In this document: positions 1 to 32,000 of the stretch, in pieces
Position numbering within the stretch: the first letter of the stretch is position 1
Layout: the number at the start of each line of letters is the position of its first letter
NCBI GenBank assembly: GCA_048886185.1
Contig: JBHLKY010000005.1
Coordinates: 170,458 to 202,457, forward strand
Origin: Candidatus Hermodarchaeota archaeon
Lineage (GTDB): Archaea > Asgardarchaeota > Heimdallarchaeia > Hodarchaeales > Hodarchaeaceae
Direction of reading: 5' to 3'
Length of the DNA: 32,000 bases
Notes under the pieces: generated by a model
Database searches by the model: none
What the model saw: the letters and a program-made list of their open reading frames with translations, nothing else
Told to the model about the DNA's origin: nothing
Translations under genes and position numbers: made by a program

Positions 1-484
1 CACTCATGAAATGAGTGTTTTGTTACTTCTAGTGACATCCAATTTTCAATCATCTCTTATTTCATCCTTCGATACTACATTAATTGAATTTTCAGGTTGT
101 ATTTAATTACCCAATTTTTGGACATTGAAAAGAGGTGTAAGCGAAGATGGGTTAGGTGGTAAAATGTCAATAAATACAAAAAGAAGGTTAAGATGTCATT
201 TGCATGCAGGGAATATTTACCTGAGAGTAATTAATAAATAAAATGCCCTTTTAAGAAAAGCCTTGTTGATACACCCTCTTCTCTTTGATGTGAAAAGACA
301 GAAGGAGTCACATGGAAGGTTCCCAAACCATTCGTCCTAGCAGATCCGACGCGACTTATGAAAATCGACTAGTTTCTCCACAATTCTGTCTTACGTGGAA
401 TTTTCCTCAATCTCAATATCTAACTTTATATTTATTGGTACCAATGTATTAAAGGGATTTGAGGAATAACAAATTCCAAGTACA

Positions 485-1258
485 TTATTCCCAGATATTA
501 TCTATAAAGTCATTAAATTTCTCTAGATCTCCCTCAAAGGCCAATTCGAGCGCTTCTTTTTCAATTTCGAGATTTTTTTCTAAGTTTCGAATATTAAAGT
601 TATTTAACAATATTTTTATTGGAATTAGGATCGCCTGAGGTTTTGATGCTAAATTTTGACAGAACTCTATGGTTGTTTGTTCAAGGGATTCCAGTGCACA
701 TCGTTTTGAAACAATTCCAATTTGTTCTGCTTTATCTAGAGAGATTTTTTCAGGAATCATTAAGATCGATTTTGCTGCAGAATACCCAATCTTATATAAC
801 ACCATTGTTAAGGCTCCTGTGGCTGGAAATAGATTAAGATCCACCTCAGGGAGTGAGAAAAAAGTCTTTGGGTTTTCCCCTGCTATTACAAAATCCGCAG
901 CTAAACACAAAATTGTCCCCCAGGCCACAGCAGGCCCTTGTACTTGATTGATTACTGGCTTTTTAGCTTTTAAGATACATCGTGTTAGATTATCCCCATA
1001 TTGAAGAAGTTTGGGAATGTCTTCTGGAGTCATCTGTTGTAACATATTTAAATCGAGTCCTCCTGAGAAAGCTTTATCACCAGAGGAACGGATACGAATT
1101 ACATGAACGCTTTGGTCATTATCAGCTTTTTTAATACACTTTATCAACTCGTCAAACTCCTCCATACGTAAGGCATTTCTTTTTTCAGGTCGATTGATTG
1201 TTATTGTAGCAATTTTTTCCTGAACTTTATATAAAACTGATCTATTCTCATTTTTCAT
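485..1258 (-). CDS. Enoyl-CoA hydratase/isomerase (crotonase superfamily)
   Basis: ATITINRPEKRNAL, FSGGLDL (oxyanion loop), KPVINQV.GPAVAWG, LAADFVIA and FSLPEVDL match the crotonase pattern. Confidence 0.92.
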   Translation of the reverse strand: MKNENRSVLYKVQEKIATITINRPEKRNALRMEEFDELIKCIKKADNDQSVHVIRIRSSGDKAFSGGLDLNMLQQMTPEDIPKLLQYGDNLTRCILKAKKPVINQVQGPAVAWGTILCLAADFVIAGENPKTFFSLPEVDLNLFPATGALTMVLYKIGYSAAKSILMIPEKISLDKAEQIGIVSKRCALESLEQTTIEFCQNLASKPQAILIPIKILLNNFNIRNLEKNLEIEKEALELAFEGDLEKFNDFIDNIWE

Positions 1259-1307
1259 ACTGAAACACCATTAATTGTAAAACTTACAGATTCTTATCCT
1301 TTCATTA

Positions 1308-1883
1308 TTATTTAGAGGTAACTCTAAAAATTTGTCTACTACTATGTGTTGGATCATTGGCAAGAGTTTCTTTGTAACATTTACTAGCAAGAGATTCCAA
1401 GATCCCTTTAAATGAATGCACATCATTGGTCTTAATACTATAATATGCTTCGTTTGGTAAATTATCAAGCGTTTCGGGTTCATTGATAATAATTCTTCTT
1501 GAATCATCTATTAGTTCTACAAAAACTACAGGGTTTGTCAAACCAACAGTCCTCCGATAATTTTGGTAAAAGACTTTTGCTGCAACTTCTGAATCATAGT
1601 CTGAAAATAAGATAACGGCAGAAGAGGTCTGATAAAACCTTTTATGTAATTTATCTGTAAAATACTTGCTTACAGGTTGAATTAAAATCATTTTTATTTT
1701 ATTGTTAAGTAGATTCCATCTCAAAGTGAATAAATTTGCAGAAATTACTGAAATGTTTTCAAAAGAAGACTGTTTTGGATATTTTCTTTGCAAAAGGTGA
1801 ATTAATTGAGTGGTTTGACTATCCGGATGACTTAGAACAGAAATCCGTAAAGGAATTTCATCTTCTAGTCCGAAGTCACTCAT
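1308..1883 (-). CDS. Degenerate small GTPase-fold protein (Rab/Ras-like pseudo-GTPase)
   Basis: Segment order and spacing align with Rab GTPases over about 160 aa, but G1, G3, G4 and G5 are all substituted. Start placed at ATG 1883 (MSDFGLED); the ORF track extends to 1958. Confidence 0.6.
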   Translation of the reverse strand: MSDFGLEDEIPLRISVLSHPDSQTTQLIHLLQRKYPKQSSFENISVISANLFTLRWNLLNNKIKMILIQPVSKYFTDKLHKRFYQTSSAVILFSDYDSEVAAKVFYQNYRRTVGLTNPVVFVELIDDSRRIIINEPETLDNLPNEAYYSIKTNDVHSFKGILESLASKCYKETLANDPTHSSRQIFRVTSK

Positions 1884-2264
1884 ATGATTTTCCACACATA
1901 TTTTGTTCCAATGTGAGAACAATATACTCCTCGATTTAAAAAATACATAGGAATTCAAGATCTATTTGTACTAAAAATCATATGTTTTTATAAAAAATGC
2001 ATTTTTGGTTTGTTTTTCTAATTGCTATGCTTTTTGAATTTTGGATTGATAATCATTCTTCAGAGAGTTGATCTTTAATCACTAAGATTCCTTATTTATA
2101 ATATCGAATAATTTAATTTTCACACTCGGAGCTTCTGCTAAATTACCAAGTTAGATTTTTTTCCGTTTTAAGGGTTTTAAAGAGAGTCAATATGCCTTCC
2201 CTCTAAAATATTTTACCAGATGATATAGTTATAAAGAATAATGCCTGTATAGATCAGCGAGAAG

Positions 2265-2870
2265 ATGATAAATGTGGAGAAACAAATAAAATACACTAAA
2301 CAAGATAAAAAAAGTAATATGAAATTGTCAGAAGAAATTGCAGGTACCAATTTGCTTATGAAATTTGTTACATTGACTGTTGGATTTACAATTGCAATGT
2401 TGGGACTAGTTTTAGTTCTCAATAGCCTTCAACAAACAACCGCGGTAGATGTTGCAGCTTATTTCATAATAGGAGTAGTTTTTTTCTCATTAGCAGGTTT
2501 CTTTGTCTGGCGAATGCTTGGGAGGAAATTAAGTTACTCTCAAGAAAGGGTTACTGTAAAAGGACTTTTTGGATCAAATACAATTTATTTAATGGATATC
2601 GCTAGGATAGGAAATATGGCAATTAATCAATCACGAGGAGGAAAACCTATATCTGTTAAATGGGTAGAAGTGATATTGCTTGATGGTAGAAATGTGAGAC
2701 TAGGATTAAATCCGTTTCCTTACGAAGCAGGCATGAAATGTATTTCTATCTTAAGAAAGCACCTTGAACCAGAAGAATCACTACAAAAATTTGCAACTAA
2801 GTGTAAAAAATGTGGCTCCTCTCTACCAAAAGGTGCTACTTTCTGTGCTAAATGTGGTACTTTTTCTTAA
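2265..2870 (+). CDS. Two-TM membrane protein with a soluble beta-rich (PH-like?) domain and C-terminal zinc ribbon
   Basis: Two hydrophobic helices, then ERVTVKGLFGSNTIYLMDIARI, then CKKCG-x8-FCAKCG at the C-terminus. Alternative start ATG 2319. Confidence 0.7.
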   Translation: MINVEKQIKYTKQDKKSNMKLSEEIAGTNLLMKFVTLTVGFTIAMLGLVLVLNSLQQTTAVDVAAYFIIGVVFFSLAGFFVWRMLGRKLSYSQERVTVKGLFGSNTIYLMDIARIGNMAINQSRGGKPISVKWVEVILLDGRNVRLGLNPFPYEAGMKCISILRKHLEPEESLQKFATKCKKCGSSLPKGATFCAKCGTFS

Positions 2871-2878
2871 CAAATTGA

Positions 2879-3286
2879 TTAAACAATTGTACATACTGAA
2901 AGTAAACAAGCAATAGTAGCTATGCTTATCCAAACAATTAAAATGTCAATCTTCCTGAACTTGGAGTAATCTATGAGTCCACTGATTAATATCGCTGATG
3001 CTCCAACTGTGAATAATTGCGGGGCGATTGTGATTGATATAAATGATACAAATAAAAGAAAGATTCCTAAAAAGAACATTTGTGCTACTTTTCTTAAAAC
3101 AATAACATCAGTCACATTATTGGGTAGTTCTCTCCCATGCTGTCTTCTAGGAAGATCATAATTTTTTGTTATTAGATAGAAGAGATTTGTTGAGGCTTCA
3201 AATATTCCAAATATAAATCCAAATAATCCTATCCCTACTACTTGAAAAGTCGAGAGTTCTGGAACAATCATGTCTCTTGTCACCAA
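2879..3286 (-). CDS. Hypothetical membrane protein (about 4 TM)
   Basis: 135-aa ORF with several hydrophobic segments that fills the gap between neighbouring genes. No family recognised. Confidence 0.6.
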   Translation of the reverse strand: MVTRDMIVPELSTFQVVGIGLFGFIFGIFEASTNLFYLITKNYDLPRRQHGRELPNNVTDVIVLRKVAQMFFLGIFLLFVSFISITIAPQLFTVGASAILISGLIDYSKFRKIDILIVWISIATIACLLSVCTIV

Positions 3287-3353
3287 TTTTAAGATAAATC
3301 TGAATTTGACAACCTAGAACTTCTCTGATTTATAATCACCCCAATATTAGTCA

Positions 3354-4274
3354 TTACTCACTAATCATGTTTTTCTGAAAAAAAGAATCTTGCTTTATTT
3401 GAGAAAAATCTTCTGAAATTTGTAAGTAATGATTAGATACTTCAACAATACCATTTTGCCGAAGAACTCTCACGTAATAAGACATTAAGGATTTACTACT
3501 TCCTGTAAGATGAATTAAATCCTTCTGAGAAAATTGGTTTGGAAAAATCTTAATATAGTTTAAAAGATTCTTGATAGTTTGATTTCTAATAATAGAAAAC
3601 CAAACTTTTTCAGTGTCAGAGAAACAGAGACCACTCACAAAAAAATGTTTACTCTTCCCAAATTTGAATGATTCAATCTCACAAGTTTCTTCAGTTTCGA
3701 GATTGTGAATGTGATATTGGAGTACCCCCATCGCGAGATTTGTAGTTCGTTGGATTTCACGAAAGGTGATTCCTGGGTTGTTACTGATCGTTTCCTTGAT
3801 GATTACTCTATTCTTATTTTCGGATAATTTTCTCTTTGTTTCCTGATATTTTTGGGAATCAATGGAGATTGTACAAATAAATAATAGAACTCCACTCGCA
3901 GTTCCCCATAATCCGAAAAGGCCACTGTTCTCAAGAAAACTTGAAGTTATCTGAGAGGTTTGACTTCGAACAAGTGCCTGCCAATAAATTAGAGTGCATG
4001 AAAAGGCATGAACATTAGTTATCTGATCTAAAACGATCTCAAGAGAGATTACTGGGGAAGTACTCACCCCCAGATCTATTCTTTGAATTAAATTTACAAA
4101 ATCCATGTTAATTTTTAAATTAGAATTGATTAATGGATTGTACCCATGGCTTCCTTTCAAATCCTTTTTATGATTCTGAAAAGAGAGGCTTTGAAATGAA
4201 TGCAAAAATAGCATAAATACCAGAATAAGATATAATATTTTTATTAATGAATTTTTTGAGTAAATCACGCTCAC
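3354..4274 (-). CDS. Membrane-anchored winged-helix transcriptional regulator (archaeal double-wHTH type)
   Basis: Hydrophobic N-terminus and a TM (GLFGLWGTASGVLLFICTISI), then ISNNPGITFREIQRTTNLAMGVLQYHIHNLE and a second HTH SQKDLIHLTGSSKSLMSYYVRVLRQNGIV. Exact start uncertain. Confidence 0.75.
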   Translation of the reverse strand: MSVIYSKNSLIKILYLILVFMLFLHSFQSLSFQNHKKDLKGSHGYNPLINSNLKINMDFVNLIQRIDLGVSTSPVISLEIVLDQITNVHAFSCTLIYWQALVRSQTSQITSSFLENSGLFGLWGTASGVLLFICTISIDSQKYQETKRKLSENKNRVIIKETISNNPGITFREIQRTTNLAMGVLQYHIHNLETEETCEIESFKFGKSKHFFVSGLCFSDTEKVWFSIIRNQTIKNLLNYIKIFPNQFSQKDLIHLTGSSKSLMSYYVRVLRQNGIVEVSNHYLQISEDFSQIKQDSFFQKNMISE

Positions 4275-4612
4275 CTATCTGCCATTTCAGAGTATTGTTA
4301 CACAAGTTATATTTTTTTTCCATTTGGTAGTCAAAAAATTGTACTAATGCAAATCCGTTGATTAGACTAACAAAATCCAACGAGTGAAAATTAAAATTTT
4401 ATTCAAACCTAAATACAGAAAATAAGTTAAATGGAAACTCTTCTGAAACTATTATACTCAAATCCTCATCAAAGGGTTATTGAAATCCTTGAAGCATATC
4501 TTTCTCATTTTTCGTGGTCAAATGATTGTACTATTCTTGAAGAAAGGTAATTAAGGTAGAATATTTGTACCACAATTAATAAATCATAATTAGGAAACCA
4601 TATTGTCTGTGA

Positions 4613-5314
4613 ATGATTAAAATGACGTTCCCTCTCGCAGTTGAAGTAACTAATGTAACAAAGTCTTATACGATTGGGAGTACCAAAGTGACAATCTTAG
4701 ACAAAATAGACTTCACATGCCATTTGAATGACTTTATAATAGTTTCAGGCCCTTCGGGTTCAGGAAAATCTACTTTTCTATCCATAATTGGAGGCTTAAC
4801 CCGCGTAGATGAGGGAAGTGTACGAATTTTAAATCATGAACTGAATACAATGAGTGAGGAAGCCCTAGCGGTTTTTCGATCTGTATATGTAGGATTTGTT
4901 TTTCAAACAGGACATTTGATTTCCTCTCTAACAGTATTTGAAAATATCATGTTACCTGTCGAACTTTCTGAACGAAAAGAGTCAGATGAGAAGTATCAGG
5001 AAAGAGCTTGGAAACTCTTGGAAGAATTCAAACTTAACGAGCGAGTTGATTCACTTCCAGCAATGATATCGGGAGGAGAGTATCAAAGAACAGCATTTGT
5101 TCGAGCTCTAATAATGGATCCCGATGTACTTCTTATCGATGAACCCACATCAAATCAAGATTCAGAAACAACAAGGACTATTATTACCAAACTCCAAAGG
5201 TTAAAGGGAGAAAAAAATCTCATAGTTATAACTCATGAAAAACAGCTATTTCCATTAGCTGATCAGATCTATACCCCTCGAGATGGTAAATTGGTTCCTT
5301 ACATTGAGGTTTGA
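4613..5314 (+). CDS. ABC transporter ATP-binding protein, LolD/MacB family
   Basis: Walker A GPSGSGKST, Q-loop GFVFQ, signature ISGGEYQR, Walker B LLIDEPT, H-loop VITHE. Confidence 0.95.
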   Translation: MIKMTFPLAVEVTNVTKSYTIGSTKVTILDKIDFTCHLNDFIIVSGPSGSGKSTFLSIIGGLTRVDEGSVRILNHELNTMSEEALAVFRSVYVGFVFQTGHLISSLTVFENIMLPVELSERKESDEKYQERAWKLLEEFKLNERVDSLPAMISGGEYQRTAFVRALIMDPDVLLIDEPTSNQDSETTRTIITKLQRLKGEKNLIVITHEKQLFPLADQIYTPRDGKLVPYIEV

Positions 5315-5320
5315 AGATAG

Positions 5321-7126
5321 ATGGGTAGTCTTAATCTCGCATTAAAAGACATTTGGAGACAAAAACCTAGATCAGTACTATTCATCACAGTTCAATCTTG
5401 TATAACAGCTTCAGGAATGCTTATGTACGGTTTGGCTGTAGCGATCCAATCACAGGTAAGCCAAACACAAGCCTATTTCAATAATTCGATCATTCAAATT
5501 TTTCATGGCTATCTCAATTTTCTCTTAGCTTTTTCTATAGTGACTGGAATATTAGTAGCTTCAATCCTAAGTTGTCTCTTGACTGTGAGTCGAATGGATG
5601 ATCTAGCAGTAATTCTCGCTTTGGGTGGGACATTCAAACGAATTCAAAGAGTTCCGTTAGCACAAATATTTATGATAACTCTAATAGCAGGTTTGATTGG
5701 GTGGCTCGGGGGTATACTAGGTCTTTTAACCATGGGCTTCTTCCTACAGTTTGAAACTATAAGATTAGAGAGTATTCTTCCACTTGGTTTAACATATGTT
5801 ATTCTTCAAATATTTGGAACGTATTTTGCAGCAGGCTTCATTATTAATCTTTTGATTCGAAAGAGAATGAGAGAAATTATTGATGGGCAATATGATGTAG
5901 TGTCTGTTGATCAAACGAAAATTTGGGGGATTTCTACAAAAGGTAGAATCGGTTTTCGATTAGCATATCTCTTTAATAGAAGATCCAGAATCCTTTCGTG
6001 GATTATGATTGGAGGAACATTTATGCTTATCTTTTTAACGGCATTTGGGGTTCTAGGAGGAAATATTATCATCAATACAACAAACTCATTCATTGAAAGA
6101 GGATATGGAACCAATATTCATGTCGTTTCAAGACCAGAGTTAGAACCACTACTAAAAGAGCTTTTTAATCCAGAGAAAGAACTCCAGCTAGAATTTTCAT
6201 TATTACAATCCAGGTATCCAATTTCAGATTCATTCTTTGATCGGTTACCAGAAAATCTTTCTTATGAAACTAGACTTTTATTACCAGGAATAGTACGAAT
6301 GATTACTCAAATCAGAGCTGAAAATGGGTGGCCAATTGGCAGTGGTAATAAAACAATGGAAACTTACTTTTGGGGAATAAACGGATCTCAATTTTCATTA
6401 TTTGAGTATTATGGCGTCACTTTCGGTCAAGTAATGGGTTCTAATGTGTATATTGGAGATGGAATGATTAGATCATATAATACTGAAGATAAAGTAGGAG
6501 CACTAATTCCTAAAGGTGAGAAAATTACAGATGTAGATCGATTCGAAATAGAGGGGGTAATAATGGATCCTTTTGCTCGTGGTCACTGTGTTTATATGGA
6601 TATAGAAGAATTAACTAGAATAAATGATATTCCAGATGAAAATAATGTCATTTTTATTAATAATCCTAGTATCGAAATAAGAAACCTTATTGAAGAGTTT
6701 TCACTCAAAATTTTTTCATTAGATGATTTTAAAACAATTTATTTTGATTTGAGTAATGAATTTTGGTTTGTTTCATCTATAGCTTTCATCCCGGCAATGA
6801 TTTCTGCTGGATTGTCCCTGGTGGCTTACTCAGGATTAATTACTAGGGTGATTCTCATTAAAGATTTGAGAATCTTACACCTCCTAGGATCAAAACCAAA
6901 AACGTTGCGAAGAATTATTCTATGGGTCAATGTCCTTCTCATACTATATGCAGCTCCCTTAGCTGTTCTCTTTGGATATATATCAGCTCACTCTTTTTTA
7001 ATTGCTGAAGCAAGTCACCCTTCGATTCAAGCTTGGATACTTCTCTGTACTGAATTTCTAGTTATGGTACTGATTATTTATAGGTATATTCAATCATTTT
7101 TCAAAGATTTCTATCGTGAGCTATAA
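5321..7126 (+). CDS. FtsX/MacB-like ABC permease (two permease modules)
   Basis: Starts 6 nt after the ATPase. Two TM clusters with motifs DDLAVILALGG and DLRILHLLGS flank a large soluble domain. Confidence 0.85.
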   Translation: MGSLNLALKDIWRQKPRSVLFITVQSCITASGMLMYGLAVAIQSQVSQTQAYFNNSIIQIFHGYLNFLLAFSIVTGILVASILSCLLTVSRMDDLAVILALGGTFKRIQRVPLAQIFMITLIAGLIGWLGGILGLLTMGFFLQFETIRLESILPLGLTYVILQIFGTYFAAGFIINLLIRKRMREIIDGQYDVVSVDQTKIWGISTKGRIGFRLAYLFNRRSRILSWIMIGGTFMLIFLTAFGVLGGNIIINTTNSFIERGYGTNIHVVSRPELEPLLKELFNPEKELQLEFSLLQSRYPISDSFFDRLPENLSYETRLLLPGIVRMITQIRAENGWPIGSGNKTMETYFWGINGSQFSLFEYYGVTFGQVMGSNVYIGDGMIRSYNTEDKVGALIPKGEKITDVDRFEIEGVIMDPFARGHCVYMDIEELTRINDIPDENNVIFINNPSIEIRNLIEEFSLKIFSLDDFKTIYFDLSNEFWFVSSIAFIPAMISAGLSLVAYSGLITRVILIKDLRILHLLGSKPKTLRRIILWVNVLLILYAAPLAVLFGYISAHSFLIAEASHPSIQAWILLCTEFLVMVLIIYRYIQSFFKDFYREL

Positions 7127-7570
7127 CTTCTTGAATATTTATCCTTAATTTGTCTTTTAAAAACTAATTGGCCTTGTAGCATCTTTTCCAGAGTCTTCAT
7201 TAACTCTAAGATTATTATCACGGTATATAATCCCTGCTATTATCCAAATAGATAGCTCAGTTATAACTCAGTCCGATAATACAATGACTACTCAGTCTAA
7301 TGACTCTATGATAATCCCATCTGGTCGTTCTAATAGTACTCATTCTTAGAAGCTAAAATTTCAGACATGACCATTTTATTTCCCACTTTTGCATTATTAG
7401 TAATCAGAATTGCCTTTAAAAGGAAAAACTGCATTAAAATACAAAGTAAACCTTTCTCGGGCCTCAATAACACAATTTATTTACTAACAGTTATTTCAAG
7501 TTGAGTTAGATTTTTTCGAAGTCTTTAGAATTCGTTCTAAGCTTGTTCTATCTCGAATTATTATCTAGGA

Positions 7571-8350
7571 ATGTGTCAATCATTGGAATTATTATCATGG
7601 AATGTTAATGGAATACGAGCTTGTATTAACAAGGGCTTCACAGAATGGGTGAAAGAACGCCAACCTCAGATATTATGTATTCAAGAAACCAAGGCTCAAG
7701 CAAACCAGATATCTTTTTCATTTGATCTTCCTGAATATCATATTTATTGGAGTTCAGCTAAAAAGAAGGGGTATAGCGGTGTAGCTACTTTTTCTAAAAT
7801 CAAACCGCTTTCTATTTCACAAGAACTTGGAGTAAATGAGTATGATAGTGAGGGTAGATTTATTCAATTGGAGTTCACAGACTTTTTCCTTATCAATTTA
7901 TATTTTCCAAACTCTCAACGAGAGTTAAAGCGACTGGATTTTAAGTTGAAATTTAATCAAATAGTTCTTGATCATATTGAGAAATTAAGAAAGAAGAACA
8001 AGGGTATTGTCTTGTGTGGAGATTTCAATGTCGCCCACAAGGAGATAGATCTCAAGAATCCCAAAACCAATCAAAATAATGCAGGATTCTCTCCTCAAGA
8101 ACGGGCATTTTTCACCGAATTATTGGAAAATGGTTATTTAGACACTTTCCGAGAGTATGATCAATCTTCAGAGCAATATACCTGGTGGACTTATAGGTAC
8201 AATGCGAGAGTGAATAATATTGGATGGAGAATAGATTATTTTGTGATAAATAGAGAATTTAGGAATCGTTTAAAATCAGCCTTCATTCTTAAAGATGTGA
8301 TGGGATCGGATCATGCACCGATTGGAATAACACTGAAGGATTATATTTAA
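7571..8350 (+). CDS. xth: Exodeoxyribonuclease III / AP endonuclease
   Basis: SWNVNGIRA, LCIQETK, GYSGVA, NLYFPN, GDFNVAH, YTWW, WRIDYF, SDHAP. Confidence 0.97.
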   Translation: MCQSLELLSWNVNGIRACINKGFTEWVKERQPQILCIQETKAQANQISFSFDLPEYHIYWSSAKKKGYSGVATFSKIKPLSISQELGVNEYDSEGRFIQLEFTDFFLINLYFPNSQRELKRLDFKLKFNQIVLDHIEKLRKKNKGIVLCGDFNVAHKEIDLKNPKTNQNNAGFSPQERAFFTELLENGYLDTFREYDQSSEQYTWWTYRYNARVNNIGWRIDYFVINREFRNRLKSAFILKDVMGSDHAPIGITLKDYI

Positions 8351-8389
8351 ACCAATACTAAGAAGGGTACTTTTAAAGGAGGATTGAAG

Positions 8390-9202
8390 ATGGAAGAAAA
8401 TTATAATGCAACTAATGATAAAAAATCAACTTATGACCTGTTCAAGGTGATAAATAACCGGAGATCAATACGAAAATTTACAGAAAAACCTATTTCGGAT
8501 AATGTTTTGAATAGAATCCTAGAGTCGGGTATTAAGGCCCCTTTTGCAGCTCAGCTATATAGTATTGTCTATACACGCGACAAAGAAAAGATGAAAAAGC
8601 TAAGAATTGGAGTCTATTCAACTACTCAACTCTTAATGATCTTTTTAGTTGATTTTCGAAAGATTGAGAAGATAATCACTCAAAGGAACTATCAATATGA
8701 TTATGATGATGGTATGCTTCTGTGGTTAGGTATTCAAGATGCATCATTAGTAGCAGAAAATATCATATTAGCTGCAGATGCATTTGGCCTCGGATCTGTG
8801 CTTTTAGGGGGTGCACCTTTACAATCCGATATTATATGTGAAATTTTTAACATTCCCTCTAGAGTTTTTCCCGTTGTAGGTCTGTGTCTGGGATATCCTG
8901 ATTTTACTGCCGAGACAGATGTTAGACCACGTTACCCACTGAAGTATACTGCTTTTGAGAATTCTTATCATGATCTTTCAGAAGATGAAGTATTAGAATG
9001 TATGAAAAGTATGGATGACGGATATATTACCCAAGGTTATTACATTAAACTACAGGCTAAGATTCCATTAAAGAAAGGAAAAGATATAATTGATTATGAT
9101 AAATATTCTTGGTCAGAACATCAAAGTCGGAAATACTCTCAAGGAAGTTGGAAAAAGGAATCATTACTCTCCACCCTTAAAGAACATGGTTTTAAGCTCT
9201 AA
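8390..9202 (+). CDS. Nitroreductase family flavoprotein (NfsA/Frp-like)
   Basis: NRRSIRKF, QDASLVAENIILAADAFGLGSVLLGG, GLCLGYP, RPRYP. ATG 8390 lies 7 nt after GGAGG (8378-8382); the ORF track starts at TTG 8384. Confidence 0.9.
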   Translation: MEENYNATNDKKSTYDLFKVINNRRSIRKFTEKPISDNVLNRILESGIKAPFAAQLYSIVYTRDKEKMKKLRIGVYSTTQLLMIFLVDFRKIEKIITQRNYQYDYDDGMLLWLGIQDASLVAENIILAADAFGLGSVLLGGAPLQSDIICEIFNIPSRVFPVVGLCLGYPDFTAETDVRPRYPLKYTAFENSYHDLSEDEVLECMKSMDDGYITQGYYIKLQAKIPLKKGKDIIDYDKYSWSEHQSRKYSQGSWKKESLLSTLKEHGFKL

Positions 9203-9272
9203 TTGCACTAGCAAAAATAATTTGATATAAAGAACTTAAATGAACTTCAGCTAAATCGATAAATTAGAAACT

Positions 9273-10439
9273 ATGGTGATTTTTAAAATGGTAAAATGCC
9301 TTAATTGTGGAGAAACAGTAAATGTAAATGATATTTTCTGTTCTAACTGTGGATTTAATCTAATGACTGATTCCATTGTTAAACAAGCTAAAGAAGAGAT
9401 TGAAAAACAAATAGAGTTGGATTTAGATGCAATAACAAAATACCAAAGATTAGAAGAACGAATTGATAATTTAAGAACCATTCCTGAGGAATTGGATCAA
9501 CAAAAAGCTTACATTATTAGTTTAAACCAGTCATTAGAAAATATAAAGAGTAGGTTGAATGCTTTAATAGAACAGCGGGAAAAGGAGTATCGAGATGTCG
9601 AAAAACTCGAAAAAGTAAGCATAACATCATTAAAAGCTAGATTAAAAGGGAATAAAGACCAACAACTAGAAAAAGAAAAGATTGAATATTTAAATGTCCT
9701 TAATAAGGAGGAAGCAGCGAGAAGAGAGTATCAACAGTTAGAAGGTGTTATAGCTCAAACCCAAAAACAGGTGAACGAGCTTATCAATTTAGTTAACACC
9801 AAAAATAATCTAGAAAATGAATTGGTAGAGCTAATTAATCAAGTTTGTCAAGGAGTTCCTGATTCAATTGAAGATGCTATAGAACAGAGATTAGCAACCC
9901 TTGAAGGCCAAATAGGACCGATAACAAATGAAAGATCACAGATTTTTAGAGCAAAAAATCATTTAGAGCATGCAATGACAAACCTAAATTCTGCGCTTGA
10001 AGCTTTGAGAAGTGCATCGGGGTTTTCAACTTGGGATATCCTCGGTGGTGGTCTAATTGCTGATTCACTGAAACACTCAAGAATGTCTGATGCGCGAAAT
10101 CGCGTTCATAATGCTCATAGTAGCATCCAACAGGCTACCCAAATATTTCCAGAGATCCCCTCTTTGAGAGCTGCATATATAGAAGAAATATCTTTTTTTT
10201 GGGATGGTTTTATGGATAACATTTTTTCGGACATAACAGCGCGAGATAAGATCCATAGATCACAAGAGTCTGTCAACCAAGCTTTGAATGATGTTTCTGC
10301 AGCAATTCACTGGCTTAATGACAAGTTAACCGATATTAGCCACCAATTCAATTCATTAAATCAACAAATTGAAAAAACAAAAAAGGAACTATTAGAAGAG
10401 CGAAAAAGAATGATTTCAGAGGCAATCAAGAAGCATTAA
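9273..10439 (+). CDS. Zinc-ribbon plus long coiled-coil protein of unknown function
   Basis: N-terminal CLNCG-x8-FCSNCG, then about 330 aa of E/K/Q/L-rich helices with a Gly-rich hydrophobic insert STWDILGGGLIADSLKHS. Confidence 0.75.
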   Translation: MVIFKMVKCLNCGETVNVNDIFCSNCGFNLMTDSIVKQAKEEIEKQIELDLDAITKYQRLEERIDNLRTIPEELDQQKAYIISLNQSLENIKSRLNALIEQREKEYRDVEKLEKVSITSLKARLKGNKDQQLEKEKIEYLNVLNKEEAARREYQQLEGVIAQTQKQVNELINLVNTKNNLENELVELINQVCQGVPDSIEDAIEQRLATLEGQIGPITNERSQIFRAKNHLEHAMTNLNSALEALRSASGFSTWDILGGGLIADSLKHSRMSDARNRVHNAHSSIQQATQIFPEIPSLRAAYIEEISFFWDGFMDNIFSDITARDKIHRSQESVNQALNDVSAAIHWLNDKLTDISHQFNSLNQQIEKTKKELLEERKRMISEAIKKH

Positions 10440-10468
10440 ATTCAATCGTGATGCTAAATCGGGGGGCA

Positions 10469-11257
10469 TCAGAATATCAACGAAAGACAAGTGAGAGCAC
10501 CCTCACATTTCTGAAATTCACTCATATTCAAAGAAATCACTTCAAAACCAGCATCTTTCACCATACGTTGTGTTTTAGGGAAACCTTCAGACATTAATAC
10601 ACTGTTACTAATTGTAAGAGTATTAGCTGCATAACCTTCATCATCTTGTACAATAAGAACATCGAAATTTTTTAGAATCGGAAGATTTGCATAAGATTTC
10701 GTTGTAATTATGGAATTATTTCCAAGAAAAGTAACATAGCTCTTCAAGTGAACAATTCTTTGATCAACAATTTTGTCAACAGAAACCTCGAGCCAATCTT
10801 TCATCTGATTAATACCATGAATATTCGTTCGCCGAGTTATTCCACTGATTAATCGATCTGGGAGATGAATAATATCACCACCTTCTATTGTTGCGGGGAA
10901 TACTGCTCTCCGTGTTTTCATATACTCCTGTAACACGTTTTCAACAGCATTTTCCTCCCCACGACGACTTTCAGCTCCCATACGTGTAATTAATGCTTTT
11001 CTATTATGAATAACTACATTATCTTCTACAAAACACGAATCAGGGTATGTTTCGTCTCGAGGCAGACGAATTATCTCTAAACCTAAGGTTTCTAAAGTTT
11101 GACAATAATTAGTGTGTTGTTCAATTGCTTTAGAATAGTTTAATTCAGGCTTTTGTGGATGAGAAGAAATACACTGAGGGAAGCTAAATCCTGGTTCTCT
11201 TACAAGAGCGTGTTTAAAGTTCATAAAATAACTCTTCTTACTCCTATGATTTGACAA
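10469..11257 (-). CDS. Dimethylarginine dimethylaminohydrolase (amidinotransferase superfamily)
   Basis: YPDSCFVED, SRRGE, IEGGD, HLKS, EFQKCEGALTCLS give the Asp/His/Cys catalytic set. Likely start ATG 11224 (MNFKHALVR). Confidence 0.92.
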   Translation of the reverse strand: MSNHRSKKSYFMNFKHALVREPGFSFPQCISSHPQKPELNYSKAIEQHTNYCQTLETLGLEIIRLPRDETYPDSCFVEDNVVIHNRKALITRMGAESRRGEENAVENVLQEYMKTRRAVFPATIEGGDIIHLPDRLISGITRRTNIHGINQMKDWLEVSVDKIVDQRIVHLKSYVTFLGNNSIITTKSYANLPILKNFDVLIVQDDEGYAANTLTISNSVLMSEGFPKTQRMVKDAGFEVISLNMSEFQKCEGALTCLSLIF

Positions 11258-11286
11258 CAGAATATTTTCATTTATTTTTGCATTAA

Positions 11287-12147
11287 TTACTGCAAATACT
11301 CAAGGAGGCCAGCCACACCTGACGATGCATAAACCAATAATTGGAATGTTTTGTAAGCTTCAATGATATTATCAACAGTATATTCAATGGTTAATGCATC
11401 AGTTCTGGTAGCAATTGGTAGTAATTCGGCGATATCAGCAAAATGACTTAGTAGAAATGTAATCTTAGTCTTTACAGGTTGCTTAGTTCGAATGGGTATT
11501 GCCTTTTTCGCATTAAAAGTTGATAAAGCTTTGATAACTGCTGTTCTTAATGCTGCTTCAATTTTACTCATACTAGGACTCTTTGCTGAAAGTCTACTCA
11601 AGGATTTCTTTAAGATAACAGTTTCAGCCCAGGGAGTATATTGTTTTACATCATCATCCAAAAGCTGAGCTTCTCCTGCAACCAAAATAGTAGGTACATT
11701 GTAGAATCCTGCTGCATACGCATTTAAGAGAAACTCACTTACTGGTACGTCATTAATTTCAAGTTTATTGATGCTTCTCCCAGAATAAGTGTGATCCCAA
11801 GTAGATTTTATTGTCCCAAATTTGGCATGATACCCAAGAAATAATGCCACATCACATTCTTCTACACCTGAAACCATACTAACAGGACGAGGAATACCTC
11901 GGATAATCTCCACATACTCAGGTAGTTCATCAATTTTCACATTCACCATGGGACCATGGCTATCTGCAATGAGAACTTCTTCAAAACCATTTTTATTAAG
12001 TTCGTCTGCTACAATAAGAGTGATTTTTGTAGCGATTTTTCTAGCCTCAGAATATAATGTCCCTTTTAAATTTAAATGTCCTGGAATAACAACATACGGT
12101 AATCCTTCTAAATCGATCGAGATAAATGCTTTCATACGATACACCAT
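11287..12147 (-). CDS. dppA: D-aminopeptidase, peptidase M55 (DppA) family
   Basis: FISIDLEG, ADSHG, FLGYHA, DHTYS and SEFLLNA are the M55 di-zinc motifs. Likely start ATG 12135 (MKAFISID). Confidence 0.92.
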   Translation of the reverse strand: MVYRMKAFISIDLEGLPYVVIPGHLNLKGTLYSEARKIATKITLIVADELNKNGFEEVLIADSHGPMVNVKIDELPEYVEIIRGIPRPVSMVSGVEECDVALFLGYHAKFGTIKSTWDHTYSGRSINKLEINDVPVSEFLLNAYAAGFYNVPTILVAGEAQLLDDDVKQYTPWAETVILKKSLSRLSAKSPSMSKIEAALRTAVIKALSTFNAKKAIPIRTKQPVKTKITFLLSHFADIAELLPIATRTDALTIEYTVDNIIEAYKTFQLLVYASSGVAGLLEYLQ

Positions 12148-12370
12148 AAAAGATGTGTTAAGGTTGGTTGAAGAATGAAATGAATTAAAGACTTTAACTA
12201 TAAAAAAATTAACGATTTTATAATTAGTACAAATTACATTTTAAAATTATGATTACATTAAAATTTCAGCTTTATTGATATATATCTAAAAAAGCACATT
12301 TACCTCATGAAGATTCTTATTTTTATATTTGAAATAACAGATATCTAAAATCTTTTAAGATATAAAACAT

Positions 12371-12799
12371 GTGTCTATGAGGGTACTCATGGTACAATCA
12401 AAAAAGAAGCTTGAGGTGATAGCCGATCAACTCAACCTTACCCTATCTGATCTCGAAATAATATCTCAGTCAAAAAAGAAAAAGAGAATACAATACATAA
12501 CAGTTGCTATTTTTGAATCAATTCTTGGAGTATTATCTTTCATCATTGGTTACATGAGCATACCTCCTGAAAGCGAAGTTATAGGATATCCATTTTTTAC
12601 TTCTTTAATCATGGGAGGTAATTTCTCCATAAACACACAAATAAAAAAAAAGATACCATTAATTCTGGTTGGTTTTATCTCATTATTTATTTTGCTAATT
12701 GGTCTATATAGTGGACGTATCTTTGGAATAGCGATGAAAACTACGATTATTAACCAGTATGGCTCTTACAGATATGGAGTTTATAGTAACAAAATCTAA
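12371..12799 (+). CDS. Hypothetical membrane protein
   Basis: 142-aa ORF with 2-3 hydrophobic segments. No family recognised. Confidence 0.45.
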   Translation: MSMRVLMVQSKKKLEVIADQLNLTLSDLEIISQSKKKKRIQYITVAIFESILGVLSFIIGYMSIPPESEVIGYPFFTSLIMGGNFSINTQIKKKIPLILVGFISLFILLIGLYSGRIFGIAMKTTIINQYGSYRYGVYSNKI

Positions 12800-12898
12800 G
12801 GTTCTTAATAATAAATCGTTATCTCATCCCCTCTCTATTAAAATGATTAGCATATAAATAGATCTTTTAAACGATTATCCAGTCAGAGGATATACATT

Positions 12899-13888
12899 TT
12901 GACGATTAAGGAGAAAAAAAGCAATAAGACAGCAATGATCATAAGAAAAGAAGTTCTGGAAGCGGAAAAGCGAATCAGAGCCTATATTAGGGAAACACCC
13001 ATTGAATTCTCCCCTTTTTTAAGCAAAATGGGGAATTGTGAGGTTTTCCTTAAATTGGAAAATATTCAGTTAACAGGGAGTTTCAAGATTAGAGGAGCAA
13101 TGAACAAAATTCTTTCTCTTCCCCAAAAAACTGAAGTTGTTACGGCCTCATCGGGGAATCACGGATTAGCAGTTGCCTATGCACTTCAAAAACTTAATGG
13201 AACTGGCACTATTTTTCTCCCAACCAATACAGCTCAAGTAAAAATAGATAGATTACGTGATTATGACATCCCACTAGAGTTTTTTGGTACGGATTGCGTT
13301 GAAGCGGAAATATTGGCTAGAAACATTGCTACTAGGGAAAATAAAGTCTTTATTTCACCATACAATGATCTGAAGATTATTGGGGGACAAGGCACCATCG
13401 CATTAGAGCTTACCCGACAGCTGGCAAAGATCGACGTTGTTCTTGTCACCGTTGGAGGTGGAGGTTTAATCTCTGGCATAGGTGGTTATCTGAGAAAATC
13501 TAATCCAATGATTGAGATTATTGGTTGTCTTCCATTGAATTCTCCAGTGATGTACGAATCTGTTAAAGCTGGTCGGATTGTTGAGATGGAAAGTAAACCG
13601 ACTTTGAGTGATGGTTCAGCAGGAGGGATCGAACCAAATTCAATGACTTTTGAACTGTGCCAACGTTATGTGGACCATTATATTCTTGTAACTGAAGATG
13701 AAATTGCAGATGCTATCCTATTTATGATTGAGAATCACCACATGATCGTCGAAGGAGCTGCAGGAGTTACAATTGCTGCTTTTTTGAAAGAAAAGAATCG
13801 ATTCAAAGGGAAAAATGTTATTCTAATCATTTGCGGAGGGAATATCAGTATAAGTCAATTAAAAGAGTTAATCTGTGAAACAATCTAA
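12899..13888 (+). CDS. PLP-dependent serine/threonine dehydratase (short form, no regulatory domain)
   Basis: LKLENIQLTGSFKIRGA (PLP lysine), TASSGNHG, GQGT, VGGGGLISG, VEGAAG, IICGGNI. Start may be ATG 12935. Confidence 0.93.
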   Translation: MTIKEKKSNKTAMIIRKEVLEAEKRIRAYIRETPIEFSPFLSKMGNCEVFLKLENIQLTGSFKIRGAMNKILSLPQKTEVVTASSGNHGLAVAYALQKLNGTGTIFLPTNTAQVKIDRLRDYDIPLEFFGTDCVEAEILARNIATRENKVFISPYNDLKIIGGQGTIALELTRQLAKIDVVLVTVGGGGLISGIGGYLRKSNPMIEIIGCLPLNSPVMYESVKAGRIVEMESKPTLSDGSAGGIEPNSMTFELCQRYVDHYILVTEDEIADAILFMIENHHMIVEGAAGVTIAAFLKEKNRFKGKNVILIICGGNISISQLKELICETI

Positions 13889-13948
13889 CCTTTAGCTTTC
13901 ATGATTTTGCTTTTTACGATAGTTTTAGCCTAGAAATCACTATAGTTA

Positions 13949-13991
13949 TAATGAATAATTATGCAAAACATTTATGAATAAATATTCATAA
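13949..13991. promoter_or_regulatory. Tandem palindromic operator-like sites upstream of the NifX/ATPase operon
   Basis: 13972-13991 TTATGAAT-AAAT-ATTCATAA has perfect arms. A degenerate copy TAATGAAT-AATT-ATGCAAAA lies at 13949-13968. Confidence 0.65.
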
Positions 13992-14061
13992 TTCTTAATC
14001 AAATTTCTCTAGCCTTACAGAAGAAAGGAAAACTCTTCTAAAGCTGAAAGATGTGAGGTAA

Positions 14062-14481
14062 TTGAAGATTGGTTTAGCTTCAACTGGAACTACTCTAGAT
14101 CTTTTATTTGCCAATGTATTTGGACGATGCTCTTTTTTTGTAATAGTTGACTCTGAAAACAAAGAAGTGTTAACTGTTTTTCCAAATAAGGCACGAAATG
14201 CTGCTGGTGGTGCAGGAATTCAGGCAGCTCAATCATTGATTGATCAAAAAATTGATGCAATAATAGCTCCTCGATTGGGTCCAAATGCTTGGAGTGTATT
14301 AAAGGGTGCTGGTGTAAAAATATACACAGGAATAAATGGTACTCTTCAGGAAAATATTGAAGCTTTTCTTGGAGGAAAATTAACTGAGATGACAGGTGCC
14401 TCACGATCAGGCATGGGACGTGGCCGGGGAGGACGTATGGGTCGTGGTGGAGGCCAAGGTTTGGAGGAGGATCAGGATTAA
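14062..14481 (+). CDS. NifB/NifX-family (dinitrogenase FeMo-cofactor-binding domain) protein with Gly/Arg-rich tail
   Basis: VFGRCSFFVIVD, GGAGIQAAQ, IIAPRLGPNAWSVLKGAGVKIY, tail GMGRGRGGRMGRGGG. TTG start preceded by GTGAGGT. Confidence 0.9.
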   Translation: MKIGLASTGTTLDLLFANVFGRCSFFVIVDSENKEVLTVFPNKARNAAGGAGIQAAQSLIDQKIDAIIAPRLGPNAWSVLKGAGVKIYTGINGTLQENIEAFLGGKLTEMTGASRSGMGRGRGGRMGRGGGQGLEEDQD

Positions 14482-14527
14482 AACCAAAAAGTTGCAATAA
14501 TAAGGACACCATTTGAGGTAAAATAAA

Positions 14528-14929
14528 ATGCGATTATGTATCCCTTCTGAAACAAGAGACGGACTTGAATCACAAGTAGGGTATCATTTTGGGCGAGTAC
14601 CATCATATACTATCTACGATGATGAAACAAAAAGGATTGAAATTGTTGAGAATACTTCATCTCATATGGGTGGAATAAAATTACCTGCAGAACTTTTACG
14701 TGATTATAATGTTGATGTTATGCTTTGTGGTGGTTTAGGTCGCCGGGCAATCCAATTATTCGAACAATTCGGTATAGAGGTCTATATAGGTGCCCATGGA
14801 ACCGTTGAGGACGCAATTAAACAGTATAATCGAAATAAATTGCGAATGGCAACCGATAAAGATGCCTGTGAAGAACATAAATATCGTGGGGAAACACATG
14901 GCGAAAACCATGAGCATCATCATCATTAG
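14528..14929 (+). CDS. NifB/NifX-family protein with His-rich tail
   Basis: HFGRVPSYTIYD, VMLCGGLGRRAIQLFEQFGIEVY, tail CEEHKYRGETHGENHEHHHH. Confidence 0.9.
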   Translation: MRLCIPSETRDGLESQVGYHFGRVPSYTIYDDETKRIEIVENTSSHMGGIKLPAELLRDYNVDVMLCGGLGRRAIQLFEQFGIEVYIGAHGTVEDAIKQYNRNKLRMATDKDACEEHKYRGETHGENHEHHHH

Positions 14930-14941
14930 GAGGCGCACTAT

Positions 14942-15796
14942 ACGATTATTAGTGTGGCTAGTGGTAAAGGTGGAACTGGAAAAACTACAATTGCTGTAAA
15001 TTTAGCCCTTTATCTGGCAAAATCGCATAAAGTAGCATTATTTGATGTAGATGTTGAAGAGCCAGATGATAATCAATTTCTGCATTTTAAGTTACTCACA
15101 CATAAGAGAGTTAATATTTCGAGACCACTAATTAATGAATCAATCTGTTCACATTGCGGTCTTTGTGCTGAATTATGCGAATTTAATGCGTTAGCAGTTT
15201 TACCAGCTCAAGTCATGGTATTCGAGGAATTATGTCATGGTTGTGGACTATGTTCAATGGCTTGTCCAGAGAAAGCTGTAGAAGAAAAATCTCATGAATT
15301 GGGAATTATTCGAAAATCTGACAATAGGAATAGTAATTTGGTATTTTTTGAAGGAAGGTTAAATATTGGGGAGGCCCTTGCAAAACCAATTATACGTGAA
15401 CTTAAAAAGATGGCATTTGAAGAAAAATACGAGCATATCATCTTGGATTTACCACCCGGGTCTGCTTGTCCTGTTATTGAAGCCTTATCTGAGACTGATT
15501 TTGCCGTCCTAGTAACAGAACCAACTCCTGCTGGCGAACATGACCTCAGAATTGCTATAGATCTTGTAAGGCAGCTTGATATCCCTTTTGGAATTGTGAA
15601 CAATCGTTCTGATGTGGGTGATGATCGTATTGATCGTCTCGTCATTAATGAAGATTATGAGTTGCTATTGAATATCCCTCATGATAACGAAATTCTTCAA
15701 CTTTACTCAAATGGTCATCCTCTTATCGGAAAGAAATGGGAATTCGATTCAACTTTTTCGCATCTGTGGACTCGAATTGGGGAGGTAATGAAATGA
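14942..15796 (+). CDS. MinD-superfamily P-loop ATPase with inserted 2x[4Fe-4S] ferredoxin domain (COG1149-like), copy 1
   Basis: SGKGGTGKTT, DVDVEEP, CSHCGLCAELC, CHGCGLCSMACP, DLPPGSACP. The frame is open upstream of GTG 14954, so the proposed start is ACG 14942 (see findings). Confidence 0.9.
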   Translation, partial: TIISVASGKGGTGKTTIAVNLALYLAKSHKVALFDVDVEEPDDNQFLHFKLLTHKRVNISRPLINESICSHCGLCAELCEFNALAVLPAQVMVFEELCHGCGLCSMACPEKAVEEKSHELGIIRKSDNRNSNLVFFEGRLNIGEALAKPIIRELKKMAFEEKYEHIILDLPPGSACPVIEALSETDFAVLVTEPTPAGEHDLRIAIDLVRQLDIPFGIVNNRSDVGDDRIDRLVINEDYELLLNIPHDNEILQLYSNGHPLIGKKWEFDSTFSHLWTRIGEVMK

Positions 15797-16692
15797 CTGA
15801 AAAAATTAAAAATCAAATAACTGTCCTTTCAGGTAAAGGAGGAACTGGAAAAACTACAATCACTGCAGTCCTTGCTCAATTATCAGCGTCTATTTCCTTG
15901 CTTGCAGATTGTGATGTTGATGCACCCAATTTACATCTACTCTTGAATCCTATTAATACCTCTGAAGAACGATTTATGAGTGGTAAAACAGCTATCATAG
16001 ATCCTAAAAAATGCGTTAAATGCGCAAAATGTCTAGATGTATGTCGCTATGGTGCAGTAACATCTGATTTTGATATTAAATCCATGAGTTGTGAAGGTTG
16101 TGCTGCTTGTGCTTGGGTTTGCCCTTCTAAGGCAATTATGATGGAGATTCGACCTTCTGGTATAGTTTATGAAGCTAAGACAAGATTTGGACCAATGGTC
16201 CATGCACGGTTAGATACTGGAGCCGAAAATTCTGGGAAATTAGTTAGCGAAGTTATTCAAAAGAGTCATTTCAAGGCAAAAGAGCATCACAAAGATCTAA
16301 TTATTGTTGATGGCAGTCCAGGGATAGGTTGCCCAGTAATAGCTGCTTTAACTAATGCAAAATTAGTAATCATAGTTGTTGAGCCTACTTCGACCGCAAT
16401 TCATGATATGAAAAGAATATTAGAACTCGTTTACTTTTTTAATCTACCTCCAGTAATTATCATTAATAAGGCCTCCATAAATGATGAAAAACGTCGAAAT
16501 ATTATTGAATTTTGCAAAGAAAGGCATATTTCTATTTTAGGGGAGATTCCATATAATTTAGAAATTTATAAGGCAATGATTAATAGAAAAACTGTTTTAG
16601 AGTATGGTATTAAAGATCTAGAGGATCCATTGAATAAAATGTGGAAAAAAATTCAAGATTTGCTACAATTAAACAGTGGGTGTTCTAAATAA
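15793..16692 (+). CDS. MinD-superfamily P-loop ATPase with inserted 2x[4Fe-4S] ferredoxin domain (COG1149-like), copy 2
   Basis: SGKGGTGKTT, DCDVDAPN, CVKCAKCLDVC, CEGCAACAWVCP, ENSGKLV, DGSPGIGCP. ATG 15793 overlaps the upstream TGA (ATGA) and follows GGAGGT. Confidence 0.92.
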   Translation: MTEKIKNQITVLSGKGGTGKTTITAVLAQLSASISLLADCDVDAPNLHLLLNPINTSEERFMSGKTAIIDPKKCVKCAKCLDVCRYGAVTSDFDIKSMSCEGCAACAWVCPSKAIMMEIRPSGIVYEAKTRFGPMVHARLDTGAENSGKLVSEVIQKSHFKAKEHHKDLIIVDGSPGIGCPVIAALTNAKLVIIVVEPTSTAIHDMKRILELVYFFNLPPVIIINKASINDEKRRNIIEFCKERHISILGEIPYNLEIYKAMINRKTVLEYGIKDLEDPLNKMWKKIQDLLQLNSGCSK

Positions 16693-17936
16693 TAAAGCAG
16701 GATAGAAAGGTTCTATTAGCTGAAGGAGAAAAGGTCGCATTTATAACTTTGTTATGCAACATTTTCTTGATTATTTTTAAAATTACGACAGGAGTATTCA
16801 TCAGAAGTATCGCCTTATTTGCTTCTGGTTTGGATGCTCTAATGGACTTAATAGCAACTTTAGCTGTTTTGTTTGGCCTTCATTATTCTCAAAAGGAACC
16901 CTCAGATCGATTTCCTTACGGATATTACCGAATGGAAACATTAGCTACTCTAATTGTTGCTATTTTCATTCTTTTATTTGGTCTAAGTGTTCTTATTGAA
17001 AGTATTGGTATTATTATTACTCCTAGTATGTTAATTCAACCTGTGTTTGGATTACTGATTTCCATTTTATCTGCTTTAGTAGCATTTGCCCTATATCGTT
17101 ATAATTTGAAAATTGGTACTAAAATAGCCTCAAATGCTCTGATTGGAACAGCAAAAGAATTTCAGCTTGATATTTTCACCAATTCTTTTGTTTTTTTGGG
17201 AATTTTAGCCTATCTTGTAGGATTTCCTCAATTGGAAGGATTTGTTGGTTTAATGATTAGTTTTCTTATTATCAAAACAGGACTAGAATTTGGAAGAACC
17301 TCCCTTTTAATCCTACTAGATGCTATTGATGACCCTGATATAATTGAACAAATCCGATCAATTGTAACACAATTTCCCCAGGTTCAAAAAGTGTCAAATA
17401 TTAGGATTAGACGCTCTGGACCATATTATTTCGCTGACATTGAAATACAAATGCTAGCAACAAAGACAGTAAAATCTCTTACGCATACAACTCACCAATT
17501 AGAATCATCACTAAAGGAAAAATTGTCTCAGTTAGATAGTATCATGATAAGCGTTGAACCCATTGAAAAAACTAAATTCAAAGTTGCGATAGCTGTTTCC
17601 TCTCTTGATACCAACATAAAAAACATTCCTACTGAACATTTTGGACTAGCATCAGCCTTTCTACTTGCTGACATTGATATTAGCAGTCAAACTATTAATA
17701 CAAGTCAATTAGTGGAAAATCCTCATAAGAAGGCTGAAAGAAAACGGGGAATTTTGGGAGCTAAATTTCTAGTGAATAAGGGAATCGATGTACTTGTGAT
17801 AAAGGATATTGGTACTTTTGGCGTCGGGCCAAAAGCTATTCTCACAGAGAATAATATTTTATTATATCAGGTTTGGGGCGAAACAATTCAAGAAATTCTG
17901 GAAGGTTTCCTAATTTATCATTCAGAAGCTAAATGA
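16689..17936 (+). CDS. Cation diffusion facilitator transporter fused to a C-terminal NifB/NifX domain
   Basis: SIALFASGLDALMD, FPYGYYRMETLA, CDF cytosolic domain (IRIRRSGPYYFADIEI), then EHFGLASAFLLAD...GAKFLVNKGIDVLV. The frame is open from 16689; the ORF track begins at TTG 16749 inside TM1. Confidence 0.88.
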   Translation: MIKQDRKVLLAEGEKVAFITLLCNIFLIIFKITTGVFIRSIALFASGLDALMDLIATLAVLFGLHYSQKEPSDRFPYGYYRMETLATLIVAIFILLFGLSVLIESIGIIITPSMLIQPVFGLLISILSALVAFALYRYNLKIGTKIASNALIGTAKEFQLDIFTNSFVFLGILAYLVGFPQLEGFVGLMISFLIIKTGLEFGRTSLLILLDAIDDPDIIEQIRSIVTQFPQVQKVSNIRIRRSGPYYFADIEIQMLATKTVKSLTHTTHQLESSLKEKLSQLDSIMISVEPIEKTKFKVAIAVSSLDTNIKNIPTEHFGLASAFLLADIDISSQTINTSQLVENPHKKAERKRGILGAKFLVNKGIDVLVIKDIGTFGVGPKAILTENNILLYQVWGETIQEILEGFLIYHSEAK

Positions 17937-18022
17937 TTATATACAATTATCCTTGAAATTGCGTGAAATGATGAAATAATCCGACTTAAATATAAGTTAG
18001 AAAAGCGATGAAGGAAAATTAA

Positions 18023-18820
18023 ATGCAAGCAAACTTACAAAAACAAGAACAAGAGATAATATCTCATATGAAACGGGTTAAGCGAAAGATTGTAGTTTTA
18101 TCGGGTAAAGGTGGCGTGGGAAAGTCGACTGTTGCAGCCAATCTTGCCTTGGGTTTTGCTGAAAAATTTCCTGGTAAGGTTGGTATTGCTGATTTAGACT
18201 TCTCAGGCCCTAATATCCCAAAAATCTTAGGTGTAGAAGCTGGAAGATTCTCTCCCCCAGAAAATAAAAAGTTTCATCCAATAAAAGGGCCTAAGGATGT
18301 TAAAATTGTGTCAATGGCCTTTCTTTTAGAGTCACCTTCAACACCTGTTGTATGGCGTGGCCCTCTAAAAATTAAAGCTCTTAGGCAATTTCTGACGGAT
18401 TTTATTTGGGGTGATTTAGAGGTGTTAATTTTCGACTTACCACCAGGAACAGGAGATGAAGCCATTTCCATTATGCAAATGATTCCTGATATGGATGGCG
18501 TTGTGATTGTTACCACTCCACAAGAAATAAGTCTCCTAGATACTGGTAAATCACTCGTTATGTCAAGAAAAATGGATCGTCCAGTCATTGGAATAATAGA
18601 AAACATGTCAGGGTTCATCTGCCCTTCTTGTGGAAAAAAACATGCAATATTTGGAGAAGGGGGTGGAGAAAGAATGGCTAGAGAGTTTGGAACTGAACTT
18701 CTTGGGCAGATTCCATTTGATCCTAAAATCAGAGCTGACGAGGATCAGGGAATTACCCAAGCTTTTAAGTATTTCACTCCTATTGTCGAGAAAATTCTTT
18801 TGAAAAGAATTAATTCATGA
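18023..18820 (+). CDS. mrp: Mrp/NBP35 (ApbC) family Fe-S cluster carrier ATPase
   Basis: VLSGKGGVGKST, PVVWRGP, DLPPGTGDE, VTTPQ, ENMSGFICPSCG, IPFDP. Confidence 0.95.
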   Translation: MQANLQKQEQEIISHMKRVKRKIVVLSGKGGVGKSTVAANLALGFAEKFPGKVGIADLDFSGPNIPKILGVEAGRFSPPENKKFHPIKGPKDVKIVSMAFLLESPSTPVVWRGPLKIKALRQFLTDFIWGDLEVLIFDLPPGTGDEAISIMQMIPDMDGVVIVTTPQEISLLDTGKSLVMSRKMDRPVIGIIENMSGFICPSCGKKHAIFGEGGGERMAREFGTELLGQIPFDPKIRADEDQGITQAFKYFTPIVEKILLKRINS

Positions 18821-18913
18821 ATAGAGGGATATTTGAAAGAATCTATTCTTTATATATTAATTGATGAAAAAAGAAAATTAAAAATTTCTTCATAATTTTA
18901 TGAGGGTAAATGG

Positions 18914-19693
18914 ATGTCTTCACAGCTTGCCCAACTAGCTGAACGAGCTTTAAAATTAATTAAACCATTTAAAAATCTGTTTATTAAGAAAGTAGTCATT
19001 GGAGTTCTTTACACAGGGATGGAATTAGAAGATGAAACAACTGGAGTGTCCTACACATTAACGGATCGTTCCGCCGACCACGAGGGCTACCATCGCCTTC
19101 TTCAAAATGGATTTCTTTCGGACCAAACATTATTTGATTTAATTGAATATTGTTCCTCTCCTTATGCTATATTGAGATCAATTGGAGTTGCTGCACTTAA
19201 CACTTTCAGTCAAGCTCACATTGATTTTTCTGATATCTCTTCTAAAGATATTATTGAGATTTTTAAGCCCACACCAGGCATGGTAGTAGGAATGGTAGGA
19301 AATATCAATCCAATTTCTCTTTACTTGGCTAAGAAAGGCATTTCAGTAAGGATTCTAGACAGATTTATGCCAGCTACCAGTATAAGCAGTATTTCTCAAG
19401 TTAATGAAGTATCAGATCTTGAAGTAGTTGATTCTATCTTTGTTTCTGGTTCTGCGTTAGTATTTGATAACTTTGATGAGATAATCCATTTATTATCCCA
19501 TATATCTGGAAAAAAAATTCTTATTGGACCATCAGCTCAAATATTTCCGAAATTAGCTTTTGATCTTGGATTTTCAGTGGTTGGTAGCTCAAGAATAATC
19601 AATTCCAATTTAACCATGAGAATTATACAGGAAGGTGGGGGATATAAATTTTTCAAAAACTATACCGAAAAATATGTTTTTATAAAAGAATAA
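18914..19693 (+). CDS. DUF364-family Rossmann-like protein (putative metal-binding)
   Basis: VVIGVLYTGMEL...GVSY, RSIGVAALN, VGMVGNI.P, IFVSGSALV, ILIGPSAQ.FP, VVGSS pattern. Confidence 0.75.
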   Translation: MSSQLAQLAERALKLIKPFKNLFIKKVVIGVLYTGMELEDETTGVSYTLTDRSADHEGYHRLLQNGFLSDQTLFDLIEYCSSPYAILRSIGVAALNTFSQAHIDFSDISSKDIIEIFKPTPGMVVGMVGNINPISLYLAKKGISVRILDRFMPATSISSISQVNEVSDLEVVDSIFVSGSALVFDNFDEIIHLLSHISGKKILIGPSAQIFPKLAFDLGFSVVGSSRIINSNLTMRIIQEGGGYKFFKNYTEKYVFIKE

Positions 19694-19734
19694 GCACTTT
19701 TAGATTAAGAAAAAGATAATGAAAGGACTTTTCG

Positions 19735-19788
19735 AATTTTGTGCATATGCACAAAATTTATTAACTAGTTTTGTGCTATAGCTCATTG
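19735..19788. promoter_or_regulatory. Perfect 24-bp palindrome plus degenerate second copy upstream of the DUF5320 gene
   Basis: 19735-19758 AATTTTGTGCATATGCACAAAATT. TATA-like TTTATTAA at 19757-19764. Second site TTTTGTGC-TATA-GCTCATTG at 19769-19788. Confidence 0.7.
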
Positions 19789-19799
19789 GTGATATTATT

Positions 19800-20156
19800 A
19801 TGCCTAGAGGAGATAGAACTGGACCATGGGGATTTGGCTCGATGACTGGCCGAGGATTAGGATATTGTGCTGGATATTCTACTCCGGGATATACAAAAGG
19901 GCCTGGAATGGGATGGGGTCGTAGGTGGGGAGGAGGAGGAGGTTGGGGTCGTAGTCGGGGATTTTATCCAAATTTATATTATTATCCACCTTATGGAACC
20001 CCTTCTTACCCCCCTACGATTGTACCTCCTTGGCCAACCACACTTGATCCAGAAGATGAATCAAAATATCTAGATCAGACACTAAAAAGTTTGAAAAAAG
20101 AGATCGAACTAATAGAGAAGAGATTGGAAGAATTAGCAAGTGAAAGGAAGGATTAA
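19800..20156 (+). CDS. DUF5320-family protein
   Basis: MPRGDRTGP.G.G.MTGRGLGYCAG N-terminus, Gly/Arg/Trp-rich middle, Pro/Tyr-rich linker and C-terminal coiled coil. Confidence 0.88.
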   Translation: MPRGDRTGPWGFGSMTGRGLGYCAGYSTPGYTKGPGMGWGRRWGGGGGWGRSRGFYPNLYYYPPYGTPSYPPTIVPPWPTTLDPEDESKYLDQTLKSLKKEIELIEKRLEELASERKD

Positions 20157-20186
20157 TTAATTTACTAATTGCAGTTATACATCCTT

Positions 20187-20212
20187 CCCTCCTTTTTCTA
20201 ATAAAAAGGGGG
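20187..20212 (+). terminator. Possible hairpin terminator after DUF5320
   Basis: CCTCCTTTTT-CTAAT-AAAAAGGGGG forms a 10-bp stem with one G-U pair, about 30 nt after the stop codon. Confidence 0.35.
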
Positions 20213-20321
20213 TATCTTTCAGCTCAATTGGTAATTTATACCATAAGAGCCTTTTTGAAACAAGAAACCCAATAATGAAAAAGACCCCATTTCATTAATC
20301 AGGAGTTTTAAGTGAATCTTA

Positions 20322-20783
20322 ATGCATGAAAAAGAACAACATGGATTACGAATCATCGAAGAAGATATTATGGAAGTATTGTTCAATTTGCATATTTCCA
20401 GGAATGGAAGACAACGTGTTAAAATGAAAGAAATTTTAGAGATTATGGAAGATAGACTTGCGAAAACCCAGCTGTCAAATATAGTACGCCGAAAACTTGA
20501 ACCAAGGGGATATGTTGATTATCTTCCCTATGAAGGTCTACTCTTAACCAAATTAGGATATCGGGTAGCTCGTCGAATTACTAGAAATCATCGGCTTGCA
20601 GAAGCCATGCTTTATCAAATTTTTGATATGCCATTCAATAAGGTTCACGAAGAGGCTTGTTATCTTGAGCATGGAATTTCTGATGAAATTGCAGAATACA
20701 TATATCGTAAGTTAAAAATGAAAATGACACCGTTTGGAATGCCCATTCCAATGAAGGAGAAAAATAAAGAGCCAGATTGTTGA
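20322..20783 (+). CDS. DtxR/MntR-family metal-dependent transcriptional regulator
   Basis: GYVDYLPYEGLLLTKLG, RNHRLAEAML, HEEACYLEHGIS and TPFGMPIP (CPHGNPIP-like). Confidence 0.88.
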   Translation: MHEKEQHGLRIIEEDIMEVLFNLHISRNGRQRVKMKEILEIMEDRLAKTQLSNIVRRKLEPRGYVDYLPYEGLLLTKLGYRVARRITRNHRLAEAMLYQIFDMPFNKVHEEACYLEHGISDEIAEYIYRKLKMKMTPFGMPIPMKEKNKEPDC

Positions 20784-21014
20784 GATAAGTCTCTAAATGA
20801 AATTCTTATAAGAATACCAGTAACATTAACTTGAATGCAAGATCTTTTTACAAACTTTGCTAAGAAATTAGAAATCTATTATATCCACGCTGTAGGAGTA
20901 AAAATGCATGTGAAGAAAATTGATAATGAGGGAGTTGTGGTTGAAATAAATAAAATATAACAATGAATTCATCTCTTGATTTCTAGGTTTCTTTGTGTCA
21001 AACCCAAAGTTTAA
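20784..21014 (+). pseudogene. Decayed C-terminal FeoA/SH3-like domain of the DtxR regulator
   Basis: In-frame continuation after TGA 20781 reads DKSLNEILIRIPVTLT*MQDLFTNFAKKLEIYYIHAVGVKMHVKKIDNEGVVVEINKI*Q*IHLLISRFLCVKPKV*. Length and pattern fit a DtxR FeoA domain. Confidence 0.5.
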
Positions 21015-21200
21015 ATCCCCAAAATGTCTATTTGATATTAATAAAAAACTTTTCCAAGAATTCAAGAAATCATGTTTGATAGAATTCAAATATATCCTCT
21101 AATTCAGAGGAATGAGTCAAAACAACGAATATTTTTATATCGTTGTTTTAAAATCCTGAAAAACAGTTTTATAAAGAAATGAAATCATAAATATTGGAGT

Positions 21201-21524
21201 GTGTTACATATTAGAGGTTCTGGCCGAGGTGGCCAAGGTGGTAGAAGAAAGCGTTTTAGGGGAGGAAGACCAAGAGTTCAACCTGTCATTAGTGGTGAAT
21301 GGAGTAGTTTAAATGGTGAGATTGAGTTGTCTCTTTCTAATGTAGAGTTAGAGGCCCTAAGATTGGTCGATGAAGAGAATTTGACTCAAGAGCAGGCCGC
21401 AGAACGAATGCATATTTCACGGGGAACTTTGTGGCGAATTTTGCAACAGGCAAGAAAAAAAGTCATTTTAGCGCTTAATTCTGGAAAAGCTTCTGTTCAT
21501 TTAAATATTAGTGAAGAAAAGTAA
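21201..21524 (+). CDS. DUF134-family predicted DNA-binding protein, copy 1
   Basis: ELEALRLVDEENLTQEQAAERMHISRGTLWRILQQARKKVILAL, with a Gly/Arg-rich N-terminus and GTG start. Confidence 0.88.
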   Translation: MLHIRGSGRGGQGGRRKRFRGGRPRVQPVISGEWSSLNGEIELSLSNVELEALRLVDEENLTQEQAAERMHISRGTLWRILQQARKKVILALNSGKASVHLNISEEK

Positions 21525-21731
21525 TGAAATTTTCCTCCCTACGAGAACACTTTTTTAGCTTTTAAATGATAATCTGATGAATAGAACCATTATTTTTGAA
21601 TTATTACTCTTTATTATTGTTTGAATAGCGTAATCCATGCTTTAAATAAAAGCAATTGAAATTAATTGTTTTAAAGAAAGGTTTTCTTTGTTTTAAAGAG
21701 AATTATAATAATCGAACATTTTATAAGGATT

Positions 21732-21749
21732 TGTTCACAAATGTGAACA
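21732..21749. promoter_or_regulatory. Palindromic operator-like site immediately upstream of feoA
   Basis: TGTTCACA-AA-TGTGAACA lies between TATA-like TTATAAG (21721-21727) and the SD-like AGGAGA (21751-21756). Confidence 0.6.
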
Positions 21750-21761
21750 TAGGAGAATGAT

Positions 21762-22007
21762 ATGATTCCACTTGGGCTTTTAACTGAGGGAGATGTAGCA
21801 GAGATTTCACATTCAGAAGGAGGCCGAGGAGTGATCTTAAGGGTCAACGAACTTGGTTTTTATCCTGGAAGCCGTATCAAGATGATTAGGAATGTAAAAG
21901 CAGGCCCAGTACTTGTGGAATTAAAAGGTTGTAGAATTGCAGTTGGCCGAGGAATTTCAATGAAGATTTTTTGTGATAAAATCAAGAAAACAATTATTGA
22001 ACAATAA
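21762..22007 (+). CDS. feoA: Ferrous iron transport protein A
   Basis: RVNELGFYPGSRIKMIRN...GPVLVELKGCRIAVGRGISMKIF, directly upstream of feoB. Confidence 0.92.
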   Translation: MIPLGLLTEGDVAEISHSEGGRGVILRVNELGFYPGSRIKMIRNVKAGPVLVELKGCRIAVGRGISMKIFCDKIKKTIIEQ

Positions 22008-22027
22008 AATCCTTTACAAAGGTAGAA

Positions 22028-24040
22028 TTGGTTGTTTCCCTTATGAAAATTGCCTTGGCTGGAAATCCTAATGTTGGTAAGACAGTCATTTTCAATTTCT
22101 TGACTGGATCTCATCAACATGTAGCTAATTTTCCTGGATGCACTGTTGAACATAAGAAGGGGAAATGCACTTTTGCCGGTAAAACAATGAATGTTATCGA
22201 TTTACCAGGTACTTATAGTCTTAGTGCATATTCTGAAGATGAAATCGTCTCAAGAGAATACCTAATAGATGAAAAACCTGATTTGATTATCAATGTGATT
22301 GATGCATCGAATTTAGAACGTAATTTATTTTTAACCATTCAATTATTGGAGTTGAAACTTCCAATTGTCTTAGTATTAAACATGCTTGACGTAGCTAAAT
22401 CCAAAGGGTTCCTTATTGATGTGGAACGTCTTAGCAAGAAATTAAATGTTCCAGTAATCCCAATGATCGCGACGAAAGGCGAGGGAATGATTGAACTTCT
22501 TAATATGATTCTACAGTACAGAGAAGATAGGAATATTGGATTATTAGTTAAAGGTTCTCTCAGAATCTATGAAGAGAAAATTGCAGACATCATCAAGAAG
22601 TTTGATGCTAGGGGTTTTCTAAACAATTATGATTATACTTGGCTCGGATTGAAACTTTTAGAACAAGATTCAATTATTAGAGGGATAGTAGATGATGCAG
22701 TGTCTAGAGAAAACCCAGAAAACAAAAAAATCTATTGGGAATTGGTAAAAGAGGTAATTCAAGACTTTAAAAACAAGATGAATTTCATAGATCCTGCTGT
22801 ATATATAGTAAATGAAAGATATCGTTTTATTGAAGATTTAATTGATGAAATCATCATTAAAAGAGGAGCAGCTTCTTCAAATATCACCTCCATGTTAGAT
22901 GAAGTTCTTACAGATAAGTATCTTGGTATTCCTATCTTTTTAACAAGTTTGTGGATTATTTTTACCTTTACTTTCACTCTCTCTGAACCCTTTGTACTTA
23001 TCCTTGAGGAGATATTTACCTTCTTATCGTTTCAAATCAAATTTATAATCCCTAATCCAGTTTTAGCTTCCATAGTTTCAGGTATTATAGATGGAGTCGG
23101 GACAATTCTTGTTTTTATCCCTACCCTTTTTCTGCTATTTTTTGCAATGGCTATACTTGAAGATTCTGGTTACATGGCACGAGCTGCTTTTATAATGGAT
23201 AAATGGATGGAAAAAGTAGGTTTGCATGGAAAATCTTTCATCCCATTGATGCTTGGATTTGGGTGCACGGTTCCCGCAATAATGGCCACACGCTCAATAA
23301 GAGGGAAACAAGATAGATTAATAACAATCGCCGTTACTCCTTTTATATCTTGTTCAGCTCGTTTACCAATATACGTTTTATTCGCTGGTGTGTTTTTTCC
23401 TGATTACGCTGGATTTGCTATTCTTACAATGTATGTACTTGGGATCGTAATAGCTGTTCTAAGCGCTTTTGTACTTAATAAGGTCATTTTCACTCATGAG
23501 GATAGACTATTCATTATGGAACTCCCTGAGTATCAGAAACCTAGTATAATTGTAGCCACAAGGGAAATGTGGAATCGTGGTTCCATATTTTTAAAAAAAG
23601 CGGGTACAATAATTCTAGGAGCGTCATTATTAGTATGGACATTAAGTAATATACCATTTGGTGCAACTACCAAAAATACTCTTTTAGGAATGGTAGGAAA
23701 TGTTCTTCAACCCTTGTTTATACCATTTGGATGGAGTTGGGAATTTATTGCTGCTTTAATACTAGGTTTAATAGCTAAAGAAATTATTATAGCAACTTTA
23801 GGTCTCCTTGTTGGGACATCTCTTGAAACATTTTTAGGTTCTTCTCTTTCTCTTAGCCAAGCTTTTTCTTTTATGGTATTCGCTTTACTCTATGTACCTT
23901 GTATTGCTACGATCTCTGTAATGAAAGCAGAAACAAGATCTTGGAAAATAACAGTATTATTAGTTATTAGTTATATTATAATTGCTTATGCAGTAGCTTT
24001 GTTCTTTCGATTAGCTTTATTGATATTAGGATTTGATTAA
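22028..24040 (+). CDS. feoB: Ferrous iron transport protein B
   Basis: GNPNVGKT, NFPGCTVE, DLPGTYSL, LNMLD, EDSGYMARAAF, GFGCTVPAIMATR, SCSARLP, LYVPCIAT. Start may be ATG 22043. Confidence 0.97.
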   Translation: MVVSLMKIALAGNPNVGKTVIFNFLTGSHQHVANFPGCTVEHKKGKCTFAGKTMNVIDLPGTYSLSAYSEDEIVSREYLIDEKPDLIINVIDASNLERNLFLTIQLLELKLPIVLVLNMLDVAKSKGFLIDVERLSKKLNVPVIPMIATKGEGMIELLNMILQYREDRNIGLLVKGSLRIYEEKIADIIKKFDARGFLNNYDYTWLGLKLLEQDSIIRGIVDDAVSRENPENKKIYWELVKEVIQDFKNKMNFIDPAVYIVNERYRFIEDLIDEIIIKRGAASSNITSMLDEVLTDKYLGIPIFLTSLWIIFTFTFTLSEPFVLILEEIFTFLSFQIKFIIPNPVLASIVSGIIDGVGTILVFIPTLFLLFFAMAILEDSGYMARAAFIMDKWMEKVGLHGKSFIPLMLGFGCTVPAIMATRSIRGKQDRLITIAVTPFISCSARLPIYVLFAGVFFPDYAGFAILTMYVLGIVIAVLSAFVLNKVIFTHEDRLFIMELPEYQKPSIIVATREMWNRGSIFLKKAGTIILGASLLVWTLSNIPFGATTKNTLLGMVGNVLQPLFIPFGWSWEFIAALILGLIAKEIIIATLGLLVGTSLETFLGSSLSLSQAFSFMVFALLYVPCIATISVMKAETRSWKITVLLVISYIIIAYAVALFFRLALLILGFD

Positions 24041-24055
24041 AGTAGAGGATAATAA

Positions 24056-24490
24056 ATGCAAAACAATAGGTTGAAGAGATTTACTTATGAAGCAGGAGTC
24101 TATAGCGTTCTTTATATTGTTATAGGCGCATTTGGGCTATTAACATTTTTTTTTGATTCATTCTTTGAAAGTACTCTCATAACGGATCCACTTGAGTCAC
24201 TGATATTAATTTTAATCGCAATAATCTATTTTAGAGGATTTCTAAAGCTTAAGAGTAAAGATAGTTTAGGTATGGCTTATATCTTTGTTGCAGCAATTAT
24301 GGGCCTCTTGTTAGGGGGATTAACTTTCTTAAATTTTGCTGTTAACGGATTTCTAAGGGGTACATTGGAGACACTGCCTTTTTCAAAGATTTTTAAAGAT
24401 TATTTCTCCTTTTCAATAATAGTGGGTAGTTTAAGCATCATTCCACTCAAAGACGTCCAATCTTTTGAAGATAAGATGATAGAAAAATAG
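24056..24490 (+). CDS. Hypothetical 4-TM membrane protein, probably co-transcribed with feoAB
   Basis: Starts 15 nt after feoB with GAGGA upstream and has four hydrophobic segments. Confidence 0.7.
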   Translation: MQNNRLKRFTYEAGVYSVLYIVIGAFGLLTFFFDSFFESTLITDPLESLILILIAIIYFRGFLKLKSKDSLGMAYIFVAAIMGLLLGGLTFLNFAVNGFLRGTLETLPFSKIFKDYFSFSIIVGSLSIIPLKDVQSFEDKMIEK

Positions 24491-25066
24491 ATTGATAGAG
24501 CGAGTTCTTTACAAATCCATTATACAATGACAATTGGCATTTCCTCTAGATATTTTATTGATTGGTATATATCCGTTGATGAGTCGAGATACTGTTAATG
24601 GAGGATTTACTCTAGATACAGAACTCTTTCTTTAAACTATCAATCCTGAGAAAGCTAGAACGCTACAAAACGGAGTATATAGGGCATCCTACCTATGCTG
24701 AAGGAGTCTACATGTGTTTTGGATATGCACTCTTATCATAAAATGTAATAGTGTTCATTTTTATTTTAATACTCTATATTTTACATCTTTTTATTGCTCA
24801 GTCTAGAGAAGAATATTCTAGATTTCCCTAGTACTTATTCTAATAACTGATTTAATTACATAAGCTGCTTATCCAAAAATTACATTTAACAAATCCTTCT
24901 TGATCGAAAACCTGAAAATATATAACTATTTGAATGACAACTAAGGAATTTACAAGTAAAGATTTTCCTTATCCATCAAGGATTCAAAATATTAGATAAT
25001 CAATTTATCTGATCTTAAGTAAGAATTCTTTATCAGTCTGTTAGTCATTATTTTATTTTTTCAAAC

Positions 25067-26587
25067 TTGGTTACTGAAATGAAAGAAAAAATTGATACAA
25101 ATAATAAGAAACTCATTGTTATAGGAGCTGGATTTGGGGGTATTGCATCTGCTATTCGAATGCAAGCTGCAGGTTATAATGTACTTTTATTAGAGAAAAC
25201 TAACCAAATTGGTGGTAAAGCTTCTGTCTTTAAGATCAATAATTATATTTTCGATGCAGGACCAACTGCAATAACGGTTCCTCATTTAATTCAGGAGTTA
25301 TTCGAATTAAATAATGAGAATATGAAAGATTATTTAGAATTAATTCCAATTAGACCCTATTTTCGAATTTATTTTCATGATGGCTCTTATTTCAACTACT
25401 CGACTGTAGAGGAAAATTTTGCCCAAATAAAGAAAATAAGTCCTGAGGATCTTCAGGGTTATAAAAAGATGATGAAATCGATTGAACCAATTTTCCAGAA
25501 GGGTTTTATAGAACTTTCTGATAAACCTTTCGACTCATTCTTCTCAATGTTAAAGATTGGCCCTCCATTACTAAAGTTGGGCGCCTACAGATCAGTATAT
25601 TCTTATGTTTCAAAATATATAAAGAATAAGAAATTACGAATGGTTTTCAGTTATCATCCCTTACTTATTGGAGGAAATCCTTTCAAAATAACTTCGATTT
25701 ATATGCTTATTCAAGCTATTGAAAAAGAATGGGGAGTATGGTTTGCAAAAGGAGGAACTGGTTCTTTAGTTCAGGAGTTTGGAAAACTATTCAAGCGATT
25801 GGGAGGAGAAATAGCCTTAAATAGTGAAGTGGTTAAAATAATTGTCTCTGATAATTCATCTGTTGAAGGAGTAACTACTAAGGATGGGAAATATTATGAT
25901 GCTTCGATAGTTATTTCCAATGTTCCTGTTGCGACCACTTACATGCATATGATTGAAGAAAAATATCGTAAAAAAAATTCCAATAACAGATATTCAAAAG
26001 CAACATATGGGATGAGTGTATTTATGATCTATTTTGGTACAGATTGTAAGTATCCAAATCTCCATATTCATAATATTTTATTAGGCCCTAATTATAAAAG
26101 TTTGATTACTGATATCTTTAATAAAAAGCGCTTAAGCAAGGAAGGTAACTTTTCAGCTTATCTATATATTCCTACACAAGTAGATCCCACCCTTGCTCCA
26201 GGAGAAGGGGAATCATGTTATATCTTAGTCCCAGTGCCCAATCAAGATTCTAATATAGATTGGGAACATAAGAAAGCTCAGTTTCGTGATCATATTATCA
26301 GCTCCATTGAAAGTAGATTCATGCCAGATTTGCAAAAGCACATCATCGTTGAAAAAATAATGACTCCAGCAGATTTTGAAAAGTTGCATTCTGATTATAA
26401 AGGAGCAGTATTTTCGCTAGCTCCAACTTTCACCCAATCTGCTTGGTTTAGGCCTCACAATAAATCAGAGGACATTAAGGGACTATATCTTGTTGGAGCT
26501 GGTACTCATCCAGGTGGGGGCATTCCAGGAGTACTTACAAGTGCAAAAATAACTTCTAACCAAATACTTCAATCTTCATTACCCTGA
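25067..26587 (+). CDS. crtI: Phytoene desaturase (CrtI-type carotenoid desaturase)
   Basis: IVIGAGFGGIASA, FDAGPT, FSYHPLLIGGNPF, GVWFAKGGTG, GAVFSLAPTFTQSAWFRPHN, LVGAGTHPGGGIPGV. Start may be ATG 25079. The exact CrtI/CrtN/CrtD subtype is not resolved. Confidence 0.9.
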   Translation: MVTEMKEKIDTNNKKLIVIGAGFGGIASAIRMQAAGYNVLLLEKTNQIGGKASVFKINNYIFDAGPTAITVPHLIQELFELNNENMKDYLELIPIRPYFRIYFHDGSYFNYSTVEENFAQIKKISPEDLQGYKKMMKSIEPIFQKGFIELSDKPFDSFFSMLKIGPPLLKLGAYRSVYSYVSKYIKNKKLRMVFSYHPLLIGGNPFKITSIYMLIQAIEKEWGVWFAKGGTGSLVQEFGKLFKRLGGEIALNSEVVKIIVSDNSSVEGVTTKDGKYYDASIVISNVPVATTYMHMIEEKYRKKNSNNRYSKATYGMSVFMIYFGTDCKYPNLHIHNILLGPNYKSLITDIFNKKRLSKEGNFSAYLYIPTQVDPTLAPGEGESCYILVPVPNQDSNIDWEHKKAQFRDHIISSIESRFMPDLQKHIIVEKIMTPADFEKLHSDYKGAVFSLAPTFTQSAWFRPHNKSEDIKGLYLVGAGTHPGGGIPGVLTSAKITSNQILQSSLP

Positions 26588-26828
26588 AAACATTTATTTA
26601 TTTTGATAAAGCAAAGAATACTTCAGCGAGAATTCAACACCGTAAGTTGTAAAAGGAGTTAAGAAATTAGTTAATATTTTGAAAGATCGGGTTATGGGTA
26701 TCTTTTCTTAGTAAGAAAATGAAGTGAGTAGTTTCTTATCTCAACGATATTTGAACATAAACTCCGCTTTTCTTGGAACTAATATTTTATCGGCCTATTT
26801 CTTACTGATCCTTATTGATTTTTAATCC

Positions 26829-27260
26829 TTAAATAGACTGAATTCGATGATCATTATTTGAGTGAATATGATAATGAATTTTATGTGATTTGCATTGTTC
26901 GCATTGAACTGTTAAACTTCCTTTTTCAAAAACTGATTGAACATGTCCACAATCTTCACAATGATAATAATCCTCTGGATTAGCAATTTTAATAGCTAAA
27001 CCATTTAGTAATGCTTTAGCAATTTTACGATGAGCAGACTCTAGATGCCTTGAAATAGTTGACTGACTGATTCTCATCCTCTCCGCAGCTTCCTGCTGCT
27101 TCATCCCTTTTAAATCAGTCAATCGAATGGCTTCTAACTCCTCAATAGTTATTGATACTTCATCAGGAACATCTAGTAATGGTATACCACGAGGCTTAAA
27201 ATAGTATTGTGAGGGTTCACATCGAACAGTTCTAGGATTTTTACCACGAGGAATATTCAT
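26829..27260 (-). CDS. DUF134-family predicted DNA-binding protein with C-terminal zinc ribbon, copy 2
   Basis: PRGKNPRTV...YYFKPRGIP, EELEAIRLTDLKGMKQQEAAERMRISQSTISRHLESAHRKIAKAL, CEDCG...CEQCKS. Confidence 0.9.
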   Translation of the reverse strand: MNIPRGKNPRTVRCEPSQYYFKPRGIPLLDVPDEVSITIEELEAIRLTDLKGMKQQEAAERMRISQSTISRHLESAHRKIAKALLNGLAIKIANPEDYYHCEDCGHVQSVFEKGSLTVQCEQCKSHKIHYHIHSNNDHRIQSI

Positions 27261-27328
27261 TCACTCCAAAAATTATTAATTTTGATATTCAACCGAATAA
27301 GATCATTTTTTGAATGTTAATAAAAAGG

Positions 27329-27348
27329 TTATGAATTATTATTCATAA
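27329..27348. promoter_or_regulatory. Palindromic operator-like site upstream of DUF134 copy 2
   Basis: TTATGAAT-TATT-ATTCATAA has arms identical to the site at 13972. On the minus strand it is followed by TATA-like TTTATTAA (27324-27317). Confidence 0.7.
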
Positions 27349-27406
27349 AAAGCTCCAGATTGCTGCTTTTCTGAATCTTAGATCAACTGATAATCTGGAG
27401 TTCAAC

Positions 27407-29194
27407 TTAACGATCATGTAAAATATAATATTCATTTACCATTTTTTCAATATCTACAATAGATCCACGAGTTGGACCTTCCAAGAGTGGTTCTTTAGTA
27501 AATCTTTCTGGAAGAGTATCTTCTTCTTTCGTCAGACCAAACTTTTGGTTAAGCTTATAATCGCGTTCAATGGACTCATGTAGAATTTTCATCAGATACT
27601 CAGGAGTATAATCTATTCCTGTGCCATAAGTTAATAGATTTGATGCGTTTTCTAAATTTAGAATATCCATACACAGGCCAATATTTTTGCACATGGTCAT
27701 GCAATCTGTAAGGAGTGCAATTTTTTCTGAATATGTAACCAATGCTGCTTTACCTTCCTCTGAAATCCTATCAGCAGCTTTCTCTGTCCCAAATCGTTTT
27801 TTCGCTTCTTTCCACCTCATTGTTAACTCGAAAAAAGGTTCAGCTCTAAGATGATCTCCTCCTCGCGACGCGATTGCGTATGTCAGGCCGTAAGCTTTCA
27901 AACCTCGGGGATCACCACATATTATATCCAAACCTTTCACCTGCATAACGAGTTTCCTTACTTCACTATTGAATTTCTGGGAGAATTTTGTCGCTCCCTC
28001 TGCGAATTCATCACCGATCCCCTTTCGGAAGATTATCATATCAACTATTTTTCTTATTTTATTAATATCCCCCCAGGACAGCTCTATGCCACCTACATCT
28101 TCTGGTGTAATTAATTCTTTTTCTTGGCATTCCATCAACCATCCTATCACTTCGCATGTAGAAAGTGAGTCCAAACCTACCTGATTGAGGTAATAATTCA
28201 TCTCTAACGCGAACTTCAGATCAGATACTCCTATTCGAGTGGTAAACCCACAAAGTGTTTCATATTCTGGCCCTTCAGCTTCATAATCACCACATACATA
28301 ATACCGAGAACAGTGAAGATTACAATTGAAACAACCTTTGTTCTTCACCTTGTATTTCTCAGCAAGATGTTCTCCAGAAACTTTATCGAGGTAATCACAC
28401 ACCCCTTTCTGGAAGTGATTCGTAGGTAGAATACCAATTCCATTTAGATCCGTCATTAACATTGTCGTTCCAAGGTGATAGCGTTTTTTGTACTCAATAT
28501 GATTGAAGATTTCCTTCTTGAGTTTATTTACTTCAGACATAAATGCAAGTGGTTCTGCTACTTCAACAGAACGATGGCCACGTACTGCAACGGCTTTCAG
28601 GTTTTTCGAGCCCATAACCGCTCCCATCCCTGTTCTACCACTTGCTCGATTTCCGCTGGATATAACCGAGGAATAAAGAACTTTCTTCTCGCCTGCAGAC
28701 CCTATAGCAGCAACTTGGATTGAGAAATCTCTGTTCTTTTGCCGAATTTTATTGGTTGTATCGACAACAAAACTCCCCTCATATTCAGGACAATCGATGA
28801 ATAGAACCTCTGAATCTGTTATGAGTAAATAAAGTAGATTCCTTGCTTTCCCAGTAATGATTATTTGATCAAATCCTGTTAGTTTCATCTCGGCTCCAAA
28901 TTGTCCACCTGCAGCAGAGTCTCCAAGAATACCTGTGAGAGGAGATTTTGCTGATATCGTAAAATAAGCAGAGGCAGGTAAAAATGATCCTGTTAATGGG
29001 CCAATCCCAAAGATCAGAATATTATCTGGACTAAGGGGATCACAATGTGGATCTAATTCTTCATACAATCGTTTTGTATTTGCTGCACGACCACCTATTA
29101 CATTCTTGATCCATGTATTCTTTAAACTATCAACCTTCCATTTTCTTTCTGTTAGATCAATACGTAATATTTTTCCTCCGTAACCATACATCAA
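27407..29194 (-). CDS. aor: Tungsten-dependent aldehyde:ferredoxin oxidoreductase family, large subunit
   Basis: GYGGKILRIDLT, SAKSPLTG.LGDS.AGG.FG.EMK, GRTGMGAVMGSKNLKAVAVRG, GCFNCNLHC, EGPEYET, GLDSLS, SRGGDHL, DCMTMCK. Confidence 0.95.
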   Translation of the reverse strand: MMYGYGGKILRIDLTERKWKVDSLKNTWIKNVIGGRAANTKRLYEELDPHCDPLSPDNILIFGIGPLTGSFLPASAYFTISAKSPLTGILGDSAAGGQFGAEMKLTGFDQIIITGKARNLLYLLITDSEVLFIDCPEYEGSFVVDTTNKIRQKNRDFSIQVAAIGSAGEKKVLYSSVISSGNRASGRTGMGAVMGSKNLKAVAVRGHRSVEVAEPLAFMSEVNKLKKEIFNHIEYKKRYHLGTTMLMTDLNGIGILPTNHFQKGVCDYLDKVSGEHLAEKYKVKNKGCFNCNLHCSRYYVCGDYEAEGPEYETLCGFTTRIGVSDLKFALEMNYYLNQVGLDSLSTCEVIGWLMECQEKELITPEDVGGIELSWGDINKIRKIVDMIIFRKGIGDEFAEGATKFSQKFNSEVRKLVMQVKGLDIICGDPRGLKAYGLTYAIASRGGDHLRAEPFFELTMRWKEAKKRFGTEKAADRISEEGKAALVTYSEKIALLTDCMTMCKNIGLCMDILNLENASNLLTYGTGIDYTPEYLMKILHESIERDYKLNQKFGLTKEEDTLPERFTKEPLLEGPTRGSIVDIEKMVNEYYILHDR

Positions 29195-29196
29195 GA

Positions 29197-29709
29197 TTAC
29201 CTCCTCCAGTTTTTCCTCACTTGTATCCCTAATTTTTTAATATAAAGGGTTCTTTTTTCACTAGGATTCATTTTTTTTGCTATCTCTTTCAAATTAGATA
29301 GAGAAGGTCCAGCTAAACCATGTATATAAGCAATTATTTCCTCAGTACAAACATCAACACACTTTGGTGAACCACCACATAGATCACAGACGTAGACAAA
29401 TTGATTAAAAATCTCAATAGCTCCAATTGGGCAGTTATGCTCACATTTTCCACAAAGCGTGCATAAGGTATGAGAAATAATTATCTGGCCTTTATCTCCG
29501 ATTGTGATTGCATTTGATGGGCAATCCATACAATAACGTTCTTGACATTGAAGACAAAGAACTGGTCCGTCAATCCCTATCTGAAACAATTGAACTACTT
29601 TAACTCGTGCCATGTTTCGATTGACTCTACCTGTATGAAACATGGCACAGGATGTCTCACACATCCGACAGCCTGTACATTTACTTATGTTAACTTGAAT
29701 CATCATCAA
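29197..29709 (-). CDS. Polyferredoxin (4x[4Fe-4S]-type) electron-transfer subunit of the AOR operon
   Basis: CTGCRMCETSC, CLQCQERYCMDCP, CTLCGKCEHNCP, CDLCGGSPKCVDVC. Its 3' end carries the GGAGGAGGT SD for aor. Confidence 0.92.
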   Translation of the reverse strand: MMMIQVNISKCTGCRMCETSCAMFHTGRVNRNMARVKVVQLFQIGIDGPVLCLQCQERYCMDCPSNAITIGDKGQIIISHTLCTLCGKCEHNCPIGAIEIFNQFVYVCDLCGGSPKCVDVCTEEIIAYIHGLAGPSLSNLKEIAKKMNPSEKRTLYIKKLGIQVRKNWRR

Positions 29710-29986
29710 TCAGTTCCAGACGATACTGAACAAGACCCTTAGGATCGGGACATGAAAAATTGGTGACTCTTTTTACCCAATGTTCTTCATTAAGCTTTTC
29801 TTTCTCTGAAAAAATTGGGAAAATGGGCATCATACTTTGTAAAGCCCATATACACACGTGTTTTCCTTTAGGGATTGTTAATTTCGATCCTTCAATGAAA
29901 AAATAATCTCCCACCAACATAGGGAGATTACAATACCCATTGATCCTTTCAACTGTCACCATGATTTTACTCATCTTATAAACCAC
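29690..29986 (-). CDS. TIGR04076-like small Cys protein
   Basis: KIMVTVERINGYCNLPMLVGDYF, HVCIWALQSMMP, FSCPDP. Overlaps the next gene. Likely start ATG 29974. Confidence 0.72.
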   Translation of the reverse strand: MVYKMSKIMVTVERINGYCNLPMLVGDYFFIEGSKLTIPKGKHVCIWALQSMMPIFPIFSEKEKLNEEHWVKRVTNFSCPDPKGLVQYRLELIDDDSS

Positions 29987-30234
29987 AATAAAAATGCGTT
30001 AAGTAGGTCTTGGAAGAATAATATAAGATAGATAATTAGACCTACCAACATTGTATTGTTTGCTATCTTTTGATCTTAATATTGATAGTAATAAAGTTGA
30101 GGAGGCTGACTTATTTTAAGATTTTGAGTTTTAAAATCTCGAATAACAATTGTGATCTACTAATCTTTCAAGTTCATAAAGGAAAAACTTTTATTTAAAT
30201 TATTTTTTAATTTAGGAGGGATGTTAAAAGAAAG

Positions 30235-31032
30235 ATGACAAATTGGGTAATTAAACCTGTTCTAATTAGTGTATTATTATTTATTACTTTTGGAAATGTT
30301 TTAATTAAGGTGAAAGTGTATGATGAGATTCCGATCACCCCAAATGATGAATTTTTCACAACATCAATCGATTATTTTGATATTAATCCTGATGATTATC
30401 GTTTGGTAGTTATGGGTGAAGTCAGAAATCCACTAAATTTATCGCTTGCAGAGATTAAAGTTATGCCTGTTACTTCAGAAATTGTACGGTTAACCTGCGT
30501 TGATTATATATCTGGAGCTACATCACTAACTGGAGTCGCCAATTGGACTGGTGTAAGATTGTCTCACATTTTAAACTTAGCACAAATAAAATATTTTTCT
30601 ACAAAAGACATTATTTTTCATACTCCTGATTTAAGTAAGCAAGGTTACTCGACAAGTCTAAATTTAACAGAAGCATTCTGGGGAGATGTTATTCTCGCTT
30701 ATGAAATGAATGAAGAACCTCTTCCAACAACACATGGTTTTCCTATTCGTCTTGTTTGCCCACGTTTCTATGGTTATAAATGGATAAAGTGGGTAGCTTA
30801 TATTAATGTGTCATCAAAGGATTATGAGGGATTTTGGGAAAGTTGGGGTTATGAAGATTCTCCCTATGTATTCCCAGAACTTCCGATTTATTATTCACCT
30901 GTTGGATCTGACATTACAGCTTTCAGTTTAACATCAGGAAAATCATCCCATTGGTCAGGTGTAATTGTCCCTATTGTAGCAACAATTGTATTAACCTTTT
31001 GTATGAATTATAGGAAGAAAAAATTAAGCTAG
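30235..31032 (+). CDS. Molybdopterin-dependent oxidoreductase, sulfite oxidase/MsrP family, with N- and C-terminal hydrophobic helices
   Basis: [14 protein letters not shown] (Mo-ligand Cys), [54 protein letters not shown]. Confidence 0.9.
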
Positions 31033-32000
31033 ACTACGTTCACCAGTTTGAACCTTCCAAAGAGAAGCGTACAACCGATCGTATTCAACCAATTGAGTAT
31101 GTGTACCCTGCTCACTGATCTGTCCATTTTCTAACACGAATATCCTATCTGCATTTCTGATTGTAGATAATCTATGAGCAATTATAATAGTTGTACGACC
31201 GACAATTATCTTCTCCAATGAACGTTGGATAGCAGCTTCCGTTTCATTGTCCACACTACTAGTAGCTTCATCCAAGATAAGTATTGGAGGATCTTTCAAG
31301 ATAGCACGAGCAATGGCAATACGTTGTCTCTGGCCACCGCTTAATTTTTGACCTCTTTCCCCAACAAGAGTATCGTAACCATTTGGGAGACTATTGATAA
31401 AACTGTGAACTTCAGCAACCTTTGCAGCGTTAATAATATCACTAATTGGTGTATCTGGCTTACCATAAGCGATATTTTCTCTTACAGTCCCATCTATTAT
31501 GAAAGTATCTTGTTTAACTAATCCAATCGCCCTTCGTAAGTCTTGGAGATCAAAATCTTTGGTATCAACTCCATCAAGCATTATCTTACCCTCCTGTGGA
31601 TCATAAAACCGTAAGAGAAGCTTGACAATCGTTGATTTCCCCACTCCCGTACTACCAACAAATGCAATGGTTTGGCCTGGCTCTATATCTACTGTGAGAT
31701 TCGTAAAGGTTGGATTTCGTCCTTTATATCCGAAATGGACATTTTGAAAAGAAATTCCACCCGAGATTGAAGATAATGAAAGATCCTTATTTCCGTTCGT
31801 AATCTGACTTTGAGTATCCAATAAATTCATAATTCTCGTTGTTGAAGCCATTGCTCTTTGATACTGATCAAGGGTCTCTCCAACTCTTGTTAAGGGCCAT
31901 AGAAGTCGTTGAGTCAGAAATATCATCGCACTATAAGCTGCAACTTCTAACTGCCCATTTATTGTTTGTAATCCCCCAAAAATTAGCATTGCAGTAAACC
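31024..32000 (-). CDS. ABC exporter, fused permease/ATPase (MsbA/Atm1-like), 5' part outside the window
   Basis: Walker [42 protein letters not shown]. The frame stays open to base 32000. Confidence 0.95.

Follow-up and report, generated by a model that had tools for sequence, protein, structure and literature searches.

Two paralogous DUF134 HTH proteins encoded in a metal-cluster gene island of an Asgard archaeon most likely bind the conserved 20-bp palindromes located at the promoters of this island, each protein recognizing, as far as sequence comparison can tell, one palindrome type. The reading that we favor, with a probability of a little under 80%, is that the two proteins run separate autoregulatory circuits, in which operator class goes with DUF134 clade and repression would be relieved by a metal, Fe-S, or redox signal.

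Conserved Palindromes at the Island Promoters

The window analyzed is a stretch of 32,000 nucleotides from the genome (4,843,177 bp; 4.84 Mb) of a Candidatus Hodarchaeota (Asgard) MAG. On re-reading, the three 20-bp palindromes reported in a first-pass annotation were all found exactly where it placed them, as were the two gene distances that it gave. The first, the perfect palindrome TTATGAAT-AAAT-ATTCATAA (13972–13991), lies 70 nt 5′ of the TTG start codon of NifX-1 (14062; RBS GTGAGGT); the second, TTATGAAT-TATT-ATTCATAA (27329–27348), lies 68 nt 5′ of the ATG of DUF134-2 (27260, minus strand); and the third, TTTTGTGC-ATAT-GCACAAAA (O1; 19737–19756), covers the expected BRE position of the DUF5320 promoter. 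The single consensus proposed for them holds as a family-level frame, TTWTG-NNN-N4-NNN-CAWAA, within which the sites of the window fall into two classes: the A type, TTATG(A/C)AT-N4-AT(T/G)CATAA, at the NifX operon and DUF134-2 promoters, and the B type, TTTTGTGC-N4-GCACAAAA, at the DUF5320 promoter. The respective cores are TGAAT-N4-ATTCA, in which a TGCAT half-site is also accepted, and TGTGC-N4-GCACA.

These palindromes are genuine sites, conserved in the DNA of relatives and far above chance. We scanned the whole genome with A and B PWMs built from relatives only, using a cutoff of 20 bits. The A-type PWM gave three matches at or above this value, all in the window: 13972–13991 (27.8 bits, the top match genome-wide), 27329–27348 (27.0 bits), and a site at 13949–13968 that ranks third (23.8 bits), the next best match scoring 15.3. 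With the B-type PWM, 19737–19756 (31.9 bits) was the sole match of at least 20 bits, the runner-up reaching 17.3. Local shuffles are expected to yield 0.25 (A) and 0 (B) such matches, against the 3 and 1 found. The 8-N4-8 A-type word itself occurs twice in the genome, both times in the window, for a chance expectation of about 0.02 per genome (a hand estimate from base composition), and the earlier degenerate consensus occurs three times genome-wide, again always within the window.

Conservation among relatives points the same way. The 13972–13991 palindrome is kept upstream of NifX1 or of DUF134-2–NifX1 in 15 loci of the genus. A sites lie ahead of DUF134-2, NifX1, or both in 15 genus loci and in six genomes of sister family f3. 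The same or almost the same sequence as 27329–27348 recurs in G010, G014, and G019, at an unchanged distance (88 nt), and six sister-family genomes have TGAAT-AATT-ATTCA at the DUF134-2 promoter. A B site is present upstream of DUF5320 in 18 of 21 related loci; across 17 related promoters its arms carry 1.8 bits per column, versus 0.3 in the 5′ flank. Within a promoter class, for which 17–25 related genomes or promoters were compared, TGAAT-type and TGTGC-type arms never cross.

Each promoter had also been credited with a weaker tandem copy, which is borne out for the first and, by conservation, supported for the second. The distal site of the NifX operon, TAATGAAT-AATT-ATGCAAAA (13949–13968), combines TGAAT and TGCAT half-sites and is spaced by 23 bp from the proximal one; the same hybrid site is likewise placed in most genus relatives. 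At the DUF5320 promoter, a second B-type element with one core mismatch (TGTGC-TATA-GCTCA; 19769–19788) lies downstream of the TATA box and upstream of the RBS, where transcription is expected to start. Its score with a symmetric PWM is low, and it is its conservation in 17 related promoters, as TTTTGTGC-WATA-GCTCAT (or, in another rendering, TTTTGTGC-AATA-GCTCAT), that would make it a site. The third supposed copy (27308–27327) scores below 7 bits, lacks conservation in both G010 and G014, and corresponds to no more than the TATA-box region.

Reading of the sequence also confirmed a TATA-like box, TTTATTAA, next to two of the palindromes: directly 3′ of it (0 nt) at the DUF5320 promoter (19757–19764, plus strand) and 4 nt past it at the DUF134-2 promoter (27317–27324, minus strand). 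In relatives, the former position is occupied by TTTATATA or TTTATAAA (1.24 bits per column) and the latter by CCTTTATATTTA or CCTATATATTTA. The AT-rich center of the 13972–13991 palindrome may itself double as a TATA box.

Operator Classes Follow DUF134 Clades

Only two proteins of the genome match the DUF134/UPF0251 HMM (PF02001; curated cutoff 27 bits), and both are encoded in the island: DUF134-1 (21201–21524, plus strand; 107 aa; 62.4 bits), which is predicted to bind the B-type operator, and DUF134-2 (26829–27260, minus strand; 143 aa; 74.5 bits), for which binding to the A-type operators is predicted. The family hallmarks, an MPRP..R.V...P....FKPRG segment at the N terminus and behind it an HTH like that of sigma-70 region 4, were found, DUF134-1 being Gly/Arg-rich at the place where FKPRG is expected. 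In an alignment of 45 DUF134 sequences, P16, K22, P23, E41, E43, and S65 are invariant or nearly so. The structure model of DUF134-2 (pLDDT 84.9) has helices at residues 39–50, 55–62, and 66–86, and the C-terminal part of the protein, made of a CxxC-N17-CxxC ribbon and a His-rich tail, resembles the zinc ribbons of HypA and MCM in structure comparison.

The tree of the 45 proteins, which has long branches and is midpoint rooted, separates two clades (support 95/93). In the DUF134-1 clade, nine promoters carry a B site, none an A site, and 10 were unscored; in the DUF134-2 clade, the corresponding numbers are 21 A, 0 B, and 5 unscored. Operator class thus matches clade without exception in the 30 scored promoters, although the genomes of the genus and class are kin, so that the partition amounts to about three families plus the wider phyla as independent events, fewer than the number of rows. 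Most of the 15 genes (out of 45) with no scored site immediately upstream appear to sit within operons. In a sister family (f4), the same NifX1–NifX2–MinD–MinD operon faces away from a DUF134-1-like gene and has B-type instead of A-type sites, which indicates that operator class tracks the DUF134 clade and not the target operon.

The clades also differ in their recognition helices, SRGT.WR in DUF134-1 (ISRGTLWRIL in the window) versus SQST.SR in DUF134-2 (ISQSTISRHL). The R/Q position aligns with R34 of Bacillus subtilis DeoR, and an invariant Arg with R39.

The arrangement of the sites suggests autoregulation, as had been proposed. An A site is present at the gene's own promoter in 21 of the 26 members of the DUF134-2 clade. 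In the nine scored members of the DUF134-1 clade, the B site either heads a DUF5320–DtxR–DUF134-1 unit, whose order is kept in G008 and G017, or sits in a divergent intergenic region. The window's DUF134-1 has a B site at the head of its unit and none directly its own; its autoregulation would presume co-transcription over about 1.4 kb, through a degenerate stretch and an inverted repeat (21118–21153).

A DUF134-2 homodimer was predicted with a score of 0.78 (0.00 for the best of three controls), a mark reached by 20 of 30 solved same-chain pairs and by 1 of 23 solved single chains, these benchmark counts being rough because an alignment of our own making was used. Contact agreement between runs was at least 91% and partner pLDDT at least 68; the recognition helix is not in the interface, and the interface segments are common to DUF134-1 and DUF134-2. 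The result may in part reflect the resemblance of DUF134-2 to solved HTH dimers.

DUF134 Palindromes across Bacteria and Archaea

The palindrome precedes DUF134 genes in the genus, in the class, and in many phyla, making DUF134 the best candidate binder, as the first-pass annotation had suspected. In a sample of 77 DUF134 loci from many bacterial and archaeal phyla, the 120 nt preceding the DUF134 genes contain 1.69 perfect TG-NNN-N4-NNN′-CA palindromes per kb, versus 0.069 per kb elsewhere (24-fold), and 25 of the 77 loci have one. The frame TTWTG-NNN-N4-NNN-CAWAA is common to bacterial and archaeal promoters, and its inner part varies with the protein: half-site position 5 is T/T in 20/23 detected sites of Q-helix proteins and C/C in 28/35 of those of R-helix proteins. 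In bacterial homologs, the palindrome lies 20–50 nt 5′ of the start codon, within the core promoter. It was absent upstream of the Methanosarcinales DUF134 genes, whose helix reads SRRAFWEDL. A literature search found no paper on the function, operator, or structure of DUF134/UPF0251.

The closest characterized relative is DeoR of B. subtilis (SorC family; PDB 7bhy, 8r7y), whose sigma-70-region-4-type HTH is homologous to that of DUF134. The family profile matches the DeoR DNA-binding domain (7bhy_A) with an E-value of 2.2e-6, and the DUF134-2 model superimposes on it in a Foldseek local match at 0.6 Å rmsd, with 40% identity over 40 columns; the recognition helices compare as ISRPTVSRLL and vSRqTlgRil. 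R34 and R39 of DeoR are reported to contact bases, and a DeoR dimer acts on the dra-nupC-pdp operator, a promoter-overlapping palindrome, in local repression (PMC11229326). TGAA-N6-TTCA geometry is also seen in the left half of the native DeoR operator. DUF134 proteins (107–143 aa in the window) lack, according to Pfam, the C-terminal SorC sugar-phosphate effector domain, which drives tetramerization; they are therefore not members of the SorC family and share only its HTH, and a tetramer on two half-operators is not implied for them. Unlike DeoR, they have the N-terminal MPRP..FKPRG segment, through which they are predicted to dimerize, and many of them also carry a Cys4 ribbon in the C-terminal part. 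They occur in Archaea as well as in Bacteria.

Predicted Target Genes

Behind the A-type tandem, the NifX operon (14062–19693, plus strand; Pfam) encodes two NifX-like proteins (1 and 2), a pair of MinD-type ATPases that carry ferredoxin inserts, a fusion of a CDF transporter with a NifX domain, an Mrp/NBP35-type ATPase, and DUF364/DUF4213. The gene order behind the operators is the same in G008, G010, and others. DUF5320 (19800–20156, plus strand; PF17253, 99.2 bits) is the first gene behind the B-type operator. The regulon seen by the first-pass annotation is supported as a local one, but the term overstates its size, with two promoters predicted for DUF134-2 and one for DUF134-1 in this genome.

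This gene set matches the ORP cluster of Desulfovibrio vulgaris Hildenborough (PMC6345978), in which Orp3/4 are MinD-type ATPases with two [4Fe-4S] ferredoxin motifs each (PMC6345978): paired MinD-ferredoxin ATPases, NifX/orange-protein-type proteins, and an Mrp/NBP35 ATPase are all found among ORFs 14062–18820. In both cases the regulon is strictly local, confined to the cluster's own promoters. The island goes beyond the ORP set in its CDF–NifX fusion, DUF364, DUF5320, and FeoAB. Control differs, since D. vulgaris relies on sigma-54, IHF, and OrpR, an enhancer-binding activator that uses a PAS [4Fe-4S] cluster as its redox sensor (PMC6345978, PMC8359166), whereas the archaeon has TBP and TATA-like boxes and the island encodes no EBP. 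In this island, as in many other anaerobes, the place of OrpR would be taken by a small DUF134 HTH protein whose palindrome overlaps the promoter.

Proposed Mechanism and Alternatives

In the proposed mechanism, a DUF134-2 homodimer would bind the A-type palindromes at its own promoter (27329–27348) and, 13 kb away, at the tandem pair of the NifX operon (13949–13991), and DUF134-1 would bind the B-type palindrome around the TATA box of the DUF5320–DtxR–DUF134-1 unit (19737–19788). The second residue of the recognition helix would largely set specificity, Gln selecting A/T and Arg selecting G/C at half-site position 5. The sites lie over or next to the BRE/TATA box and the position where transcription is expected to start, so bound DUF134 would most likely obstruct TBP/TFB or RNA polymerase and so repress transcription. 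A metal, Fe-S, or redox signal would relieve this repression, for which a conserved Cys in the N-terminal part and the Cys4/His-rich module at the C terminus are perhaps the sensors.

A dimeric HTH repressor acting on a palindrome is a conventional mechanism. Paralogous repressors with diverged operators are a known class, as are archaeal repressors that occlude the BRE/TATA box or the start site, and the island resembles them in its two paralogs, its two operator variants within one frame, its putative single-residue switch, and its core-promoter sites. To our knowledge, none of those characterized belongs to DUF134.

DUF134/UPF0251, present in most anaerobic lineages, has long been of "unknown function," and a local genetic switch is a testable role for it. 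The window offers a compact case, with two paralogs, two forms of the operator, a residue predicted to govern specificity, and target promoters that are defined. The role of the ORP-like NifX/MinD-ferredoxin/Mrp island is itself poorly understood. If the proposal is true, it names the regulator of such gene sets in Archaea and many Bacteria, gives a simple recognition code by which DUF134 targets become predictable from sequence, and adds a characterized transcription factor to the very few known in Asgard archaea. A broader extension, which we advance only tentatively and think somewhat doubtful, is that DUF134 could be an ancient family of small autoregulators with a 20-bp TTWTG-NNN-N4-NNN-CAWAA frame fixed across Bacteria and Archaea, at both sigma-70 and TATA/BRE promoters. 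The Gln/Arg switch would reprogram the inner triplet and insulate paralog circuits over ORP-like metal-cluster machinery in anaerobes, and the Cys motifs would sense the Fe-S, metal, or redox signal directly.

The sign of regulation could be the opposite. In archaea, sites just 5′ of the BRE can also activate, and some archaeal activators occupy the position just upstream of the TATA box; DUF134 might in this way recruit TFB/TBP, given that at the promoters of DUF134-2 and DUF5320 the TATA-like box follows the full palindrome at a distance of 0–4 nt. The Desulfovibrio ORP genes are, moreover, under positive control (PMC8359166). We nevertheless regard activation as unlikely. The second conserved element of the DUF5320 promoter lies at the expected start site, downstream of the TATA box; at promoters with two sites, about 35 nt separate the proximal palindrome from the start codon, and the TATA box must therefore be inside that palindrome; the bacterial palindromes lie within the core promoter; and the structural relative DeoR is a repressor.

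The first-pass annotation had assigned all three promoters to one dimeric regulator, and a single DUF134 dimer, or a DUF134-1/DUF134-2 heterodimer, might indeed serve them all if the A/B difference merely tuned affinity. The 8-N4-8 frame and the outer bases, TTWTG/CAWAA, are the same in the A and B classes, the two proteins have the same predicted interface segments, and the A class tolerates hybrid half-sites. The inner triplets, however, do not cross classes, the clade/operator match is free of exceptions, the NifX operon of f4 has shifted to B sites along with its DUF134-1-like neighbor, and the clades differ at the helix position matching an Arg by which DeoR contacts bases, all of which makes a shared regulator quite improbable and argues for two separate DUF134 circuits.

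The other regulator that had been put forward, the DtxR-like protein (20322–20783, plus strand; PF02742, with only the metal-binding and dimerization domain scored), is a very poor candidate for metal-dependent binding to either palindrome class. Its gene lies in the island directly 3′ of the B-type promoter, adjoins FeoAB, and recurs in the order B–DUF5320–DtxR in G008 and G017; like DtxR/IdeR, it would be a dimeric metal-related regulator beside a palindromic operator of about 19–20 bp. Yet no DtxR homolog lies within 2.5 kb in any of the 77 diverse DUF134 loci, palindrome-bearing ones included, and the gene is found in just 3 of 29 B-site loci and in none of those of f3 or f4. Gene and palindrome co-occur only in a few genus members, and operator class covaries with the DUF134 helix instead. 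The published DtxR/IdeR consensus is not known to resemble the A and B palindromes. A DtxR-controlled operon was rejected on these co-occurrence counts, and DtxR is, from gene content, a bystander, a passenger of the DUF5320 unit and not a predicted binder.

Equally remote is the idea that the palindromes act as RNA hairpins (terminators or attenuators), suggested by the location of the 27329 site 59 nt past the AOR stop codon and by the −12 kcal/mol RNA fold of the B palindrome, or as recombination sites behind the inversion of the PALP-to-AOR island between G000 and G010, near both ends of which A-type sites lie: the A-type palindromes would form weak hairpins (−4.8 and −4.9 kcal/mol), arm sequence and not mere pairing is conserved, frequent hybrid sites disrupt pairing, and distances to the TATA box and start codon are fixed. 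A stronger hairpin with a T-run after it belongs to AOR itself (27353–27400), and each operator set moved with its gene, which places the inversion breakpoints outside the operators.

Two classes of palindromes in the gene island

Pfam matches place the palindromes in an island encoding a PALP enzyme (12899-13888), two NifX-like proteins (14062-14481 and 14528-14929), two MinD/CbiA ATPases with 4Fe-4S ferredoxin inserts (14954-16692), a CDF transporter-NifX domain fusion (16749-17936), an Mrp/NUBPL ATPase (18023-18820), DUF364/DUF4213 (18914-19693), DUF5320 (19800-20156), a DtxR-like protein (20322-20783), DUF134-1 (21201-21524), FeoA and FeoB (21762-24040), an amine oxidase (25067-26587) and, on the minus strand, DUF134-2 (26829-27260) and an AOR with a ferredoxin (27407-29709). 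DUF134-1 and DUF134-2 are the only DUF134 genes of the source genome (G000), which also encodes a TBP and, with Candidatus Hodarchaeota as its nearest named relatives, belongs to an Asgard archaeon.

Direct reading confirmed the three perfect 20-bp palindromes reported by the first-pass annotation: TTATGAAT-AAAT-ATTCATAA (13972-13991), 70 nt from the NifX-1 start codon (TTG 14062, preceded by GTGAGGT); TTATGAAT-TATT-ATTCATAA (27329-27348), 68 nt from the DUF134-2 start codon (ATG 27260, minus strand); and TTTTGTGC-ATAT-GCACAAAA (19737-19756), upstream of DUF5320. The TATA-like box TTTATTAA lies immediately 3' of the DUF5320 palindrome (19757-19764) and, on the minus strand, 4 nt past the DUF134-2 palindrome (27317-27324). 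The single consensus originally drawn for these sites matches just the three of them, but comparative data split them into two classes. In the promoters of DUF134-2 and NifX1 orthologues, the sites (A-type) always read TTATG(A/C)AT-N4-AT(T/G)CA(T/A)AA. They are found in tandem, two copies lying 23 bp apart, or singly, in which case CC and a TATA box come next. The promoters of 21 DUF5320 genes of the genus share one layout, composed of the B-type palindrome TTTTGTGC-N4-GCACAAAA, a TATA box, a second element TTTTGTGC-AATA-GCTCAT, the RBS GGTGAT and an ATG; information content is 1.8 bits per column in the arms, 0.6 in the spacer, 0.3 in the 5' flank, 1.24 in the TATA box and 1.09 in the second element. 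Among the relatives compared, inner triplets never crossed between the two promoter classes. Each promoter had also been credited with a weaker tandem copy, and two of these were retained, the one at 13949 as the conserved distal member of a tandem A pair and the one at 19769 as the conserved second B element; the third (27308-27327) was rejected as a site by comparison with relatives and by position weight matrix (PWM) scores.

In the 4.84-Mb assembly (35% GC), the exact A-type word occurs twice and the degenerate consensus three times, in each case inside the window only. We built PWMs from the sites of relatives only, to avoid circularity, and estimated chance expectation from local trinucleotide-block shuffles. 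PWM-A scored 27.8 bits at 13972, 27.0 at 27329 and 23.8 at 13949, the next match in the genome reaching 15.3; PWM-B scored 31.9 bits at 19737, the next reaching 17.3. Matches of at least 20 bits were expected 0.25 times (PWM-A) and 0 times (PWM-B) in the shuffles. As strong matches are confined to the window and the next-best ones occur at background frequency, which led us to reject a larger regulon in this genome, each predicted regulon is strictly local. Weak matches in the window at 7129, 20310 and 21594 (about 8 bits) were indistinguishable from chance.

Palindrome class tracks DUF134 clade

In most members of the genus, two A sites precede an array of DUF134-2, NifX1, NifX2, two MinD, CDF/NifX, Mrp and DUF364 genes, which is followed by a B site and DUF5320; a separate unit comprises a B site, DUF5320, DtxR and DUF134-1 (as in the related genome G008). 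In the sister family f3, an A site precedes a DUF134-2-like gene, two NifX and two MinD genes. In family f4, this NifX-NifX-MinD-MinD operon and a DUF134-1-like gene are transcribed divergently, and the intergenic region between them contains B-type sites (TTTTGTGC-ATAT-GAACAAAA and similar) and no A site. A maximum-likelihood tree of 45 DUF134 proteins resolved two clades (support 95/93). Promoters of the DUF134-1-like clade carried nine B-type and no A-type sites (10 without a scored site), and those of the DUF134-2-like clade 21 A-type and no B-type sites (five without), although the proteins in the tree are kin and the 30 scored promoters amount to a handful of independent events. The recognition helix reads ISRGT(L/I)WR(I/L)L in the former clade versus ISQST(I/F)SR(H/D)L in the latter, the candidate discriminating residues being Q66, S67 and S70 in DUF134-2 and R, G and W in DUF134-1. 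Because operator class partitions by clade, the proposal of one dimeric regulator for all three promoters is unsupported.

This relationship was also examined across the whole family. A scan of genome contigs returned 80 DUF134 loci, of which 77 were counted, from Acidobacteriota, Zixibacteria, Planctomycetota, Desulfobacterota, Spirochaetota, Caldisericota, Altiarchaeales, Theionarchaea, Promethearchaeota and Methanosarcinales, among other groups. Many carry a palindrome of the same frame 20-50 nt ahead of the DUF134 start codon, including TTATGAGC-ATAT-GCTCATAA, TTATGAAC-ATAT-GTTCATAA, TTTTGAAC-ATAT-GTTCAAAA, ATATGGGC-ATAT-GCCCATAA, TAATGCCC-ATAT-GGGCATTT and TAATGAAT-ATAT-ATTCATAA. Perfect TG-NNN-N4-NNN'-CA palindromes were found in 16 of the 77 loci, at a density of 1.69 per kb within the 120 nt upstream versus 0.069 per kb elsewhere in the same loci. 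Half-site position 5 covaries with a residue of the recognition helix: of 23 sites detected with a Gln helix, 20 have T in both arms, and of 35 detected with an Arg helix, 28 have C in both. That the palindromes are operators of DUF134 proteins, as first proposed, is a prediction well supported in silico.

DtxR, encoded in the island itself, had been put forward as the alternative binder. The usual neighbours of DUF134 genes are NifX-like (40/77 loci), Mrp (26/77) and MinD-ferredoxin (22/77) genes; DtxR neighbours none of the 77 diverse loci and is present in only 3 of 29 Hodarchaeota-class loci with B sites, which leaves this alternative unsupported.

Upstream of DUF134 genes in Methanosarcinales (L098, L109, L112, L118, L124-L127, L135, L148, L158 and L159), the TG-N3-N4-N3-CA palindrome was not found. 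These proteins have the helix ISRRAFWEDL; an Mrp gene always comes after theirs, and NifX-NifX-MinD-MinD often lies divergently to it. Autoregulation may have been lost in this sub-family, or may act through another site.

A third DUF134 paralogue in four genomes (L012, L014, L016 and L045, from G004, G020, G006 and G018, respectively) forms a sub-clade of DUF134-2-like proteins. It has no A-type site upstream and is located 3' of DUF5320, behind a B-type operator, so that in some genomes DUF134-1 appears to control a DUF134-2-type protein. In G009 (L017, L084), tandem A-type sites (TTTTGCAT-AAAT-ATTCATAA twice) precede a DtxR-like gene followed by FeoA; in some relatives, the DUF134-2 regulon may thus include iron-uptake genes. 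In the window, the region upstream of FeoA has only the 8-bit match at 21594.

Structure of DUF134-2 and relation to known regulators

The DUF134-2 model (pLDDT 84.9) has helices at residues 39-50, 55-62 and 66-86; the small beta module after them bears CxxC-N17-CxxC. The whole model had no Foldseek match at E ≤0.001, and likeness was local, to helix-turn-helix (HTH) domains and zinc ribbons: the HTH superposes on the operator-bound DeoR DNA-binding domain (7bhy; 40 columns, 40% identity, 0.6 Å) and on ECF sigma region 4, and the C-terminus resembles HypA/MCM zinc ribbons. A PDB sequence search with the single protein returned nothing significant; DeoR was reached by the family profile only (7bhy_A, E = 2.2e-6). 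Homodimer prediction scored 0.78 (best of three controls, 0.00), a mark reached by 20 of 30 solved one-chain pairs and 1 of 23 solved single chains in a rough calibration, own alignment used. Contact agreement between runs was at least 91% and partner pLDDT at least 68. The predicted interface (residues 14-28, 37-52 and 77-92) leaves the recognition helix free, and the modelling supports a DUF134-2 homodimer.

DeoR contacts bases in the half-site TTGAACA through R34 and R39 of ISRPTVSRLL, and the spacing in its native left half-operator is TGAA-N6-TTCA (PMC11229326). This geometry is that of the A-type site, and R34 aligns with the Gln/Arg switch position of the DUF134 recognition helix. SorC/DeoR regulators have the HTH alone in common with DUF134 proteins, which lack the SorC effector domain and therefore fall outside that family. 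In gene content, the targets are similar to the ORP cluster of Desulfovibrio, which comprises the Orp3/4 MinD-ferredoxin ATPases, orange protein and MrpORP and forms a strictly local regulon controlled by sigma-54 and by OrpR, a [4Fe-4S] redox sensor (PMC6345978, PMC8359166); a DUF134 protein apparently fills the place of OrpR in the window. Our literature search found no publication on the function or operator sites of DUF134 (UPF0251/PF02001/COG1342), and nothing on DUF5320 function.

The C-terminal third of DUF134-2 (26829-26990) carries a genus-specific H-C-x2-C-N17-C-x2-C followed by H-x-H-x-H-S, with weak likeness to desulforedoxin, HypA and RNA polymerase subunit P zinc ribbons. DUF134-2-like proteins of sister families (about 100 aa) lack this Cys/His module, while a comparable ribbon, with a Gly/Arg-rich tail after it, is found in many bacterial members of DUF134.

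Proposed mode of regulation

At the DUF5320 promoter, one B site occupies the expected BRE position and the second the expected transcription start; at the DUF134-2 promoter, the A site ends 4 nt ahead of the TATA-like box. In promoters with tandem sites, about 35 nt separate the end of the proximal palindrome from the start codon, which means that the TATA box has to fall in the AT-rich centre of this palindrome. This geometry, the precedent of DeoR and the location of bacterial sites within core promoters all favour repression with autoregulation, in which predicted binding of DUF134 proteins at core promoters, their own included, would repress transcription. Activation by the DUF134 proteins is less likely. 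The evidence argues against the palindromes acting as RNA hairpins, since A-type palindromes are weak as RNA (-4.8 kcal/mol) and hybrid A-type sites break the pairing. The signal may be sensed by a conserved N-terminal Cys and by the DUF134-2 tail, which is rich in His and carries the Cys4 motif.

Other features of the island

Relative to the closest relative, G010 (L165, G010:C1:4356000-4375999), the island between PALP and AOR-ferredoxin (13889-27406) is inverted, PALP facing the NifX1 promoter in G000 and the DUF134-2 promoter in G010. Each operator set travelled with its own gene, which places the breakpoints outside the operators; no repeat common to both junctions was seen when these were read by eye. 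The DUF5320-DtxR-DUF134-1-FeoAB-amine oxidase block is absent from the island position in G010.

An inverted repeat at 21118-21153 (10-bp arms AAAACAACGA ... TCGTTGTTTT, then a short A run), about 50 nt before DUF134-1 and within the 417 nt that separate this gene from the DtxR-like one, may act as a terminator or as a control element of its own, and bears on the co-transcription of DUF134-1 with DUF5320. Directly past the AOR stop codon, a GC-containing stem of 9 bp (CTCCAGATT ... AATCTGGAG; -14.3 kcal/mol, not significant versus shuffles) and the T-run after it (27353-27400, minus strand) form a plausible terminator that would shield the DUF134-2 promoter from read-through out of AOR.

At the 5' end of DUF134-2 (27249-27267, minus strand), the annotated ATG lies just 3 nt past the Shine-Dalgarno sequence GGAGTGA, and ATT-CCT two codons further aligns with the canonical family N-terminus M-P-R. 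Most DUF134-2 orthologues (L004-L018) lack ATG, GTG or TTG at that position and have ATA, ATT or ATC followed by CC(A/T), 8-9 nt past GGAGTG, which suggests the use of near-cognate start codons for this regulator gene.

Follow-up and report, generated by a model that had tools for sequence, protein, structure and literature searches.

A 32,000-nucleotide stretch of DNA (the window) from a Hodarchaeales (Asgard) archaeon very probably carries an Asgard version of the ORP-type module of strict anaerobes, organised as described below. The module's core, comprising DUF134, one or two NifX-fold proteins, and two MinD-type ATPases with ferredoxin inserts, is homologous to Orp3/4/5/8/9 of the Desulfovibrio vulgaris ORP complex, in which Orp3 and Orp4 are ferredoxin-motif ATPases, Orp5 and Orp8 are NifX-like, and Orp9 is MrpORP (PMC6345978). 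As this complex has already been published (PMC6345978, PMC8359166) and a CDF-MTH1175 fusion was noted before (PMC1874648), the region cannot be called "uncharacterised", as it was in the initial annotation. The earlier picture of a conserved, nitrogenase-independent, ATP-using metal-sulfur module of NifX-like proteins and MinD-ferredoxin ATPases stands; that of a single island in the service of an AOR is not supported.

Every family named previously was confirmed with Pfam and NCBIfam on the + strand between 14062 and 24490 (Table 1), where we count 13 co-oriented genes rather than 14. What was taken for a fourteenth gene is perhaps the degraded C-terminal portion of DtxR (20784-21008): in a tblastn comparison, this stretch is colinear with a 229-aa orthologue from locus L005 and contains four in-frame stops; an intact 242-aa DtxR paralogue is located on contig C7. 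The absence of a nif structural gene, first reported for the window, extends to the entire 4.84-Mb, 96%-complete genome, in which PF00148 gave zero matches and no NifH scored above cut-off. All three PF02579 domains of the genome sit within this cluster, and the AOR and polyferredoxin said to lie downstream are indeed present.

Table 1. Predicted genes and control sites in the region
Feature	Position	Strand	Basis or remark
Predicted tandem operator, sites A + B	13949-13991	.	Palindrome search of genome
Operator site A, degenerate copy TAATGAATAATTATGCAAAA	13949-13968	.	
Operator site B, perfect palindrome TTATGAATAAATATTCATAA	13972-13991	.	71 nt before NifX1 start
NifX1, MTH1175/IssA-like NifX-fold carrier	14062-14481	+	PF02579, 66.9 bits
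NifX2, PH0822-like NifX-fold carrier	14528-14929	+	PF02579, 76.5 bits
MinD-Fd1, MinD/ParA ATPase	14942/14954-15796	+	Pfam ParA/CbiA + Fer4
MinD-Fd2, MinD/ParA ATPase	15793-16692	+	Pfam
CDF·NifX, CDF + ZT_dimer + C-terminal NifX	16692/16749-17936	+	PF01545 + PF16916 + PF02579
Mrp/NBP35-type Fe-S carrier ATPase	18023-18820	+	PF10609, 287 bits
DUF364 (DUF4213+DUF364), "putative heavy-metal chelation" fold	18914-19693	+	Pfam
DUF5320, last operon gene	19800-20156	+	PF17253, 99 bits
DtxR-family regulator, ORF 20322-20783 (153 aa) + decayed C-terminal domain	20322-21008	+	PF02742
DUF134a, small HTH protein	21201-21524	+	PF02001, 62 bits
Perfect palindrome TGTTCACA-AA-TGTGAACA	21732-21749	.	Directly before feoA ribosome-binding site
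feoA-feoB-TM144	21762-24490	+	PF04023; TIGR00437, 623.6 bits (cut-off 315.65)
FeoA	21762-22007	+	
FeoB	22028-24040	+	
TM144, 144-aa membrane protein, no known family	24056-24490	+	
DUF134b, HTH protein	26829-27260	-	PF02001, 74.5 bits, + Zn-ribbon-like matches
Operator palindrome, second exact copy TTATGAATTATTATTCATAA	27329-27348	.	69 nt upstream of DUF134b start
AOR	27407-29194	-	
Polyferredoxin	29197-29709	-	

The eight genes of the conserved unit, NifX1 to DUF5320 (14062-20156), form a single compact operon with gaps of -4 to 106 nt and no internal oligo-T; T-runs follow DUF5320 (at 20193 and 20252), DtxR, DUF134a, and TM144. Judged by these runs and the gaps, the region would comprise four transcription units, with the truncated DtxR, DUF134a (Cys-free, with an RG-rich N-terminus), and feoAB-TM144, in which TM144 is probably co-transcribed with feoAB, as separate units with other control sites. 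The palindrome before feoA, which has no second copy in the genome even when 1 mismatch is allowed, differs from the operon's operator and is a candidate binding site for an iron regulator; feoA lacks the operon's operator, and iron-responsive control of the operon is therefore putative only. With control sites and oligo-T stops of their own and an adjacency that is not conserved, feoAB, DtxR, and DUF134a are ordinary iron-homeostasis neighbours rather than parts of a "complete island"; the module lies beside, not within, the cell's iron-uptake genes.

Among the carriers, NifX1 resembles the IssA/MTH1175 iron-sulfur storage clade, its best solved relatives being MTH1175 (6e-21) and the D. gigas ORP (2wfb; 2e-10). 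One Cys (in FGRC) is conserved, as is a cationic C-terminal tail of the (GxGRG)n type, which is present in six orthologues; this tail has approximately 30 residues and no aromatics, whereas that of IssA has 70 residues, with aromatics. NifX2 matches PDB 2yx6 (4e-16); in alignment A1 its Cys114 is invariant, and the protein also has HFGR and SSHMGG motifs and a His-rich tail at the C-terminus.

MinD-Fd1 and MinD-Fd2 are paralogues (~28% identical), each with a deviant Walker A (GKGGTGKT) and an inserted 2x[4Fe-4S] ferredoxin domain containing two CxxCxxCxxxC motifs. An AF2 model of MinD-Fd1 (pLDDT 86.5) adopts a MinD-type fold, for which MinD proteins are the closest solved structures and which belongs to the MinD/ApbC/HypB/CooC/BchL/NifH class. 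In addition to the eight conserved cluster cysteines, a switch-II Cys seven residues past the Walker-B Asp (Cys176 in MinD-Fd1, alignment A2; Cys180 in MinD-Fd2) is invariant in both ATPases, distant copies included; it may correspond to NifH Cys132, judged by NifH numbering rather than by residue-level structural alignment. MinD-Fd1 has no conserved canonical start: the candidate ACG at 14942 is kept in 7/7 orthologues, 8 nt past GGAGG or GGTGG, the earliest canonical codon being GTG 14954. The MinD-Fd2 start, formerly placed at 15736, was corrected to ATG 15793, which overlaps the MinD-Fd1 stop (ATGA).

The conserved N-terminus of CDF·NifX is encoded from ATA 16692, TTG 16749 being the first canonical start. 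Its FieF/MamB-like CDF part has an all-carboxylate D-D-E-D transport site (alignment to YiiP/FieF) and is followed by a cytoplasmic dimerisation domain and a fused, Cys-free NifX-fold domain. The CDF-MTH1175 fusion of Acidithiobacillus ferrooxidans adjoins a ModA-like gene, and "Mo or Fe efflux" was suggested for it (PMC1874648). Mrp carries CPSC (C200, C203); its closest NCBIfam model is MrpORP, at 301.8 bits against a cut-off of 450 and with only model positions 1-232 of 365 covered, and, unlike MrpORP, it has no C-terminal NifX domain. It is a dedicated second copy, 78% identical to a stand-alone paralogue on contig C28, and recurs within the cluster in Hodarchaeales and distant loci. The single-copy DUF364 gene is linked to the module in Hodarchaeales only (synteny in L005, L006, and L008) and absent from 12/12 distant module loci; elsewhere, DUF364 is tied to Mo/W/V uptake, being conserved next to Mo/W/V transporters and cofit with nifH in M. 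maripaludis (PMC2954201; bioRxiv 10.1101/2024.03.05.583561). DUF5320 combines an N-terminal MPRGDRTGPxGxG..GRGLGYCxG motif, a W/G/R/Y/P-rich stretch, and a C-terminal coiled coil, with conserved composition. NifX fusion partners in the Atlas include DUF5320 (14-34% of members), DUF134 (29%), Fer4, CDF, and a MamP-like magnetochrome protein. Fusions of NifX to DUF5320 make up a minority of their Atlas clusters and are absent from the matches listed in two word-indexed searches.

DUF134b, with an N-terminal Cys, a C-terminal CxxC...CxxC, and a His-rich tail (Cys and His conserved), is the predicted sensor-regulator of the operon. Most relatives have its gene at the head of the operon, where it immediately precedes NifX1 in L005, L007, L010, and L013; here it lies 13 kb off. 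The exact palindrome TTATGAAT-N4-ATTCATAA occurs only twice in the genome, in the operon and DUF134b promoters; the operon and the distant DUF134b gene have this operator in common with no other locus in the genome. The tandem pair is kept, with diverged flanks, in L005, L007, L008, L009, and L013, the same site precedes DUF134b in L008, and 7/12 distant loci have related GAAT-N4-ATTC palindromes no more than ~100 nt upstream of the module. The one real tie of the operon to the AOR region is that DUF134b, carrying this operator, adjoins AOR.

The core, syntenic in 6-7 Hodarchaeales loci and 12/12 distant loci, is clustered beyond chance; feoAB and DtxR are not. Independent distant clusters (L015 and L021) place CDF·NifX with DUF134, NifX, and two MinD-Fd genes. 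Across Asgard archaea and other anaerobes, the core is maintained independently of nitrogenase, in agreement with the initial annotation: the MinD-Fd ATPase pair is found in 101/151 Asgard genomes and nitrogenase-type genes (PF00148) in 4/151. The module is missing from 8/10 Asgard genomes with canonical SufB and present in 99/141 others, an anticorrelation that is based on about four independent lineages and fits an anaerobe-only function. Family f4 is among the SufB-bearing groups without the module; its genus g5 has no AOR either. In D. vulgaris, expression of the orp operons is restricted to very low redox potential (PMC8359166). The host genome also encodes IscS-IscU and ferritin-like genes, making the module unnecessary for explaining basic Fe-S supply or iron storage.

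As a whole, an ORP-type module engaged in iron-sulfide handling is the best explanation, and we give it an even chance. Tentatively, and with somewhat less confidence, we infer that ATP and electrons drive iron-sulfide species onto or off the NifX carriers, CDF·NifX serving as the outlet through the membrane. DUF134b would sense a metal or cluster through its Cys/His-rich C-terminus and control the operon and itself. MinD-Fd1 and MinD-Fd2 would form an ATP-dependent heterodimer, in which electrons would pass via four [4Fe-4S] clusters to an interface site formed by the switch-II cysteines, as in NifH-class proteins, and which would load or unload inorganic iron-sulfide, either as Fe-S clusters or as thioferrate-like polymers. 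The NifX carriers with their tails (cationic RG in NifX1, His in NifX2) and the W/G/R-rich DUF5320 would hold this material. Mrp may mature the ATPases' own clusters, as MrpORP does in vitro for Orp3 and Orp4, its cluster passing to ORP apo-proteins (PMC6345978), or pass clusters on. CDF·NifX would export surplus cytoplasmic Fe(II), its NifX domain offering a cytoplasmic docking or sensing site.

Iron-sulfide is suggested by the example of IssA, the conserved NifX1 RG tail and DUF5320 composition, the Atlas NifX fusions, the FieF/MamB-like CDF with its D-D-E-D site, the recurrent Mrp, the invariant Cys past Walker B, the fold class that includes NifH, and the SufB anticorrelation. IssA (formerly SipA of Pyrococcus) is described as a thioferrate-storing protein with a cationic, Gly-rich tail, and its membership of the NifB/X family, as given in the initial annotation, is borne out (PMC5524996). 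Against iron-sulfide stand the DUF364 links to Mo/W/V, the shortness of the NifX1 tail and its lack of aromatics, the minority status of NifX-DUF5320 fusions, and the Mo-Cu-S nature of the sole in vivo metal cluster reported on any ORP-family protein (work cited in PMC6345978).

That cluster invites an alternative in Mo/W thiometallate handling, which we consider unlikely: heterometal clusters of the thiomolybdate or thiotungstate type would sit on NifX-fold proteins, much as S2MoS2CuS2MoS2 does on the orange protein, and would be processed by the ATPases and DUF364 so that Mo/W is supplied, buffered, or detoxified for many tungsto-/molybdo-enzymes, while CDF·NifX would export a partner cation. 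NifX1 does match the orange protein, a Mo-Cu cluster carrier according to references in PMC6345978; the genome has ~13 AOR paralogues; in both this region and L008, a SorA/MsrP-like Mo enzyme, AOR, and polyferredoxin are found close to the cluster; and the DUF364 associations and the A. ferrooxidans efflux suggestion point the same way. However, Mo/W transporter and Moco genes are missing from the module and its immediate surroundings in all ~20 loci examined, the distant modules lack DUF364, CDF substrates are divalent cations rather than oxyanions or thioanions, and Mrp and the ferredoxin inserts indicate Fe-S chemistry. Moreover, AOR occurs in 147/151 Asgard genomes, including 46/50 without the module; together with the number of AOR paralogues, this leaves the proposed service to the W-AOR unsupported. 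An integrated 13-14-gene pathway along the lines of the initial annotation, in which FeoAB would import iron and a complex cluster would be built, stored, and delivered to the neighbouring W-AOR and polyferredoxin, appears improbable. The genes do share one orientation and a link to iron or clusters, feoAB is single-copy and the genome's only Fe(II) importer, DUF134b with its operator directly follows AOR, and polyFd-AOR lies immediately upstream of NifX1 in L008; yet the feoA palindrome differs, the genes fall into four predicted transcription units, and the local DtxR is truncated. Furthermore, feoAB is directly beside the module in the host genome only (1/12 distant loci has it nearby, 8 kb away, and the sole FeoB match among Hodarchaeales loci, in L013, is 28% identical and ~5 kb off), and the AOR linkage, limited to the host genome and L008, fails the phylogenetic profile.

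By analogy with NifH/NifEN/NifX, CooC, and HypB, the module might instead mature one non-nitrogenase metalloenzyme (hydrogenase, CODH, or another Fe-S-rich enzyme). This is a very improbable reading even though the fold class takes in CooC1, ATPase-type HypB, BchL, and NifH and nitrogenase assembly uses NifX-family proteins as carriers of cofactor precursors (PMC5524996): none of ~20 loci has a candidate target enzyme conserved beside the module, and a module found in two thirds of Asgard genomes as well as many unrelated anaerobes is more likely to have a general role than an enzyme-specific one. Also very improbable is a part in spatial positioning or cell division, where the MinD-like ATPases would place a cargo at the pole or membrane, a role put forward for the ORP complex of D. 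vulgaris. The ORP proteins are called "putatively involved in cell division", MrpORP localisation is reported to be polar (PMC6345978, PMC3897727), and MinD proteins are the closest solved folds; however, the Desulfovibrio proposal is itself described as putative, no division gene is linked to the module, the ATPases bear the cluster and switch-II cysteines, and in distant loci they are always accompanied by NifX-fold carriers and often by a CDF transporter and Mrp.

Profile searches with Pfam and NCBIfam models identified thirteen genes in one orientation between positions 14062 and 24490 (see table), and every gene family named in the initial annotation was found. The co-orientation described there was borne out, but not the count of fourteen genes; the supposed fourteenth may be the decayed tail of the DtxR-family regulator. 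The label "uncharacterised" is likewise too strong for this region, given that the core of its eight-gene operon matches the published ORP ("orange protein") complex of Desulfovibrio (PMC6345978, PMC8359166).

Features of the window and their positions, with the profile collection behind each family assignment
Feature	Position	Strand	Description	Source
ABC ATPase and next gene	4613-7126		ABC ATPase, then a 601-aa protein without Pfam match	
388-aa protein	9273-10439		separate protein, sub-threshold match only	
Operator copy 1	13972-13991		71 nt before NifX1; degenerate copy 23 bp upstream	
Operon, NifX1 to DUF5320	14062-20156	+	eight genes	
NifX-fold proteins			two stand-alone genes (NifX1, NifX2) and a third NifX domain on the CDF transporter (CDF·NifX)	Pfam
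MinD/ParA ATPases			two genes (MinD-Fd1, MinD-Fd2), each with an inserted 2x[4Fe-4S] ferredoxin domain	Pfam
Mrp/NBP35; DUF4213+DUF364; DUF5320			one gene each	Pfam/NCBIfam
NifX2/MinD-Fd1 junction	14927-14956		shared reading frame	
CDF·NifX N-terminus	16690-16751		conserved coding segment	
DtxR-family regulator; DUF134 (DUF134a, 21201-21524, +); FeoA; FeoB			one gene each	Pfam/NCBIfam
DtxR SH3-like domain	20781-21008		decayed	
feoA palindrome	21732-21749		8-2-8 palindrome	
144-aa membrane protein (TM144)	24056-24490		no Pfam/NCBIfam family	
Phytoene desaturase	25067-26587		CrtI family	
Second DUF134 gene (DUF134b)	26829-27260	-	downstream of the thirteen genes	
Operator copy 2	27329-27348		exact palindrome, 69 nt before DUF134b	
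AOR	27407-29194	-	downstream of the thirteen genes	
Polyferredoxin		-	downstream of the thirteen genes	

The ORP complex of Desulfovibrio vulgaris Hildenborough comprises Orp3/4/5/8/9 (DVU2103-DVU2109). Orp3 and Orp4 are ATPases with two ferredoxin motifs apiece, Orp5 and Orp8 are NifX-like (Orp8 being a homologue of the Mo-Cu orange protein), and Orp9 (MrpORP) transfers its cluster in vitro to ORP apo-proteins; expression of the operons is confined to very low redox potential, and the complex has only "putatively" been assigned a function in cell division (PMC6345978, PMC8359166). The window reproduces this composition with a paralogous pair of MinD-type ATPases that each carry two [4Fe-4S] ferredoxin motifs, two small proteins of the NifX/MTH1175 fold, one kind of which is homologous to orange protein, and an Mrp/NBP35 protein nearest to MrpORP; both systems are confined to anaerobes. 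The best solved match of NifX1 is MTH1175 (6e-21), and it also matches the D. gigas ORP (2wfb, E=2.2e-10); NifX2 matches PH0822 and the same D. gigas structure (2wfb, 5.5e-6). Mrp scores 287 bits against PF10609, with a CPSC motif of the CxxC type at residues 200-203; its closest NCBIfam model is MrpORP (NF041136), of which it covers positions 1-232 of 365 with 301.8 bits, below the cut-off of 450 owing to the lack of a C-terminal NifX domain.

The two systems also differ in several respects. MrpORP possesses the C-terminal NifX ("Di-Nase") domain that the Mrp of the window lacks, a NifX domain being attached instead to the CDF transporter. The D. vulgaris orp genes form two divergent operons under the control of sigma-54, OrpR and IHF, whereas in the window a single operon is paired with a palindromic operator and with a DUF134 protein as its predicted regulator, and no gene for a sigma-54 EBP was found there. 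The module additionally encodes DUF364 and DUF5320, and its host is an archaeon. Based on the Mrp and NifX matches and the ORP composition, the system in the window is thus an archaeal version of one that is published but functionally unsolved, and the ORP-type identity and organisation of the module are well supported. As this kind of system has already been published, the element of discovery is limited. Among functionally unsolved gene sets, the ORP-type module is one of those most widely distributed in strict anaerobes.

Related loci, retrieved with the CDF·NifX protein as the query, all derive from Hodarchaeota, Heimdallarchaeota or Promethearchaeota MAGs (57-80% identity), which assigns the window to an Asgard archaeon of the Hodarchaeales type. 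The order (DUF134b)-NifX1-NifX2-MinD-Fd1-MinD-Fd2-CDF·NifX is maintained in 6-7 Hodarchaeales loci; Mrp, DUF364, DUF5320, DtxR and DUF134a are rearranged or present in some of these loci only, and the sole FeoB match among them is a 28%-identical gene located ~5 kb from the module in locus L013. In a more distant set of 12 loci, ten of them from remote Asgard families and two from metagenome contigs without relationship to these, one or more NifX-like genes followed by MinD-Fd1 and MinD-Fd2 were present throughout (12/12). DUF134 accompanied them in 10 loci, CDF·NifX in five, DUF5320 in four, Mrp in three, feoAB and AOR in one each, and DUF364 in none. The ATPase pair, almost always encoded by two neighbouring genes, occurs in 101 of the 151 Asgard genomes sampled and in 42 of 53 genera, making the ORP-type module near-core in Asgard archaea. 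Canonical SufB, on the other hand, is rare (10/151 genomes), and eight of these ten genomes lack the module, including all six of one family (f4), in which one genus (g5) also lacks AOR; the module is present in 99 of the other 141 genomes. The comparison between SufB and the module, which covers only about four independent lineages, is weakly consistent with an anaerobe-only function that is lost upon adaptation to oxygen.

The two ATPases are ~28% identical to each other, and each combines the sequence GKGGTGKT with two CxxCxxCxxxC motifs. The deviant Walker A motif and all eight ferredoxin cysteines are retained in both, even in the copies of the distant clusters L015 and L021. Alignments that include these two clusters further revealed, in both ATPases, an invariant Cys seven residues past the Walker-B Asp, which we take to correspond to the switch-II position of the NifH cluster ligand (Asp125, Cys132). 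An AF2 model displays a MinD-like fold (pLDDT 86.5), with MinD, ApbC, Cfd1, ATPase-type HypB, CooC1, BchL and NifH as structural neighbours. The signature lysine of the deviant Walker A motif and the MinD-type fold are shared with NifH, BchL, CooC, ATPase-type HypB and the Mrp/ApbC/Nbp35 proteins; however, MinD-Fd contributes one interface Cys per subunit, compared with two in NifH and a CxxC in Mrp, and differs from the NifH class by the 2x[4Fe-4S] ferredoxin domain inserted after the first beta-alpha unit. Comparison with the PDB yielded no solved protein with a ferredoxin insert in this fold. The start of MinD-Fd1 is itself unusual: NifX2 and MinD-Fd1 share a reading frame in which a single TAG and exactly four codons separate them in 7/7 orthologues. 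The sole conserved start candidate is an ACG, 8 nt past GGAGG or GGTGG, and three orthologues have ATC or GTA in place of the GTG at 14954. This arrangement suggests either ACG initiation through termination-reinitiation or read-through of the TAG to give a NifX2-ATPase fusion.

The NifX proteins are distinguished by their tails, which in NifX1 form a conserved, cationic (GxGRG)n stretch of ~30 residues without aromatics and in NifX2 are conserved and His-rich. IssA (formerly SipA, PF2025) of Pyrococcus furiosus stores thioferrate by means of a tail that is cationic and rich in glycine and aromatic residues, and its authors placed MTH1175 in the IssA clade; the statement in the initial annotation that SipA belongs to the NifB/X family is correct (PMC5524996). 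NifX1, a possible member of the IssA clade, carries the IPR003731/PF02579 domain, is closest to MTH1175 and terminates in a conserved cationic, glycine-rich tail that may be comparable to that of IssA, although the IssA tail is 70 residues long and the aromatic-, Pro- and Gly-rich stretch of the window lies on a separate protein, DUF5320. The latter consists of a W/G/R/Y/P-rich half, which resembles the described composition of the IssA tail, and a coiled coil. In the ESM Atlas, NifX-DUF5320 fusions make up 14-34% of the members of 172-192-aa clusters, alongside NifX fusions to DUF134 (29%), Fer4, CDF and a MamP-like magnetochrome protein. A search for long DUF5320 fusions returned just two matches, both DUF5320-only, and a search at near-native length returned PF17253 alone in all 120 matches listed; because these protein searches gave DUF5320-only matches, the NifX-DUF5320 fusion stands solely on the minority shares in the Atlas.

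The CDF transporter combines the six-TM Cation_efflux (131.2 bits) and ZT_dimer (53.2 bits) domains of FieF/YiiP and MamB/MamM, and scores 188 bits against TIGR01297 (cut-off 82). Its transport site reads D-D-E-D, as opposed to D-D-H-D in YiiP, and H-D-E-D or H-D-H-D in distant NifX-fused CDFs; conservation does not extend to sites B and C of YiiP. The best equivalog-type matches (MamB, MamM, MntE and FieF) all fall under their NCBIfam cut-offs, with the FieF models at ~100 bits against 420-447. An identical CDF-MTH1175 fusion architecture is found in Cdf1/CdfB of Acidithiobacillus ferrooxidans, where it is known from a predicted Fur-box operon (PMC1874648, PMC2631029). The fusion also occurs in 14 Atlas clusters, and among the 50%-identity representatives listed, many are fused proteins of 390-450 aa; this broad range and the A. 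ferrooxidans case (PMC1874648) led us to reject the idea that it is Asgard-specific. Unlike FieF/YiiP, MamB/MamM and Cdf1/CdfB, CDF·NifX is encoded inside an ORP-type operon. It is also the second operon gene without a canonical start: its first canonical start (TTG, 16749) lies downstream of the segment coding for the conserved N-terminus (…RKxLLAEGEKxxFIT…), and the database gene call begins at ATA 16692, with a one-base overlap with the stop of MinD-Fd2.

Intergenic gaps from NifX1 to DUF5320 measure -4 to 106 nt and are free of oligo-T, with translational coupling at gaps of 12 nt, -4 and -1, an indirect hint that the encoded proteins may form one complex; runs of oligo-T follow DUF5320, DtxR, DUF134a and TM144. 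Given these gaps and T-run positions, we read the region as four predicted transcription units, namely the eight-gene operon, DtxR, DUF134a and feoA-feoB-TM144. A scan for sigma-70 promoters and terminators, a bacterial model not applicable to the archaeal host, gave fewer sites than shuffles, and Rfam detected no RNA families in the window. The palindrome TTATGAAT-N4-ATTCATAA has exactly two copies in the entire host genome, and the tandem pair before NifX1 is kept upstream of orthologous operons whose flanks diverge. Of the 12 distant loci, 7 have GAAT-N4-ATTC palindromes no more than ~100 nt ahead of the module; the total of operator-like palindromes across the 12 loci does not exceed that in shuffles (28 vs 23 +/- 4), and it is their position before the module alone, and not their number, that is telling. 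DUF134b is the first operon gene in most relatives and in the window is shifted 13 kb off, beside AOR. The N-terminal Cys of this predicted operon regulator is retained in all orthologues, as are its CxxC...CxxC pair and His-rich tail, and by inference it is the prime candidate for a regulator that senses a metal or a cluster.

As regards function, the best-supported reading, we infer, is a mechanism of iron-sulfide loading or unloading. Under the control of DUF134b, an ATP-dependent, ferredoxin-wired heterodimer of the two ATPases would load or unload iron-sulfide species on the NifX-fold carriers, assisted by a dedicated Mrp and by CDF·NifX as an iron outlet. If true, this would explain the storage and mobilisation of iron and sulfide in anaerobes, among them the archaea most closely related to eukaryotes. 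A bolder version, which we consider improbable, makes the heterodimer a NifH-like, ATP-driven, low-potential reductase that makes or dissolves a thioferrate-like store, with CDF·NifX as the membrane outlet; this inorganic iron-sulfide store would be held on the tail-bearing NifX proteins and DUF5320. This would imply a sulfide-based iron-sulfur economy without need of cysteine desulfurase, common to strict anaerobes, most Asgard relatives of eukaryotes included, and lost where lineages adapt to oxygen and take up SufBCD. The main rival to iron-sulfide loading is that the module handles Mo/W thiometallates, as the Mo-Cu cluster of orange protein and the link of DUF364 to Mo/W uptake (PMC2954201; bioRxiv 10.1101/2024.03.05.583561) would suggest; yet none of the loci examined has a Mo/W gene in linkage with the module. 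Handles for testing the iron-sulfide mechanism are offered by the invariant switch-II cysteine of both ATPases, the NifX carrier tails resembling the IssA storage tail, the conserved in-operon CDF·NifX with its unusual D-D-E-D site and, concretely, DUF134b with an operator at just its two predicted targets. Should that mechanism prove wrong, the same handles would still permit a test of the Mo/W alternative.

Service to the tungsten AOR, proposed in the initial annotation, is not supported by the profile across the 151 Asgard genomes. AOR is present in 147 of them, mostly in multiple copies; of the 50 genomes lacking the module, 46 have AOR, and the module is thus not a required AOR factor; with ~13 AOR paralogues in the host genome, a role as AOR maturase is likewise unsupported. 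This multiplicity of AOR implies a large demand for tungsten or molybdenum. The absence of nitrogenase, initially noted for the window, extends to the whole host genome (4.84 Mb, 75 contigs, 96% complete), where PF00148 (NifDK/EN-type) found no match and PF00142 (NifH) none above the cut-off. Nitrogenase-type genes (PF00148) occur in merely 4/151 Asgard genomes, far fewer than carry the module. The NifX proteins share a fold family (PF02579) with NifX, NafY and the NifB C-terminal domain but differ in setting from these nitrogenase cofactor carriers. All three PF02579 domains of the genome lie within the module. The second Mrp copy in the genome is stand-alone, and no further ORP-like locus was found near either this copy or the second DtxR. 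The genome encodes ferritin-like genes and an IscS-IscU pair (C20:14860-16489), on which Fe-S assembly appears to depend; SufB/SufD (PF01458) was not found in the 96%-complete genome. The IscS-IscU pair rules out the module as a substitute for a missing Fe-S scaffold. The upstream PLP enzyme was ruled out as a sulfur source, being a threonine/serine dehydratase (433 bits, cut-off 371).

The iron-homeostasis genes that follow the operon are best read as having come to adjoin the module through local rearrangement. FeoB scores 623.6 bits against TIGR00437 (cut-off 315.65), and FeoB_N, Gate, FeoB_C and FeoA were all detected. DtxR retains its dimerisation domain and attains no NCBIfam cut-off; its C-terminal SH3-like domain has been lost to four in-frame stops without a frameshift, and the gene with its decayed tail is colinear with the orthologue in locus L005 (73% identity across all 229 residues). 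An intact paralogue of 242 aa resides on another contig (C7). Right before the feoA ribosome-binding site lies a perfect palindrome, TGTTCACA-AA-TGTGAACA (=TGTTCACAAATGTGAACA), unique in the genome, with near-copies at two mismatches at C27:33894 and C42:4574. As a candidate operator it could be bound by DtxR or DUF134a; control of the operon by the same element was rejected, the palindrome being unique and different from that of the operon. TM144, a single-copy protein with roughly four TM segments and no Cys or His, begins 15 nt past feoB and could be an accessory subunit of Feo that has so far gone unrecognised. Farther downstream, the phytoene desaturase (535 bits, cut-off 238) has a 54%-identical paralogue on contig C18, and an enzyme of the CrtI family is notable for an Asgard archaeon.
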